NCBI GenBank assembly: GCA_034520665.1
Contig: JAXHNJ010000001.1
Span: 386,579-450,578, forward strand
Direction of reading: 5' to 3'
DNA from: Patescibacteria group bacterium
GTDB lineage: Bacteria > Patescibacteriota > Patescibacteriia > JAXHNJ01
Length of the DNA stretch: 64,000 nt
Shown here: positions 1-64,000 of the stretch, one piece after another
How the letters are laid out: the number at the start of each line of letters is the position of its first letter
Numbering within the stretch: the first letter of the stretch is position 1
Position numbers and translations under genes: made by a program
Notes under the pieces: generated by a model
The model's database searches: none
What the model saw: only the letters and a program-made list of their open reading frames with translations
Told to the model about the DNA's origin: nothing

Positions 1-30
1 AATTGAATAAGGTAATTTCATGTACAAATA

Positions 31-2607
31 ATGGCAAAAATTAAGAAAAAAAAACTAGAAGATAACATTTCAGTATTTTCGAATACTCTGCCATATTGGG
101 CAAAATATTTAGCAAAAAACATCTCAAATGCCTATATAATCAACGATGATATTTTGGATGCTGCTTATAATTATTTTCTTGAAGATGAAGGTCTTAAAGA
201 AAAAAGTACTAGACCAAATATAGTTGTAGACCCTATAAGTGCCCATGAATCTGGTTATAAAAAGAATCTTGTGTTGAAAAAAATAAAAAATGTTGAAGGA
301 GTAAATATATTAGCAGAGGAACAATTAATTAAGTGCGGACCAAATATAACGATCATATATGGTAAAACAGGTTCTGGTAAAACAGGGTATGGTAGATTAT
401 TAAAAAAAACATTTTTTTCTAGAAGCGAAGAAGATATCATTCCTAATATTAATGTGGTAGGCAAACATAAGAATATTACTGCCAAATTTGCTTTTGAATC
501 AGAAGACGATATATATGAATTGAAATATCCTGATGATGCTGATAAGCCAGAATTTCGTCAATTTGCTGTTTTCGATAATAATAGCGTCAAAATTCATCTC
601 GATGAGAGAAATAAATTTGAATTTAGGCCAAAGAGTCTAGAATTTTTTGGCAAATTGAATGATGCTATCGAAAAGATAAAAACAAAATTGGATTTTGATA
701 TAGTTGAAAAACAACGATCTAAAGACTATCTGGGTTTATTTGATGGTGAATCCGATATTAATAATTTAATAACTAATATTTCAGACAAAACTAAGATTAA
801 AGATTTAGATAAACATTTACCGTTTACAGAAATTGACAAAGAAGCAATAAAAACACTAGAAGAGGAGAAGATTAAGTTACTAACTCTCAAAAAAGTTAAG
901 GAAATAGATGAATTGGACAGAATTAAAGGTCTTATTGCTAATTTAAAGTTATTAATAAACGATGTAAACAAACTCTTGAATGAGTCAAAAATTCTCGAAG
1001 TAAAGGAAGCTATTAAAAACTATGCTAAAAAGCATAACCTTACTAAGAAAGAAGGATTGGATAATTTTAAATCTGACTCAATAAAGAATATTGGTAGTAA
1101 AGAATGGAAAAATTTTATTCAAGCTGCTGATAAGTTTGCTAAAATTCAGTATTCTAAATATCCCAAAGAAGATGATAAGTGTATTCTTTGTCAACAAACT
1201 CTGTCTGAGGAAGCAATAGATTTAATTAATAGGTACAGAATTTTTATCAAGAGTCAAGCTGAAGTAGAAGAACAAGATGCACTTAAGCAAATTGATAAGC
1301 TGAAAGAAATATATAAAGAATTAAATTTAGATTTATTTAATTCAAACGATATTTTAACTATATGGTTATCTGAAAATAAACCAACTATCCTAACCGAATT
1401 GAAAAAAACAATTAATTCTCAAAAAAAATTAGTCAAAAGTATAACTGCCGATTTAAAAACAAAATCTTATTCTGCTAAAAAAGAACTGAAAATAGATGTT
1501 ACAGATTTAGATATAATTGTAACTGAATTAAAAAGTAGGATAAAGAAACTTGAAAATAAAGAACCAAAAAAAGAAATAAAAGAAATAAATAAGAAAATTG
1601 ATTATTTGAAACACAAAGAAAAATTATCACAACACGAACCAAGTATAAAAAAATATATCAATAAACTAAAGTGGGCAAAAGCTGCTGAGAGAAAAAAAAG
1701 TAAATTGTCATCAATAAAATCTAAAAGTACAAAGGAGGAGAAAAGATTATCTGTAATATATTTTAGTGGTGCTTATATCAAATCCTTTAAAAAAGAATGC
1801 AAAAGATTGAGAGGTAATTTTGGGGTTGAAATTAAGTATACCGGTTCATCTGGAACTTCATTTCGTGAATTAAAAATCAAAAAATATTGTCCTTCTGGTA
1901 TTTTAAGTGAAGGAGAACAGAAGGTAATATCATTAGCGGATTTTATTTCAGAGATTAGATTATCCGGTGTAAATAAAGGCATTATTTTTGATGATCCAGT
2001 TACATCTTTAGACGACGAGAGAAAAGAAAATATTGCTAAAAGACTGGCCGCTGAATCTAAAGAAAGACAGGTTATTATTTTTACTCACGATTTAGTTTTT
2101 CTACATGCACTTATTAGTGGTTGTGCTGATGAAGCAGTAAAACGATCATGTCATTGGATTGAGCAATTAGATGGTGAGGCAGGAAAAATTTCAATAGATT
2201 GTTCACCGGCACTAGAAAAAAAATATAAAAAACCCACAAAAGCACAAATTTATTATAAGAAAGCTAAAAATTCCAATCCACAAGATAGAGAAGTTGATAT
2301 AAAAAACGGCTTTACTTCATTGAGAACTTCGTATGAAGCTCTTGTTATTTTTGAACTGTTTGGAGGAGTTGTAGAAAGATTTAGTGATAGAATAAAAATG
2401 GGTAATTTAGAAAAGGTTATATTTAATGTTAAAATAAGAGATAAAATACTTGATAGTTTTGCTAAATGCTGCCGATTTATGGAAGGCCACTTACATAGTG
2501 ATAAATATTCATATAAAAAGCCAACTTTAGAAGATTTGAATAATGAGATAAATAGATTTATTGAAACTAAGAAAGAACTAAAAGATTTAATAAAATCACA
2601 AAAATAA
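31..2607 (+). CDS. ABC/Rad50-type ATPase with long coiled-coil insert and CxxC zinc hook; RloC-like (anticodon-nuclease-like) or SMC-like defence ATPase
   Basis: In-frame TAA at 28-30 makes the N-terminus complete. Walker A is GKTGSGKTG near aa 110. A long K/E-rich coiled-coil region contains CILCQQ, a CxxC hook. ABC signature LSEGEQK, Walker B IIFDDPVTSLDDE and H-loop IIFTHD lie at aa ~630-700. A ~150-aa C-terminal domain carries R-x3-E (LRTSYE) and a later GHLH motif. Confidence 0.55.
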   Translation: MAKIKKKKLEDNISVFSNTLPYWAKYLAKNISNAYIINDDILDAAYNYFLEDEGLKEKSTRPNIVVDPISAHESGYKKNLVLKKIKNVEGVNILAEEQLIKCGPNITIIYGKTGSGKTGYGRLLKKTFFSRSEEDIIPNINVVGKHKNITAKFAFESEDDIYELKYPDDADKPEFRQFAVFDNNSVKIHLDERNKFEFRPKSLEFFGKLNDAIEKIKTKLDFDIVEKQRSKDYLGLFDGESDINNLITNISDKTKIKDLDKHLPFTEIDKEAIKTLEEEKIKLLTLKKVKEIDELDRIKGLIANLKLLINDVNKLLNESKILEVKEAIKNYAKKHNLTKKEGLDNFKSDSIKNIGSKEWKNFIQAADKFAKIQYSKYPKEDDKCILCQQTLSEEAIDLINRYRIFIKSQAEVEEQDALKQIDKLKEIYKELNLDLFNSNDILTIWLSENKPTILTELKKTINSQKKLVKSITADLKTKSYSAKKELKIDVTDLDIIVTELKSRIKKLENKEPKKEIKEINKKIDYLKHKEKLSQHEPSIKKYINKLKWAKAAERKKSKLSSIKSKSTKEEKRLSVIYFSGAYIKSFKKECKRLRGNFGVEIKYTGSSGTSFRELKIKKYCPSGILSEGEQKVISLADFISEIRLSGVNKGIIFDDPVTSLDDERKENIAKRLAAESKERQVIIFTHDLVFLHALISGCADEAVKRSCHWIEQLDGEAGKISIDCSPALEKKYKKPTKAQIYYKKAKNSNPQDREVDIKNGFTSLRTSYEALVIFELFGGVVERFSDRIKMGNLEKVIFNVKIRDKILDSFAKCCRFMEGHLHSDKYSYKKPTLEDLNNEINRFIETKKELKDLIKSQK

Positions 2608-2611
2608 TACA

Positions 2612-3235
2612 ATGGACATATTATTGAGAAAGATAGATAATAAAATAGATAAGTTATGTGTCAGATTTCAAGAGAATAAGGGTTATATCTTGACCGAAAG
2701 CGATTTAAAGTGTGCGATATATTCAGAATTAGTAAAAATTTCTATACTAAACAAATTTACACAAACGGAAGACAGGGACATTTTTTCAAATCCTGTCCAT
2801 ACAGAATTATCCTGGTATGATGAAAACGATAAATTAAATATTATTCCAGATATAACTATATTAGAACCAAAAAACCTAAGTATTTTGCATTATAAGGGAA
2901 GGCCTGGGGTAAAATTGCCAAGTAAACAATGTTCGTTTTGGGGAAATGCAATCGTATTTGAATTAAAGTTCATTCGTAACAAAAAAGGTATTACACCTAA
3001 AACAATTCACGAATTACAAAAGGATTACCTAAAAGTTATTAGACTAATAGAAATATTCAGTCGACATGGAAGTTCTAATGAATTATTTGTATTTCTTATA
3101 GTATTTAACAAAACAAATATCGTATGTAATGAATTCAAAGATTTTATGAAAGATGTTGATAAAAATCGAAGAGTAAGGTTGCTGTACAAAACAGGAAATG
3201 CAAAATTTCCTTCTTTTAACCAGCATCCAAACTAA
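2612..3235 (+). CDS. hypothetical protein with PD-(D/E)xK-like motifs (putative restriction-endonuclease-fold nuclease), in the same operon as the upstream ATPase
   Basis: Starts 5 nt after the ATPase stop. Motifs TELSWYD, IIPDITILE and AIVFELKF are consistent with an E...PD...ExK arrangement. Confidence 0.4.
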   Translation: MDILLRKIDNKIDKLCVRFQENKGYILTESDLKCAIYSELVKISILNKFTQTEDRDIFSNPVHTELSWYDENDKLNIIPDITILEPKNLSILHYKGRPGVKLPSKQCSFWGNAIVFELKFIRNKKGITPKTIHELQKDYLKVIRLIEIFSRHGSSNELFVFLIVFNKTNIVCNEFKDFMKDVDKNRRVRLLYKTGNAKFPSFNQHPN

Positions 3236-3321
3236 TTCGCGTAAATTCTTATAACTATTGTAAAATAAACATTTTAAACTAACAGGTTTTTTGGGCCTAT
3301 TTTTATTTAGATTAGGTATAT

Positions 3322-4287
3322 TTACTTATTCTTCAAAGGATGAAACTTCTTCATTGTTTTCTCGGCGTAGCGGTCAGACGCATGAACATACCTTGTGGTG
3401 GTGTCTAATGACTCATGGCCGAGTAATATTTGTATAGCGGCCGGATTAGCCCCTTGCTCGGCTAAATAAGTAGCAAAGCCATGGCGCAAAGAATGAGCCG
3501 AAGTCGGTACATTAATTTTTAGTCTTTCGCGGTAATGTTTTATTTTATCTTGAAGATAGTTAATAGAAATTCTTTTTTCGTGTTTTGAGGCCCTTTGACC
3601 GCGGTAAGGAATAAAAAGAGCCGGTGAATCATCGGTGCGGATATCTAAGTATTTATTTAAATGATCCTGGGCCCGCGGGGTTAGATAAACAAATCTTTCT
3701 TTTTTGCCTTTACCCATAACAAATATCTTGCCGGTTTTGTCAATTTGATCGCGGTTTAAATTAACCAGTTCCGAGATACGCAGGCCGGTGGAAAACATAA
3801 CCTCCAGCATGGCCCGGTTGCGCCGAGCTACTTTTTTATTTTTTTCAAAATTTGTCGGGGCTTTGATAAGTTTAATAAGGTCTTCCAGCTCAGCTACTCG
3901 GGGATGTTTTTTTTCAGTTTTAGTTAACTTAACCATCTCCGGCGAAATAGGGGAGTGGTATTCATTATCAATAATATATTTTAGATAAGAACGCAAAGAA
4001 GAAAGCATCCGGTTTATTGAGTATGAACCAAGTTTCTTTTGCCCTTGATCATGTTCAGCCGTCTGTCGATCGATTGAAGTGAGGTAGGCTTTATATTGTT
4101 CAATATCTTTTCTTTTCAGATTTTTAAACTTTAAATGATTATCTTTTAAATAATCTTCAAAAACTTTTAAATCTCTCTCGTAATTGTAAATAGTTTTGTC
4201 GGAATAGTTATTTGTCTGCAACATAAGCAGGTAATCATCAAAATACGGCAGAGAAGGGCTGTTTTTGGTTTTATTAGATTTAGTCAT
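3322..4287 (-). CDS. tyrosine recombinase / phage-type integrase (XerC/XerD family)
   Basis: C-terminal catalytic motifs HSLRHGFATYLAEQG and LLGHESLDTTTRYVH are present, with the Tyr nucleophile region and an N-terminal SAM-like domain. Confidence 0.9.
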   Translation of the reverse strand: MTKSNKTKNSPSLPYFDDYLLMLQTNNYSDKTIYNYERDLKVFEDYLKDNHLKFKNLKRKDIEQYKAYLTSIDRQTAEHDQGQKKLGSYSINRMLSSLRSYLKYIIDNEYHSPISPEMVKLTKTEKKHPRVAELEDLIKLIKAPTNFEKNKKVARRNRAMLEVMFSTGLRISELVNLNRDQIDKTGKIFVMGKGKKERFVYLTPRAQDHLNKYLDIRTDDSPALFIPYRGQRASKHEKRISINYLQDKIKHYRERLKINVPTSAHSLRHGFATYLAEQGANPAAIQILLGHESLDTTTRYVHASDRYAEKTMKKFHPLKNK

Positions 4288-4864
4288 ATTTTATTGAGTG
4301 TAAGGGATATTATACCCAGTTATATTATTATTGTAATACAGCCTCTTTTAGCTGTCAAGGGGACTTTTTTATTAATTACACCTATAATAGGTCTATTTAA
4401 TATTTTTATATCAATTCTACTCTTCTGCTCTTAAATAATTTTATTTAATCATTTTATGGCTTTTATAAAAAATTTATGTATTATTATGAATATTATTTAT
4501 AACTCTATCAAATTTTAAAATAATTAGATACTTATATCTATCCGGAGTTATTTTAAGGCCCTTAAATCGCCGCTTATTTATCCGATATTTATACTAATTG
4601 AACCAAACAAGATTTTAATCTCTTTTTAATATACCATTCCCCTCTTGGTTATAAAAAAATTTTAAGTTTAAAGTAATTAACTATTTAAAGAATATAGTGA
4701 CTAACCTATTATTTATTAATATTGATAGTTAGTTTTAGTGTCGCAAAATATATGAGAAATTTTTATAAAACGAATTAAACGTTTAATTATAGTGATAATT
4801 ATTTTTTTAGGCGTTAACAAAAGGTTTATCTCCGCTACGAGTCTCAATTAGTCCTCTAAAATAT

Positions 4865-5671
4865 TTATAATATTTTCTTAATCTCATTTATTTCAGCAGC
4901 GGCTGCCTCTTCACCCCGTTTGATCAGCTTTTTAGTATTTTTCTGAGCAAAGAATTTTTCTAAACCGACTATCCGGTCACCGCCAACTTTCGGCTCAATA
5001 ATAATATCAGCTTGGTCCATAGATAGTTTAGCTAAACTGGAAGCAACAATATTATAGGAGCGCATAGCTAGCTTAATCATAGAAATATTCTTATGAAAAT
5101 TAAGTTTATGGGGAAAATAGCCGTTTTCAATATTAACAGCCAGGATTATATCAGCCCCCATATTTTTAACCTCGTTATCCGGTACTGGATCAACTAAGCC
5201 GCCATCAGCTAAAAGTCTTTTTTGATAATAGATGGGATCAAAAATTAAAGGGGCCGAAAAGCTAGCTCGGATGGCTTTGATTAAATTACCAGCATTTAAA
5301 ATGACCTTCTGACACTTATTTATATCCGTGGTAATCACCGCCAGCGGAATCTTGAGTTCTTTGAAACTATTGACGGTGAGAAAATTATTTATAAATTTTT
5401 CTAATTTTTTACCTTTAATTAAACCGCCTTTTTTGCCAAAATCTAAAATTGATAATCCGGTTTTCCAGTCCGCTTCTAGTATTGTCTTTTCCACTTTTTT
5501 AATATCTAAGCAAGAAGCATAAAAAGCCCCGATTAAAGCACCAATGGAGGAACCAGCTATATAATCGATAGGTATATTATTTTTTTCTAAAACTTTAATA
5601 ACACCAATATGAGCTAGACCGCGAAATCCGCCGGAACCCAAGGCCAAACCAATTTTTTTTCTTTTAATCAT
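4865..5671 (-). CDS. patatin-like phospholipase
   Basis: GxGxxG oxyanion motif GSGGFRGLAHIG, GxSxG serine motif GSSIG, and a downstream DGG catalytic Asp region. Confidence 0.85.
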   Translation of the reverse strand: MIKRKKIGLALGSGGFRGLAHIGVIKVLEKNNIPIDYIAGSSIGALIGAFYASCLDIKKVEKTILEADWKTGLSILDFGKKGGLIKGKKLEKFINNFLTVNSFKELKIPLAVITTDINKCQKVILNAGNLIKAIRASFSAPLIFDPIYYQKRLLADGGLVDPVPDNEVKNMGADIILAVNIENGYFPHKLNFHKNISMIKLAMRSYNIVASSLAKLSMDQADIIIEPKVGGDRIVGLEKFFAQKNTKKLIKRGEEAAAAEINEIKKIL

Positions 5672-5680
5672 AGATTAAAA

Positions 5681-5746
5681 TTACTTATTTTTATTTTCGT
5701 AATTTTGGATAGCTTTTAATAAGGTGTCAGCGTCCAAGTTTGAACA
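5681..5746 (-). pseudogene. diverged duplicate fragment of the iscU 3' end (last ~20 codons)
   Basis: Translation CSNLDADTLLKAIQNYENKNK matches the IscU C-terminus HCSNLAADALKKAIEDYEKKKK. It is about 75% identical at the nucleotide level to 6456-6520. Confidence 0.4.
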
Positions 5747-5821
5747 GAAATATATATTGACTATGAAAATCGCTTTTGATATGATAATATCATCGTTCTT
5801 CATAAAATAAGGAGGAAAAAC

Positions 5822-6283
5822 ATGATCGATATTATTGATTTTCAGCCGAAGTATTTCGAGAATATGGTAACTTGTTACCAATTTGGTTTTCCGGAGGGAC
5901 ATAATCGTTATACTCTCGGTCGTTTAGCGCGATGGCAGAGAGATACAATCATTTTGGCTCGTCATAATAAAACAGTTGTTGGCGTGTTAATCGGTATTAT
6001 CTCGTATCAGGAAGCCTGGTTTACTGCACTGACGGTATTGCCGACTGTACCCTTGTTAGATAAATGTTCTCTTCATCTTGTTAAAGCCATGGCGCTTCGA
6101 TTCATCGAACTAGGCTTTACTGAAGCCTACTTTACTACTGTGCGTCGTAGTGTGCTTCGATTAGCGAAGCGAATCAAAGCTACAAAAATACAAACAGTTC
6201 CTCATTGCTACTATGATGGTAATAAACGACATCTTATCACTGTATCTACAGAAAATCTCCCGTTCATTAATCAGTTACTCTAA
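5822..6283 (+). CDS. hypothetical protein, possibly a degenerate GNAT-like acyltransferase; visibly higher G+C than its surroundings
   Basis: 153-aa ORF; a beta-strand/helix pattern VVGVLIGII...LGFTEAYFTT resembles a GNAT core. The real start may be the internal Met at 5864. Confidence 0.3.
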   Translation: MIDIIDFQPKYFENMVTCYQFGFPEGHNRYTLGRLARWQRDTIILARHNKTVVGVLIGIISYQEAWFTALTVLPTVPLLDKCSLHLVKAMALRFIELGFTEAYFTTVRRSVLRLAKRIKATKIQTVPHCYYDGNKRHLITVSTENLPFINQLL

Positions 6284-6455
6284 ATGTTTAATACAAGCTA
6301 AAGCATACCAAGCTTTAGCTTTTTCTTTAATATCTAAACACACAAAAAATCAAGAATATTTACTGGTATATACTAATATTAGCATTAAAAGAATTGTTTG
6401 AGTTTATGATTTACCTTCTCTTTAAAGTAATGAAATTTTATTATAATTAAATAAT

Positions 6456-6824
6456 TTATTTCTTTTTCTTTTCGTAATCCTCAATCGCTTTTTTCAAGGC
6501 GTCAGCCGCTAGGTTTGAACAATGCATTTTTATTGTTGGCAAGCCACCAAGTTGGTCAGCAATATCTTCGCGGGTAATTTTACTAGCTTGTTCAAGAGTT
6601 TTACCTTTAGCTAATTCAGTAATCATAGAAGAAGTAGCAATCGCGGCCCCGCAGCCAAGAGTTTCAAACTTAATATCTTTAATTTTATTATCTTTAACCT
6701 TAATATAAATTTTCATGATATCCCCGCAGGTGGGATTACCGACCTCTCCGACGCCATCCGGTTTTTTCATTTGACCTAAGTTACGCGGATTTTGAAAATG
6801 GTCAAGAACTTTTTTAGTATACAT
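6456..6824 (-). CDS. iscU: Fe-S cluster assembly scaffold IscU/NifU-like
   Basis: Conserved Cys motifs GNPTCGD, LGCGAAIA and HCSNLAADAL. Confidence 0.9.
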   Translation of the reverse strand: MYTKKVLDHFQNPRNLGQMKKPDGVGEVGNPTCGDIMKIYIKVKDNKIKDIKFETLGCGAAIATSSMITELAKGKTLEQASKITREDIADQLGGLPTIKMHCSNLAADALKKAIEDYEKKKK

Positions 6825-6908
6825 GGATTTGGTTAATTAGTGATTAGTTAATTTTAATTAGGGATTAGTTGGAAAATTTGTCGAGTGTCTAATGTCTGTG
6901 GTCCTTAA

Positions 6909-8186
6909 TTATACTAAATTCTGCCAGAAAAACCAACCAATTAACCATGAGACAGTTACAGCTGATAAAGTAAAAGGTAGTCCGATTTTGAAAAATTGCC
7001 AAAAACTGATATCTTCACCAGCTTTTTTCTTGGCAATACCAACCGAAACAATATTAGCCGACGCTCCTATGGGAGTAATATTACCACCCACTGAAGCTCC
7101 AAGCAAGAGTGAAAAATAAAATAAATAAGGACTAACCCCCAAATGAACCGCTAAACCGGCGGTTACGGGTAGCATTATTAGTATATAGGGAACATTATCA
7201 ATAACAGCGCTGATAATAACTGAAAACCAGAGAATTATAGAGTAGGTTAAAAATACATTGCCAGCGGTTAGGGATTTCATAGTACTAGTTAAGGCCTCAA
7301 TTATACCACCAGACTCCAACGAACCAACTATTATAAAAATACAGAACAAAAATACCGAAGTGTTCCAATCCAATGGTTTCAACAGCCCGGGCAAGGTATG
7401 AATATCCTCTTTTATTAATAACCAGATCAAACCGATTAAAGCGTAAGCTAAAGTAATAATACCGGCTAAATAATGGAATTGTGAGCCATAAATTGAGGCT
7501 AGAGCTAAGGAAATAATTAATAAAATTATTAAAATAGTGGGAGTCCAAGACTTAACATTCACCTTATAAAGTTCCCCCACTCCCCGCGTATGGCGGCGAA
7601 AGATTAGATACAAAACAAATATAGAGATAATGGCCCCGGCCTGAACAGCAAAAAATATCCCGGGAGAACCTTTAAACCAGAAAAAGTCATTAAAAGTCAT
7701 TTTAGAAAAACCGGCCAGAATCATACTCGGTGGATCACCGACTAAAGTGGCTGTTCCTTGCAGATTGGAACAAACCGCAATACCAATTAAAAAGGGGGCT
7801 ACCTTAATTCTTAAGTGTCTGGCTAAAGAAATAGCTAAAGGAGCGATAATTAATACAGTGGCTACATTTTCAACAAAAGCCGAAATAAAACTGGTTAAAG
7901 CACAAATAAGTATAAAGGCCATAGCGGTAGTTTTGGCTTTATTGGCCAGAGTACGGGCTAAAAAAGCGGGTACTCTTGAGTCTATAAATAGATCAGCTAA
8001 AACTAGCATGCCAACAAAGATAGCCATCACATTCCAATTAACAAAACTAAAGGCTTGTCCAGGGCTAATAGTGCCGCTTAATATAAGTAAAGCTGTGGCC
8101 AGGCCAACCACCAGAAGTTTATTTATTTTACCAAAAATAAGAAAAAGATAAGTAAATATAAAAATTGTCAGTATAAAATAGTTCAT
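6909..8186 (-). CDS. ArsB/NhaD-superfamily anion permease (citrate/arsenite-transporter-like), polytopic membrane protein
   Basis: 425 aa with about 12 hydrophobic helices and a two-repeat architecture. Confidence 0.55.
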   Translation of the reverse strand: MNYFILTIFIFTYLFLIFGKINKLLVVGLATALLILSGTISPGQAFSFVNWNVMAIFVGMLVLADLFIDSRVPAFLARTLANKAKTTAMAFILICALTSFISAFVENVATVLIIAPLAISLARHLRIKVAPFLIGIAVCSNLQGTATLVGDPPSMILAGFSKMTFNDFFWFKGSPGIFFAVQAGAIISIFVLYLIFRRHTRGVGELYKVNVKSWTPTILIILLIISLALASIYGSQFHYLAGIITLAYALIGLIWLLIKEDIHTLPGLLKPLDWNTSVFLFCIFIIVGSLESGGIIEALTSTMKSLTAGNVFLTYSIILWFSVIISAVIDNVPYILIMLPVTAGLAVHLGVSPYLFYFSLLLGASVGGNITPIGASANIVSVGIAKKKAGEDISFWQFFKIGLPFTLSAVTVSWLIGWFFWQNLV

Positions 8187-9205
8187 TGGTAATATATTCT
8201 TCTGCCAAATCTAAGATCAATATATTTTAAATTTTCCTCCTGACCTTTTAACTCAGTTTTTAAAACCGTATTAAGTAAATTTATTTGGCTGTTAATATCC
8301 TCGGATACGTCAAAGTAAATAAGATATTCTTTTGTGGTTAGTACATTGATATAGTTGGTCTTTTTTAATTTTTCTTGTTCTAGACAATCTTGACTGTAAA
8401 TTGAATTAGTATTTTTATTTAGATTTAAATTTAGCTTAGAATTATTAGTGTTATTATTAGTCTGGCTATCAGAATTAGTATTGTTATTGGTATTGGTTTC
8501 ATTTTGCGGTATTAGAGGGCAAGTCATAACCGGGGTTTCAAAGCGCTCAATTTCAAGACCAATTGTGTTTAATGACTTTTTAATTTTTTCTAAATGACTG
8601 AGGATATCGTTATTTATAACTTTGTCTCCGGGACTAATATAAAACTCATTAACATCATAAATTAAAGGAAAGGCGGGATTAATTTTTTCTTTTTTGACAT
8701 CCTGGGCTACTACCCCCTCGCGGTTTATATAAAAATAATTATCTTTACGCTGCCAGGTTATTGAGGGAATAATTTCTTTTAAGGTAATTTTAACAGTGCG
8801 AGGAAATTTCTTTTTTAAGGTAAATTGATCCAGGCCAGTTTCTTTTTGAATTTGTTCTTTTAAAAGTCTTTCGGCCTTTTCATCATTAAACATAAAGAAG
8901 TTTTTTTGTGAGAAAACCAAAAAACGGTCCTTAGCCAGCTCTTGTTTTACCATTTGCTCAATAGACCCGGCTTTGGTTTTTTGGGCTCCATGAACCTTAA
9001 TAAATTGGATTTGAAAAACTTCTGAGAAAAATATTAAATAGCCCAAAGCAAAAAAAATAAGAATAAAAAATCCATAATGAACTTTTATTTTTCTTATAAA
9101 AATATCCAAAAAATTTTCTTTGGAAAAAAAAGGATTCTTATATTCTTTTTTTGGTTTATTTAAGGGTTTAACACGACGCCTTTTGCGGAATGGATTTAAG
9201 CGCAT
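8183..9205 (-). CDS. ftsQ: cell division protein FtsQ/DivIB-like (single TM plus POTRA-like domain)
   Basis: Basic N-terminus, one TM helix and a periplasmic domain. It lies immediately downstream of ddl, the classic ddl-ftsQ order, with a 4-nt overlap to the next gene. Confidence 0.6.
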   Translation of the reverse strand: MRLNPFRKRRRVKPLNKPKKEYKNPFFSKENFLDIFIRKIKVHYGFFILIFFALGYLIFFSEVFQIQFIKVHGAQKTKAGSIEQMVKQELAKDRFLVFSQKNFFMFNDEKAERLLKEQIQKETGLDQFTLKKKFPRTVKITLKEIIPSITWQRKDNYFYINREGVVAQDVKKEKINPAFPLIYDVNEFYISPGDKVINNDILSHLEKIKKSLNTIGLEIERFETPVMTCPLIPQNETNTNNNTNSDSQTNNNTNNSKLNLNLNKNTNSIYSQDCLEQEKLKKTNYINVLTTKEYLIYFDVSEDINSQINLLNTVLKTELKGQEENLKYIDLRFGRRIYYQ

Positions 9206-9208
9206 AGC

Positions 9209-10318
9209 TTATTTATACCAGTCATTTTTTGGCTGATAAGATAATTTTAGTTTTTGATCTTTTTTGTGTCTTTTGATGGCCAAAGATATTAATTCTTCGA
9301 TTAATTTTGAATAAGAAATACCTTCGTGCTGCCAAAGTTTAGGATACATAGAAATAGCAGTGAAGCCCGGTATGGTATTTATTTCATTAATATAAACCTC
9401 TTTATCCTTAACCAGAAAATCAGCCCGGGCCATACCATAGCCATTAAGAGAAATAAAAGCTTTTTTAGCCAAAATCTTTAATTCATTAACCACTTTTTTA
9501 GGTATTTCTATACCAGTTAAAGTTTTTGATTGGCCGTCGACATATTTAGCATCATAATCATAAAATTCTCCGGAAGCTATAATTTCTCCGGGATAAGAAA
9601 CTTTGGGGTCTTCGTTGCCTAAAATAGCAGTTTCAATTTCTCGGGCTTTTTCAATACTCTTTTCCACTAATACTTTATGGTCATATTTAAAGGCTTTTTC
9701 GATAGCTTTTTTTAAATTTTCTTTTTGACTTACCTTAGTTATTCCGACCGAAGAACCCATATTAGCTGGTTTTACAAAGCAGGGAAAAGCTATCTCTTTA
9801 AAGGCTTTTTCGAGCCAGTTTTTTTTATTTTTTTGCCAATCAAAATGTCTAAAATAGATAAATTTAGGGGTTTTTAGGCCCTCTTCTCTATAAATTTGTT
9901 TTTGCACTACTTTATCCATGCCTAAGCTTGAGCCTAATACTCCGGAAGCTACATAAGGAATCCCCGATAAATCAAGCAGACCCTGTATTTTACCGTCTTC
10001 ACCAAAAGGTCCGTGTAAAACCGGAAAGAAAAGGTCAATTTTCTGGATTAATTTTCCTGACTGAGCATCAAGCAAACCGCGGTGTTTGAAGTTTGTCGGC
10101 GGCAAAACAATTTGACTCTTCTTTATCTTGCCTTTTTTAAGATCTTCGAAAGGCTGGCCAATAATCCACTGGCCCTGCTTAGTTAAGCCAATGGGTATAG
10201 AGGTAAACTTATTTTTATTTAAAGCCTTAACCACTGACTGGGCTGAAACTAGAGAAACTTCATGCTCTGGCGAAGGTCCACCAAAAAGTATTCCAATTTT
10301 TAATTTTTTTACTGGCAT
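9209..10318 (-). CDS. ddl: D-alanine--D-alanine ligase
   Basis: ATP-grasp fold with LHGPFGEDG and a typical Ddl N-terminus VLFGGPSPEHEVS. Confidence 0.9.
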   Translation of the reverse strand: MPVKKLKIGILFGGPSPEHEVSLVSAQSVVKALNKNKFTSIPIGLTKQGQWIIGQPFEDLKKGKIKKSQIVLPPTNFKHRGLLDAQSGKLIQKIDLFFPVLHGPFGEDGKIQGLLDLSGIPYVASGVLGSSLGMDKVVQKQIYREEGLKTPKFIYFRHFDWQKNKKNWLEKAFKEIAFPCFVKPANMGSSVGITKVSQKENLKKAIEKAFKYDHKVLVEKSIEKAREIETAILGNEDPKVSYPGEIIASGEFYDYDAKYVDGQSKTLTGIEIPKKVVNELKILAKKAFISLNGYGMARADFLVKDKEVYINEINTIPGFTAISMYPKLWQHEGISYSKLIEELISLAIKRHKKDQKLKLSYQPKNDWYK

Positions 10319-11454
10319 ATTATTCTTGGAATTAAGGGATTAATACGAGTGGGAATTTCATAGTTAATGGTGCCAATCTTTTCCGCCATTTCTTCAACGG
10401 TTATTTTTTCACTACCGTCACATCCAATTAAGGTAACCCTCTCCCCTACTCTAATATTTTTTATAGGGGTAATATCAACCATATGCATATTCATACAAAT
10501 CCGGCCTAAAACCGAACAGCGCTGGCCTTTAATGAGAACAAAATTTTTGTTCGAGAGATGTCGATCATAACCGTCCCAATAACCCACTGGTAAAACCGCA
10601 ATTTTCTTTTTTGTTTTAGTTTTATAGGAACAGCCATAGCCAATATTGTGACCGGCGGGCAGTTTTTTGATCTGAATTATTTTGGTGTACCAGGAAAGAA
10701 CTGGTTTTAAAGAGAAATTATTATATTTATCCTTGACTCTTTTTTTAACCGCCTCGGATGGATAAAGTCCATAAAGAGAAAGACCCAGACGAATTAAATT
10801 ATAATGAATTTTACTATGACCGATAGCTGCGGCCGAACAAGCCATATGTTTTAAAGGGATATTAATATTTTCTTTTTTTAATTTTTCTAAAATTTGATTA
10901 AATCTTTTTATTTGTTTATTAGTAAAATTCCAGTTAGCGTTTTCTGAGTCAGCTAAATGGGTAAAAACTCCTTCAATAGACAGATTTTTCATTTTGGAAA
11001 TTTTTTTTACAATATTATAGAAATCTTCGGGCCAAAGACCTAGACGGCCGGTACCAGTTTCTACCTTAAGATGAATTTTAACTTTTTTATTTAATTTTCG
11101 AGCTAGACTGTTTAATTTACGGGCAAATTTTTGGCTATAGACACTAAAGGTAATATCTTTTTTAATACCTAAAGATAAATCTTCATCAACAAAACTTAAG
11201 ACTAATAAACGGCCACTAAACCCAAAATGACGAAGTATTAGGGATTCGGATAGGTTTACCGTACAAAAGCCCCAAATAGGCTCATTTTTAAGCAAATTAG
11301 CACATTCTATCAAGCCATGGCCATAAGCATTAGACTTTAAAACAGGGGCTATTTGACTGTTTTTAGCCTTTATATTATTGTATTGCTTTAAATTGTGTTT
11401 AAGAGCTGATCGGGAAATTTCAACCCAAGTGGGCCAATTTTGGGAATTTGACAT
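10309..11454 (-). CDS. alr: alanine racemase
   Basis: PLP-binding motif VLKSNAYGHG and a C-terminal beta domain. It overlaps ddl by 10 nt. Confidence 0.85.
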   Translation of the reverse strand: MSNSQNWPTWVEISRSALKHNLKQYNNIKAKNSQIAPVLKSNAYGHGLIECANLLKNEPIWGFCTVNLSESLILRHFGFSGRLLVLSFVDEDLSLGIKKDITFSVYSQKFARKLNSLARKLNKKVKIHLKVETGTGRLGLWPEDFYNIVKKISKMKNLSIEGVFTHLADSENANWNFTNKQIKRFNQILEKLKKENINIPLKHMACSAAAIGHSKIHYNLIRLGLSLYGLYPSEAVKKRVKDKYNNFSLKPVLSWYTKIIQIKKLPAGHNIGYGCSYKTKTKKKIAVLPVGYWDGYDRHLSNKNFVLIKGQRCSVLGRICMNMHMVDITPIKNIRVGERVTLIGCDGSEKITVEEMAEKIGTINYEIPTRINPLIPRIICQ

Positions 11455-11459
11455 AAAAG

Positions 11460-12704
11460 TTATTTAATTTCTTTTAATGGGCAGTATTTTTGCAAAACCT
11501 TTGGTACTTTTATTGATCCTGATGAAGTCTGAAAATTTTCAATGATGGCCACTAGTATACGACCCATAGCCAGAGCGGTGCCGTTGATAGTATGCACAAA
11601 TTTGGTTTGATTATTTTGGTCACGATAGCGGATATTAAGACGACGGGCTTGAAAATCAGTACAAGTGGAACAGGAATGAGTTTCCCGGTATTTATTTTGC
11701 CCGGGCATCCAAGTTTCTATATCAAAAGTTCTGGCTGAAGGAAAAACTAAATCGCCAGTACACATTTTAACTAGGCGGTAAGGAATCTTTAAATTATTCA
11801 TAATTTCCTGGGCGCAATCAAAAACAAATATTTGCTCCTGATCGCCTTTTTCTTTTTCAGCCAGTGAAACCATCTCCAGTTTATCAAACTGGTGCAGTCT
11901 TAAAATGCCTTTGGTATCTTTACCATATGAACCAGCTTCTCTTCGGAAAGCCGGCGTAAAGGCGCCGTATCTTTGGGGTAATTCTTTTTTATCTAAAATT
12001 TCATTAGCGTGTAAAGGAATTAAAGACTGTTCAGCCGTGCCGATAAGATAAAGCCCGTCTTTTTTAAAATGGTATTTATCTTTTTCATCCAAACCCTCAA
12101 TATAGCCTAGTCCTTTCATAATCTTATCTTTAATCATTAAAGGCGGCACAATAAGGGAAAACCCCTTTTTAGTGAGAAAATCCAGGCCAAAAGATAATAA
12201 AGCGTACTGCAGCTTAACCAAGTCTCCTTTAAGATAAGTAAAACGTGAACCCGAAACCTTGGCCGCTCTTTCCATATCGATTAAATCAAGTTTTTGGGCC
12301 AGCCTTAAATAGTCTTTAATTTTAAAATCAAATTTTGTTTTCTCTCCCTTGGTTTCTAAAATTTCATTTTCTGTATCATTTCGGCCCACTTTAACATCAC
12401 TGGCCGGTAGGTTTGGTAGAGATAATAACTTCTCTTTAAAATCATTTTTATATTCAAGCAAGCCTTTTTCTAGAGTTTTGATAGTGCCTTTTTTATGGCG
12501 CAAGAGTTTTAAATCTTCTTCAGATAAATTTTTACCTGATTTATTATTCATTTCCGAGCGAAGTTCATCCAGGCGTTGTTTAAACTGTCTAATTTTTTTA
12601 TCTAGCTCAAAAATTTCATCAATTATTCCAGGCTTAACTCCCCTCTTTTCTAAACCATGTTTAACTTCTTTTTTATTATCTCTTATTAATTTAATATCTA
12701 TCAT
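11460..12704 (-). CDS. serS: seryl-tRNA synthetase
   Basis: N-terminal coiled-coil arm and class II motifs (FRREAGS, GTALAMGR). Confidence 0.95.
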   Translation of the reverse strand: MIDIKLIRDNKKEVKHGLEKRGVKPGIIDEIFELDKKIRQFKQRLDELRSEMNNKSGKNLSEEDLKLLRHKKGTIKTLEKGLLEYKNDFKEKLLSLPNLPASDVKVGRNDTENEILETKGEKTKFDFKIKDYLRLAQKLDLIDMERAAKVSGSRFTYLKGDLVKLQYALLSFGLDFLTKKGFSLIVPPLMIKDKIMKGLGYIEGLDEKDKYHFKKDGLYLIGTAEQSLIPLHANEILDKKELPQRYGAFTPAFRREAGSYGKDTKGILRLHQFDKLEMVSLAEKEKGDQEQIFVFDCAQEIMNNLKIPYRLVKMCTGDLVFPSARTFDIETWMPGQNKYRETHSCSTCTDFQARRLNIRYRDQNNQTKFVHTINGTALAMGRILVAIIENFQTSSGSIKVPKVLQKYCPLKEIK

Positions 12705-12710
12705 AATTTT

Positions 12711-13262
12711 TTATAAGCCAATTTTATTAGAGATGTTTTGCATGGATTTGAGACTAATTTTAACAAAATCTTCTAAAGAAAGACCAAGTTCTTGGCAGCT
12801 GGCTATAGCCTGACGATTAGCTCCTTTAGCAAAAGATTTTTCTTTAAATCTTTTTAAAACTGATTTAGTCTTTAAACTCTTTAGCTTTTTATCCGGTAAA
12901 ACTAAAGTGGCCGCTACTATGAGACCAGTTATCGGGTCGGCACAATAAAGAGCTTTATCGATTTTAGTTTTTCGAGGCAGACCATGCACTTCATTATGAG
13001 CTTTGACGGCCTGAACTATATCTTCATCAACTCCTAATTCTTTTAGTATTTGGGCTCCCTTAAGTGAATGCTTCTTTGGATTATCTTTAGTTTCTTCGTA
13101 GTCAATATCATGCAGCAAACCAGCCAAGCTCCATTTTTCCTCGTCTTTATTAAAAGTCTTGGCCAAGGCTTTCATCACTGCTTCCACAGCCAGGCAGTGA
13201 TTAATTAAATTTGGGGTTTTGATTTTTTCTTTGACTAATTTTAAAGCTTGATCTCGGGTCAT
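12711..13262 (-). CDS. HD-domain phosphohydrolase (YqeK-like)
   Basis: H...HD motif (NHCLAV ... LLHDIDYE) in a roughly 183-aa protein. Confidence 0.6.
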   Translation of the reverse strand: MTRDQALKLVKEKIKTPNLINHCLAVEAVMKALAKTFNKDEEKWSLAGLLHDIDYEETKDNPKKHSLKGAQILKELGVDEDIVQAVKAHNEVHGLPRKTKIDKALYCADPITGLIVAATLVLPDKKLKSLKTKSVLKRFKEKSFAKGANRQAIASCQELGLSLEDFVKISLKSMQNISNKIGL

Positions 13263-14734
13263 TTTTTAGGTTTTAATGTGGGAAAAAGTATCACTTCTTT
13301 AATATTGTGTCGGTTTGTCAGCAGAGCTGTTAAACGGTCTATCCCCAGGCCAAAGCCGGCTGTCGGAGGCATACCATAAGTTAAGGCTTCGATAAAACTT
13401 TCATCAATTCTTTGCGCTTCTTGATCACCTTTTTTTCTTAAAGATTCCTGGGCCATGAATCTTTCCTTTTGATCAAGCGGATCGTTTAATTCAGAAAAAG
13501 CATTGGTTAATTCCTGTCCCCCGGCAATTAATTGAAACCTTTCCGTGTAATTCGGTTGAGTGGCCTTTTTCTTACTCAAAGGTGATATTTCCGTTGGGTA
13601 ATCAATAACAAAAGTGGGGTTAATTAGATTAGGACGTATAAGTTTTTTAAACAAATTATCGATGATACTGCCGCGTTGCTCGTTTTTTTCAATTTCTAAG
13701 CCCTTATTTTTAGCTTTTTTAATGAGTTCCTTATCGTTTTTAATTTTATCAAGATCAATAGCCACATATTTTTTCAAGGCTTGGTTAAATGAGATTCTTT
13801 TGAAAGGAGCCTTGAAATCTATAGTTCTATTTTCGTATTTTATTTTCGGGCCGATTTTAAGAGAGTCTAAAATATGGCCGATCATTTGTTCAGTTAACTG
13901 CATTAAATCCTCATAATCAGCGTAAGCCCAGTAAAATTCAACCTGGGTAAACTCAGGATTATGAGAATGATCAATACCTTCATTACGAAAACAACGGGCT
14001 ATTTCATAAACTTTTTCAAAACCGCCGATAATAAGCCGTTTTAAAAATAATTCTGGAGCTATACGAAGATATAAGTCTATATCAAGAGCCTTATGGTGAG
14101 TTTTAAAAGGTTTGGCATTGGCTCCGCCGGGTATTGACTGAAGGACCGGGGTCTCTACTTCTAAAAAACCTCTTCTATCTAAAAATTCGCGTATGGCTCG
14201 TACTATGAGGCTCCGTTTTTCAAAAATAGCTTTTACTTCTGGGTTAGCAATTAGGTCAAGATATCTCTGCCGAAAACGAACTTCGGTGTCCGATAAGCCG
14301 TGCCACTTTTCAGGTAATGGCATTAAAGCTTTGGTTAAAAGTTTATAATCATGGACTAAAACAGTTTCTTCGCCCCTTTTAGTTTTAAAGAGGAGGCCGG
14401 TTATTTGTATAAAATCACCGATATCAAAATTATTTTTAAAAAGATTATACTTTTCCGGTCCCAGTTTATTTTTTTTCAAATAAATTTGTATTGAATCTGA
14501 AGCGTCTTCTAAATCGCAAAAAAGAGAGCCACCATGAAGGCGCAAGCTTTTAAGTCTTCCCAATATAGTCACTTCTTTATTATTTTTGGCCAGTTTCTCA
14601 AATTTAGCCAGGGCTTGTTTAATGGTATGAGTACGTTCAGCTTGAGCTGGAAAAGCATTTATTTTTTTTTCTTTTAATTTCTCTAATTTTTCTAAACGGA
14701 ATCTGTATTGGTCCAGATCTTTTGATTTTTTCAT
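13259..14734 (-). CDS. lysS: lysyl-tRNA synthetase (class II)
   Basis: OB-fold N-domain and class II motifs FLEVETPVL, ARCFRNEG and GFGLGIDRL. Confidence 0.95.
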   Translation of the reverse strand: MKKSKDLDQYRFRLEKLEKLKEKKINAFPAQAERTHTIKQALAKFEKLAKNNKEVTILGRLKSLRLHGGSLFCDLEDASDSIQIYLKKNKLGPEKYNLFKNNFDIGDFIQITGLLFKTKRGEETVLVHDYKLLTKALMPLPEKWHGLSDTEVRFRQRYLDLIANPEVKAIFEKRSLIVRAIREFLDRRGFLEVETPVLQSIPGGANAKPFKTHHKALDIDLYLRIAPELFLKRLIIGGFEKVYEIARCFRNEGIDHSHNPEFTQVEFYWAYADYEDLMQLTEQMIGHILDSLKIGPKIKYENRTIDFKAPFKRISFNQALKKYVAIDLDKIKNDKELIKKAKNKGLEIEKNEQRGSIIDNLFKKLIRPNLINPTFVIDYPTEISPLSKKKATQPNYTERFQLIAGGQELTNAFSELNDPLDQKERFMAQESLRKKGDQEAQRIDESFIEALTYGMPPTAGFGLGIDRLTALLTNRHNIKEVILFPTLKPKK

Positions 14735-14785
14735 AAAATTTATTTAGCTATTGTCTACATTATAACATAATATATGGCGCGAGAG

Positions 14786-14822
14786 CAAATAAAAAACTAG
14801 TCTTTAATAGAAAAACTAGTTA
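14786..14822 (-). terminator. putative intrinsic terminator downstream of greA
   Basis: Hairpin aaaactagt...actagtt, followed by a T-run on the minus strand. Confidence 0.35.
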
Positions 14823-14843
14823 TTTATAAAATCTATTTTAATT

Positions 14844-15311
14844 CTATTCAATAGAAATAATCTGATACTCTTTAACTCCACTGGGAACTTCAATTTTTAT
14901 TGTTTCGCCTTTTTTGCAGCCGAGAAAAGCTTGACCAATAGGAGATTTATGGGAAATTTTACCTTCTTCTAAATTAACTTCATTAGTGCCAACAATAATA
15001 AAGGTTGAAATTTTATCATCATTTTTTACCTTAATGGTCGAGCCAAGGTTGACTCTATCACCTTTATTATTTTTTTTATCAATAATACTGGCATTTTTTA
15101 AAATTTCTTTTAATTCAACAATGCGACCTTCAACAAAAGATTGCTCATTTTTAGCTTCAGCATATTCGGCGTTTTCTGATAAATCTCCCATCTCCTTGGC
15201 TTCTTGAATTCTATTAGCTATCTCTTTTCTTTTAACATTTTTAAGATTATCAAGTTCTTTTTTAAACTTTTTTAAACCCTCTTTAGTAATATAGGTTGGT
15301 TCAGAAGACAT
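14844..15311 (-). CDS. greA: transcription elongation factor GreA
   Basis: 155 aa with an N-terminal coiled coil and a C-terminal FKBP-like domain typical of GreA. Confidence 0.9.
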   Translation of the reverse strand: MSSEPTYITKEGLKKFKKELDNLKNVKRKEIANRIQEAKEMGDLSENAEYAEAKNEQSFVEGRIVELKEILKNASIIDKKNNKGDRVNLGSTIKVKNDDKISTFIIVGTNEVNLEEGKISHKSPIGQAFLGCKKGETIKIEVPSGVKEYQIISIE

Positions 15312-15440
15312 AAAATATTAATTTAATTTCCAAATAAAAAATAGCGCATAAAGGCTTTTTTGGGTATTTGATAGCTGTATTAAATAATTTTAATGATTTT
15401 ATAAATTATGTCAAGTAGATTTTCCACAAAAGGAATAAAA

Positions 15441-17360
15441 CTATTTATCAGCCAAATACTCTTCTAAGCCAGCTTTAGCTACTGGTAAGGCCGCTGCGTG
15501 GCCTTCACCGCCGTTTTCTACCAGGACGGTAATAACAATTTCAGGATTTTCATAGGGAGCAAAGCAGGTAAACCAAGCGTGAGTCGGTTTATTCTGAGCA
15601 TATTGGGCCGTACCGGTTTTACCGCCAACAGAAAAAGGTAAACTTGAAAGAGCCCGGGCTGAGCCGGATAAAACAGCTTCTCTCATCCCCTCTCTTACAG
15701 TGTTTAAGTGTTTTTTTTCTATAAAATCAGTTTTTAATATATCAGGCTCTATATCATCAAGCGTATTATTGTTTACATCTGTTATTTTTTTGACTAAGTG
15801 GGGTTTGTATATTGTCCCTTGATTAGCAATAGTCGCAGTAAAACTAGCTACCTGCAAAGGAGTAACTAAAATATCACCCTGACCAATAGCTAAGTGATAA
15901 GTATCTCCAATATACCAATTCTCACCTTTGGTTTCCTTTTTCCACTGACGAGAAGGTAAAAACCCATTTTTTTCGCTAGGATAATCTATACCGAGCCGAG
16001 TACCAAGGTTGAACATTTTTAGATATTTATTAATTAATTCTAAGCCCAGACCCTTTATATCATTATAACCGCCGCCGTAAATATAGAAATAAGAATTTAC
16101 TGATTGAGCAATAGCTTTAACCACATTAGTTATACCGTGACCACCGCTTTTCCAGTCAGGGTAAAACCAGCGGCTAATTTTAATACCGCCGGTACTGTTA
16201 ATTGTGTCATACCGGCTAGCTATCCCCTCTTCTAAAATGGCTGAGGCAATAGCCGGCTTTATAGTTGAGCCTGGAGGATATTCTCCAGAAACAGCTCTAG
16301 TGATAAAAGGTTTATCCGGATTATTAATTAAATCCTGGTATGTTTTTTCGTCTATGCCTTTATAAAATAAATTATTATCAAAACTTGGACTGGATAAAAA
16401 GGCTAATATCTCTCCATTTTGAGGGTTCATAGCCACTACAGCTCCACCCGTAGCCTCATGATTTTTTATTTCTGATTCTAATTTTTTGTAGAGAGTCTCT
16501 TGAAGACTGCTATTTATTGAAAGAACTAGATTGTTACCGGGCACAGCTTCTTTGGTGGCAATAATATTTTTTATCCTATTAAAATTATCTCTTTCTACTT
16601 GACGAATACCATCTTTACCTTTTAACTGATTTTCATATTCTTTTTCTAAACCCATTTTTCCTATATAATCAATAATTCGGTAATCATCATTGTCTTCAAG
16701 TTCTTTTTTTGTAATCTTACCCATATAGCCTAATAAATGGGAAAAGGCCGGTCCTTTTTGATAATCTCTTACAGCTTGTGTTTCTAGCTTTACGGAGGGG
16801 TTTTCTTCTAGTAATATTTTTAATTTTAAAGCTTTATTATAATCTATATATTCTTTAATAATAACCGGCTGACTGCTCAAGGGATCAGCTTGTTTGAATA
16901 ATTCTAATATTTTTTCTGATTTAATATCAATGATTTCCGATAATTTATGGGCCATTTCTTCCTGTTTAGAATAATCATTCGTTAAATCTGCTGGGGTAAA
17001 ATATAGAGTAAAGTTTGGGGAATTTTTAACTAAGATATTGTTCTGACTATCATAAATAATTCCTCTGGGAGAACTTAAAATTTCATTTTTTATACGATTG
17101 TTTTCCGCTCGGTCGCGATATTCTTGACCCTGTATAACCTGAAGATTTAAGAGTTGAAAAAAAACGACTATAAAAAGCCCAAACACTAAGGCATAAAATA
17201 TTTTTAATTTCTTATGGGGAATATTTTTTAATGAGGATTGATTTGATTGATGATTTAAAATATCAGCTTCTACTAGATTAGCCTTATAGGCGCGGTTAAT
17301 AGCACTATCTTTAATAAGAGGAGATTTAAATATATCTTTATGTTTATTATTTTTTGGCAT
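15441..17360 (-). CDS. mrdA: penicillin-binding protein 2 (elongasome transpeptidase)
   Basis: N-terminal TM helix; STIKP (SxxK), SVN (SxN) and KTGTA (KTG) motifs. Confidence 0.85.
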   Translation of the reverse strand: MPKNNKHKDIFKSPLIKDSAINRAYKANLVEADILNHQSNQSSLKNIPHKKLKIFYALVFGLFIVVFFQLLNLQVIQGQEYRDRAENNRIKNEILSSPRGIIYDSQNNILVKNSPNFTLYFTPADLTNDYSKQEEMAHKLSEIIDIKSEKILELFKQADPLSSQPVIIKEYIDYNKALKLKILLEENPSVKLETQAVRDYQKGPAFSHLLGYMGKITKKELEDNDDYRIIDYIGKMGLEKEYENQLKGKDGIRQVERDNFNRIKNIIATKEAVPGNNLVLSINSSLQETLYKKLESEIKNHEATGGAVVAMNPQNGEILAFLSSPSFDNNLFYKGIDEKTYQDLINNPDKPFITRAVSGEYPPGSTIKPAIASAILEEGIASRYDTINSTGGIKISRWFYPDWKSGGHGITNVVKAIAQSVNSYFYIYGGGYNDIKGLGLELINKYLKMFNLGTRLGIDYPSEKNGFLPSRQWKKETKGENWYIGDTYHLAIGQGDILVTPLQVASFTATIANQGTIYKPHLVKKITDVNNNTLDDIEPDILKTDFIEKKHLNTVREGMREAVLSGSARALSSLPFSVGGKTGTAQYAQNKPTHAWFTCFAPYENPEIVITVLVENGGEGHAAALPVAKAGLEEYLADK

Positions 17361-17883
17361 CTTTGAATATAAAATTAGCTTTAAGTCTTTGAGTTAAAAA
17401 GTTAATAATCATATAAATAAGTACAACAATCAAACTATTAGAAACTCCCTGAATTAATATAAAAATTAAATAATTTTTAGAAACATTTAAACTGTAAGAA
17501 CTAAAGCCAAAATATTGCACAAATAGAGAAGAAAAAGCCAATAAAGTGTAAAATATCAAACTTGAAAAGAATGTTAATACTAAAAAAGTGTAAAGAGTTT
17601 TATTGGTAATAAATTTTTGAAACAAATAATAGGTAATAATAATAGTTAAAATGTAGGTAAAGATATAAGTGCCAAAATTCAAAAACGAATATAAATCTAT
17701 AAAAAAACCAACTACTAAACACCAAATAAGACTTTGTTTAAGGTCCTGAGTTATCATTATTATAATAATGATAATTAAGAGCGGATTAATAAATTTTAAA
17801 GTGGGAGGCAAAAAATTAATAAAATTTAGTTGAAACAAGACGGCTAAAAAAATTAAAATAGCGTTGGTAATATATTTATTCAT
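17347..17883 (-). CDS. mreD: rod shape-determining protein MreD-like (polytopic membrane protein)
   Basis: 178-aa hydrophobic protein positioned between mreC and mrdA. Confidence 0.5.
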   Translation of the reverse strand: MNKYITNAILIFLAVLFQLNFINFLPPTLKFINPLLIIIIIIMITQDLKQSLIWCLVVGFFIDLYSFLNFGTYIFTYILTIIITYYLFQKFITNKTLYTFLVLTFFSSLIFYTLLAFSSLFVQYFGFSSYSLNVSKNYLIFILIQGVSNSLIVVLIYMIINFLTQRLKANFIFKDAKK

Positions 17884-17885
17884 TT

Positions 17886-18692
17886 TTAATATTTTGTTAA
17901 AACAGAAACAATCTGGACGTGATCATAGTTAATCGGCGACTCAATAAAAGCCAACTGAAAAAAATCACCTGATTGTTTTTTGATACTTTTTATTTCACCA
18001 ATAAGTAAACCTTTAGGAATAGAGTTCTCCAAGCCGCTGGTAACTACTGACTGACCAACATTAATTTGATCTTGTTTTGGTATTAAATCCATTTTTAAGG
18101 TTAGCCCAAATTCACCAGTAATTAAGCCTTCACTTAACTCTTCATTTTGAATCTGAGCGGCTGTTTTACTTCTAACGTCGTTAAGTAGCATGACTTGAGC
18201 ACTATTTTTTTCTACTTGAGCTATTTTACCGATAAGTATAGCCTTCTCAGTCACTACCGGCATATTTTTTTTGATACCACTATTTGTTCCGCGATTGATT
18301 ACCATGGTTTTAAAAGTTGGGTCAACACCCCGGCTAATGACGCGAGAAAAAACGTAGGAATAGTTTTTCTTTTGTAATTCTTCTACCTGTGAGCTGATAA
18401 TTTTATTTTCTTCAAAAAGAGTTTTAAGATAATTATTTTCAATGGTTAGCTTATTTATTTCTTTCTTTAAATCTTTGTTTTCTTTTTGGAGCTTTTCTAT
18501 ACTAACAAAATTATTAAAAAAGTTTTTTATTGAAGTAGTAAAAGAAATACCGGCTTTTTGAACCGGATTTAAAAGCCAAATAGTGGCGTTTTCTACCGGT
18601 TTTAAAACTCCCACGCCATGCAACAAAACTAAGAGTATTACTACAACTCCAATTATAAAAAATATATTTTTATATTTTATTGGTATGGGCAT
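17886..18692 (-). CDS. mreC: rod shape-determining protein MreC
   Basis: N-terminal TM helix, a coiled coil and C-terminal beta domains. The gene sits next to mreB. Confidence 0.75.
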   Translation of the reverse strand: MPIPIKYKNIFFIIGVVVILLVLLHGVGVLKPVENATIWLLNPVQKAGISFTTSIKNFFNNFVSIEKLQKENKDLKKEINKLTIENNYLKTLFEENKIISSQVEELQKKNYSYVFSRVISRGVDPTFKTMVINRGTNSGIKKNMPVVTEKAILIGKIAQVEKNSAQVMLLNDVRSKTAAQIQNEELSEGLITGEFGLTLKMDLIPKQDQINVGQSVVTSGLENSIPKGLLIGEIKSIKKQSGDFFQLAFIESPINYDHVQIVSVLTKY

Positions 18693-18697
18693 AAATT

Positions 18698-19747
18698 TTA
18701 CATATCAATTTCAGAAGGAGTAATCAGAACTTCTTTTAAATTTTCAAAATCTTCTAATATAAGTCCGGTGCCTCGCACGACACAGGTTAAGGGATCATCA
18801 GTTACATTGACAGGAATTTTAGTCTCCATATTTATAACTTTAGAAAGATTATTCAGTAAAGCGCCACCACCAGTTAAAACAATACCTCGGGTATAAATAT
18901 CAGAAACCAGTTCCGGTGGTGTGCTTTCAATAGTATTTTTAATATTTTCAACAATTGTTTTAAGAGACCGATTTAAAGCGTTTTTTACCTGAGAAGAAGT
19001 AATAGTTACTTCTTTAGGTAAACCGCTTATTAAGTCACGTCCGCGGATTTTCATTGCCTTATTTTCATTATCTTCAACCATAGCCGAGCCGATCTTTTTT
19101 TTACATTCTTCAGCAGTTTTTTCTCCAATTAAGAGATTAAATTCCTCACGAGTGTATTGGATAATATTGCGATCAAATTCGTTACCAGCTACTTTAAGAG
19201 ATTTTGAAGCCACGACGCCACCTAATGAGATGACCGCTATTTCTGTAGTGCCACCGCCGATATCAACTACAATATTACCTGAAGCATCTTGAATAGGCAG
19301 TCTGGCGCCAATAGCCGCAACCATTGGCTCTTCAATTAAAAATACTTCACTGGCTCCAGCGTGTAGAGTGGCGTCTTCTACCGCTTTTTTTTCCACTTCT
19401 GTTATGCCCAAGGGAATAGCAATTACTATACGCGGACGAGGTAAAAAACCAAATCTTTCTTGATGAACTTTTTCTATAAAATACTTGAGCATTTTTTCGG
19501 TCACTTCAAAATCAGAAATAACTCCGGAAACCAGAGGTTTCATAGCGGTAATATGAGAGGGGGTTTTGCCGACCATTTTCTTGGCTTCATCACCAATAGC
19601 TAAGATTTGTTCTGTTTTAGTATTAACGGCCACTACTGAAGGTTCATTAATAACAATACCTTTATCGCGAATATAAACTAAGGTATTAGCTGTTCCTAAA
19701 TCTATCCCCATATCCTTGGAAAATCTTTTAAATATTTTTTTAAACAT
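18698..19747 (-). CDS. mreB: rod shape-determining protein MreB (actin-like ATPase)
   Basis: GIDLGTANTLVY phosphate-1 motif and DIGGGTTE phosphate-2 motif. Confidence 0.9.
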   Translation of the reverse strand: MFKKIFKRFSKDMGIDLGTANTLVYIRDKGIVINEPSVVAVNTKTEQILAIGDEAKKMVGKTPSHITAMKPLVSGVISDFEVTEKMLKYFIEKVHQERFGFLPRPRIVIAIPLGITEVEKKAVEDATLHAGASEVFLIEEPMVAAIGARLPIQDASGNIVVDIGGGTTEIAVISLGGVVASKSLKVAGNEFDRNIIQYTREEFNLLIGEKTAEECKKKIGSAMVEDNENKAMKIRGRDLISGLPKEVTITSSQVKNALNRSLKTIVENIKNTIESTPPELVSDIYTRGIVLTGGGALLNNLSKVINMETKIPVNVTDDPLTCVVRGTGLILEDFENLKEVLITPSEIDM

Positions 19748-19748
19748 T

Positions 19749-20963
19749 TTAAATTTGTTTAATAAAGTTTTTCAGAGAAAAAAGGTTGGCTTTTTTCTCT
19801 TTTCTTTTTTTTATCTCAATTTTTTGGCCATTTTTATCACTAATCACGGCTCGAGTACTTATTCCCATAAGATCAGCGTCTTTAAGTTTATAAGAAGAGG
19901 ATACATCACGGTCATCATAAAGTACGTCAATATTATTTTTCAGTAATTTTTCATATATTTTATCAGCATATTCTGAGGTTTTGGACAAATTAAGGAGATG
20001 AACTTTATAAGGAGTGACACTGCTTGGCCAAATAATACCATACTGGTCATGACAAGCTTCAACTATTGAGGCCATTAAACGACCAATACCAATACCATAG
20101 CAGCCCATATAAACATATTTTTCACGTCCTTCTTTATTGGTAAAAGTAGCTCCCATTTTTTTACTGTAAGTATGGTTAAGCTTAAAAATATGGGCGGCTT
20201 CAATACCTCTAGCCTCCTTCATTTTACCTTGGCAATGGCGGCAAGTTTTTTTGGTAGAAGCTTCTTTATTGATGGCTTGATTGCAGTCTTGACAAATTAA
20301 TATTTTATCTTCACCAGAATCAGCTAAAACCATAAATTCATGGCAAAAATCACCACCGATAGAGCCTGATTGAGCTTCAACTACTTCGGCCTTTAATTTC
20401 AGTCTTTTAAATATATTTTTATAAGCTTGCAGAACTTTCTTATAATAATTATCTAAATCTTCTTTTGTAGCATGAAAACTATAAAGATCTTTCATGATAA
20501 ATTCTTTGACTCTTAATAACCCCCCAGTTACGCGTATTTCATTTCTAAACTTATTTTGTATTTGATAGAGAGCAAAAGGCAGCTGTTTATAAGAATTTAA
20601 GTATTTTTTAACTAAGTCAGTGATTACTTCTTCGTGAGTTGAACCCAGAGCAAATTCTTTCTTATGGATATCTTTTAATTTAAATAAAGGGGGTTCCATT
20701 TTATTCCAGCGACCTGAGTCAAGCCAAATACGCTTTGGTTGTAAAGTAGGGAGAAAAAGTTCTTGACCACCGATTTTATTCATTTCATGACGAATTATAT
20801 TCTCAATTTTACGAAAGACTTTCAGACCCAAAGGTAAAATAGTCCAGATACCGGCTGAAAGTTGATCTATATAAGAACCTCGAGTTAAATACTGTTGGCT
20901 GATGGTTTCAGCATCTTTTGAAGCTTGTTTTGATGTTTGGCAAAATAGCTGACTTTGTTTCAT
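19749..20963 (-). CDS. proS: prolyl-tRNA synthetase (short form with Cys-rich zinc motif)
   Basis: Class II core with CxxC...CxxC (ICQDCNQ...CRHCQG); no editing insertion. Confidence 0.8.
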   Translation of the reverse strand: MKQSQLFCQTSKQASKDAETISQQYLTRGSYIDQLSAGIWTILPLGLKVFRKIENIIRHEMNKIGGQELFLPTLQPKRIWLDSGRWNKMEPPLFKLKDIHKKEFALGSTHEEVITDLVKKYLNSYKQLPFALYQIQNKFRNEIRVTGGLLRVKEFIMKDLYSFHATKEDLDNYYKKVLQAYKNIFKRLKLKAEVVEAQSGSIGGDFCHEFMVLADSGEDKILICQDCNQAINKEASTKKTCRHCQGKMKEARGIEAAHIFKLNHTYSKKMGATFTNKEGREKYVYMGCYGIGIGRLMASIVEACHDQYGIIWPSSVTPYKVHLLNLSKTSEYADKIYEKLLKNNIDVLYDDRDVSSSYKLKDADLMGISTRAVISDKNGQKIEIKKRKEKKANLFSLKNFIKQI

Positions 20964-20970
20964 AAACTAA

Positions 20971-22083
20971 TTAAAATATATTTTTAAAAAAATCAGAAAT
21001 TGAAGAAGCAATATTAAATTTTATAATATCACGAAAGGTTATAACAAAAAACAATAAAATTATCAGATAAAACCCTACTGTGTGTACTATATTTTCCACT
21101 CTTTCATTAACTCTCGAGCCTTTTATCTTTTCAATCAGTAAAAATAATAAATGACCACCATCTAAAGCCGGCAAAGGTAGAAAATTAATTAAAGCCAGAG
21201 TTAAAGAAAGCATACCGATAAATTCCAAAAGATAAACAAAACCCATTTTAGCCATTTGGCCGGTGATGACGGCGATACCAACCGGGCCAGCCACATCAGC
21301 CGAAATTTGATGGGAAATTAAAGCATTTTTAATTAAATTATAAAAACCTAAAATTATCTGCCAGAGCATAATAAAGGTTGCCTTTAAACCATTCCACACC
21401 GCTAAATGTAAAGGAAAGGAGACTATACCGGTATTTACCAGACTGACTCCCATTTTTGCTTGATCGCTTTCATCTAGTTTTTCTGGTTTAATATTAAGAT
21501 TTATTATCTCCCCTCCTCTTTTTACCGAAATATTAAGTGTCTCTCCTTCTTTATCAGTGTAATAATTTTTTAAATTATTTATATCTTTATAACCCTGGTC
21601 ATCAATAGAGATAATGATATCTCCAGTTTTTAAGCCTGCTTTTTCAGCCGGGGTATTCTCAACAACTTCATAAACTTGAATTTTTTCATCGCTTATTTTA
21701 GCCCCCGGAACATTATCACCAATAGCCGAAGGCAAACCCAACGTAAAGCCGAAACTAAAAACAACAATAGCTAAAATAACATTCATTAAAACGCCGGCTG
21801 ACATAATCAGGGCTCTCTGCCACACTTTTTTAGTGTTAAAACTGTCTTCGCTTTGCACAGAGCGGTCCCCCTGACCCTTAAGACGAACAAAGCCGCCTAA
21901 GGGGATCCAATTTAAGGAGTATTCTCGATCATTTTTTTTAAAAGCAAACATACGTGGAGGAAAACCAAGGCCAATCTCCTCTACTTTTACACCGGTTTTT
22001 TTAGCGGCTAAAAAGTGTCCAAATTCATGGACGATAATAACAATACTTAATACTAATACAAAACTAATAATAGTTAATAACAT
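20971..22083 (-). CDS. rseP: RIP metalloprotease RseP (site-2 protease, M50)
   Basis: HEFGHFLAAK zinc motif, PDZ region and LDGG motif. Confidence 0.85.
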   Translation of the reverse strand: MLLTIISFVLVLSIVIIVHEFGHFLAAKKTGVKVEEIGLGFPPRMFAFKKNDREYSLNWIPLGGFVRLKGQGDRSVQSEDSFNTKKVWQRALIMSAGVLMNVILAIVVFSFGFTLGLPSAIGDNVPGAKISDEKIQVYEVVENTPAEKAGLKTGDIIISIDDQGYKDINNLKNYYTDKEGETLNISVKRGGEIINLNIKPEKLDESDQAKMGVSLVNTGIVSFPLHLAVWNGLKATFIMLWQIILGFYNLIKNALISHQISADVAGPVGIAVITGQMAKMGFVYLLEFIGMLSLTLALINFLPLPALDGGHLLFLLIEKIKGSRVNERVENIVHTVGFYLIILLFFVITFRDIIKFNIASSISDFFKNIF

Positions 22084-22632
22084 TTATATAGTCATTACCT
22101 CCTTTTCTTTATTATCAGCTAAGTCTTTTATTTTATGGTTAAATTCATCAAGCACTTTTTGCACTTCTTCTTCTTGACGATAATAATCATCCTCTGAAAT
22201 ATTACCTTCGTCTTTATCTTTTTTAATCTCTTTCATATACTCTTCACGAGCATTTCTAAGGCTTTGTTTCACTTCTTCAGATTTTTTTGAAATCGTTTTA
22301 GTTATTTCTTTTCTTCTTTCTTCAGTCATCGGCGGAATATTTAAACGTATTTGATTACCTTCCACCACTGGATTAAGACTAAGATCAGAGTTTTGGATAG
22401 CTTTTTCTATTTCTTTAATAACATTTTTGTCCCAGGGTTCTATAATAATCATTTTTGAATCAGGGGCGTTAACTGAAGCTAACTGCAGTAAAGGGGTAGG
22501 TGTGCCGTAATAATCCACTTTTATGGACTCAACAATTGCTGGTTTGGCTCGTCCGGTTCTAAGACCTTTTAATTCTTTTTTAAAATAATCAATAGATTGT
22601 TCAAATTTCTTTTTTAGATCTTTTTTTAACAT
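22084..22632 (-). CDS. frr: ribosome recycling factor
   Basis: 182 aa with typical Frr length and motifs (NAPDSKMIIIEPWD). Confidence 0.95.
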   Translation of the reverse strand: MLKKDLKKKFEQSIDYFKKELKGLRTGRAKPAIVESIKVDYYGTPTPLLQLASVNAPDSKMIIIEPWDKNVIKEIEKAIQNSDLSLNPVVEGNQIRLNIPPMTEERRKEITKTISKKSEEVKQSLRNAREEYMKEIKKDKDEGNISEDDYYRQEEEVQKVLDEFNHKIKDLADNKEKEVMTI

Positions 22633-22638
22633 AATTAT

Positions 22639-23676
22639 TTATTTATTTTTATAAACACTTATTAATATAGGATTAGTATCTTTCTCGCGAGGTATTATTT
22701 CAATATCAGAAATACTGCCGGAAGTGGGTAATATTTTAGTTTCCCATTCTTCACCTGAATTAATAGATTTATGAAACTTATTACTTCTAATGATATATAT
22801 AATCTCTGGATTTTCAGGATCTAGGGCTACCTGGTTTATACTAGTGCCAAAATTAACTAATGTTTTCACCGGTTTAAATGATTCTCCGCGATTTTCAGTT
22901 TTTAAGATACCGTAATTAGTAGATATATAGAATTCACTGGTATCCAGCATATTAAAGCTAATTGATTTTATGGATGAAGCCCCTTTATAATCTTTAAGTG
23001 CTACCCTTAAACCATGCCAAGTTAAACCCTTATCATAACTTATATAGAGATTATTTTTTGTCTTAATATAAATTATTCTAGAGTCATAAGGATCAAAAAA
23101 CATTTCAGAAATATATGTATTTAAATTATTTAATATTTGCCAGGTGTTACCATAATCATCACTTTTAATAATAGCGCCTGTATTAGTAGCCGCATAGATA
23201 CGTTTGGAATCATAGTAATCAGTAGCTACATCTGTAATAGTTCGACCCGGTTCAGCTTCGATGTATTTTACATCCCAATTTTTGCCAGCATTTACTGATT
23301 TATAAATTCTTCCTTTAGAAGCAGTATAAATTATATCTTTATTTTCACCATCAAAAGCCACATCAACATAGGTACCACTTTTCAAACCTGTTTCCTGCCA
23401 AATATCGCCTAAATTATCTGATTTATAAATACCACGACCAGCTGTACATATATAAAGCATTTCTTTATCCGGTGAAGGAATAATTTTGTTAACACTAATA
23501 TCACTGATTTTTAGTTCTTTTTTCTTTATTCGCCCAGCATAAACCTTTTGCTGCCATTTTTTACCAAAATCGTCACTACGATAAATTCCTAGATCATTGC
23601 TGGTAGAGCCGCCAATTTTTATTGAACAACCGGCTATAAAAAATAGTATTAGTATTATGGGAATTAATCTTTTCAT
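22639..23676 (-). CDS. BNR/Asp-box repeat beta-propeller lipoprotein (Ycf48-like)
   Basis: Lipobox IAGCS and at least 7 S-x-D-x-G-x-T-W-like repeats (SDDFGKKWQ, SDNLGDIWQ, SVNAGKNWD, SDDYGNTWQ ...). Confidence 0.6.
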   Translation of the reverse strand: MKRLIPIILILFFIAGCSIKIGGSTSNDLGIYRSDDFGKKWQQKVYAGRIKKKELKISDISVNKIIPSPDKEMLYICTAGRGIYKSDNLGDIWQETGLKSGTYVDVAFDGENKDIIYTASKGRIYKSVNAGKNWDVKYIEAEPGRTITDVATDYYDSKRIYAATNTGAIIKSDDYGNTWQILNNLNTYISEMFFDPYDSRIIYIKTKNNLYISYDKGLTWHGLRVALKDYKGASSIKSISFNMLDTSEFYISTNYGILKTENRGESFKPVKTLVNFGTSINQVALDPENPEIIYIIRSNKFHKSINSGEEWETKILPTSGSISDIEIIPREKDTNPILISVYKNK

Positions 23677-23680
23677 AAAA

Positions 23681-24694
23681 TTATATTTTAAGTATGAAAT
23701 TTTCTAAAACAATCTTAGGGTTCAAATTGCGATCTATGAGCATTTTTGTCACTATAAGATGATCAATTAATTTTTTAAAATAAAGATCCTTTTTACCTTT
23801 GATTATCTTTTTATAGATATTTTTTTTAAAAACGAAAGTAATTTTGTTTTCTTGATCTGATTGATAAAGTAACAAATCACGCAGAACCGTTAACCAAATA
23901 TTAATTAATGAGTGATAGTTAATAAAGGAGTTTTTCGATGGGGTAAGATTGCCGTAAAGTGAGGAAATTTCTTTAAAACGATCCGCTAAACTAAACGAAA
24001 ATAAATTTAAAAATCTATTAATAGTTTCTTGGTATGATTCAAAATATTCATTATCTCTGGCCATTTTTCTGGCCTGTGAAATCCGACCCTGAACAATCTG
24101 GCTTATAGACGAAGCTTTTTGATTATTTATCAGTTGACTTTTTTTAAGATAATCAAAAATTAAGGAGTGACTAATAAAATTAAACCTTATTGTCTGACAA
24201 CGAGAAGTAATAGTTTCTGGTAAACGATTTTTGTTGGAAGCTATTAAAATAATAATGGTTTTATCTGAGGGCTCTTCTAAGGTTTTTAAAAAACTGTTAC
24301 TGGCTGACTCACTCATCAATTCAGCCTGATCAATAAGAGCAAATTTATAGGGCCAATTAAGAGGCTTTAGGCTGAGATGATCTATAAGAGCCCTAATTTG
24401 TTCGATACTTATATTTTTTTTATCAGATTTCTTTTTTATTTCTAAAAAATCAGCACTTGTTTTTCTTCTAAAGATTTGGCAAGATTGACACTTTAAACAG
24501 GGGGCTGAGTTTTTCTTTTTTTGACAAATTATACGCCTTAAAAAGTTAACAGCTGCCTCTTTTTTACCAACCCCTTCAGGCCCCAGAAAAAGATAAGCAT
24601 GCGATAACTTTTTCTTTTCTATTGATTTATTAAAATAATCAAATACTTTTTTGTGACCCGAATATAAGGCTTCCTGAAAGATTTTTTCTACCAT
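23681..24694 (-). CDS. holB: DNA polymerase III delta-prime subunit
   Basis: AAA+ clamp-loader fold with GPEGVGK and a CxxC zinc module. Confidence 0.7.
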   Translation of the reverse strand: MVEKIFQEALYSGHKKVFDYFNKSIEKKKLSHAYLFLGPEGVGKKEAAVNFLRRIICQKKKNSAPCLKCQSCQIFRRKTSADFLEIKKKSDKKNISIEQIRALIDHLSLKPLNWPYKFALIDQAELMSESASNSFLKTLEEPSDKTIIILIASNKNRLPETITSRCQTIRFNFISHSLIFDYLKKSQLINNQKASSISQIVQGRISQARKMARDNEYFESYQETINRFLNLFSFSLADRFKEISSLYGNLTPSKNSFINYHSLINIWLTVLRDLLLYQSDQENKITFVFKKNIYKKIIKGKKDLYFKKLIDHLIVTKMLIDRNLNPKIVLENFILKI

Positions 24695-24741
24695 AAATTA
24701 TATTATATATAAAAATATAGTACCATTTATAGCCTCTTTCG

Positions 24742-25935
24742 TCAATAATTTTTAATAAGTTCTAATGTTTGTCTGGCACATTTTTGCCAAGAAAATTTTT
24801 CTATCCGGCTAAAACCTTTCTTAATAAGATTTTGTCTGTTTTTATTATTTTTAATAATTTTGATAATTTCCTTAGCTATTTGTTTATAATTATCCGGATC
24901 TAAAATAAGGCCGCCTGATCCGACAATTTCAGGCATAGAAGCTCTGTCTGAAACTATAACTGGACAACCGCAAGACATGGCTTCCAAAGGCGGTAAGCCA
25001 AAACCCTCATAATATGAGATAAAAACTAAGGCTAGAGCTGTATTATATAATAATGGCAAATCTTTATCACTAACCCAGCCCGGTCTAATAACCTCTCTTT
25101 GAATATTAGAAGTATTTAAAAATTGTTCAGCCTTTTTCCAGCCATAGCCTGGCTTACCGACTAAAAGTAGTTTTAAGGGTTTTTTATATTTTTTTTTGAT
25201 AAGACTGAATGTTTTAAGAAGCCCCAGTATATTTTTCTTTTTCTCTAAACGGCCGACATAAATTAAAAAGGGCTCTTTTATATTATATTTATCAAGAATT
25301 TTCTTTTTTAATTTATTATTTTTAGTCGGGTGATATTGATCCTGATCATACCCTTCATAGATAATATTAACTTTACTCCTATTAATATTATAATATTTTT
25401 TTATTTCATGAGCCGTAAATTTTGAAGGAGTTATAATAGAATAGGCCTTTTTAACGGCTAGCTTCATACTGAAACGATGATAATCAAGTTCGTTATTAGA
25501 GTAACGTCCTAAACTGAATATTTTTATAATTAAATATAATATTTTAGAAAATAAGTTTTTGCCACCAATTAATTTTTTAGCGTAAAATTCGGGAAAGACT
25601 TCAAAACCAACATCGTGGCAAGTGGTAATTATTTTTGTTCGAGAAAATAAAGGAATAGTATGAGCCGGCACAAAAAGTACATCCGGAGGATTTATTATCA
25701 TTTCCCAGGATAAACGAATTAAGTTCCATAAAAATCCAAAAGGCCACTTAAGCACCTTATTTTCAAAATTATTGCCAAGATTATTAATATTTTCCTGCCA
25801 GGGTTTTTTAGTGTATAGTCTATACTTATTTTTTTGGTCAAGTTTTGAAAATTGCTGGATTAAATTATACGAGTACCATTCAGTACCCGTCTTTTCTTTT
25901 TTATTGGCTCTGGAAGCATCAATACCGATAATCAT
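24742..25935 (-). CDS. glycosyltransferase family 4 (GT-B)
   Basis: EGFGLPPLEAM...GCPVI E-x7-E motif. Confidence 0.8.
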   Translation of the reverse strand: MIIGIDASRANKKEKTGTEWYSYNLIQQFSKLDQKNKYRLYTKKPWQENINNLGNNFENKVLKWPFGFLWNLIRLSWEMIINPPDVLFVPAHTIPLFSRTKIITTCHDVGFEVFPEFYAKKLIGGKNLFSKILYLIIKIFSLGRYSNNELDYHRFSMKLAVKKAYSIITPSKFTAHEIKKYYNINRSKVNIIYEGYDQDQYHPTKNNKLKKKILDKYNIKEPFLIYVGRLEKKKNILGLLKTFSLIKKKYKKPLKLLLVGKPGYGWKKAEQFLNTSNIQREVIRPGWVSDKDLPLLYNTALALVFISYYEGFGLPPLEAMSCGCPVIVSDRASMPEIVGSGGLILDPDNYKQIAKEIIKIIKNNKNRQNLIKKGFSRIEKFSWQKCARQTLELIKNY

Positions 25936-25937
25936 AG

Positions 25938-26945
25938 TTATTTGGCGGATAATATACTTCTCTTATAAGACTCGAGATTATCTAAAGCAATACCGGTTCC
26001 TTTGGCTACGCATAAAAGAGAATCATCTGCTACATAAGCATTAACACCAGTGGCTTGAGTTATTAAACGATCAATATTTCTTAAAAGTGAAGAACCGCCT
26101 GATAAGACCATGCCCTTATCTATAACATCTGCTGAAAGCTCAGGTGGAGTGTTTTGTAAAACTATTTTAATAGCCTGAATGATTGAAGAAAGTTCATCTT
26201 GAATAGCTTCGATTACATCATCTGAGATTATGGAAATAGTTTTTGGCAAACCAGAAATCATGTCACGCCCTCTAATATCCATACTTAATTTATCTTCTAA
26301 AGGTAAGGCGGAGCCTATTTTAATCTTTATTTCTTCAGCTGTTCTTTCGCCTATGGCTAAACTATATTTTTTTCTAACATATTCTATAATAGCAGTATCA
26401 ATTTTAGTGCCGCCTACTCTGACTGAGTTATTGAAAACAATGCCACCTAAAGAAATAACCGCAATTTCAGAAGTACCACCACCAATATCAACTATCATAT
26501 GCCCGGAAGCTGAACCAATAGGAATATTAGCGCCAATAGCCGCGGCCACCGGCTCTTTAATGATATAGGCTGCTTTAGCCCCAGCGGCCATAGTAGCGTC
26601 TATAACCGCTCTTCTTTCAGTTGAAGTGATACCAGCTGGCACGGCTATCATAACCTCTGGACGGAAAAGTCTCACTCCGCTTAGAGCTTTATTAATAAAA
26701 TAGCGAATCATAGCTTCTGTTGTCCGATAATCAGCGATTACGCCCTCCCTTAACGGTGTTTGAGCTACAATAGTATCAGGAGTTCTCCCGATCATATCTT
26801 TAGCTTCTAAGCCAACAGCTAATACCTTTTTATCAACCAAAGAAATAGCTACCACTGAAGGCTCATTAATAACAATTCCCCGTCCTGGCATATAAACTAA
26901 GGTGTAAGTAGTGCCTAAATCAATACCAATTCTTTTGAAAAACAT
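25938..26945 (-). CDS. second MreB-family actin-like protein (paralogue) embedded in the glycan cluster
   Basis: GIDLGTTYTLVY and DIGGGTSE motifs. The start shares ATGA with the stop of the upstream gene. Confidence 0.85.
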   Translation of the reverse strand: MFFKRIGIDLGTTYTLVYMPGRGIVINEPSVVAISLVDKKVLAVGLEAKDMIGRTPDTIVAQTPLREGVIADYRTTEAMIRYFINKALSGVRLFRPEVMIAVPAGITSTERRAVIDATMAAGAKAAYIIKEPVAAAIGANIPIGSASGHMIVDIGGGTSEIAVISLGGIVFNNSVRVGGTKIDTAIIEYVRKKYSLAIGERTAEEIKIKIGSALPLEDKLSMDIRGRDMISGLPKTISIISDDVIEAIQDELSSIIQAIKIVLQNTPPELSADVIDKGMVLSGGSSLLRNIDRLITQATGVNAYVADDSLLCVAKGTGIALDNLESYKRSILSAK

Positions 26946-28870
26946 TATTTTAAACTAATATTAATTATATAGTCTTTGTTAAGTGGGTTTGAAAAAGTTA
27001 TCTTATTATTACTCTCTTTTTCCAAATTGTCAATCCTGGAAAAGGCTTTTATATTTTTATGAAATTCTAAATTTAGGTCAGTTTTATAGTTAGCAGCCCC
27101 CGGTTGTTTCTGTATAACAAGCTGATAATTACCATCATTAATCATATTGCGAATTTTTTTTGGCAGTTTATATTTAAAAGTAATTGTTTTTTCTTCTCCT
27201 GGTTCAATAGAAATAAAGGATCCAAAATAGGTTTTTCCCAAATCATTAACAACATTTTTTTCTTCATTAGTACCGATAATATCAATTAACTGACTGCCTT
27301 GAGGAACATAAAGCCGAAAATATGTGCGATAGCGGGTAGTCTTCCAAGTAAAATCAGCTTCATTTTTATAATTTACTTTTAAATTAGCCGCATAATAATC
27401 GCCTTTATCAGTTAGATTATATTCAAAGTTACGGGTGACATAAGGGTCAGTTTTTAAACTGGCTAAATTTGTATCTATAAACATAATATAATCCCCTGGA
27501 TTTTGTATAACCTGTCCGCCCCAGTTATTTTGTTTGAGTAAATTTTCTGCTTGCTCATTTTTAAAGTAAAGAAGAAAATGTTTTTCTTGCAATTCTTTAT
27601 CAATAATCTGAAATAAGTCGTCCCATTTTGCCTGCGGCAGACTGTATAAATTTTCTATTAGCACTTTTGATAAATCGCCAATTATTTCTTTTCTTTGACT
27701 TTCATCTATATCTTTTTGCAAAAAACCTTTTTCTACCTGGTATTGCAGGGTATCGGTAAAGTTTTCCCTGGTAAATTTAACCCCGTGAACTGTAATTGAC
27801 CCGGTTAATTCAATTAAAGATTCAATTAAGTCAGGAGTGATAGCTATAACCCCATCAAAGTTTTTTTCACTCCCTCCTTCTTGTTCATAAAACCAAAGAG
27901 CTTTTTCAGCCGAGGTAGGAAAATCTGGAGACCAATTTGAATCACGTAAAAACCACTGTGAAGTTTTATTATATTTAGTCAGAGGCTCAGGCGGATCAAT
28001 ATTTAAATTCTCCGCTTTCTCATCGAGATTATAAACATTATTAGTTTTAAATTCTAATATATCAGCGTCTTTGAGTACTAAAGTCCCATAAGTACCAATA
28101 AAACCACCGGTCGGCCTTAATTCAGTATTATTTTGGAGAAGAAAAAGAAATTTTTTACTGTTGGGAAAACCGGCTAAATCCGGAATTATTTTAGCTAAGA
28201 CTGAAAGCTGACTTATGGCTTGCTCAGCTTTGGGTAAATAATCTTTAAGTAAAACAACTGTTTCATTTACTGGTCCAATAAGACCGGTTTGGGAGATGTT
28301 TTTAATACTATTATTGGATTTTTTTATGATCTCATTAGCCTGGGTGAAAGTATCCTCAGAATCATTTAACTTGGCTAATATTACTCTTTTTTCCTGAACC
28401 GTTATGTCAGCAAAACTAATATCATGGTTTTCTTTTAAAGGAGATATTATATCTACGGCTAAACTAACAAGGTTACCGGTGGAATGGGAAATATCTACAC
28501 CAACTTTTAAAATTTTATCAATGGCCTGATATTGCTGACTGATTATGGGCATAAATTTGAGTAAAGGCATCTTTTCTAGTTCAACTCTAGCGTTATTAAA
28601 ATTTCTGTTACTTTGATAAATTAATTCTTCGGCTTGGCTATAATCCTGGAGGGCAATTAATTCTTGGGCTTTAAATAAATTCTCTTTGGCTTTTAAAGAT
28701 TGCTGGTAAACTTTTTTCCCTTTCGGATAATAAAAAATAGTTAAAATTACAAAGAGTAAAAATATTGTAACTAAAACAACTAAAGCCCATTTTATACTTC
28801 TTTTCTTAGATTTATTTTTTTTCTTTAAACCAAAAGATTGAATTAAATTCATTTTGCCTTTATTTTTCAT
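26945..28870 (-). CDS. membrane-anchored extracytoplasmic protein (DUF4012-like), function unknown
   Basis: Basic N-terminus with one TM helix and a ~600-aa soluble domain. It is translationally coupled to the MreB paralogue and a GT2 gene. Confidence 0.45.
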   Translation of the reverse strand: MKNKGKMNLIQSFGLKKKNKSKKRSIKWALVVLVTIFLLFVILTIFYYPKGKKVYQQSLKAKENLFKAQELIALQDYSQAEELIYQSNRNFNNARVELEKMPLLKFMPIISQQYQAIDKILKVGVDISHSTGNLVSLAVDIISPLKENHDISFADITVQEKRVILAKLNDSEDTFTQANEIIKKSNNSIKNISQTGLIGPVNETVVLLKDYLPKAEQAISQLSVLAKIIPDLAGFPNSKKFLFLLQNNTELRPTGGFIGTYGTLVLKDADILEFKTNNVYNLDEKAENLNIDPPEPLTKYNKTSQWFLRDSNWSPDFPTSAEKALWFYEQEGGSEKNFDGVIAITPDLIESLIELTGSITVHGVKFTRENFTDTLQYQVEKGFLQKDIDESQRKEIIGDLSKVLIENLYSLPQAKWDDLFQIIDKELQEKHFLLYFKNEQAENLLKQNNWGGQVIQNPGDYIMFIDTNLASLKTDPYVTRNFEYNLTDKGDYYAANLKVNYKNEADFTWKTTRYRTYFRLYVPQGSQLIDIIGTNEEKNVVNDLGKTYFGSFISIEPGEEKTITFKYKLPKKIRNMINDGNYQLVIQKQPGAANYKTDLNLEFHKNIKAFSRIDNLEKESNNKITFSNPLNKDYIINISLK

Positions 28871-29711
28871 TTGTTTTTTTTCGGGTAATTATTTTTTCTT
28901 TATTAATTTTCTTGGCTCCCCAGTATTTAGCAAAATATTTTAAAGCACTAGCAATATGAATACGAGTAGCTTGACTAAAAATTCCCCTTAGTCCGGGATT
29001 TTCAGCACTTAACCTCTGATGATAGTGAACTATTTCTATATTATTTAAATAACAAACAAGAAAACCAGCTTGCCAAAATTGGCGACACCAATCAACATCT
29101 TCAAAATAAAGTTCAAATCTTTCGTCCATTAAACCCACTTTTTCAATAGAAGAGCTTCGAACGAGCATACAAGCGCCTAAAACCCAATCAACAGCATTAA
29201 CTTCTTTAAAATTATAGTCAAGCATAAGATAATCTCGAAGCTTCTTTTTAACTGACGGAAGTTTGCCTAGTGGCGTACGGCGGTAGATGGGGGTCATAAA
29301 TCGTGGAAAGCGATAGCAGGAAATCTGTCTGGTACCGTCCGGATTAATTAATTTGGGGGCCACTACCCCAACATTAGGGTTATTGTCCATAAATTTTAAT
29401 AATTTTTCAATCACTCCTTCAAAAATAGCAATATCAGGGTTTAAGATCATAATATATTGACCCCTAGCTTCTTTAATACCAAGATTATTACCAGCAGCAC
29501 AACCGTTATTTTGAGGGCTTTCAATACATTTTATATTAGGAAAATTTTCACGCATCATTTTAACACTGTCATCATTGGAATGATTGTCAACGGCTATAAT
29601 TTCATAATTTACGGGTAAATTTAAGAGTTGTATACCTTTTATACATTGTTTGAGTAAACCCTTGGTTTTGTAGTTTAAAATTATTACTGATAATATTATT
29701 TCTTGAGCCAT
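28860..29711 (-). CDS. glycosyltransferase family 2
   Basis: GT-A fold with an ILNYKT...DN..NDDS DxD-type motif. Confidence 0.8.
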   Translation of the reverse strand: MAQEIILSVIILNYKTKGLLKQCIKGIQLLNLPVNYEIIAVDNHSNDDSVKMMRENFPNIKCIESPQNNGCAAGNNLGIKEARGQYIMILNPDIAIFEGVIEKLLKFMDNNPNVGVVAPKLINPDGTRQISCYRFPRFMTPIYRRTPLGKLPSVKKKLRDYLMLDYNFKEVNAVDWVLGACMLVRSSSIEKVGLMDERFELYFEDVDWCRQFWQAGFLVCYLNNIEIVHYHQRLSAENPGLRGIFSQATRIHIASALKYFAKYWGAKKINKEKIITRKKTNEK

Positions 29712-30721
29712 TCTCTTATTGATTTTATATTTTTAGGTTTTAAAACTTGTTCTCTTTTTTTTAGCATTTTGTTAAAATATTTAAAGAATTGGAAATAAGC
29801 TTTTATATTTTTTATTTCAAAAAATAGTATATAGAAAAATCTTTTTAGTTCGCGAGGTACTATGTAGTAAAAATCTTTAAAAAAATTAGAAACATATTCG
29901 TTTTTTAAGTACATTAAAAGGTGGTTGCGAGTGGAATAATAATTTATTACTTTTGATTTAGCCTGCCTGGATTTTCTAACTGCTTTAAAGCTTTGATCTT
30001 TAGGAGCTTTGGCTTGACGATGATGGTAAGCCAGAGCGGTCGGTAAATAGTAAGACTTTTTATTCTTAATATTCATACGCCAAGCTAAATCAATATCTTC
30101 TTTATAAACAAAGAAATCTTCATCAAAATATTCTTGTCCAATTTTTATTTTGTTCAAAGTAGATCGATTGATAAATAACAAACCTCCACAAACACCAAAG
30201 ACAGGTCCAGGCTTATTGAAAACATCATGATCTTTTTTATTTTCGTGACGGTTATAAAAGTTACGATTACGTTTAACAGCTAGACCTGTATTATCAATAA
30301 TATCAGTAAAAATTATTTCGTTCAAATCATTGCCCTTAAAATGAAATTTTTTTATTTTTCCCGTAATGGCTTGATATTCTGGTTTCTTTTGTACAAAATT
30401 GATCATTTTTTCTAAATAATCTTCTTTTAAAATAATATCCGGGTTCATTATTAAAAGCCACTCTCCCCCAGTTATCTTAAGGCCCTGATTATGGGCTTTG
30501 GCATAGCCTAAATTTTTTTTGTTTTTTAAAATTTTTACTTCTGGGTAATTTTTTTCAATAAATTCTAGAGTACCGTCTTTAGAGCCATTATCAATCACTA
30601 AAACCGAAAAATCTCTGAAGGTTTGTTTAAAAATTGAAGCTAGACAATTTTCAATATATATTAGAGAGTTCCAAGTAACTATATTAATATTTACCTTTTT
30701 TGTCTGCATATGATTGGCCAA
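29696..30721 (-). CDS. glycosyltransferase family 2
   Basis: NIVTWNS...IDNGSKDGT motif typical of GT2. Confidence 0.8.
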   Translation of the reverse strand: MANHMQTKKVNINIVTWNSLIYIENCLASIFKQTFRDFSVLVIDNGSKDGTLEFIEKNYPEVKILKNKKNLGYAKAHNQGLKITGGEWLLIMNPDIILKEDYLEKMINFVQKKPEYQAITGKIKKFHFKGNDLNEIIFTDIIDNTGLAVKRNRNFYNRHENKKDHDVFNKPGPVFGVCGGLLFINRSTLNKIKIGQEYFDEDFFVYKEDIDLAWRMNIKNKKSYYLPTALAYHHRQAKAPKDQSFKAVRKSRQAKSKVINYYSTRNHLLMYLKNEYVSNFFKDFYYIVPRELKRFFYILFFEIKNIKAYFQFFKYFNKMLKKREQVLKPKNIKSIREWLKK

Positions 30722-32288
30722 GATAATAATAAAAAACTGAAGCTATAATTAAGATGTATCCAATTCCCAAAGGATGATTAAGATAAGGAGTAGTGAGATG
30801 AATAACTAAAAGGGAAATTAAACCCGCTAAAAGTGATTTAATTAAAATGTAATCATTATTCTTAAGGTATTTTAAGGTATAATGTCCGGTTTTATAGATA
30901 AAAGATATAAAATAAAGATAGGCTAAAAAACCCAGCAATCCAATTTTCACTATAATATCTAAATAAGCCCATTCATAGAGATAAACGCTGATATATTCAG
31001 TTAATTCAGTACCCGGAATCAAAGATTTAAAGGTTATTAAAGTGCCAAAGCCTGAGCCAAAAAAAGGATTTTCTTTTATTTTTTGCCAAAGAGGGTTTAG
31101 CATATTAATTCTATTCGAGGCCGCAAGCTCGGTATTTGGTTTTAATAAACTAGCAAAACGATTGCAAACAACTTGAAAAGTTTTTGGACTGACAGAATTT
31201 AGAATTAATCCTGATAATAAGATCATTAGAATAATGACTAAAATAATAGTAGCTATTTTTTTCTTTGATAAGCTAAAAAGCAAATAAACAAAAGCAATAG
31301 ATAAGCCTAACCAAAAACTGCGCGAGAATGAAATTAAAATAATTAATAATAAGAAAATTCCTAAGATATATTCCGGTAAAAGATTTTTGAATTTCTTTTG
31401 GCTAAAAAAAATAGATCCCACTATAATAAGAAAATAGATAATCAAATAAAAATGACTGGTGCTGAAAATTCTAAAAAAACGCCCCCCTAAATAAGAAACT
31501 TCGGCTAGCCCCAAATCTTTAAGCCAACGGTAAACAAGTGGTTTGTCTTCATTTAATTCTTCTGAAGTTAAATTAAGTTTTTCACGGGCTAGTTTTGTAG
31601 CCTGAGCTAAACGAGCATTTTCTGGTTGATTAGCTAGATTTTCCATTTCTTCTAATTGTTTACTTTCAATTTTAGTAGCCTCAATTAAGTTATTGTTGTA
31701 ATGAAAAATACTAAAATCAGCTAAAATAAAAAGAGTAAACAAGGAAAGAGCGATAACAGAAATTCCCAGTATTTTTAATAATTTTTTGATATTTTCTTTT
31801 TGGCTTAAGACCGAGAAAAAAGGAAAAATTAAAGCTAAATAAAAATAAGCATTAATATCATAAAAAACCAAAGAGGGGTTATTATTTTTTAAACCAATTA
31901 AAAAACCCATCCCGATAAATATTATCAACAATAAATAAGGAAACCATAAATTTGACTGTAAAAACTTGATTTCTTTTTTTCTAATTAGGTAGATTAAATA
32001 AGCGGCTATTAAAACAATAAAGATTAATAGCCGTAGTGAGACAACATAATCAAAAATTGGAAAAGAAAAAAGATAACCTTTGGACCCGATAAACAATTCA
32101 AAAAGAGCTAAAAAAACGCCGTACTTCAATTTTTTAAAACTTAAAAAAACAGTCAAAATTAATATTGACCAAAAAACAGTGTAATTTATCCAAGGGTAGA
32201 TAAAACCAATAAATGATAAGAGAAAAATCAACAACAAAAAGAAAACGTACAGATAGGTTTTTTTGTTTTTTAAAAAAATAAGCTCCAT
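30684..32288 (-). CDS. polytopic membrane protein, O-antigen ligase/Wzy-like polymerase
   Basis: 534 aa with at least 10 TM helices and a large periplasmic loop. It is flanked by glycosyltransferase genes. Confidence 0.45.
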   Translation of the reverse strand: MELIFLKNKKTYLYVFFLLLIFLLSFIGFIYPWINYTVFWSILILTVFLSFKKLKYGVFLALFELFIGSKGYLFSFPIFDYVVSLRLLIFIVLIAAYLIYLIRKKEIKFLQSNLWFPYLLLIIFIGMGFLIGLKNNNPSLVFYDINAYFYLALIFPFFSVLSQKENIKKLLKILGISVIALSLFTLFILADFSIFHYNNNLIEATKIESKQLEEMENLANQPENARLAQATKLAREKLNLTSEELNEDKPLVYRWLKDLGLAEVSYLGGRFFRIFSTSHFYLIIYFLIIVGSIFFSQKKFKNLLPEYILGIFLLLIILISFSRSFWLGLSIAFVYLLFSLSKKKIATIILVIILMILLSGLILNSVSPKTFQVVCNRFASLLKPNTELAASNRINMLNPLWQKIKENPFFGSGFGTLITFKSLIPGTELTEYISVYLYEWAYLDIIVKIGLLGFLAYLYFISFIYKTGHYTLKYLKNNDYILIKSLLAGLISLLVIHLTTPYLNHPLGIGYILIIASVFYYYLGQSYADKKGKY

Positions 32289-32331
32289 ATTTTGAGCTTA
32301 AATAATAACACATTTTAGGTCGTGGCGCAAC

Positions 32332-33204
32332 CTAATTTTTTCTTTGAAATACGGCAAAAAAAGGGGTTAATAAGGCTAAAAATAGACTTAAAGGTGTAAG
32401 TAAAGCCAACCAATAATAGGAAAAGGAGGAGTGATATTTTTTAAAATAATAAAGAAGGCTGCGGTTAAAATTTATTTGTGAGCGAATTGATTTAACTTTT
32501 TTAAAACTCTCTCCCCCATGGTGTATAATTTTAACCAAAGGGTAAAAATCAACTTTTAATCCTACTTCTTTAACGCGGCGACAAAAATCGACCTCTTCAA
32601 AAAGAATATAAAAATTTTCATCAAAGCCACCGACTTTCTCAAGAACAGAGCGCCTAATTAAAAAATAGGCTCCCATAACCTGATCAACTTCTTTACTTTC
32701 TTTATAATCAAAATCTTGCATCAGATATTTTCTTAAAGATCTAAGTTTAGGGAAAATATGATGGATTTTTAAAAGTATTAAAGTTTGCGACAGAGTGGTG
32801 GGAAAACGCCGACAAGAAGGCTGTAAACTCAAATCTGAGTTTAATATTTTAGGTCCCATTACACCGGTAAAGTGATTTTTTTTCATATAAGTAAGGCTTT
32901 TTTTCAGAGTATCTGGTAAAAGAACAGTATCTGGATTAAGCAGCAAAAGGTATTTTCCTTTTGATTGAGCCAGGCCTTGGTTAACGGCTGTGGCAAAGCC
33001 AAAATTTTTTTTATTACTTATTAGCTTAACTTGAGGAAATTTCTTTTTTATTAAAGATAGGGTATTATCTTTTGAATTATTATCAATAACAATAATTTCA
33101 AATTCTATGTTCTCGGAATTTTTATAAATTGAGTTTAAACAAATATTTAAATGTTTAGAGACATTCCAAGATACAATAATAATTGATAATTCTAGTCGGG
33201 GCAT
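32332..33204 (-). CDS. glycosyltransferase family 2
   Basis: LSIIIVSWN...IDNNSKDNT GT2 motif. Confidence 0.8.
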   Translation of the reverse strand: MPRLELSIIIVSWNVSKHLNICLNSIYKNSENIEFEIIVIDNNSKDNTLSLIKKKFPQVKLISNKKNFGFATAVNQGLAQSKGKYLLLLNPDTVLLPDTLKKSLTYMKKNHFTGVMGPKILNSDLSLQPSCRRFPTTLSQTLILLKIHHIFPKLRSLRKYLMQDFDYKESKEVDQVMGAYFLIRRSVLEKVGGFDENFYILFEEVDFCRRVKEVGLKVDFYPLVKIIHHGGESFKKVKSIRSQINFNRSLLYYFKKYHSSFSYYWLALLTPLSLFLALLTPFFAVFQRKN

Positions 33205-33206
33205 AA

Positions 33207-35027
33207 TTAATTTAATTTATGTTTCTTGGTAACCATTTTTTGGTATTTTTCTTTATTAATAGTTTTTGAAATCCCTTGTTTTCTCATCGGTCCTTTAAAT
33301 AAAATTTTATTTAGGGCCAAGCCTTTTTTTCCTTCTTTAATCATAGTAAGCCATAAGTCCCAATCCTGAAAACGAGCCAGTTTTTCATCAAAACCGGGAA
33401 AATCCTTTTTTTTCATCAAAGACATAGTGGAAATGTAATTATACTTTTTTAATCTATTTTTAGAAAATTTTAAAGGGTGGAATTTTTTTGAACCAAAAAT
33501 AAATCCGCTATAACAAAAAGAAACAAAGGGATTTAACTCAAGCACTTTAAACATCTCTAAAAGACAATTTGGTTTTAAGATTATATCAGAGTCACAGAAA
33601 AATAAATATTTACCTCTGGCTTTACTAGCTCCAAGATTACGAACAGCGGCCGCTTGATCCGGTAATTCACCTTTATGCTTTCTTTTTAAGACTAATAGAT
33701 TTTTATATTGTCTTAAAACTTGATTTAGTTTTTTATCCGGTCCGTCATTAATGACTATAATTTCGTAGTTTTTTAAACTTTGTAATTGAATGGAGTTTAA
33801 ACAAGAGTCTATAAAATCTGAAGCACCAAAAGCAGGAATAATAACACTGATCAAAGGCTTTTCATATTTTTTTGAAAGTTCATTATTATTTTTTAAAATA
33901 AATTTAACTTTTTTAATCTGAGTCTGCCAGTTAAAAGTCTTTTTTACCCAGTTAAAGCCCTTTTCACCTAATAATTTTGAGTATTCATAATTATTTAATA
34001 GTTTAATTACGGCCTGTGATATTTCATTAACACTTTTTGAATTAACAGCTAGACCGGTTTGTCTGTCTATTATTGTTTCTTTAGTGCCGCCGGCTAGGCC
34101 CAATATTACTGGAATTCTTTGGGATTGGGCCTCTAAATAGGCTAAACCAAAACTCTCTAAGTCTTTTTTTTCTTTTTCTTCACGAGTCGGCATAATAAAC
34201 AAATCAGCAGCCTGGTAAAAAGGTATTTTCTTTAATAAATTATCTTTAACAGCTCCGGTAAAAATTACCTTATTTTTCAAACCTAATTTTTCGGTTAAGT
34301 TTTGCAAATATTCTTTGTCCGGGCCATCTCCTACAATAAGGTAAATGAGATTAGGTATTTTTTTTAGTATTTTTGGCAGAGAGCGAATAACCATATCCTG
34401 TCCTTTTCTTTTAACTAGACGCCCTAAGGTAAGCAGTACTTTTTTATTATTTAAATTATATTTTTTTTTGATAAAATTAGAACTGGTTTTAACCTTAAAA
34501 ATATTCTGATTTAAAGAAGGATAAACTACTATAATTTTTGAGGGAAAAACACCTAGCTCGATAATTTTTTGTTTCATAAATTCTGTGTTGGCAATAACCC
34601 ACTGGGCGTTTTTTAGGTTCTTGGTCATGATTTTTTTCTGTAACCAATTTTTTTGAGGAATCAAAGTATCCACTCCGTGAGTATAAACTAAATAAGGTAT
34701 CTTAAATAATTTTTTAAAAACAAGACCAACTGTAACTAAATTAAAATAATGGCCAAATTGTAGATATTGGATTTTTTCTTGTTTAATAATTTTTTTTATC
34801 CGCCAAAAAAGAGGCAGCCAGGAGGGTTTAAAAAACCGCCAGGGATAAAAATTAAGGCGGATAATTTTCCTTTTGTATTTTTTATCAAAATCTCCCCTTG
34901 GCAAATCATCATCAGTTAATATAGATATTTTATCTTCAGGCAGTTGATAGCATAAATTTTTGAAATAATTTTCAATACCGCCAATTTTGGGAGGAAAGAA
35001 ATTAGTAATTAATAATGATTTTTTCAT
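33207..35027 (-). CDS. bifunctional glycosyltransferase (N-terminal GT4/GT-B fused to C-terminal GT2/GT-A)
   Basis: N-terminal half carries ESFGLAYLEAQ (E-x7-E). C-terminal half carries ISVIIPAFG...INDGPD (GT2). Confidence 0.75.
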   Translation of the reverse strand: MKKSLLITNFFPPKIGGIENYFKNLCYQLPEDKISILTDDDLPRGDFDKKYKRKIIRLNFYPWRFFKPSWLPLFWRIKKIIKQEKIQYLQFGHYFNLVTVGLVFKKLFKIPYLVYTHGVDTLIPQKNWLQKKIMTKNLKNAQWVIANTEFMKQKIIELGVFPSKIIVVYPSLNQNIFKVKTSSNFIKKKYNLNNKKVLLTLGRLVKRKGQDMVIRSLPKILKKIPNLIYLIVGDGPDKEYLQNLTEKLGLKNKVIFTGAVKDNLLKKIPFYQAADLFIMPTREEKEKKDLESFGLAYLEAQSQRIPVILGLAGGTKETIIDRQTGLAVNSKSVNEISQAVIKLLNNYEYSKLLGEKGFNWVKKTFNWQTQIKKVKFILKNNNELSKKYEKPLISVIIPAFGASDFIDSCLNSIQLQSLKNYEIIVINDGPDKKLNQVLRQYKNLLVLKRKHKGELPDQAAAVRNLGASKARGKYLFFCDSDIILKPNCLLEMFKVLELNPFVSFCYSGFIFGSKKFHPLKFSKNRLKKYNYISTMSLMKKKDFPGFDEKLARFQDWDLWLTMIKEGKKGLALNKILFKGPMRKQGISKTINKEKYQKMVTKKHKLN

Positions 35028-35030
35028 TTT

Positions 35031-36584
35031 TTACCGTCTAATTATAGATTTAATTACATATCGTAATTCTGAATACTTTATAATTTTTAATAAAAGTATT
35101 AGCGCTATGTATATTAGCACCCCGATGGGTATCAGTAAAATAAAATTAACAGCCGGTTTAAGCCAATAAATACTTAAAGCCATACCGAGCGAGGCGGTAA
35201 GGCTGCGAAAAAACCAGGAGACTATTTTTGCTTTATTGTATTTAATTATTTTTTGAGTCTGATAATAAGCCACTACAAAGAGAAAAACAGCTGAAGAAAG
35301 AGCGGCTATAGAAGCTCCGATGTGATTAAAGCGCGGTATTAAAATTAAATTAATTATGACATTAAAAGCGACTGTTAGGCCTATGTTTAGAGTATTTTTT
35401 TTCTGACGATTGGTAGCGTTTAAGACCGAACTTAAAATAAAATTAATAAAGATAAAAACTAAACCTAAAATTGAAATTCGAAAAGCTGGAATAGAGCGAG
35501 TATAATCACTGGTAAAAAGAACTGTAATTTTATCGGCTAAAACAAAAGCTCCTAAGGATATAGGTAAACTGATAATCATTAAATAACGAAAAGCATTTTC
35601 TACGGTTCTAGCTAAAATTTCTTGAGAAGAAATATAAAGTCTGGAAAGAGCTGGATAAATACTATTATTAAAAGCTAAGGGTATAAACTGAATAGCATAT
35701 GTTAGTTTATAGGCTACCGAGTACCAGCCGACATACTCTTCCCCACCCTGACCTTTTTTTAAAAAAGAGAGTAAGAGTATATCGATATAAGCATAGATTT
35801 TAGTAAAAATACCGGCCAGGAAAAAGGGCATAGCCATTTTAAAAAGTTTTCTTAAAAGAGAAAAATTAAGATAAAACCGAGGCTTTATATCAGTATGTTT
35901 TACTAATTTTATTAAGGCATACAAAAAATTACCGATAGCTCCGATAAGAATAGCTATACCGAGGACAATCGGCTGCTTAAAAATTTGCAGCATAACAATA
36001 CCTGAGCTAACCACCAAGAGCTGATATATTAAAGTGCCGATTGATTCATATTTTAAATTATGAAAGCCCCGGAAAACACCAAATATACTCAAACTAAAAG
36101 ATTCAAAAAGCATAACAAAGCCGGCAAAATAAACCAGAGACTTAGTAGTTTCTGGATAAGATAAAGTATTGATAGTAATATAGATAAGTAAAATAGCCGT
36201 AAAAGCAAAAAATACTTTCACCGTAAAAATAGCTGAAAAATACTTATGAGCCTTATTTTTAAAACGGGAGATTTCACGAATTAAAACCGGATTTAAACCT
36301 AAATCAACTAAAATACCAAAAACTGTAGTAAAGGAAACCGCAAAAACAAATTGGCCGGTACCAATATAGCCAATATAACGGGCATAATAAATAAAGTAAC
36401 CAAATGAGATTACTTTTTGTAGGGTGTAGGCAATGGTTAAAAATAAAGTATTACGAGAAACCTTATTTTCTCTGATTTGTTTAGACAATTTTCTTTTTTT
36501 ATATGTTTTATCTTTTTCTCCACTGCGGAGCCCGGCGAGCCCGTTTGAGACCGTATTTTTTTCTTTCTTTGACTCTTGGATCAC
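35031..36584 (-). CDS. polysaccharide flippase, Wzx/MOP superfamily
   Basis: About 14 TM helices. The 5' end overlaps the rpsI 3' end by ~77 nt, so the true start is probably a non-ATG codon further in, for example TTG at 36488. Confidence 0.65.
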   Translation of the reverse strand: MIQESKKEKNTVSNGLAGLRSGEKDKTYKKRKLSKQIRENKVSRNTLFLTIAYTLQKVISFGYFIYYARYIGYIGTGQFVFAVSFTTVFGILVDLGLNPVLIREISRFKNKAHKYFSAIFTVKVFFAFTAILLIYITINTLSYPETTKSLVYFAGFVMLFESFSLSIFGVFRGFHNLKYESIGTLIYQLLVVSSGIVMLQIFKQPIVLGIAILIGAIGNFLYALIKLVKHTDIKPRFYLNFSLLRKLFKMAMPFFLAGIFTKIYAYIDILLLSFLKKGQGGEEYVGWYSVAYKLTYAIQFIPLAFNNSIYPALSRLYISSQEILARTVENAFRYLMIISLPISLGAFVLADKITVLFTSDYTRSIPAFRISILGLVFIFINFILSSVLNATNRQKKNTLNIGLTVAFNVIINLILIPRFNHIGASIAALSSAVFLFVVAYYQTQKIIKYNKAKIVSWFFRSLTASLGMALSIYWLKPAVNFILLIPIGVLIYIALILLLKIIKYSELRYVIKSIIRR

Positions 36585-36972
36585 GTTTTAATAAACCTTC
36601 CGGTTTTAAGAGTTTGCGATTTTTTGGCTCTAAAGTTACTAAGATTCTGGACATGCCCAAAGAAATAGCTTCAACCTGTCCCCTCTTACCACCACCTTTA
36701 ACTTTAATTGTAAACTTACCAAATTTTTTTAAATTTCCGGTTACTTTTAATGGCTTTTCAATTATATTTTTGAACTCTAAGTTTACAAAATGCTCTTTAT
36801 AATCTTTTTGGTTAATAATAATCTCATTTTTACCCTTTTTGTAATATCTTACACGAGCCACCGCCGATTTACGCCGGCCAACGGCAAATATATAAGTTCT
36901 TTTTTTGGAACCTTTTTTACTTCTAGATTTTTTATTGGAAGATTTCTGAGTTTTTTTTGCTTTTTTTACCAT
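36508..36972 (-). CDS. rpsI: 30S ribosomal protein S9 with K-rich N-terminal extension
   Basis: Core YIFAVGRRKSAVARV and C-terminus RRAPQWRKR. Confidence 0.9.
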   Translation of the reverse strand: MVKKAKKTQKSSNKKSRSKKGSKKRTYIFAVGRRKSAVARVRYYKKGKNEIIINQKDYKEHFVNLEFKNIIEKPLKVTGNLKKFGKFTIKVKGGGKRGQVEAISLGMSRILVTLEPKNRKLLKPEGLLKRDPRVKERKKYGLKRARRAPQWRKR

Positions 36973-36975
36973 AAT

Positions 36976-37323
36976 TTAGTTGGAAATTTTTAATCGTTTT
37001 AGCCTATGTTTTAACAATCTATTATGAGGTAACATGCCTTTAACGGCCATCTTTAACACAGAAGATGGATCTTTTTTCATTAACACAGATAGTTTCTTTT
37101 GCTTAACACCACCTTGATAACCACTATATTTATAAAATACTTTATTTTTGCTTTTAAGACCGGTTAATTTTATTTTAGAGGCATTTTTTACTTCCAGAAT
37201 TAAATTTCCCGGCTTATGGGGCTGGTAATTTGGTTGATCCTTACCCATTAATCTAATAGCAACTTGACTGGCCAAGCGACCAAGGGGTTTATTATTAGCA
37301 TCAATAATTTCTTTATTTTTCAT
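36976..37323 (-). CDS. rplM: 50S ribosomal protein L13
   Basis: Immediately upstream of rpsI in the conserved rplM-rpsI order, with a basic composition. Confidence 0.8.
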   Translation of the reverse strand: MKNKEIIDANNKPLGRLASQVAIRLMGKDQPNYQPHKPGNLILEVKNASKIKLTGLKSKNKVFYKYSGYQGGVKQKKLSVLMKKDPSSVLKMAVKGMLPHNRLLKHRLKRLKISN

Positions 37324-37328
37324 ATTAT

Positions 37329-37676
37329 TTAAACAAATTCAATTAAAGCCATTAGAGCATTATCGCCGGAACGTCGGCCTATTTTTACCACTCTGGTGTA
37401 ACCTCCGTCCCGCTTTTTATATTTAGGAGCAATATTTTTGAATAAAATATTAGCTGTTTTTTTATTAAGATATTTTTGAAGATAACGCAGAGAAGAAGGC
37501 TGGCCTGAACGACTTTTAGTAATCAGCTTCTCTATATAGGCTCTAAGGACTTTAGCTTTAGTATGAGTAGTTTTAATACGGCGGTGAATAATTAATTCAC
37601 AGGCTAAATTACGGATTAAAGCTCGTCGTCCAGAAGCGTTACGATCAAGTATTTTCTTTTTTTTACGATGTCTCAT
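37329..37676 (-). CDS. rplQ: 50S ribosomal protein L17
   Basis: MRHRKKKK...LITHRRIKTT-type N-terminus, positioned downstream of rpoA. Confidence 0.9.
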   Translation of the reverse strand: MRHRKKKKILDRNASGRRALIRNLACELIIHRRIKTTHTKAKVLRAYIEKLITKSRSGQPSSLRYLQKYLNKKTANILFKNIAPKYKKRDGGYTRVVKIGRRSGDNALMALIEFV

Positions 37677-37693
37677 TATAGTATTTTACGAAG

Positions 37694-38503
37694 TTATTTT
37701 TTTTCCGGGGTAGTTATCGACTTTTCTTTAGTTATTTTCTTTTTCTCTTCTTCTTTTGGCTGGTTTTTCTGGTCTTTTTCATTCTCTACTTTTTTGGTTT
37801 TATCCTTTTTTTCTGTTGATTGTAAACCTTTAACAAAGTTAAAATGCTTAACCAAAAGTTCGGCGGCCTGCTTAAGGGCTTGCTCACCGGTTAAAGTCCC
37901 GTCTGTTTTAATATCTAAAATAAGCCGGTCAAAGTTAGTGATCTCGCCCACACGGACATTTTCTACGTGAAAATTAACATTTTTAATCGGGGTATAAATG
38001 GCATCAATTCTAATATTGCCAATCTGAACCTCTTCTTCTTCTCTTGATTCTACCGGTTTATAGCCGCGACCGCGTTCAACTGTTAACTCCATCTCGAGCT
38101 CGGCTTCTTTATCGGTTAAATTAGCAATAACTTGATTCTTATTAGATATTTCAATATCAGCCGTCGCTTTAATATCACCGGCTTTTACTTTTTTCTCGCC
38201 TTTTTCTTTTAAGATGAGTTTAACTGGTTCCGGGCTGGAATATTTAAAGTTAATCTGTTTTAAATTAAGAATAATTGAAATGACGTCTTCTTTTACATTT
38301 TTGATAGTAGAAAATTCATGCTCAACACCTTTAATTTTAACGGCGGTAACAGCCGCTCCAGATAAGGAAGATAATAAGACCCTTCTCAAAGCATTTCCAA
38401 TTGTGTTGCCATAACCCGGATAAAGCGGCTCAATAATAAATTGCTTTGAATCATCTTTAGCTTTTTTAATTTCAATTTTTGTTGGCAGAGGAAAATTTTC
38501 CAT
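37694..38503 (-). CDS. rpoA: DNA-directed RNA polymerase alpha subunit, N-terminal domain only, with a K/E-rich tail replacing the alpha-CTD
   Basis: The alpha-NTD motifs EPLYPGYGNTIGNALRRVLLSSL are present. The sequence ends in the low-complexity EKKDKTKKVENEKDQK... tail with no helix-hairpin-helix CTD. Confidence 0.85.
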   Translation of the reverse strand: MENFPLPTKIEIKKAKDDSKQFIIEPLYPGYGNTIGNALRRVLLSSLSGAAVTAVKIKGVEHEFSTIKNVKEDVISIILNLKQINFKYSSPEPVKLILKEKGEKKVKAGDIKATADIEISNKNQVIANLTDKEAELEMELTVERGRGYKPVESREEEEVQIGNIRIDAIYTPIKNVNFHVENVRVGEITNFDRLILDIKTDGTLTGEQALKQAAELLVKHFNFVKGLQSTEKKDKTKKVENEKDQKNQPKEEEKKKITKEKSITTPEKK

Positions 38504-38530
38504 ATTTTTTATAGTTAAGAATAAAATATT

Positions 38531-39154
38531 TTATTTAGCGTAAAACTCGACTAATAATTGGGTTTGTATACCTAATTCCAAATCTTTTTCTTGGGGCTGA
38601 TTTATCACTTTACCTTTAAGCTCTTTTTTATCCAAATCAAGCCAAGAAGGAACTTGGTGTTTTTCTATTTTCTTCTTAAGGTTTTTAAAGAAATCACTTT
38701 CAAGGGATTTCTTTCGGATTTGAATAGCCTCTTTTGGACTAACTTGATAGGAGGGAAAACTAACTTTTTTTCCATTAATTTGTATATGGCCGTGGGTGAT
38801 TATCTGTCTGGCTTGTATTCTTGAAGCGGCCAGACCAAGTTTATAAATAACGTTGTCCAAACGGCTTTCCAATTGTTGTAAAAATAGCTGACCGGTATTG
38901 CCTTTCTTATTCATGGCTTTTTTCATATAGTTTCTTAACTGAGTTTCAGTCAAAGCATACATATAGCGCACTTTTTGTTTTTCCCGCAAATGAATACCAT
39001 AACTAGAAAGTCTCCTTCTACGTTTCTGACCGTGCGACCCCGGTGGATAATTTCTTTTGACCATAGCGCATTTTGGCGTTTGACAACGCTCACCCTTTAA
39101 AAAGAGTTTTTCACCCGAGCGTCGACATAATTTACATTTAGCAGCTATCTTCAT
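38531..39154 (-). CDS. rpsD: 30S ribosomal protein S4 (zinc-finger form)
   Basis: CKLCRRSGEKLFLKGERCQTPKC zinc ribbon and an S4 RNA-binding domain. Confidence 0.95.
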   Translation of the reverse strand: MKIAAKCKLCRRSGEKLFLKGERCQTPKCAMVKRNYPPGSHGQKRRRRLSSYGIHLREKQKVRYMYALTETQLRNYMKKAMNKKGNTGQLFLQQLESRLDNVIYKLGLAASRIQARQIITHGHIQINGKKVSFPSYQVSPKEAIQIRKKSLESDFFKNLKKKIEKHQVPSWLDLDKKELKGKVINQPQEKDLELGIQTQLLVEFYAK

Positions 39155-39156
39155 AG

Positions 39157-39561
39157 TTAAACTCTCCTTACCTTTTTAGGACGCGGCCCGTTATGGGGTA
39201 TGGGCGTGCGGTCTTTAATACTAGTTATATTCAAACCATTATTATATAAAGCGCGAACGGCTGCTTCCCGGCCGCTGCCAACACCTTTGATAAAAACATC
39301 AACAGTTTTAAGTTTATAACTCTTGGCTTTCTCGACAGCGTCACGGACAATTACACCAGCTGCGTAGGGAGTAGCTTTTTTAGGACCTTTAAAACCCATT
39401 CGACCGGCTGAAGATGAAGTAATTACATCACCCTTAGTATCCGTTAAAGTAACAATGGTATTATTATAAGTTGAAAAAATATAAGCATAACCTTTTTCGA
39501 CTATTCTTTTTCTTTTTGATATAGATTTTTTCTGTTTTTTGATATTCTTTTTTTTAGGCAT
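39157..39561 (-). CDS. rpsK: 30S ribosomal protein S11
   Basis: Conserved GVIVRDAVEKAK... core of S11. Confidence 0.95.
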   Translation of the reverse strand: MPKKKNIKKQKKSISKRKRIVEKGYAYIFSTYNNTIVTLTDTKGDVITSSSAGRMGFKGPKKATPYAAGVIVRDAVEKAKSYKLKTVDVFIKGVGSGREAAVRALYNNGLNITSIKDRTPIPHNGPRPKKVRRV

Positions 39562-39576
39562 AAATTAAGTAATAAA

Positions 39577-39969
39577 TTAAGTTTTTTCTACAGCCGGCTT
39601 TTTGCCGGAACCCATAGTTCTTCTGACATTACCGCGTACTGTTCGGGAATTAGTTTTTGTTCTTTGGCCTCGGGCTGGCAGATTTTTGGAATGCCGACTG
39701 CCGCGATAACTACCGACTTCTTTAAGTCTTTTTATATTCATAGCTTGACTTCTTCTCAGCTCACCTTCTACCTGATATTTATCTTCAATCAATTTCCGCA
39801 GTGAATTAGCTTCTTTGTCTGTTAATTGATCTGTTCTTTTGTCGGGGTCAATTTTAGTAGACTTTAAAATTTCATTGGCTAATGAACGGCCAATACCGTA
39901 GATATAGGTTAAAGCAATTTCTATTCTTTTATTCTTTGGTAGGGTTACCCCTGATATTCTTATAGCCAT
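39577..39969 (-). CDS. rpsM: 30S ribosomal protein S13
   Basis: [12 protein letters not shown]-terminus and a basic C-terminal tail. Confidence 0.95.
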
Positions 39970-39981
39970 ATATATAAAAAA

Positions 39982-40095
39982 TTATCCCTGTCTTTGTTTA
40001 TGTTTAGGGTTTTTACAAACCACCCGTACTCTTTTTTTTCGGCGGATTATTTTACAGTCTTTACAAATTTTTTTTACTGAAGAACGAACTTTCAT
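39982..40095 (-). CDS. rpmJ: 50S ribosomal protein L36 (37 aa; below the ORF-track cutoff)
   Basis: Reverse-complement translation [37 protein letters not shown] with the CxxC...C...H zinc ribbon. It sits between infA and rpsM as expected. Confidence 0.85.
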
Positions 40096-40100
40096 AATAT

Positions 40101-40361
40101 TTATAATCTATAAGTAATACGACCTTTAGTTAAATCATAGGGTGACATTTCCAGCTGAACTGTGTCTCCGGGCAGTAATTTAATGCGATGCATACGCATT
40201 TTACCCGAAAGATGAGCCAATATTTCAGGTCCACTTTCAAGTTTTACCTTGAAGGTAGCAGAAGGTAAAAGCTCAGTAACCTCACCTTTAGTTTCTATAA
40301 AACCCTTTTTATTAGTCTTAATTTCGCTTTTTTTTGCTTTATTTTCTTCTTGTTTAGACAT
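40101..40361 (-). CDS. infA: translation initiation factor IF-1 with K-rich N-terminal extension
   Basis: S1-like OB core [19 protein letters not shown]...RITYR. Confidence 0.9.
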
Positions 40362-40514
40362 ATTTAATAAAAATTGTGCCCTTAATAACTTAAAAATGGC
40401 ACAAAAGTAATTTATCTTATTTTAGAAAGCCATTCCTAAGTCGTGAGGTTCAAAAATAGTTTACCAAATACTACTCATACCTGTCAAGTCTTGACCTTAG
40501 TTATTAGTTAATTT

Positions 40515-41357
40515 ATGCTAAATATTATGATTAATGGTAAAAAAATAATAATGTCAGACGATTATGGCTTTTGTTTTGGAGTTAAACGAGCTATAAGGGA
40601 GTTAAAAAAAACAAAAGGCCAAGCCTATACTCTAGGCCCAGTTATACACAATCCTCAAGTTGTCGATTACTTTAAGAAAAAGGGCATCAGACCTATTGAC
40701 AGACTTTCTAAAAAAATAAAACCAGGCAAACTTTTTATAAGAGCTCATGGAGTATCAGATCAAAAAAAAGAACAAGCAAAAAAAATGGGGTTTGAGATAT
40801 TTGATCTAACCTGTCCTTTTGTAAAAAAGGCTCAAATATTAGCTAAAAAACTAGAAAAACAAGGCTATCAAGTGGTTATTTTAGGCTTAAAAAACCACCC
40901 GGAAACTAAGGCTATAGCTGAAAATTTAAAAAATCCCATTATTTTACAAAATCATAAATGCTCATCCTTAAACAAAAATAAAATTGGTGTCATCTGCCAA
41001 ACAACTTCTAATATAAAAAATACTAAAAAAATATTAAATAAAATAAAAAAAACCGCTCAAGAGGTAAAAATTTATAATACAATCTGCCAAGCAACAAAAA
41101 AAAGGCAAAAAGCAGCCCATAAAATGGCCAGGCAATCAGATATAGTTATAGTTATCGGGGGTCGTTATTCCTCAAACACAAAGAAACTAAAACAGGTTTG
41201 CCAGGAGTATGGGCCCACCTACCATATTGAAACAGAAAAAGAATTAAAGAAAAAATGGTTTAAAAATAAAAAAACCATCGGTATTACCGCTGGGGCCTCT
41301 ACGCCGGACTGGATAATTAATAAAGTAGTTAAAAAGATAAAAGAAATTAATTCCTAA
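40515..41357 (+). CDS. ispH: 4-hydroxy-3-methylbut-2-enyl diphosphate reductase (IspH/LytB)
   Basis: GFCFGVKRAI first Cys motif and three-repeat IspH architecture. The real start is probably the later Met at ~40551 (MSDDYGFCFGV). A TTGACC ... TATGCT promoter-like pair lies at ~40489-40517. Confidence 0.8.
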   Translation: MLNIMINGKKIIMSDDYGFCFGVKRAIRELKKTKGQAYTLGPVIHNPQVVDYFKKKGIRPIDRLSKKIKPGKLFIRAHGVSDQKKEQAKKMGFEIFDLTCPFVKKAQILAKKLEKQGYQVVILGLKNHPETKAIAENLKNPIILQNHKCSSLNKNKIGVICQTTSNIKNTKKILNKIKKTAQEVKIYNTICQATKKRQKAAHKMARQSDIVIVIGGRYSSNTKKLKQVCQEYGPTYHIETEKELKKKWFKNKKTIGITAGASTPDWIINKVVKKIKEINS

Positions 41358-41365
41358 AAAAAGGA

Positions 41366-43159
41366 TTACTCCAAGACAGCTTTTATTCTCCTTACGCCTT
41401 TGGAGGATGATTTTTCGGATTTTATTTTAAAATGGCCTATCTCTGAGGTTTTCTTGACATGCGGACCAGCACAAATTTCCTTGGAAAAATCACCTACTTT
41501 ATAAACCTTTACTAGATCAGGATATTTTTCTTTGAAAAACGATAAAGCATCAGATTTAACCGCTTTTTCATAAGGCATTTCTTCGCAGGTTACTTTTAAA
41601 TCTTTTTCTATAATTTCATTTACCTTATCTTCCACTTCTTTTTTTTCTTGTTCAGTCATTTTTTGGGAATGCGAAAAATCAAATCTCAGTCTCTCCGGTT
41701 TTAAGTCTGAGCCCATCTGCTTAACATGGTCACCTAAGACTTCTCTTAAGGCCTGATGTAGTAAATGAGTAGCTGTATGCTGTTTAGTCACTTTTTCACC
41801 CAAGTCCCCCACGCCACCAAATTTTTTTTCGGCCCCAGCTCGGGATATTTTTTTGTGGGCCTCAACCATTTTTCCAAATTCTTTCTCATTAAATTGATAA
41901 CCCTTTTTCCTGATTAAGTTTGGGCTTAGACCATAAGTAGAATAAAGCTGAAAGGCTTCTTGAGCCGTTATTTTACGAGATGAGGGCTTTTTCTTTTCCG
42001 AAGATTTTTTTTTGTTTTTACCCATCTTTTTAAATACTTTTTCCACTTCTGTTTTTAAGATTTTATCATAAGTTTTGGTTTCATCACGTAAAAGAGTTAA
42101 AATATTCTCCTTTTTTTCCTTAAGACGAGGATAGTAAGGATTATATATCTCTATAACTTTTTCAACTAAGATTTCTAGAGAAAAATTAGTGCCTTCAAAC
42201 TGATCAATTAACCGCCTGAAAATACGGCGCAGAATATATCCTTCTTCTTTGTTCGAAAACTGAACGCCGTCAGCTATTAGAAAAACACAGGCCTTAATAT
42301 GATCAGCAATTATTCTTAAACTCTTGACTTTCTCAATTTCACTTTGTAACTTTTCAATTTGAGGATCTTTTTTAGCTTCTTCTATTATAGGTCTAAAAAG
42401 ATCAGTTTGAAAAACTGATGATTTTTTTTGCATTATCATAAGCAAACGTTCTAAACCCATACCCGTATCAATATTCTTAGTCGGTAAATCTTTAAACTTA
42501 CCTTGAGCGTCTTTGAGGTATTGAGTAAATACTAAATTCCATATTTCAACAAATCGTCCGCATTCACAATTGGGCTGACAATCTTTGCCTCTTGAGCAAG
42601 ATTGCCCGGTCAAATCGTAATGAATTTCTGAGCTTGGCCCACAAGGTCCGGTTTTACCCGGCGGCCCCCACCAGTTTTCTTTTCGACCAAATTCACTTAT
42701 TTTATCTTGATTAAGATAATTTTGCCATATTTTTATAGCTTCAAAATCTTTAACCACTTCATCATCACCTTTAAACACCGTGGCGTAGAGTCTTTTTTTA
42801 TTTAATTTCAGTTCTTTAACCAGAAATTCAAAAGCGTATTTTATAGCTTCTTCTTTGAAATATCCACCAATGGAAAAATTACCCATCATTTCAAAAAAAG
42901 TGAGGTGACTGGCATCTCCAACTGAATCAATATCAGAGGTACGAAAACATTTTTGGATACTGGTTAAATTTCTGTTTTTAAAATCTTTTTTAACTGACAA
43001 TTCTCCTAAATAATAGGGTTTAAATGGCTGCATACCAGCCGTAGTTAAGAGCACTGAGGAATCATTAGCTGGAATAAGTGAAGAACTGGCCATATGAGTA
43101 TGCTTTAATTTATTACCAAAATAATTTATAAACTTTTCGCGTATTTTTTTTGATTTCAT
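41366..43159 (-). CDS. alaS: alanyl-tRNA synthetase, short form lacking the C-terminal C-Ala domain
   Basis: Class II AlaS N-terminus (FINYFGNK...HTH...SSLIP) and editing-domain HxxxH (HTATHLLHQAL) with a CxxxH motif near the end. Only 597 aa. Confidence 0.85.
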   Translation of the reverse strand: MKSKKIREKFINYFGNKLKHTHMASSSLIPANDSSVLLTTAGMQPFKPYYLGELSVKKDFKNRNLTSIQKCFRTSDIDSVGDASHLTFFEMMGNFSIGGYFKEEAIKYAFEFLVKELKLNKKRLYATVFKGDDEVVKDFEAIKIWQNYLNQDKISEFGRKENWWGPPGKTGPCGPSSEIHYDLTGQSCSRGKDCQPNCECGRFVEIWNLVFTQYLKDAQGKFKDLPTKNIDTGMGLERLLMIMQKKSSVFQTDLFRPIIEEAKKDPQIEKLQSEIEKVKSLRIIADHIKACVFLIADGVQFSNKEEGYILRRIFRRLIDQFEGTNFSLEILVEKVIEIYNPYYPRLKEKKENILTLLRDETKTYDKILKTEVEKVFKKMGKNKKKSSEKKKPSSRKITAQEAFQLYSTYGLSPNLIRKKGYQFNEKEFGKMVEAHKKISRAGAEKKFGGVGDLGEKVTKQHTATHLLHQALREVLGDHVKQMGSDLKPERLRFDFSHSQKMTEQEKKEVEDKVNEIIEKDLKVTCEEMPYEKAVKSDALSFFKEKYPDLVKVYKVGDFSKEICAGPHVKKTSEIGHFKIKSEKSSSKGVRRIKAVLE

Positions 43160-43567
43160 TATTTGTTATTTTAACTATAAATAAAAAAATTTTCAAGGGT
43201 TAGGAAATAATTTAAATTAGCTTTAATAAGACTAGATATTACTAATTAGAATTAAGCAATACAAATACTATTTTCTAATAAACTATTATATGGTATAATA
43301 AATTTACTAAAATATATATTAATTCAGCCAGTTTTTTATAGATAGAATTTTATAAAACAGCAAAGATAGTGAAATTTAATAAGATTTTGAGTAAAATACT
43401 ACATACTCAACATTTATTGATAGTATAATTATAATCAGTGGTTTTTATATGGCTCAAAGCAAAAAAGATTACATGGTTAATTTCTTATTTTTACCAGTAG
43501 CAGTATTTTTATGTTGAATATTTTAAATCAAAATAATTAGTAAATTTAAAATATTAAAAATAAAATT

Positions 43568-45082
43568 ATGAATAAAAATAATTCGCGATTATTAAAATTA
43601 TTTTTTCTTGTTACTTTGTGTTTATTAATCACTTTATTTAATTTTCAGGAAGCTAAAGCTTTTGTTTTTGGCAGTTATCAAAACATTAGAAAATTTAATA
43701 ATCTTATTGACACTCCTGCTTCTTACAATAGCGGCCGTTTGCTCTTTGAAGATTCAGATTCAGTGACTGACAGCGCTAATTTATTTTGGGATAATTCTAA
43801 TCAATATTTAAGTGTGGGGGGAGCTAGCGCGAGTAATACATTAGACATACATGGCGGTATTGATTCTGATACTTTAAATACTGGCCAGGGTGATTATGAG
43901 CTTTATGCTATGAATCAAGATGTAGAAACTACTGATAATGTAACTTTTAATGACTTAACTATTTCATCTCCTTTAAATATTTATGCCTTATCGCATAATA
44001 GTTTTACTGGATTACCTGGATTACAGGGTGGCACGACTAACGAATATTATCATCTAACTAGTGCTGAATATAGTGGTTATAATAATACTAATTGGGATAA
44101 CGCTTATGACCATTCCCAAGATAACACACAAGCTCATTCAGATTATTTATTAAACACAGGAGACACAGCAACCGGAGATTATACTTTTGATACAAACACT
44201 TTTCACATTGACGCAACAAATAATAAAGTGGGAGTGGGCACAACCAGCCCAGCAGCAAGTTTACACGTAGTTAAAAGTGGGGGAACAGCAACAGATTCTA
44301 TTATTACAGTTGAGTCTACAAGTTCTTTAATTAACCCTCAAATTCGGTTTATTAATGATGAAGATGTTACAGCTCAATTTATTATGTCTCGTTCACCTTC
44401 TTCTACAGCCGGACAATTTATGATTCGTCAGCAAAGTAGTTCAGATGATATTGTTTTTGAAGTTGGCTCAAACTTAGAAGTTGCAAGATTTACAAATAAT
44501 ATGGTAGGTATAGGAACAAGCAGTCCAAGTTATGTTTTAGATGTTAAAGGTCGGAAAAGTATTGGCTCAGCTACTATTACTGGCTCTGGTTTAGATGATA
44601 TGAGCACAAGTGGAACGTTCACTGGCTCAGCAACTACTAATTATCGTGTGCAAATAGATGGTCTGGGCGACCCATTTTTGAAAACTCCAGATACTTTCAA
44701 ATGGTCAGATGATGGTGGCTCAACTTGGGATGCAACAACAGTAGATATTACTGGCTCAACTCAATCATTAAATAATGGAGTAAGAATAACTTTTGGAGCA
44801 ACCACTGGTCATGATTTAGGAGATTACTGGGATTTTACTGCAACTGTTATAGACCCTTTTTCAGTCCAAAGTGCAAGTGGGACAAATTTGTTTCATGTAG
44901 GGAATGATGGAGCAGTAACAAGAAGAGAACTATCGGCAGACCCTTCAGACCCAGATGAAGGAAGCCATGTTATTTGGCAAAGTGATGGAACTGGAACAGG
45001 AGATGATGGAGATATTATGATGAAAATAACTGCCGGTGGAACAACAAAAACTACTACACTAGTAGATTTTAGTGCAATATAA
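43568..45082 (+). CDS. secreted protein with three copies of a tail-fibre-like (V/I)G(V/I)GT(T/S)SP...L(H/D)V motif
   Basis: Signal peptide LLITLFNFQEAKA. The three motif copies are SVGGASASNTLDIHG, KVGVGTTSPAASLHVV and MVGIGTSSPSYVLDVKG. Composition is T/S/D/G-rich and G+C is higher than in neighbouring genes. Confidence 0.6.
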   Translation: MNKNNSRLLKLFFLVTLCLLITLFNFQEAKAFVFGSYQNIRKFNNLIDTPASYNSGRLLFEDSDSVTDSANLFWDNSNQYLSVGGASASNTLDIHGGIDSDTLNTGQGDYELYAMNQDVETTDNVTFNDLTISSPLNIYALSHNSFTGLPGLQGGTTNEYYHLTSAEYSGYNNTNWDNAYDHSQDNTQAHSDYLLNTGDTATGDYTFDTNTFHIDATNNKVGVGTTSPAASLHVVKSGGTATDSIITVESTSSLINPQIRFINDEDVTAQFIMSRSPSSTAGQFMIRQQSSSDDIVFEVGSNLEVARFTNNMVGIGTSSPSYVLDVKGRKSIGSATITGSGLDDMSTSGTFTGSATTNYRVQIDGLGDPFLKTPDTFKWSDDGGSTWDATTVDITGSTQSLNNGVRITFGATTGHDLGDYWDFTATVIDPFSVQSASGTNLFHVGNDGAVTRRELSADPSDPDEGSHVIWQSDGTGTGDDGDIMMKITAGGTTKTTTLVDFSAI

Positions 45083-45247
45083 AATGAAAACCCATTGGAG
45101 AACCGACTAAATACTCAAATCTAATAAGAATAGATGTTAATGCTCCAGCAGTCAGCAGCCGGAGCTGCCACCGGTGAATTATGGGCTGATAGCGATGATG
45201 CTTATACGGTTAAATTAGGCCAATAATTATTAAATAATACTTCTAAA

Positions 45248-48200
45248 ATGATAAAAAAAGTCAAAACAAAGTTTATATTATTCTTAGTCTTTTCCATATT
45301 TTTTTATTTATTAAAAATCCCTTCTATTTCTGCTATTCCTTCGGCTTACCAGAGATGTGAAACAAATAGCAGCTGCACTATTGGCGAATATGTTTTTGAA
45401 GATGATGGTCACACACCGATTATTACTGATAATTTCTGCCAAATTACCATTACCAACCCGAGTGACGGGGTTGAGGTCAATGCGGCTAATATGAGTGATA
45501 AAGATGATGGTTGGTATTATTATTCTGTTTCCGGCCTTACAGCAAAGGGTTTATACAGGGCTTTAATCTGTTGTGATGTGAGTGGTACTGATGAGCAATG
45601 TATCGACAAATCCTTCATAGTTGGAACTTCGCTTGATAACCTAAGAAAAGGTACTTTTGATTTTAATGGCCAGGCTGATTCTGGTACTACCACCACTCTA
45701 GTTGACGCTGAATTAATCCAGCCTGATGACTTTTGGAATGATTACAGTCTTATTATGATCTCAGGCAGCAATATTGGTCAAGAAAAAACTGTTTCTGATT
45801 TTGTTTCCAGCACTGACACCATAACTGTTTCTTCAGCTTTTTCTAATGCTGTTAGTGCTGGCGACGAATATATTTTAAAACACGAAACCAGTTTAATAAA
45901 AAACATTTGGACCTGGACTTCTGATACAGCTTCATTTTTTGCTAGTGCGGCTGGTGAAATATGGAGTTATACTGGGGCTTCCTTAGATACGACCGGCAAT
46001 GCTATAGCTAAGGTTTGGTCCTATGCTACCAGAACATTAACTGGCAATGACAACTTTAATGACCCCACTTCAGCTCAAATAGCCAGTGATGTCTGGTCTG
46101 AAGCCAGCCGAACTTTGACCGATTACAGTAATGATTTAAGTGCTAGTGATGTCTGGTCTTACGCCACACGCCAATTAACTTCCCGGTATACTAATGAAAA
46201 CACGCCAGTGGATCTAGCTCAAGTAGCTAATGTTTCTTTTTTAGCTACTTCGGCTGAACTTTCCACTACTGAAACTAATTTAACTAGTGAAATTGACGCT
46301 AATGAAACATTAATTAATAATCTTAATGATATTAGTGCTTCAGACGTTTGGTCTTACGCTAATCGCACCATTACTGACCCGGATAATATTTGGGAATACG
46401 CCTTAACACAAATCGGAGATACTGGCTCAATTGGAGAATTACTAAAAGATAATATTAACGCTACTATTTCTTCTCGGTCCTCGCATAGTGCTTCTGATGT
46501 CTGGAGCGTGGCCACCAGAACATTAACTGGCAATGACAACTTTAATGACCCCACTTCAGCTCAAATAGCCAGTGATGTCTGGTCTGAAGCCAGCCGAACT
46601 TTGACTGATTATGGTAATGATATTACTGCTTTAGATGTTTGGAATGTTTTAAGCTCTACTCTAACTACTACTGATAGTATTGGTGAACAATTAAGTGATA
46701 ATATAGATACTACTATTTCTAGCCGGGCCAGCCAAACCTCTCTAGATTCTGCCCAAACAGATATTACTTATATCCGCTCAGAAATTGACTCTGTCTATAC
46801 AGACACCCAACATATTAGCACTACTGTAGATAATATACTTTCCAATTGGTCCTCTTATACAGCTTCAGATATTATTGATGATTTAGATGGTATTAAAAAT
46901 TTAATTGGTGCTTCTACAGATTCCTCCGCTACAGAAACAATATTCGGTCGGGCCAAATACATTCAGGAAAAATGGGGCAACCAGACTGCTGAAAATATTT
47001 ACAACACATCTAATTCGACTCTAACTACTATAAATAGTGTACAAACTGAACTGGGTTATAATGGACTCTCCTCAACAGCTAAATCCGACCTTCAAAACAT
47101 TAAAACTTATACTGATAATTTAGAAACTTACCTTGGTTCACCTTCAGATAATTCTTCAACTGATTCCTTGTTCGGCAAAGTAGCCGCTGTAAAAACTAAG
47201 CTAGATCAACTTGACACTTTAGAAAGTAAGCTCAATACAGTAGAGACAGTGGTTGATGCCTTAAGCAGCTCTAGTTCAACAATTAGCGGCGAAATAAGTA
47301 TAGATGAAACTGACCCCATTTATACTTTGCTTAATAATATCAGCCGTGATATTCAAGTTATTGCCGGTGATCAAGGATATAATTTAGATAATCTTTATAA
47401 TATATCCCAGGAAAATTCGACCGATCTGACCTATCTTAGTAATAAAACAGCTGATTTAAAAACAGTTATTGATATTAATAAAAATCTAATAACTAAAATT
47501 ATAAATGAACCAGTTATTAAAACCTGGTATACTGAAGGATCAATTATTCTGAATATTCTAGTTATTAATCCGCCGGATACTGAAAGAACAGTTACTATTA
47601 AAGAATACTTACCTGAAGAAATTAGGGAAGAACATATCATAGAATTACCCAAAGAGTTAGAGCTTAATTATGACGCTGATCTGGATAAATATTATGTAAC
47701 AGCTGAAGTTAGATTGAAAGCCAACGAAAGAATAATCTTTAAAGTTAAAGCTGAAGATATTTATAAAATTTCTGATGATAAAGTTAATAATTTAAGAAAT
47801 CAGGCTAAAAGCCTGATGGAACCCCTTAAAAATACTAATTATTTTGCCCAGGCTTCACTTTTAAAATCAGAGATTGACGTTAATCTTGATACTGTTGTCA
47901 GAAATCAAGAAAAAAAACTTAGCAATGTCTTAAGAAAAATTTCACTGTTTAGGGAATGTCAAAAAAATCTTCAAAAAGTTGAGTTAAATTTAGAATCTCT
48001 AAAAACGCTTAATTCCGAAGTGAGCAGTCAACAGGGTATTTTAGGCAATTTACTCGGTGTTTCAACAACTATGACCTGGGCTATTATTATAATGCTGGTT
48101 GTCGGCATAGCTGTTCTTATGATTTTGCTTTATGTTTTACTGGCAAAACAACGGGCTATGGAACATCATATATCCGGTGGGGAAAAATTAAAAGCACCGC

Positions 48201-48379
48201 CTCTAGTTGATGTGAGAAAACACGCTACTCGCATTAAAGGTGGTCTTATTACTTATTTTTTGCCTCCTTTTGGTAAACCAGTGGTTGAATTGGGCCGGTT
48301 AATTAGTCTAATTAAAATTCTGCTAACAGTAGGTTTCTTGATAATTTTATTATTTTTAGTAATATATTTTTATTTCTAA
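45248..48379 (+). CDS. large (1043 aa) surface protein: signal peptide, S/T/D/N-rich repetitive ectodomain, two C-terminal TM helices
   Basis: Signal peptide FSIFFYLLKIPSISA. About 8 copies of an SDVWSYAxRTLT-type motif. C-terminal hydrophobic helices AIIIMLVVGIAVLMILLYVLLA and ILLTVGFLIILLFLVIYFYF. Confidence 0.6.
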   Translation: MIKKVKTKFILFLVFSIFFYLLKIPSISAIPSAYQRCETNSSCTIGEYVFEDDGHTPIITDNFCQITITNPSDGVEVNAANMSDKDDGWYYYSVSGLTAKGLYRALICCDVSGTDEQCIDKSFIVGTSLDNLRKGTFDFNGQADSGTTTTLVDAELIQPDDFWNDYSLIMISGSNIGQEKTVSDFVSSTDTITVSSAFSNAVSAGDEYILKHETSLIKNIWTWTSDTASFFASAAGEIWSYTGASLDTTGNAIAKVWSYATRTLTGNDNFNDPTSAQIASDVWSEASRTLTDYSNDLSASDVWSYATRQLTSRYTNENTPVDLAQVANVSFLATSAELSTTETNLTSEIDANETLINNLNDISASDVWSYANRTITDPDNIWEYALTQIGDTGSIGELLKDNINATISSRSSHSASDVWSVATRTLTGNDNFNDPTSAQIASDVWSEASRTLTDYGNDITALDVWNVLSSTLTTTDSIGEQLSDNIDTTISSRASQTSLDSAQTDITYIRSEIDSVYTDTQHISTTVDNILSNWSSYTASDIIDDLDGIKNLIGASTDSSATETIFGRAKYIQEKWGNQTAENIYNTSNSTLTTINSVQTELGYNGLSSTAKSDLQNIKTYTDNLETYLGSPSDNSSTDSLFGKVAAVKTKLDQLDTLESKLNTVETVVDALSSSSSTISGEISIDETDPIYTLLNNISRDIQVIAGDQGYNLDNLYNISQENSTDLTYLSNKTADLKTVIDINKNLITKIINEPVIKTWYTEGSIILNILVINPPDTERTVTIKEYLPEEIREEHIIELPKELELNYDADLDKYYVTAEVRLKANERIIFKVKAEDIYKISDDKVNNLRNQAKSLMEPLKNTNYFAQASLLKSEIDVNLDTVVRNQEKKLSNVLRKISLFRECQKNLQKVELNLESLKTLNSEVSSQQGILGNLLGVSTTMTWAIIIMLVVGIAVLMILLYVLLAKQRAMEHHISGGEKLKAPPLVDVRKHATRIKGGLITYFLPPFGKPVVELGRLISLIKILLTVGFLIILLFLVIYFYF
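46028..46125. repeat. 98-nt direct repeat, copy 1 (1 mismatch versus copy 2), inside the 1043-aa surface-protein gene
   Basis: accagaacattaactggcaatgacaactttaatgaccccacttcagctcaaatagccagtgatgtctggtctgaagccagccgaactttgac is identical at 46028-46119 and 46514-46605. Confidence 0.85.
46514..46611. repeat. 98-nt direct repeat, copy 2
   Basis: Partner of 46028-46125; it encodes the second TRTLTGNDNFNDPTSAQIASDVWSEASRTLTDY block. Confidence 0.85.
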
Positions 48380-48519
48380 ATTATTATAATTATGCCGATA
48401 GAATCAAATTCGTATTCGGATAATATTAAAATATTTTTCATAATTATTAGTTCTTTTTTTTTACCTCTGGCAAGCAACCAAAAGCATTAAATGCTTATCT
48501 AAGGCTTATCCGCTTAAGT

Positions 48520-48552
48520 AAAGACTATCTTTTAGTCTCCGCTATTTTTTTA
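48520..48552 (+). terminator. putative bidirectional intrinsic terminator between the surface-protein gene and mnmA
   Basis: Hairpin agactatcttttagtct followed by ttttttt on the plus strand. An upstream aagcattaaatgctt hairpin is also present. Confidence 0.4.
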
Positions 48553-49570
48553 TTATACCACCGCCGATTAGAAAATTATTCTTATAAATAGCCACTGATT
48601 GCCCCGGAGTTAAAGCCCTTTGACTTTTTTTGAACTGAATAATGTATTTCCCTTTATTTTTTTTAAAATTGGCTAGACTACCCCGATGACGGTAACGCGG
48701 TTTAGCAACTACACTAGTTGGTAGGTTTATTTTTTTTATAATATTAACTAATTTCAAATTAACTCTTTTTTGTAAAAGATCCGATTTATCTCTGGTTACA
48801 AATATAATATTTTTCTTAACATTCTTATCAACTACATACCAGGGACCGCCGGATAGTCCCAGTCCAGTCCTCTGTCCCAAGGTGTAAAGAAAAACCCCCT
48901 GATGATCACCTAAAAATTCTCTACTACCTTTCTCCAAAATTTTTCCTTTTTTAGTTTTAATTTTATTTTTTAAAAATTCATTTAAAAAGCCCGGCACAAA
49001 ACATATTTCTTGAGATGATTTATAATCTTTTGAAATAAACTTTTGTTTTTTCGCTATTTTTGAAACCCTTTTCGATTTAACCTTACCTAAAGGGAAAAGA
49101 CAGTTTTTTATAAACTGGGGTTTTAAACGCCATAAAAAATATGATTGATCTTTTTCTTTATCGTGGGCCTTTTTTAGGTAGAATTTATTTTTAATTTTTG
49201 CTCTTTGTACGTAATGACCCGTAGCAATAAAGTCAGCTTTCATTTCTTTAGCTTTTCTATAAAATAAGCCAAATTTAATCAAGTGGTTACAAACAATACA
49301 GGGATTAGGCGTTAATCCCAGTTTATACTGCTTAACAAAATCCTGAATTACTCTTTTTTTGAACTCTTTTTTAAAATCCCAGACCATAAAAGGAATCTGT
49401 AATTTTTTGGCTGTTTTTTTAGCTCTAACTAATTTAATTTTTTCTTGTCCTTTAAAAAGTTTAAAAAATACCGCCGTTACTTCATAACCAGATTTTCTTA
49501 ATAAATACCCGGCCACGGCTGAGTCACGGCCGCCGGAAAGAGCAAGAAAAACTTTTTTTCTTTTTTTCAT
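48542..49570 (-). CDS. mnmA: tRNA-specific 2-thiouridylase MnmA
   Basis: PP-loop ALSGGRDSAV, conserved Cys residues and a C-terminal beta-barrel region. Confidence 0.9.
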   Translation of the reverse strand: MKKRKKVFLALSGGRDSAVAGYLLRKSGYEVTAVFFKLFKGQEKIKLVRAKKTAKKLQIPFMVWDFKKEFKKRVIQDFVKQYKLGLTPNPCIVCNHLIKFGLFYRKAKEMKADFIATGHYVQRAKIKNKFYLKKAHDKEKDQSYFLWRLKPQFIKNCLFPLGKVKSKRVSKIAKKQKFISKDYKSSQEICFVPGFLNEFLKNKIKTKKGKILEKGSREFLGDHQGVFLYTLGQRTGLGLSGGPWYVVDKNVKKNIIFVTRDKSDLLQKRVNLKLVNIIKKINLPTSVVAKPRYRHRGSLANFKKNKGKYIIQFKKSQRALTPGQSVAIYKNNFLIGGGIIKK

Positions 49571-49642
49571 AAATCAATTATAACCTGATAAAATTAAAAA
49601 GACAAAAAAAGAGGGAAACTGCCTTGGCAGTTTCCCAAAAGA

Positions 49643-50050
49643 TTACACAGCTAAAAGAAGATGAGCGTGAAATTTTTCAGCCGGAGTCTTTCTAGGCGCC
49701 TCAAAAAAATAATTTCCTTCACGGCGCAAAATTCCATAAAGTACTCTACCACCAGCCAATTGACAGCGGAAAAACGGCTTATTCTTAAACTCTCTTTTAA
49801 GCAAGGAATAATTTAAGAGATTCGTGTTCATAGATTCCTGGCCAGGCAAACACAATACCATAACAGCCGCGACTTTATCCCCATCTTTGGTCAGGGCCCC
49901 TTCTAATTGATCTGCTTGCGCGCAGAAATAAACTGAATGTCCTTGATCCTCTATTTTATCTATCACCTCCTTTTTAAACATCTCGTTCATTTGCTTTTCT
50001 TCCTTATTTTTCCCCGCCATAGTAATGACAATAATGGCCTTTTTTGTCAT
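49643..50050 (-). CDS. hypothetical protein
   Basis: 135-aa ORF in coding-like context with no recognisable motif. Confidence 0.4.
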   Translation of the reverse strand: MTKKAIIVITMAGKNKEEKQMNEMFKKEVIDKIEDQGHSVYFCAQADQLEGALTKDGDKVAAVMVLCLPGQESMNTNLLNYSLLKREFKNKPFFRCQLAGGRVLYGILRREGNYFFEAPRKTPAEKFHAHLLLAV

Positions 50051-50237
50051 TCACATCACCTCTTTTTCTGCTAGTCTTAAAATTAAAAAGAACTGGTATA
50101 AACATAAAGATAAGACATTCAGATATTTTGTCAAAGGGGCTTTTTCCACAACCAATTTTTAACTAATATTAGTTAATAAAAAATAATTTCTTTTTGATTA
50201 TTTCTTTTTTGGTTAAATATAAATAAAGCAATAGAAC

Positions 50238-50271
50238 AAAAAGAAAAAGGGCTTCTCAAAAAGAGAAGCCC
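50238..50271 (-). terminator. intrinsic terminator (9-bp perfect stem GGGCTTCTC/GAGAAGCCC, AAAAA loop, T-run on the minus strand)
   Basis: gggcttctcaaaaagagaagccc, directly downstream of the small ORF 50278-50448; on the minus strand it is followed by ctttttctttttg. Confidence 0.6.
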
Positions 50272-50277
50272 ATTGAA

Positions 50278-50448
50278 TTACTTCGGAAGTAATGAAGTAA
50301 GATTTAACACACCATAGAGAAAAGCACCGAGTCCGGCAAACAATATCAAAGCATCCATGAACATAAAGTTCATTTTCTTTGAAGCGGGCATTAAGACAAA
50401 TAAAACGAGAAATGCGCCGAGACCAGTAGCTAGAAAATAATTAAGCAT
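50278..50448 (-). CDS. small (56 aa) hydrophobic protein with internally duplicated motif (TGLGAFLVLFVLM / AGLGAFLYGVLNL); absent from the ORF track
   Basis: Reverse-complement translation MLNYFLATGLGAFLVLFVLMPASKKMNFMFMDALILFAGLGAFLYGVLNLTSLLPK. A strong terminator follows immediately. Confidence 0.35.
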   Translation of the reverse strand: MLNYFLATGLGAFLVLFVLMPASKKMNFMFMDALILFAGLGAFLYGVLNLTSLLPK

Positions 50449-50678
50449 GGCCTTGTTTCCTTATATTAATGATTAGGCCATTTTGAGGTGTGTTTAAAGG
50501 TGCAAATAATTATTAAAGGTACCAAGCATTTAAATATACAGACTTGATTTTATAATGTCAAATTTTTACTTTATTAATTTAACAAAAAAACACTAAAAAA
50601 AATAATTTTAATTAAAAATAAATATGCTAAAAAACTGCCTGTATTTTTTATTCACAGGCTTTTGACTAGTTCGAGTAT

Positions 50679-51596
50679 TTATTTTTGGCTAGTTTTGTAA
50701 AACATTATATATTCATTATCAGACAAAGAGATAACCGAAGGATCAGCGGTTAAAGAATAAAGTGAAGACTGAAAAGATTTATTCAGTTTATTAAATGAGA
50801 AACCATCCGGAGAAGTAGCTATTTGGATTCCACCGGTATAAAGGTAAAAAGTATCACCATCTTTAATAACTTCTGGTATAGCCTGGCCCTGATAAACTTG
50901 TGAGTAAAAGTTAAAGTCTAAACCATTATTTGAAGTAGCCAAAATAACAGCCTCGCCTTGAGCGTCTCCACAATACATATAAAAAGAATTACCAACTTTG
51001 ATTACAGAAGGATCAAAAACACCTTCATACTCAAACCTGACTCCTTCTTCCTGTGTAAAATTAATCCCATCATCAGAAATGGCTGAATATATTTTATTTT
51101 TGTAACCAGTACCAATGGCTTCTGGGCCTCTGGCCGAGAACATGTCCAGATAATAAAGTCTGATGCGTCCGTCATCTAAAACCACAGGCGAAGGGTCTAC
51201 TGGTACCTTATTGCCCAATCCAGTGTAATTAACAGTTTGCCTAGCTGTCCAGTTTTGACCTTCATCTTGAGAGATTAAAACACCGGTTTGTTCAGGCAGG
51301 CCGTCTTGAGCAACATCAACAAAATATAAATATATCTTATCCTCTTTATAAATAGCGTCTGGCACCGAAGCGTGCTCGACCAGAATTTCTCCCTGGTCCT
51401 GCCAGTCGATTAGATTAGAGCTGGTAGCCAAGGAAATTTTATCATGATAAGGACCTTTATCCATTTGAGACCAGTTATATTGACTAGTGGTTTTAGTCTC
51501 ACTTATTTTAGGTCCGGAATTTACATTAGATTGAGAATTTGTGCATCCAGCTAAAGAAATTATAAGGATGACTAGAGGTAGAATAATTTTTTTCAT
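50679..51596 (-). CDS. lipoprotein with beta-propeller fold, glycoside-hydrolase (GH43/GH32-superfamily)-like
   Basis: Lipobox LAGCT and repeated DGxxhYLYh blade-like segments. Confidence 0.4.
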   Translation of the reverse strand: MKKIILPLVILIISLAGCTNSQSNVNSGPKISETKTTSQYNWSQMDKGPYHDKISLATSSNLIDWQDQGEILVEHASVPDAIYKEDKIYLYFVDVAQDGLPEQTGVLISQDEGQNWTARQTVNYTGLGNKVPVDPSPVVLDDGRIRLYYLDMFSARGPEAIGTGYKNKIYSAISDDGINFTQEEGVRFEYEGVFDPSVIKVGNSFYMYCGDAQGEAVILATSNNGLDFNFYSQVYQGQAIPEVIKDGDTFYLYTGGIQIATSPDGFSFNKLNKSFQSSLYSLTADPSVISLSDNEYIMFYKTSQK

Positions 51597-51611
51597 TATT
51601 TTTATTTAATA

Positions 51612-51917
51612 CTAATATTCAATAATATTACTCTCATCCGGCACTGGTTCATCAACCGGCACCACTTCATCAATTACTCTATTATCCTGCCAACCCTGAA
51701 CTTGACCCTGGTTAGTATTTTCATTTATATCAGTAATAGTCTCAAGCCTGTCTTCGGCTTCTTCAGCCACATCCTTGGCTTTATTAATCAGATCAGAGTT
51801 ATTAGCCTCGTTAATCACCTTCCCGCCCTCTTCTTTAACTTTTTCGGCCCTTTGGGAACAAGCCGATAAGGTAAAAACTAAACCTAGAATAAATAAAAAT
51901 GTGATTATTTTTTTCAT
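51612..51917 (-). CDS. small acidic lipoprotein
   Basis: Lipobox LSACS and a D/E-rich 101-aa sequence. Confidence 0.5.
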   Translation of the reverse strand: MKKIITFLFILGLVFTLSACSQRAEKVKEEGGKVINEANNSDLINKAKDVAEEAEDRLETITDINENTNQGQVQGWQDNRVIDEVVPVDEPVPDESNIIEY

Positions 51918-51978
51918 AAATTTTTAAAATATTATATCTCTCTTAATTATAAACTATAAGGAGATAAAAGCAAAAATA

Positions 51979-52392
51979 TTAAAAATGCTTATTATAGTAA
52001 TTTATAAATTGACTGGGCTTTAAAATTCTAGTTTTATCAAATTCTTTGAATTTTAAAAGATGATGATCACTAGAAACCACAAAATCGGCTTGGGTAGCTT
52101 TAGCCAGTCCCAAAAAAATATTATCTGAAGGATCCTCTTTTATAAGATTAATTCTTGGCGTTCTAATAATTTTATTTTTATTATTATAAATTTTATCAAT
52201 AGATTTATAAAAGCTTTGACGGGCGTGAATATTCCTTAAAATTATATTTAGCTCATTTCTCATCTTGTTATTCCAAAAAGTTTTAATTTTTTCTTTTGAA
52301 GCTAATTTTAAAACGCGGGCTGAATTTGACTGCTTTTTAAAATAAGCCGAGATAATAATATTGGTGTCTAAAATAACTTTTAATTGTTCCAT
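51979..52392 (-). CDS. PIN-domain protein (VapC-like nuclease fold), no cognate antitoxin gene visible
   Basis: ILDTNIIISA N-terminal Asp motif, EDPSDN, and SSDHH acidic residues. Confidence 0.6.
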   Translation of the reverse strand: MEQLKVILDTNIIISAYFKKQSNSARVLKLASKEKIKTFWNNKMRNELNIILRNIHARQSFYKSIDKIYNNKNKIIRTPRINLIKEDPSDNIFLGLAKATQADFVVSSDHHLLKFKEFDKTRILKPSQFINYYNKHF

Positions 52393-52397
52393 AAATA

Positions 52398-53210
52398 TTA
52401 GGGTTTTTTATTTTGCAAAAATTTAATAACTGAGCCGGTAGACTTATAACCCGAAGGCGGATACCACTGAGCTTCTTTAATTAAAGGATGATCTTTATGT
52501 TTTGAGTAAATATATTCTTCGGCCTTTTCCCAGCGCTTAATTTCTTCTTTTACATTTGTAAAATCCAGAGTTTGTTCATAGTCAACCAAGGCTCTATTTA
52601 AATAGATAAAACCATCCGGGTATTTTTTAGAAATTCTTAAAGTGTATTCAAAATCCTCCCAAAAGGTTAGTTTTTCCTCCCAATCCCCTACTTTCTTAAT
52701 AATTTCTTTTTTATGAATAAAAGTATTGGTGTCTATGATAATTTTTCGCTGCCAAAGACGTTTTAAATCAAAATATTTTTTATGATTAAAAAACTCATCA
52801 CGCACCATTTTAACCTCTTTATCTTTTTCTTTGAGTTTAAGACGGTAATTTTTCTTACAAAAAAACAAAACTTTATCTGGATATTTATTGACTGCTTTTT
52901 TCATAGATTCTAAAAAATCCTGATGCCAGCGGTTATCTGAATCAATATAAGCAATATATTGGCCTCTGGCTTTTTTCAGGCCCTGGTTACGCGCAGCCGG
53001 AGCGCCTTGATTTTTCTTTAATTTAATATATTTTATCCGAGGATCAGAAAAAGTTTTGACTAGTTTTTCTGTTTGGTCTTTTGAGCTGTCATCAATAATA
53101 ATCAATTCAAAAAAAGGATAGGTTTGCCTCAACACCGAAAGAACCGCTCGCCAGAGAATATAACAGCGGTTATAGGTCGGTAAAATTACAGAAAATAAAG
53201 GTTTATACAT
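52398..53210 (-). CDS. glycosyltransferase family 2
   Basis: FSVILPTYNR...IIIDDSSKD GT2 motif. Confidence 0.8.
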   Translation of the reverse strand: MYKPLFSVILPTYNRCYILWRAVLSVLRQTYPFFELIIIDDSSKDQTEKLVKTFSDPRIKYIKLKKNQGAPAARNQGLKKARGQYIAYIDSDNRWHQDFLESMKKAVNKYPDKVLFFCKKNYRLKLKEKDKEVKMVRDEFFNHKKYFDLKRLWQRKIIIDTNTFIHKKEIIKKVGDWEEKLTFWEDFEYTLRISKKYPDGFIYLNRALVDYEQTLDFTNVKEEIKRWEKAEEYIYSKHKDHPLIKEAQWYPPSGYKSTGSVIKFLQNKKP

Positions 53211-53215
53211 AAAGA

Positions 53216-53833
53216 CTAATCAGTAAAAGTCATTTTTTTATAAATAGCCCGAGTCACTTCAACATCAGCCTGGCAGTATTTATAAATTTCTTTGAGCTTG
53301 CCTTTTTTATAAAAATCATAGACCTTAGAGCCATCCAGATCGCCGGATTTTGAAGAGGGTAAATCCAGTATTTTAGCCAGCATATCCAGACTAATGGAAG
53401 AAGACATATTCCATTTTTCCCATTCGCGCATAGTGTCATAAATAGGGTTGTTACGATAACGAGCGAAATTAAGCCATTGAGAGGGTCTGACCCGGTTTAT
53501 AATTGACCTTTTATAAATAAATTGTAAATCAAAATCCATAACATTATGGCCAATAAATTGCTGCACTCCTCTTGATAATTGCCAAAATTTGGTAAGAATT
53601 TCTTTTTCTGGACCGGTTAAAACAGCTGGTTTTTCCATATTCGGCTCTTTAAGATAACCGATGCATAAAATACGGCCGTACGAGCCGTTAAGGGCGGTTT
53701 TACGATAAACATCCTCTTTTTTATAAGGTTTTTTCTTTTTAAGTTCATGCTTAGCCTGGATATCTTTTTCTAGGGTAGGCCAAAGTTTGGGATCAGCCGG
53801 TATAGTTTCAATGTCAAGAAATAGTTTGCTCAT
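53216..53833 (-). CDS. DEDDy-type 3'-5' exonuclease (DnaQ/PolB-exonuclease-like)
   Basis: Exo I FLDIETIP (DxE), Exo II GHNVMDFDLQF, Exo III YCQADVEVT (Y-x3-D). Confidence 0.6.
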   Translation of the reverse strand: MSKLFLDIETIPADPKLWPTLEKDIQAKHELKKKKPYKKEDVYRKTALNGSYGRILCIGYLKEPNMEKPAVLTGPEKEILTKFWQLSRGVQQFIGHNVMDFDLQFIYKRSIINRVRPSQWLNFARYRNNPIYDTMREWEKWNMSSSISLDMLAKILDLPSSKSGDLDGSKVYDFYKKGKLKEIYKYCQADVEVTRAIYKKMTFTD

Positions 53834-53909
53834 AAAATTTAAGGTTAATTTTTCTTTATTATAACATAATTAAATTTAAAAAAATAATTTTTTTTGGCTA
53901 AAAGGACGA

Positions 53910-55169
53910 GTGTGCTATAATAATAGTATGAATTCTATACAAGATTATTTTCGTTTTTGTAATAAAAAAACCAAGTCAGAAATTTTAAAATTGGCTGATC
54001 AGCTAGAGGATGAACATATTGTCATGATTAACTCCACTCCTTCTGGCGGTGGAGTGGCGGAAATTCTAAACAGCCTGGTTTTATTGTTAAACGATTTGGG
54101 ACTGGATGTTGGCTGGCGTATTTTAAAAGGTTCGGATGATTTTTTTCAGGTGACTAAAGAATTTCATAACGGACTCCAGGGAGAAAAAGTATCTATAAAC
54201 CGAAGAAAAAAAGGGCTTTATGAAAATACCAATTGTATTAACGCCCGTTCCACTCATATTGAAAGACATGATCTGGTAGTGGTTCATGATCCCCAGCCTC
54301 TGGCCTTGATCGAATATTATAAAAAAAGAATCCCCTGGATTTTACGGTTGCATATTGATTTATCCAATCCAGATCAAAAAGTGCTTGAATACCTTAAATC
54401 TTATATTGAGCAGTACGACTCAGTTATAATTTCTCACAAAAAATATAAATTAAAAAACCTGGCTGTCCAGCAGCTAATTATGCCGCCCTCAATCGATCCG
54501 CTCAATATGAAAAACCGTCCTATGAGTAACGATTCCATGATCGGAATATTAAAAAAGCATGGAATTACCTTACACAAACCAATTATTGCCCAGATTTCAA
54601 GGTTTGATAAGTGGAAAGATCCGATTGGCGTGATTAAGGTCTTTGAAAAAATACAAAAAGAATATGACTGCCAGCTAGTACTTTTAGGCAATCTTTCTAT
54701 TGACGATCCAGAAGCGCCTGAGATACTAAGAAAAGTACGGCAAAGAGCCCGAAATAATAAAGATATAACTATACTTTTAAATGTGGAAGATAATGACCGC
54801 ATGGTCAACGCTTTGCAGTCAGTTTCAGAAGTAGTTTTACAAAAGTCATTGAAAGAAGGTTTTGCTTTAACAGTCTCCGAAGCTATGTGGAAAGGTACCC
54901 CAGTGGTTGGTAGCCGAGTCGGCGGCATACCCCTGCAAATAAAAGACGGCCAAACAGGCTTTTTAGTTAATAATATTTCTCAAGCTAGCCAGGCCTGTTT
55001 AAAAATTATAACCAATAAAAAAAGACGTAACCGTATGGGCCGAGCCGCTAAAAAAAGAGTTAGAAATAATTTTCTTATTACCCGCCATATTCTTGATTAC
55101 TTAAGGCTTTTTGATTTTTATCTTAATCAAAATCACCAGTATAATATTGGCCAGAAATACCCTTATTAA
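53910..55169 (+). CDS. glycosyltransferase family 4 (GT-B; trehalose-synthase/TreT-like architecture)
   Basis: EGFALTVSEAMWKGTPVV E-x7-E motif and an N-terminal GT-B domain. Confidence 0.7.
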   Translation: MCYNNSMNSIQDYFRFCNKKTKSEILKLADQLEDEHIVMINSTPSGGGVAEILNSLVLLLNDLGLDVGWRILKGSDDFFQVTKEFHNGLQGEKVSINRRKKGLYENTNCINARSTHIERHDLVVVHDPQPLALIEYYKKRIPWILRLHIDLSNPDQKVLEYLKSYIEQYDSVIISHKKYKLKNLAVQQLIMPPSIDPLNMKNRPMSNDSMIGILKKHGITLHKPIIAQISRFDKWKDPIGVIKVFEKIQKEYDCQLVLLGNLSIDDPEAPEILRKVRQRARNNKDITILLNVEDNDRMVNALQSVSEVVLQKSLKEGFALTVSEAMWKGTPVVGSRVGGIPLQIKDGQTGFLVNNISQASQACLKIITNKKRRNRMGRAAKKRVRNNFLITRHILDYLRLFDFYLNQNHQYNIGQKYPY

Positions 55170-55226
55170 TATAAACTAAAAAAACCGCTTTAAATTATTT
55201 AAGGCGGTTTTTTAATATATTACAAC

Positions 55227-55532
55227 TTACTCTTTTTCTGATTTTATTTTTTTGATTATTTTCTTAATATTTCCAATAAATTTATCAGTCATTGATTGGC
55301 GACCAGACGAGCTCATATACTGGGTAATTCTCTTAAAAGTGCTTTGTTCGTATTCAATAAGACCAGCCGCTTTTTTTATATATTGGGCTTTGTCAAAATA
55401 AAACTTGGCAATTTTTTTCGAAGGTTTAGTTAATAAATTTTCCCCTTTAAATTCTTTTTCCTCCTTTTTTTTGTCTTCCTTACCCCTCGGTGATTGGCTT
55501 TTTTTTGTCTTCTTTTTCTTTTGTTTCATAAA
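55227..55532 (-). CDS. hypothetical K-rich protein (likely starting at the internal Met overlapping the mscS stop)
   Basis: The ORF track gives 55227-55610. The Met at 55532 gives a 4-nt ATGA overlap with mscS. Confidence 0.3.
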   Translation of the reverse strand, partial: FMKQKKKKTKKSQSPRGKEDKKKEEKEFKGENLLTKPSKKIAKFYFDKAQYIKKAAGLIEYEQSTFKRITQYMSSSGRQSMTDKFIGNIKKIIKKIKSEKE

Positions 55533-55533
55533 T

Positions 55534-56580
55534 TTAATTTTTGGTAAATATTGTTTGCGTGGGATAAGCAAAGGAAATTCCTTCGTTTTCAAAAACTTCC
55601 TTGATAGCAAAATGAATTTTTTGGTTTAAGTCCATATAATCATTATAGTCTTGTGACTCAACATAATAAACCGCTTCAATCCCCAAACTAGAATCATTAA
55701 AACTTTTAAAATGAGCCCGGTCATAACGCACCCGGTCGGTTTTGTCTATAATTTCTTTAATCAAATGAGGTATTTTTTTCAGCTTCTCAAAGGGGGTTTG
55801 GTAAGTGACCCCGAGATTTAAAACAATTCTTCTCTCTTTCATTCTTTTAAAATTCTGAATACGAGTGGAAGTTAACTCTTGGTTAGAAATAACTATTTCT
55901 TCGCCCTGCAGGGCTCGAATACGAGAGGTTTTAATACCGATCTTCTCGACTACACCCATATGCTTGCCAACCACAATAAAGTCACCAATGACAAAGGGCT
56001 TGTCAAAACGAATAGCAAAAGAAGAGAAAAGATCTGAAAGAATATTCTGTAAAGCCAAACCAATAGCTAAACCACCAATACCCAAACCAGCAACTAAAGA
56101 GGTTATATTAACTCCTAAGTTTGATAAAACTAATAACAAGCCAAAACTCCAAACAATTATCTTGGCTATCACACTAACCGTATTAACCGCTTGTTTTTTG
56201 CCGGGATCTTCTTCCTGGCCATATTTTCTTTTAGCTATGTAGTTAATTAATATCTGAATAGCTACCGCGACCTGGTAAACTAAAATAGCAATTAAAAGGG
56301 CGTTTAAAATATTCTGAAAAATACCGCTTTTATTTAAATAAAGAGCGGCTAAATAAAGACTAAAATAAAGATAAAAAGGCGGTTTGATATGTTCAATAAT
56401 CTCAATCAGCATATCATCAATATCAGTTTTTGACTTCTGAGCCAGTTTTTTCAGACGGTGAAGCAATAGAGCCTGAAATATCTTAAAAAAGACTAATAAA
56501 ACAAAAAAGAGGCCGATAAAAATCAGGTAATTTTGGATAGTATTGCCCCAATACTCAGTCGATAAAAAAGATGTGTCCAT
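55534..56580 (-). CDS. mscS: small-conductance mechanosensitive channel (MscS family)
   Basis: Three TM helices plus the beta domain FVIGDFIVVGKHMGVVEKIGIKTSRIRALQGEEIVISN. Confidence 0.85.
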   Translation of the reverse strand: MDTSFLSTEYWGNTIQNYLIFIGLFFVLLVFFKIFQALLLHRLKKLAQKSKTDIDDMLIEIIEHIKPPFYLYFSLYLAALYLNKSGIFQNILNALLIAILVYQVAVAIQILINYIAKRKYGQEEDPGKKQAVNTVSVIAKIIVWSFGLLLVLSNLGVNITSLVAGLGIGGLAIGLALQNILSDLFSSFAIRFDKPFVIGDFIVVGKHMGVVEKIGIKTSRIRALQGEEIVISNQELTSTRIQNFKRMKERRIVLNLGVTYQTPFEKLKKIPHLIKEIIDKTDRVRYDRAHFKSFNDSSLGIEAVYYVESQDYNDYMDLNQKIHFAIKEVFENEGISFAYPTQTIFTKN

Positions 56581-56730
56581 AAGTTTTTATTTAGTTAATA
56601 TTGAGTATAGCTTAAATTGGCCAAAAAATCAAATAGTTTATGGTTTTAGGGGTGTAGCGGTTAGTTTGGTTGTAGTTTTGGGTTTTTGGTGTATTTTAGC
56701 ATTTATGGTAATGACAAAGATTAAAATCCC

Positions 56731-56806
56731 ATATTTTATAAGCGTCTATCGGTGTACGGTTACCGAAGCCCGTATGGTTATACGGTATCGGTTTAGGTCG
56801 GATTTT
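56731..56806. repeat. 76-nt direct repeat copy A with conserved internal hairpin (candidate sRNA or regulatory element)
   Basis: atattttataagcgtctatcggtgtacggttaccgaagcccgtatggttatacggtatcggtttaggtcggatttt differs at 4 of 76 positions from copy B. Hairpin ccgtat-ggtt-atacgg. Confidence 0.6.
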
Positions 56807-56902
56807 ATCTATTTTTAAACTTTGTCCAAGCCGAAAATAAATTGTATAATTGACGAGCGATTTTGTTATAAATATTCAAATAAATTCCAAAAATCAAAGC
56901 AA

Positions 56903-56978
56903 ATATTTTATAAGCGTCTATCGGTATACGGTTACCGAAGCCCGTATCGTAATACGGTATCGGTTTACGTCGGATTTT
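56903..56978. repeat. 76-nt direct repeat copy B
   Basis: Same unit 172 nt downstream. The hairpin loop changes (ggtt to cgta) while both stem arms are preserved. A TTGTCC-N17-TATAAT promoter-like pair lies at ~56826-56854 on the plus strand. Confidence 0.6.
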
Positions 56979-57092
56979 TCCAAAACCAAAAAACTATAAC
57001 TTTACTCCTGCCCGGCTTTAGCAAAAGCGGCTATAACTAAATCCGATAGCAAAAAACAAATAAATAAGGATTACCAATTTAAATTAAAAAAT

Positions 57093-57638
57093 TTATGGCT
57101 TCTTTTTAGCTGTTTTTTTGGATTTCTTTTTAGTCAGTTTCTTGGTTTTTTTCTTTGGGGCTGGCTTTTTTGTCTTAACTTTCTTGGCTTGAGATTTTTT
57201 CTTGACCACTGGCTGTTCCAAGATACTGATAACCTTATCCAATTTGTAGCCTAAGGATTTTAATTGCTCAGCTAGCTGCTTATTGCCGGCTCCATCGCGG
57301 TTTCTCCGGTCACTTCGGCCACGCCAGCTTTTATTGCCTCGCCGATCGCCTGACCGGCCTTCTTTGGCAAAACAGTCATTACAGTAGATTGGTTTGCCAC
57401 TGGTCGGCCGAAAAGGCACTTGGCATTCCTGGCCGCATTGATCACAAACCGCTGAGAACATCGGCCGATCGCCTTTTCTAAAATCACGCCTTTTTGATCG
57501 GTTTGGTTGGTTTTCTTTTTGCTTCTCAAAGCAATGGCTGCATAAAACCGGCTTGCCACTGGTCGGCCGAAAAGGGACCTGGCAGGCCTGGCCACACTGA
57601 CTGCAGGTGGCTGGGAACATTTCTTTTTTAGAGTACAT
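57093..57638 (-). CDS. tandem zinc-ribbon protein (two CxxCGxxCxVPFRPTSGKPxxCxxCF modules) with lysine-rich C-terminal tail; likely nucleic-acid binding
   Basis: CSQCGQACQVPFRPTSGKPVLCSHCFEK and CDQCGQECQVPFRPTSGKPIYCNDCFAK modules, then the KKKSQAKKVKTKKPAPKKKTKK tail. The gene is visibly GC-rich and duplicated at the nucleotide level. Confidence 0.6.
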   Translation of the reverse strand: MYSKKEMFPATCSQCGQACQVPFRPTSGKPVLCSHCFEKQKENQPNRSKRRDFRKGDRPMFSAVCDQCGQECQVPFRPTSGKPIYCNDCFAKEGRSGDRRGNKSWRGRSDRRNRDGAGNKQLAEQLKSLGYKLDKVISILEQPVVKKKSQAKKVKTKKPAPKKKTKKLTKKKSKKTAKKKP

Positions 57639-57667
57639 ATAATTTTTTAGTTTAGTTTTAAGAATAT

Positions 57668-57859
57668 TTATAATATTTCTTTGACCCGGCCAACTTCTCC
57701 TGACTGGAGCCGAACCTTAATACCGTGCGGATGATAGGGCGAATTAGTTAAAATATCCTGAACCACCCCTGGGGTCAGCTTTCCGCTTAATTGATCTTTT
57801 TTCTTGACCATAGCCACGCGCTGGCCTACTCTGATATCCTCTCTATTATGGCTGTTCAT
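57668..57859 (-). CDS. small conserved protein, YwbE/DUF2196-like
   Basis: 63 aa with a VKKKDQLSGKLTPGVVQDILTNSPYHPHGIKVRLQSGEVGRVKEIL pattern. Confidence 0.45.
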   Translation of the reverse strand: MNSHNREDIRVGQRVAMVKKKDQLSGKLTPGVVQDILTNSPYHPHGIKVRLQSGEVGRVKEIL

Positions 57860-57928
57860 AGGCTTATTATACTCCTTTTTTGAAAATAAAAAAACCCTTT
57901 CCTAATTCCACTTTTTTAGTCAAATCAA

Positions 57929-57951
57929 AAAACCCTTAAAAAAAGGGTTTC
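57929..57951 (-). terminator. intrinsic terminator hairpin (aaccctt-aaaaa-aagggtt) with T-run on the minus strand
   Basis: Hairpin stem 57931-57937 pairing with 57943-57949. It lies ~370 nt downstream of the DEAD-box helicase stop; on the minus strand it is followed by ttttgatttg. Confidence 0.45.
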
Positions 57952-58316
57952 AATTTACTTCTTTTTATAGAGTCGGAACGAATCTATCCTTTTGGGCCGC
58001 TCAATGATTTGGGCCAGATAAACCTGACGTTTAACTCTTATTTTTAAGAAAAACTGATACTGTTTTGGTTTTTTATTTCCGCTGATCTTCGCGACGACAT
58101 TTTATAAACATGCTCGTCTGTATGACTTTTTTGAAGGGCGAATAAAACCAACAAATACTTGATTAAGTATCTTAGCAAACTTTATCAGTCTTGTCAAGAG
58201 AGATGAGTTTAGGGCTTAAAAAATGGTATTTTGTCTCATGTTTCTTCAATATAACTGATAACTACCGATAGAAGCTTTTTAATAAAAAAATAAAATCTAA
58301 AATAAGTTTTTCAATA

Positions 58317-59588
58317 TTACCTTGACTTTCGAAAATTCCTTTTCTGTCTTTGACGGCCTTGATTGACTCTTCTTTTGCTATAGCGACGGCCAAACTTCTT
58401 CCGTGAACGTGAATAATTATAAGATTTTTTTTTCTTAGAATATCCTTTTTTTGGCAAATTCTTGGCCGAGATTGAACTTTTTTTACTAACCACAAGCTGT
58501 TTTTTTATCAATCGTTCGATATCTCGGACATCACGCCCTTGATCAGAGGTAGCGAAAGAAATAGCTTTTCCTTTTTTTCCGGCCCGAGCGGTCCGCCCAA
58601 TCCGATGGACATAGTCATCAGGAGTGCTCGGTAAATCATAATTTATAACCACTTCAATATTTTTTACATCAATCCCGCGAGCCGCGATATCCGTGGCCAC
58701 TAAAATTCTATATCTACCCGTCTTAAAGCCTTCAATGGCTGTTTGGCGCTGAGCCAGGCTGCGGTTAGAGTGAATTTCGTGGGCTGAAAAACCCATGGCT
58801 CGAATAATCTTGGCTAGTTTTTTGGTGCCCCATTTGGTTCGACAAAAAACCAAAACCGAACCGGAGAATTGGTTAAGAATATTTTTTAAGAATGATATTT
58901 TTTCATTGCCTTTTAGAAAAATAACTTCCTGATCGACCTCTTTAACCGTGGTTCCCGACTGTGATATTTCTACCCTTAAAGGCAGGTGCATATGCCGGCT
59001 GGCCAGGGACACAATAGAAGAAGGCATAGTAGCCGAAAAAAGCAGAGTCTGTCTTTTTTTAGAAATTTGCTTAATAATCTTTTCAATTTGAGGGGCAAAG
59101 CCCATATCAAGCATGCGGTCAGCTTCATCAAGCGTTAAAATTCCCACCTGATTTAGAATTGATTTATCACGGGAAAGAAGATCAATCAGCCGGCCGGGGG
59201 TGGCCATTATAACATGCGGTTTATTTTTCAAGGCCTTTTTTTGCATTTTGGCAGAAGCACCCCCAATAACCACGGCTGTTTTAATATTTAAAGATTTTCC
59301 AAATTGTAAAAATACTTGGTTTACTTGAGCAGCCAGTTCCCTGGTCGGAACCAAAACCAGTCCCCGTTTTTTTAGGCGGGCTATATTCTGTATCATCGGT
59401 ATAACAAAGGCCAAGGTTTTACCGGTGCCAGTTTGAGCAATACCCATAAGATCCTGGCCTTGTATAGCTAAAGGAATGGTTTTGCTTTGAATCGGGGTCG
59501 GTTTCTTAAAATTATTTCGATCAAGTATCTGCCGTAATTTTGGCGCTATACTCAGACCTTCAAAATTTGTCTCTGATTGGTTGGTCAT
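58317..59588 (-). CDS. DEAD-box ATP-dependent RNA helicase with basic C-terminal tail
   Basis: Q-motif region, AQTGTGKT (motif I), DEAD, SAT and HRIGRTARAG (motif VI). Confidence 0.9.
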   Translation of the reverse strand: MTNQSETNFEGLSIAPKLRQILDRNNFKKPTPIQSKTIPLAIQGQDLMGIAQTGTGKTLAFVIPMIQNIARLKKRGLVLVPTRELAAQVNQVFLQFGKSLNIKTAVVIGGASAKMQKKALKNKPHVIMATPGRLIDLLSRDKSILNQVGILTLDEADRMLDMGFAPQIEKIIKQISKKRQTLLFSATMPSSIVSLASRHMHLPLRVEISQSGTTVKEVDQEVIFLKGNEKISFLKNILNQFSGSVLVFCRTKWGTKKLAKIIRAMGFSAHEIHSNRSLAQRQTAIEGFKTGRYRILVATDIAARGIDVKNIEVVINYDLPSTPDDYVHRIGRTARAGKKGKAISFATSDQGRDVRDIERLIKKQLVVSKKSSISAKNLPKKGYSKKKKSYNYSRSRKKFGRRYSKRRVNQGRQRQKRNFRKSR

Positions 59589-59666
59589 ATTTTTTATATT
59601 AGTGTTAGTTATACTTATAAATAAAAATTATTTTCTGGCAGCAAATAAAGCGATAGTCATAAATAT

Positions 59667-61442
59667 TTATTTACGACTTTTATGGCGATCCGTTTCTTTC
59701 AAAAATTTCTTGCGCAGACGGATAGACCGCGGGGTAATTTCAAGATACTCATCACTATCCATAAACTCAAGACCACGCTCAATAGTTAAATCAATCGGGG
59801 CTATAAGATTAATGGCCTCATCACTGCCTGAGGCCCGCATATTAGTCAGTTTCTTGCCTTTAGTCGGATTGACCGTCATTTCATCGCCTTTGGCTGTATT
59901 ACCAATAACCATCCCCTCATAGACGACTGTATTGGGTTTAATATAGAGCTGCCCTCTATTCTGTAAATTAAATAAGGCGTAGCCTAAGGCCTTACCTGAA
60001 GTCATCGAAACCATGGAGCCGACGGACCGTGATTTGATTTCTCCAACATACTCTTGAAAGCCCAAATTTTCCGAAGAAATAGTCCCCTCCCCTCTGGTGT
60101 CCATAATAAATTCCCCCCGATAGCCAAGCAGGCCGCGAGACGGTATTTCAAAAGTCAGACGGGTCATCTCTTGGGTGCATAAATTTGTCATCACTCCTTT
60201 ACGGCTCTGGAGTTTTTCAATCACGGCACCGGACATTTCATTAGGCACATCAATAGTCACTAATTCAAAAGGTTCCAGGCGCTTATTATTTTTTTCTTTA
60301 TATATTACATGGGGCTGAGAAACCTGCATCTCATAACCCTCTCTTCTCATCTGTTCAAATAAAATAACCAGGTGCATTTCTCCCCGGCCAAATATTTTGT
60401 AGTATTCTTTATTATCAAAATCAATCTTCAAACCGACATTAACCTCCAGTTCTTTTTTTAAGCGTGCTTTTAGCTGACTATTAGTCACCTTTTTTCCCTC
60501 TTGCCCGGCCAAGGGTGAATTATTAACCATCAGGTGAACCGAAATGGTCGGCTCATCAACATGAATAGCACTAAGATTTTTCTGGCTTTTACTGTGGCAA
60601 ATTGTTTCGCCAATATCAATATCACCAATGCCAGAGACCATAGCAATATCCCCGGCTTCAGCTTTATCTACCTCTTGGCGGTCAAAGCCCTGGAAAGTAA
60701 AAATCTTGGTAATATTGGAACTTCGAAATTCACCATTCGGCTTCTTGATAATCACCTTTTCTCCTTTTTTTATAACCCCTTCATATACTCGCCCAATACC
60801 CATGCGTCCCAGAAAGTCATCATAAGCCAGATTAAAGGGTTGGAAACGTAAAAGTCGACTGGTTTGGTGAGAAGCCACTGGCACTTTTTCTAAAATCATA
60901 GCCAAAAGAGGGGTTAAGTCTTTTGATTGATCGGCTAGATTTTTCCGGGCTATTCCCTGAGAACCAATGGTGTAAATAACCGGAAAATCCAGCTGTTTAT
61001 TATTGGCCCCTAAATTCATAAATAATTCCAATATCATCTCCTCCACTGCTTCGATTCGGGCGGCCGGTTTATCAATTTTATTAATAACCACAATCGGCCT
61101 AAGACCCAGCTCAAGGGATTTTTTTAAGACATAGCGAGTTTGCGGCATCGGGCCTTCCTGGGCGTCGACTACCAGTAAGACCGAATCAATTGAACGCAAA
61201 ACACGCTCTACCTCTGATCCAAAATCAGCGTGGCCCGGGGTGTCAACAATATTAATTTTGGTACCCTGATAGAACAAGGCCGTGTTCTTGGCGTAGATGG
61301 TTATGCCGCGCTCTTTTTCCAGCACGTCTGAATCCATTGATAGAGTTTCATCAGATAGACCGGTTTGCCGAAGCAAAGCATCGGTCAGGGTAGTTTTGCC
61401 ATGATCCACATGGGCGATAATAGCGATATTTCTAATTTCCAT
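59667..61442 (-). CDS. typA: translational GTPase TypA/BipA
   Basis: [14 protein letters not shown]1 motif, [13 protein letters not shown], and EF-G-like domains III-V. Confidence 0.95.
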
Positions 61443-61664
61443 AATTATTTTAAAACCGGCTACTTTTTGAGAGCCGGAATTTTCCTTCTCTTTGTTAAGT
61501 TGTTTAGTATTATAGCAGAAAATCAGTTACTGTCAAGTTTATGGTTATTTAAACCTTTTTTTTACCCTCCTTACCTAAAGTCCGTATGAAAATAATATTT
61601 TCTTTTTTCCTAACCACTTCAGATGCTTACTCATGAAATAGAAAATAAGGTCGATCATTAAAGA

Positions 61665-61692
61665 GTAGATGTCAGTCGCGACTGACATCTAC
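61665..61692. promoter_or_regulatory. 28-nt perfect palindrome GTAGATGTCAGTCG|CGACTGACATCTAC in the typA / NUDIX divergent intergenic region
   Basis: Exact inverted symmetry was verified base by base. A GC-rich stretch at 61740-61835 lies between it and the NUDIX gene. Confidence 0.5.
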
Positions 61693-61923
61693 GGGTGGTC
61701 AACAACATAGAGAAATTTTTCTAAATCAGATATAAGGATCTCTCCACCTAGCCTGCCCCAATCCGCGCCTGCGGTGAGCGGAGTCACGCTGAGCCTGACG
61801 AAGTCGAACCGTCGAGGGGGTCGAGATGGATATAATATTTTCCAAACCCAAAAAACCACAACTTTACCAGCCGCCATAACTAAAACCTAAATAAAAACCA
61901 GCCAAGTATGCTATACTGGACCT

Positions 61924-62352
61924 ATGAAAAAGTTCAAGGTTAATCAGCCGGAAAAGAATAAAAAATATCAATCCCGAGCCGGGGCTTACGCTTTAATTAT
62001 TAAAGATAATTTACTGGCCGTGGTTAAAACAGAGACCGGTTATTTTTTACCGGGGGGCGGTCTAGAAAAAGGTGAATCCAAAAAAGATTGCTTAATTAGA
62101 GAATGCCGGGAAGAAATTGGCCTGGAAATTAATATTATTAAAAAACTCAGCCAAGGTCTTTATTACTTTTTTTCAACTACTAAAAATATTGATATGGCCA
62201 GTCTTGGTCATTTTTACCAAGTAGAAATTAAAAAAGTTTTAAATATCCCGACCGAAAAAAATCACCAATTAATCTGGCTAAAACCCTCAAAAGCCATAGA
62301 ATTATTATTTTTAGAGAATCAAAAAGAAGCGGTCAGGCTTTTTGTTAAATAA
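61924..62352 (+). CDS. NUDIX hydrolase
   Basis: Nudix box GGGLEKGESKKDCLIRECREEIGLEI (GX5EX7REUXEEXGU). Confidence 0.85.
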   Translation: MKKFKVNQPEKNKKYQSRAGAYALIIKDNLLAVVKTETGYFLPGGGLEKGESKKDCLIRECREEIGLEINIIKKLSQGLYYFFSTTKNIDMASLGHFYQVEIKKVLNIPTEKNHQLIWLKPSKAIELLFLENQKEAVRLFVK

Positions 62353-62405
62353 AAAAAACCAACTTCGGATGGAAGCTGTTTTATTATATTATTTTTGTCA
62401 TTTTA

Positions 62406-62786
62406 TTAATTTTTACTTTTACCAATCTTCTCTAATTCAATTATCTCACTAATTTCTTTTATTTGCTTTTCAATAATTTCTATAATGTTTTTTAAATTTT
62501 TAGTTTGATCATCTGTAAGAGGGTCAATACCCCCATTAGTAAGACCTTCAAGCTCTACTTTAACTTTAAATAAATCAGAGCGCTGTAAGGGTAGCAACTG
62601 ATTTATTATAAACCTTAAATCCTTATCATCAACAGTCTTTTTCTTTTTTAATCTGCTAGTAACCAGAATTTTGTGTCTTTCCCAGGGAGGCGGAATTTTA
62701 TAGCCAGTTTGTTTCATATTTTTTCTTCCCCTGCCCGCCGAAGTTTTAGCGGAGGCGGGCTCTGATGAGGGGTTAGTAGCCGACAT
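62406..62786 (-). CDS. hypothetical protein (may start at the internal Met near 62717)
   Basis: It lies downstream of and overlaps the HNH gene. The C-terminal half is predicted helical, and the N-terminal 23 codons are GC-rich. Confidence 0.35.
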   Translation of the reverse strand: MSATNPSSEPASAKTSAGRGRKNMKQTGYKIPPPWERHKILVTSRLKKKKTVDDKDLRFIINQLLPLQRSDLFKVKVELEGLTNGGIDPLTDDQTKNLKNIIEIIEKQIKEISEIIELEKIGKSKN

Positions 62787-63285
62787 CCTTACTATTTAAA
62801 TTATCAATAAATTCACTTCCCTTATCTGTTATCTGCAAATAATCTGGATTAGATTTCATACCGCCGATTTTCACTCCAGCTGGAGTTTGTATCCATTTAA
62901 TAAAACCTGCTTCGATTATTCTTTTCACTAATAAAATTAAGTATGAAGGAAATTGCATTGCTTGACCAGGCGGAATTCTATTTAACTCAAATAAAACATC
63001 AATTTCAAAAGCGCTGAACCTATCATATAAATATATGAGATTGCTTTTGTACATTCTCAAACTTTTTCTATCTATTTTTCCTTGTTCAGCTAATCTGTGA
63101 CAATTTGGACAAAGCGCGATCAAATTACTGTATTCATGTTTTTTAACCTTACTCCATGGAACAATATGATGTATATCAACCACAATATTTCTGCATGTCG
63201 GAATTGCACATCTATGTCCTGCTTCAACTAAAACTTTTCTTTTTAGATTGGCGGGAATTTTAGTACGATTTTCTTCTTTGGCCAT
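62773..63285 (-). CDS. HNH endonuclease-domain protein with uncharacterised C-terminal domain
   Basis: CAIPTCRN...DIHHIVPWS...NLIALCPNCHRL HNH / zinc-finger motifs. Confidence 0.75.
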   Translation of the reverse strand: MAKEENRTKIPANLKRKVLVEAGHRCAIPTCRNIVVDIHHIVPWSKVKKHEYSNLIALCPNCHRLAEQGKIDRKSLRMYKSNLIYLYDRFSAFEIDVLFELNRIPPGQAMQFPSYLILLVKRIIEAGFIKWIQTPAGVKIGGMKSNPDYLQITDKGSEFIDNLNSKDVGY

Positions 63286-63358
63286 ATTATAATTTGATTA
63301 TAATTAAAAAGCGCTTCAATTTTAGCTCTAAAAGAGGTGGAAGTCAAGGGAAGAATAT

Positions 63359-63925
63359 TTAATATTTTTTTTGAATATTATTAATTTCTTTTGCGTTTTT
63401 TAAGAATATCTTTAGCCACTCCTCCTTGCTTTTTTCTATAATAAATTTATCTTTCTCTATTCTATTTTTACATTCATTTAATATATTTTTGGCCTTCTTT
63501 TTGAATCTTTTATCATTTGGAGCAACAAATTTATTTTTATTATAATTTACATAAAAAGCTTCTTGTTTATTAACATCCATTATAATTGCTTTTTGTTTCC
63601 TTGAAAGAAATGTTCTAGTAATGTAGTTAATAGTAACTTTCTTTTTGGAATTTGCCAGAATACTTCTTGAAATTTTATTTATATGACTTTTATATTTTTT
63701 AATAAAAATTTTCTGGCTATTAGGACGTTCATTTATTATATTGATAATCTCACTCCCAACCATTATTAATTTACCTAATTCCTCAAAACTAATAACACCA
63801 AGCACATATGCTCTTGAATATCTTTTATTATTAAATAATATCTTTGCTTCTTCATATAAATTAACAGCATTTTTATATACTAAAAACATGCCATCAATAG
63901 TTTTTTTAATATTTTTTTTATTCAT
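63359..63925 (-). CDS. hypothetical protein, possibly HEPN/AbiV-like abortive-infection family
   Basis: 188 aa. An N-terminal helix pair with a SFEELGK motif resembles the AbiV-type conserved EExGK; this is a weak, memory-based assignment. Confidence 0.3.
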   Translation of the reverse strand: MNKKNIKKTIDGMFLVYKNAVNLYEEAKILFNNKRYSRAYVLGVISFEELGKLIMVGSEIINIINERPNSQKIFIKKYKSHINKISRSILANSKKKVTINYITRTFLSRKQKAIIMDVNKQEAFYVNYNKNKFVAPNDKRFKKKAKNILNECKNRIEKDKFIIEKSKEEWLKIFLKNAKEINNIQKKY

Positions 63926-64000
63926 AAAAAATTAATAATATTCTAAAATGGAGCTATTATTAAGTATAGTAATTAAGAATTGTCTATTTTTTCCTATTAT

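Follow-up and report, generated by a model that had tools for sequence, protein, structure and literature searches.

The region described here lies between mscS and the gene of a double zinc-finger protein, both on the minus strand of a 64,000-nucleotide (64-kb) stretch of DNA from the MAG of an uncultivated Patescibacteria bacterium that was analysed as a whole and is referred to as the window. The gap between the two genes measures 512 bp, close to the ~500 bp between mscS and a zinc-ribbon gene given in the original prediction, and it is one of nine intergenic gaps of at least 250 bp in a window that is 90% coding. The gap contains two 76-nt direct repeats, units A and B, together with a spacer and short CA-rich elements:

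55534-56580, minus strand: mscS (mechanosensitive channel), downstream of the repeats on the minus strand; Pfam MS_channel domains; product 100% identical to a Patescibacteria MAG protein
56636-56692, minus strand: E1, a weaker CA-rich relative, between unit A and the mscS start; preceded by the -10-like TGCTAAAAT (56701->56693)
56731-56806, plus strand: repeat unit A, 76 nt; GC 0.42 for the whole unit and 0.53 for its core
56807-56902, no strand: spacer between the units, 96 nt, AT-rich, GC 0.24; unrelated to the outer flanks
56903-56978, plus strand: repeat unit B, 76 nt; differs from unit A at the equivalents of 56754, 56776, 56779 and 56796
56976-57054, plus strand: CA-rich element E2, abutting unit B; paralogous to E3 (61838-61896), upstream of a NUDIX gene
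57093-57638, minus strand: double zinc-finger protein gene, upstream of the repeats on the minus strand; two CxxC-x17-CxxC motifs (treble-clef) and a basic tail; PF23477 in two stretches

Architecture of the repeat units and their surroundings

The two units are identical at 72 of 76 positions (blastn E 6.6e-30), and alignment and blastn bear out the claimed coordinates, the start-to-start spacing of 172 nt and the four differences between the copies. The edges of the units are sharp. The flanks of A and B do not align with each other, and when flanks and spacer are compared by local alignment, the scores do not rise above those of shuffles. A simple tandem duplication of a 172-bp unit was considered and rejected, as TRF finds no array and the spacers are unalignable. 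The units had been described as GC-richer than their flanks, which holds (0.41-0.42 for whole units versus 0.24-0.30), and the 60-nt core, with a GC content of 0.52-0.53, exceeds the intergenic mean of 0.30 by ~2 sd (sd 0.10). It should be mentioned that atattttataagcgtc, which was claimed to precede each unit, in fact belongs to the unit and forms its first 16 nt. The motif WCGGT occurs five times per 62-nt unit core, compared to an expectation of 0.23 (0 of 5000 shuffles), and WCGG(T) motifs number five to seven per unit, in the orientations > > < < > > >. The duplicated units are real, and they are non-randomly built.

The zinc-finger gene is followed by a hairpin and T6, with the repeat units lying beyond, and unit B joins E2 at a shared T-run. 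E2 and E3 have in common a 30-mer that is 90% identical (E 2.5e-6), with more alignable sequence past a 19-nt insertion. For E1, the local-alignment score was reached by 4 of 500 shuffles against E3 and by 36 of 500 against E2. Compared to the nearest relative, the locus is a synteny breakpoint: the downstream gene order is kept, but upstream the place of the zinc-finger gene is taken by cysS. A pseudogene remnant in the gap was rejected after tblastn of 543 ORFs from related loci gave noise only (~22 bits). The locus also carries genes for DUF2196, a DEAD-box helicase and a trehalose synthase, and an integrase gene and defence genes are found elsewhere in the window.

The plus-strand ORFs that overlap the units had been judged probably spurious, and we agree with this judgement. 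The ORFs in the frame of the repeats have no Pfam match, a phmmer search of 1.84 billion representative proteins returned only one spurious tandem-repeat ORF, and no gene is called here in an independent assembly. Two paralogous small proteins, read from the plus-strand frame YFISVYR(C/Y)TVTEAR(M/I)VIRYRF(R/T)SDF in ORFs 56543-56818 and 56850-56999, are consistent with a frame that stays open through both units, with one loop change being synonymous and with a hydrophobic stretch upstream in the copy-A ORF, encoded by the G/T-rich 56650-56700. However, there is no common start, copy B having only a TTG inside a -10 box and no Shine-Dalgarno sequence, which genuine genes of this region do carry (for DUF2196, AAGGAG); the two ORFs show no relationship in their N- and C-terminal parts, and three of the four changes are non-synonymous. 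With no homologues, no Pfam match and no gene call, this highly improbable reading was rejected.

Alternative folds and the differences between the two copies

The hairpin recognised earlier at 56770-56785 is the upper stem of a longer, interrupted hairpin at 56762-56792. It is one of several structures that the units can adopt:

56762-56792, no strand: interrupted 11-bp hairpin or imperfect palindrome of unit A, ACCGA-AGC-CCGTAT-GGTT-ATACGG-TA-TCGGT; RNAalifold consensus on both strands
56934-56964, no strand: interrupted hairpin of unit B, loop CGTA; predicted to be out-competed, pair probability 0.13-0.15
56749-56759 in A and 56921-56931 in B, plus strand: spare copies of the 3' arm (TCGGT, then G/A-TACGG), which can pair with ACCGA or CCGTAT, replacing the 3' arms
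56942-56973, plus strand: copy-B-specific alternative hairpin, CCG ... CGUAA (56948-56952) / UUACG (56965-56969) ... CGG, then A and U5

The layout of a unit can be written as x-y-x'-y'-y-x, in which a single pentamer theme, WCGGT and its complement, recurs. Because x'y' can pair either with the downstream y-x, giving the 11-bp hairpin, or in part with the upstream x-y, two nearly isoenergetic and mutually exclusive folds result. In unit A the extended hairpin has a predicted energy of -12.0 kcal/mol and a pair probability of 0.72-0.76, and the alternative fold, x1:x' with the upper stem, reaches -11.4 kcal/mol. In unit B the copy-specific hairpin is present in both the minimum free energy and the centroid folds.

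A hairpin thermodynamically favoured over shuffled controls would have supported an RNA structure, and this expectation failed. The folding of the units is not better than that of shuffles (z of +0.79 and -0.64 on the plus strand, -1.26 and -1.02 on the minus strand, -1.91 at best), and a putative sRNA of 131 nt also folds ordinarily against shuffles (z -0.79). Since there are only two near-identical copies, covariation cannot be shown. A fold of the whole region 56640-57010, with a terminal helix that joins the left flank, rich in G/T, to the right flank, rich in C/A, was tried as well and dismissed as unconvincing, because its z reaches no more than -2.1 (plus strand) and -1.6 (minus strand), and the energy of the duplex between the left and right flanks is exceeded by 30-34 of 300 shuffles.

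The copies differ by 56754 G>A, 56776 G>C, 56779 T>A and 56796 G>C. As described in the original prediction, two of these four substitutions change the loop of the hairpin ccgtat-N4-atacgg (56770-56785 in A, 56942-56957 in B) from ggtt to cgta and leave its two arms untouched. The loop-restricted pattern had been taken as a hint of selection for RNA structure. The pattern itself stands (P = 0.016, post hoc), but the structural argument calls for revision, as the loop changes take part in a competing helix in copy B; zero changes in the 12 stem positions has P = 0.50, and zero in the 22 positions of the extended hairpin P = 0.26. Both loop changes and the change at 56796/56968 are mutually complementary, so that three of the four differences jointly create the 5-bp helix CGUAA/UUACG in copy B, beside a U5 run. 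This helix excludes the ccgtat/atacgg hairpin. About 1% of random variants with four substitutions do likewise, a post hoc figure. The remaining change, 56754 G>A, preserves a pair (G-U to A-U) on the plus strand only. A gain in stability from A to B was ruled out as a sign of selection, because 24% of random four-substitution variants of A match or surpass the folding energy of B; the minimum free energy of copy A is weaker than the mean of its random four-mutants. These results carry a caution of more general use, namely that substitutions confined to a loop, when seen in a pair of paralogous copies, lend RNA structure little support. The case for an RNA function of the units, as it stands, is weak.

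Searches for further copies and for transcription signals

No third copy was found in the window and ~6 kb of extra flank, ~70 kb of the 455,760-bp source contig in total, by an IUPAC pattern with three mismatches, blastn-short or nhmmer, the last applied also to all retrieved loci, among them the extra flank. Rfam release 15 gives no match at the gathering threshold in the whole window, and relaxing the cut-off to E<=10 for 56400-57200 yields nothing above noise (the best being rli60, with 25.8 bits against a threshold of 60 and an E of 0.48), so the covariance models place the units in no family. ARAGORN reports no tRNA or tmRNA gene in the 64-kb window. Among GTDB representative genomes, ACCGAAGCCCGTATNNNNATACGG has one chance match, inside a 376-aa ORF of Cohnella. 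JGI metagenomes yielded no match to a strict 36-nt pattern and two to a gapped hairpin pattern, one being an ordinary terminator and the other an unrelated site whose surroundings are GC-rich, and there was no match in IMG/VR to two patterns nor in phages and plasmids by BLAST in distant mode. The nearest relatives, identified by their MscS (57-66% identity) and zinc-finger proteins (54-63%), carry the element neither beside mscS nor beside the zinc-finger gene. No relative with a neighbour protein more than 66% identical is present in the databases. The zinc-finger genes of these relatives end in classical terminators. Before its mscS, the nearest relative has a structured, RNA-like element of its own, which is not homologous to the units. 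Further copies or conservation, which would have strengthened the original prediction, are thus missing from the contig region, the collections and the nearest relatives searched.

Promoter-like sites were located in the spacer and at its border with unit A:

56822-56850, plus strand: TTGTCC-N17-TATAAT, 10/12 matches with a perfect -10; 53 nt upstream of unit B
56841-56869, minus strand: weak predicted site ATAACA-N17-TACAAT, 9/12, directed towards unit A and mscS
56829->56802, minus strand: second weak predicted site TTGGAC-N16-TAAAAT, 8/12

The plus-strand site had been reported before and is present, though at background density: a scan of the region gives three promoter-like sites against 3.1 expected from shuffles, and matches of at least 10/12 occur 3.2 times per kb of intergenic DNA in this window. 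Upstream of copy A there is no promoter-like site above 8/12. Downstream of copy A, two candidates for an mscS promoter are the -10-like TGCTAAAAT (56701->56693) and TTGATT-N17-TATACT (56632->56604). A simple terminator scan calls no canonical terminator on either strand of 56400-57300, and a non-canonical hairpin followed by A-U5 is found in copy B only. It is noted that this genome does use canonical promoters and terminators, with a sigma-70 promoter of 12/12 upstream of bipA.

Candidate explanations and comparison with known systems

We tentatively propose that the units are copies of a lineage-specific structured nucleic-acid module, most likely an RNA read from the plus strand, with copy B resembling the gene of a ~120-nt sRNA. 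Transcription, the strand and a regulatory role are what we infer here. The anatomy of copy B would be that of an sRNA gene of ~110-125 nt, comprising TTGTCC-N17-TATAAT 53 nt upstream, an AU-rich 5' part, the structured module and the copy-specific hairpin with A-U5. Copy A, having no convincing promoter or terminal hairpin, may be a decaying or older duplicate, or else a second cis copy of the same recognition module. This proposal is consistent with the ~95% identity within sharp bounds, the GC-rich core, the WCGGT array, the consensus hairpin on two strands, the competing folds, the G-U to A-U change that is conservative on the plus strand only, the copy-B helix, the promoter-like site for copy B and the rarity of so long a gap. 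Against it stand the ordinary folding, the background density of promoters, the missing canonical terminator, the lack of an Rfam family and of other copies, the absence in relatives and the post hoc nature of the helix statistic. The analysis does not bear out the original designation as paralogous small RNAs, with a promoter-like site for copy B alone, no canonical terminator, an ordinary folding energy and two copies that cannot covary. Its alternative designation as regulatory elements has some support, gaining from the very non-random WCGGT array.

Nearly as likely as the plus-strand RNA module is a young local duplication without function, in which illegitimate recombination or template switching at the synteny breakpoint placed a second copy of a 76-nt piece ~170 bp from the first. 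The 95% identity would then follow from the copy being recent. The replacement of the zinc-finger gene by cysS upstream in the nearest relative fits such an event, as does the patchwork of short paralogous pieces that makes up the gap (A/B and E1/E2/E3, with B joining E2 at a T-run). The lack of conservation and extra copies in the collections searched, the ordinary folding stability, a copy A less stable than most of its mutational neighbours, and, in the only open frame, three non-synonymous changes and one synonymous, as expected under neutrality, all point the same way. However, tandem copying would include the spacer, yet the spacer and flanks are unalignable; the unit is far from random (the WCGGT array in 0 of 5000 shuffles, the GC island); a 90%-coding genome is expected to shed useless DNA; and the differences cluster in one potential helix (~1%). 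The same WCGGT array could instead act as double-stranded DNA, as half-sites for a DNA-binding regulator that lie upstream of the mscS promoter region and control mscS, the promoter-like sites of the spacer, or both. We consider this rather unlikely. The five to seven oriented WCGG(T) motifs per unit argue for it, together with a 31-nt imperfect palindrome that is the same on either strand, the position of the units beyond the hairpin and T6 of the zinc-finger gene and upstream of the -10-like boxes of mscS, and the way in which the units bracket overlapping divergent promoter-like sites. The spacing of the motifs by 6-7 bp, though, falls off one face of B-DNA and would be atypical for helix-turn-helix operators, the two units lie at unequal distances from the candidate start sites, the uncharacterised zinc-finger protein is the only adjacent candidate for a regulator gene, and the same motifs were not found upstream of other genes of the window.

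It is improbable that the divergent promoters in the spacer read copy B in the sense direction, as a plus-strand sRNA, and copy A in the antisense direction, as part of a long mscS leader, so that the sRNA controls mscS. Copies read in opposite directions would give two RNAs that are complementary at 72 of 76 positions, and selection to keep them complementary would account for units that are so alike, yet sharply bounded by unrelated flanks. Promoter-like sites that overlap or stand back to back are indeed present between the units (plus 56822-56850, 10/12; minus 56869->56841, 9/12, and 56829->56802, 8/12), but the minus-strand sites are weak and at background density, the better mscS candidates downstream of copy A would leave this copy untranscribed, the complementary region would lie 150-225 nt from the mscS start codon, and the minus strand has no toxin-like ORF. 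A self-contained RNA switch for mscS, with copy B as an sRNA of ~120 nt and copy A antisense to it in the mscS leader, appears about equally doubtful. In a variant of the switch, CGGU arrays on the plus-strand RNA would be bound by the adjacent zinc-finger protein, by analogy with RanBP2-type zinc fingers, which recognise GGU; this would link the zinc-finger / DUF2196 / DEAD-box helicase cluster to the plus-strand RNA. Slightly more doubtful still is a remnant of a mobile or integrative element, be it MITE/REP-like repeats, subterminal hairpins of the IS200/IS605 type or attL/attR-type duplications. Hairpin-bearing direct repeats flank a short segment at a synteny breakpoint, the CA/GT-rich E1 and E2 are inverted around the A-spacer-B block, and the window holds integrase and defence genes elsewhere. 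Nevertheless, the ends of the units (ATATTTTATAAG... and ...GTCGGATTTT) form no terminal inverted repeat, a target-site duplication is missing from the flanks, the inverted similarity of E1 and E2 is marginal (36 of 500 shuffles), there is no adjacent transposase, the units are not tRNA-like, and two copies are all that is seen in ~70 kb, with none in IMG/VR, phages, plasmids, GTDB genomes or JGI metagenomes.

Patescibacteria (CPR) have reduced genomes and few recognisable regulators, and to our knowledge almost nothing is known about their small RNAs or cis-regulation. If verified, an sRNA or regulatory module beside mscS would be a rare handle on the control of an osmotic-stress gene in this group. 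As an orphan in a single MAG, the element has its present value as a well-characterised candidate.

Several known systems share part of this arrangement. Like REP/BIME or MITE sequences, the units are short, palindromic, intergenic and GC-richer than their surroundings. However, those families are multi-copy and dispersed, whereas two copies at one locus and none elsewhere in ~70 kb are found here, and MITEs have terminal inverted repeats and target-site duplications, while the units lack terminal inverted repeats. The GC-rich hairpin followed by U residues, with spare upstream arms that compete and folds that are almost isoenergetic, is reminiscent of an intrinsic terminator or attenuator, and a genuine terminator with the same arm sequences was met as a chance match (L013: ACCGACCCCCGTATAAAATACGGGGTCGGTTTTTT). 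In contrast to such elements, the main hairpin is followed by no more than UUUA, it is not called by the terminator scan, and there is no plus-strand gene upstream or downstream to terminate or attenuate.

In the par locus of pAD1, RNA I and RNA II are read in opposite directions across the direct repeats DRa and DRb (PMC7472228). The units A and B likewise flank promoter-like sites, and reading in opposite directions would yield complementary RNAs. Unlike par, the present locus has no small hydrophobic toxin ORF and no bidirectional terminator, and its putative promoters would be divergent instead of convergent; its 76-nt repeats greatly exceed those of par in length and no start codon lies near them, and opposite-sense transcription is predicted from weak matches. 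The divergent type I toxin-antitoxin pairs tisB/istR-1 and zorO/orzO work similarly to par. In the search for a type I toxin here, the minus-strand ORFs after copy A were found to encode 3 and 13 aa and are not hydrophobic, and the plus-strand ORF that does encode a hydrophobic stretch lacks both a Shine-Dalgarno sequence and homologues. Should the RNA switch for mscS exist, it would be a case of the direct-repeat antisense logic of the par/Fst type applied to a housekeeping stress gene.

PrrF1 and PrrF2 each have their own promoter and terminator, whereas at the present locus a promoter-like site is seen for copy B only, no canonical terminator for either copy and no homologue in the collections searched. 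According to the published account, PrrF1 and PrrF2 of Pseudomonas aeruginosa are tandem sRNAs of 116 and 114 nt, both repressed by Fur, and occur at separate genomic loci in other pseudomonads (PMC2851614). The likeness to units A and B is one of arrangement: as in the PrrF pair, two near-identical short units lie head to tail in one intergenic region with a short unrelated spacer, and the units extend from an AT-rich, -10-like stretch as far as a T-run.

Sequence and setting of the repeat units

The two units are plus-strand direct repeats, A at 56731-56806 and B at 56903-56978, which agree at 72 of 76 positions with a start-to-start spacing of 172 nt, as first noticed. The four differences from A to B are 56754 G>A, 56776 G>C, 56779 T>A and 56796 G>C. 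The match is far above chance (E 6.6e-30), and the locus is reproduced base for base in the independent Logan assembly of run SRR26473340. The atattttataagcgtc thought to precede each unit is actually the start of the unit itself. The unit edges are sharp: the 96 nt left of A, the 96-nt spacer and the 96 nt right of B align no better than shuffles, and no tandem array was detected by TRF. This rules out simple tandem duplication of a 172-bp piece.

The units are indeed GC-richer than their surroundings, with 0.52-0.53 in a 60-nt core, whereas intergenic DNA averages 0.30 (sd 0.10); the genome, a Patescibacteria MAG, is AT-rich, with a GC content of ~0.27-0.42 in the window. The repeat is real and its sequence clearly non-random, so that a past or present function as nucleic acid, for the unit or for its ancestor, is very probable.

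Both units lie in a 512-bp gap, close to the ~500 bp first estimated. The minus-strand order is bipA, DEAD-box helicase gene, DUF2196, zinc-finger gene, repeat gap, mscS and a small hypothetical gene, beyond which a trehalose-synthase-like glycosyltransferase is encoded on the plus strand.

Genes around the repeats
59667-61442, minus strand, bipA
58317-59588, minus strand, DEAD-box helicase gene
57668-57859, minus strand, DUF2196
57093-57638, minus strand, zinc-finger protein with two CxxC-x17-CxxC treble-clef fingers and a basic tail
55534-56580, minus strand, mscS, product 100% identical to a protein of a Patescibacteria group bacterium

On the strand of the zinc-finger gene, a hairpin and T6 run (~57035-56990) come after it as a probable terminator; the repeats therefore sit past this terminator, upstream of mscS. 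An internal direct repeat of the zinc-finger gene (57368-57461 and 57527-57620, 72-76% identical) corresponds to its two CxxC-x17-CxxC modules. Two other duplications were seen in the window: a 149-nt direct repeat (46008-46156 and 46494-46642, 87% identity), presumably an internal protein repeat of the 1043-aa ORF 45248-48379, and 19212-19723 with 26437-26942, 7.2 kb apart and 71-74% identical over 95-182 nt, probably a paralogous gene pair.

Pentamers, competing folds and the four substitutions

Each 62-nt core has five occurrences of the pentamer WCGGT or its complement, compared to 0.23 expected (0 of 5000 shuffles). If TCGGT is called x and TACGG y, the order of elements in the unit is x y x' y' [loop] y x. 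Contiguous pairing joins the central x'y' to the y x downstream of it, giving ACCGA-AGC-CCGTAT-N4-ATACGG-TA-TCGGT, of which the ccgtat-N4-atacgg hairpin noticed earlier is the upper stem. The upstream x y is unable to build the same contiguous helix but can draw x' or y' away from the downstream arms; the fold pairing the first x with x' and keeping the upper stem reaches -11.4 kcal/mol, only 0.6 kcal/mol from the -12.0 of the extended hairpin.

Predicted helices
56762-56792 (A) and 56934-56964 (B), RNAalifold consensus on both strands, interrupted hairpin ACCGA...TCGGT
56948-56952 with 56965-56969, copy B, perfect helix CGUAA/UUACG, closed by CCG/CGG and then A-U5

The usual tests do not favour RNA structure of the units. 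The fold z-scores are +0.79 (A) and -0.64 (B) on the plus strand; the minus-strand values are -1.26 and -1.02, and no frame does better than -1.91, so that the hairpin, checked by folding both copies, is not favoured over shuffled controls; a putative 131-nt sRNA around copy B gives -0.79. The two copies, which differ at four unpaired positions, can give no covariation. Two substitutions (56776 and 56779) do fall in the hairpin loop as claimed, and at least two of four in a given 4-nt loop has P = 0.016, a post hoc value, but the accompanying absence of changes from the stems is ordinary (P = 0.26-0.50).

In copy B, both "loop" changes and the change at 56968 are mutually complementary. The resulting CGUAA/UUACG helix is the MFE and centroid fold of B and excludes the hairpin of the original prediction, whose pair probability is 0.13 in B versus 0.72 in A. 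The remaining change (56754 G>A) turns a G-U into an A-U pair in a 5' helix and is meaningful on the plus strand only. Placement of at least three of four changed positions in one perfect 5-bp helix occurs in ~1% of random 4-substitution variants, a hint, post hoc and not proof (P about 0.01), that the A/B differences are structure-related. This observation cuts both ways: the pattern is unusual, whereas the energy gain is unremarkable, with 24% of random variants of A folding at least as well as B and the average mutational neighbour of copy A more stable than A itself.

Signals, relatives and the mosaic gap

The TTGTCC-N17-TATAAT element reported upstream of copy B is present, and two minus-strand sites in the spacer stand back to back with it.

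Promoter-like sites
56822-56850, plus strand, TTGTCC-N17-TATAAT, 10/12 match with a perfect -10
spacer, minus strand, ATAACA-N17-TACAAT, 9/12 match
spacer, minus strand, TTGGAC-N16-TAAAAT, 8/12 match
61509-61536, minus strand, sigma-70 consensus TTGACA-N16-TATAAT with TG, perfect 12/12, upstream of bipA

Sites as good as 56822-56850 occur 3.2 times per kb of intergenic DNA in the window, and the number found locally matches what shuffled sequence gives. Upstream of copy A the best plus-strand match is at most 8/12. This CPR genome does use canonical signals, as the 12/12 site before bipA and several classical terminators show. The lack of a canonical terminator in either unit therefore counts against two complete sRNA genes. 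A further promoter-like TTGACA-N17-TAAGAT with TG upstream lies at 58197->58169 (minus), and ~220 nt past it is a hairpin (57929-57951) with a T-run; the segment 57920-58200 (minus, fold z -2.4), in a 457-bp gap, might encode an sRNA or form a long leader ahead of DUF2196.

The recommended covariance search matched no Rfam family, no tRNA was detected, and no third copy turned up in the window and ~6 kb of added flanking sequence. GTDB representative genomes, JGI metagenomes and IMG/VR, scanned by pattern, and phages and plasmids, searched by BLAST, yielded chance matches only (a site within Cohnella coding sequence, an ordinary terminator and an unrelated site where the sequence is GC-rich). 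The protein database holds no close relatives, the best MscS being 66% and the best zinc-finger protein 63% identical, and the repeat is absent near both genes in the nearest relatives. The best MscS relative (locus L002) keeps the gene order downstream, with mscS, small hypothetical, TreT-like glycosyltransferase, exonuclease and GT2 common to window 53910-56580 and L002 4001-9047; its upstream neighbour is cysS, versus the zinc-finger/DUF2196/DEAD cluster here. Other MscS relatives have 42-78-nt gaps upstream of mscS, and classical terminators without the repeat follow the relatives' zinc-finger genes. The repeat is thus restricted to this lineage, and the gap that carries it is a synteny breakpoint.

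The cysS-mscS gap of L002 contains a different, strongly structured RNA-like element (3770-3968, plus strand, 199 nt, -76.8 kcal/mol, z -4.2, 0 of 200 shuffles as stable). It starts past a promoter-like site that contains TTGACA, finishes with a GC-rich hairpin and U7, and has neither an Rfam match nor sequence kinship with the 76-nt repeat; it ranks as a good candidate sRNA or leader, so far undescribed.

A second, C/A-rich repeat family, E, adjoins the units. Beginning within the last bases of unit B, the 30 nt at 56976-57005 match 61838-61867 at 90% identity, and the similarity of E2 and E3 resumes past a 19-nt insertion.

Members of family E
56976-57054, plus strand, E2, abutting unit B
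61838-61896, plus strand, E3, just upstream of the NUDIX gene
56636-56692, minus strand, E1, weaker inverted relative between unit A and mscS

The E1 score is reached by 4 of 500 shuffles against E3 and 36 of 500 against E2. E1 and E3 are both rich in C and A when read on the sense strand of the next gene (mscS and NUDIX, respectively), and each directly follows a -10-like box (TGCTAAAAT and TATAAT, respectively), which gives them a promoter-proximal or leader look and suggests shared sequences of this kind in genes without a Shine-Dalgarno. E2 faces the zinc-finger gene at its 3' end, with no gene for it to serve. Thus the gap is put together, mosaic-like, from short paralogous pieces, which fits either modular regulatory evolution or past illegitimate recombination.

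Between bipA and the NUDIX gene, a GC-rich island (61650-61830, 0.47-0.70) contains a perfect palindrome with a 12-bp stem (61665-61692). Rfam gives no match to the island even at E<=1, and a contig of the independent assembly stops within it; the island might be a structured RNA of unknown type or the end of an element. The window ends (1-6000 and 62400-64000; loci L007 and L008) carry mobile/defence-type genes, encoding a tyrosine integrase, PIF1 helicase, SMC-like protein, HEPN/AbiV and HNH protein, and a LexA-fused methyltransferase gene lies just outside the window.

Possible identities of the units

The reading ranked first, tentatively, is a plus-strand RNA module in which B would be an sRNA-like gene and A a second copy without a promoter. 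Of the two putative paralogous sRNAs originally proposed, only copy B has a promoter-like site, of a quality common in the intergenic DNA of the window, and neither has a canonical terminator. A young functionless duplication in the mosaic gap is ranked next and is nearly as likely; the ordinary folds and lineage restriction speak for it, and the pentamer excess speaks against it. The same pentamers would suit an array of DNA-binding sites, a less likely reading, ranked third.

Divergent transcription of the direct repeats into an antisense pair, ranked fourth, is improbable; the back-to-back sites would allow it, at matches of 8/12 to 10/12, and the principle is documented for par DRa/DRb (PMC7472228). 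Slightly less credible still is a mobile-element remnant, ranked fifth, with the synteny breakpoint for it and the lack of further copies in the window and added flank against it. Small proteins rank last, as very improbable. The frame YFISVYR(C/Y)TVTEAR(M/I)VIRYRF(R/T)SDF is open across both units on the plus strand, yet the two ORFs have no common start, no Shine-Dalgarno (DUF2196 has AAGGAG) and unrelated ends, and three of the four changes are non-synonymous. The suspicion that these ORFs are spurious is borne out: they have no Pfam match, phmmer against 1.84 billion representatives returned a spurious tandem-repeat ORF only, and the gap is empty in the Logan gene calls. No pseudogene remnant was detected in the gap.

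Compared with known systems, a tandem sRNA pair is defined by two promoters, two terminators, transcripts and conservation. The units here show neither canonical terminators nor conservation in relatives, and their best upstream promoter-like matches are 10/12 for copy B and at most 8/12 for copy A. The closest known arrangement is such a tandem pair, for example PrrF1/PrrF2 (PMC2851614).
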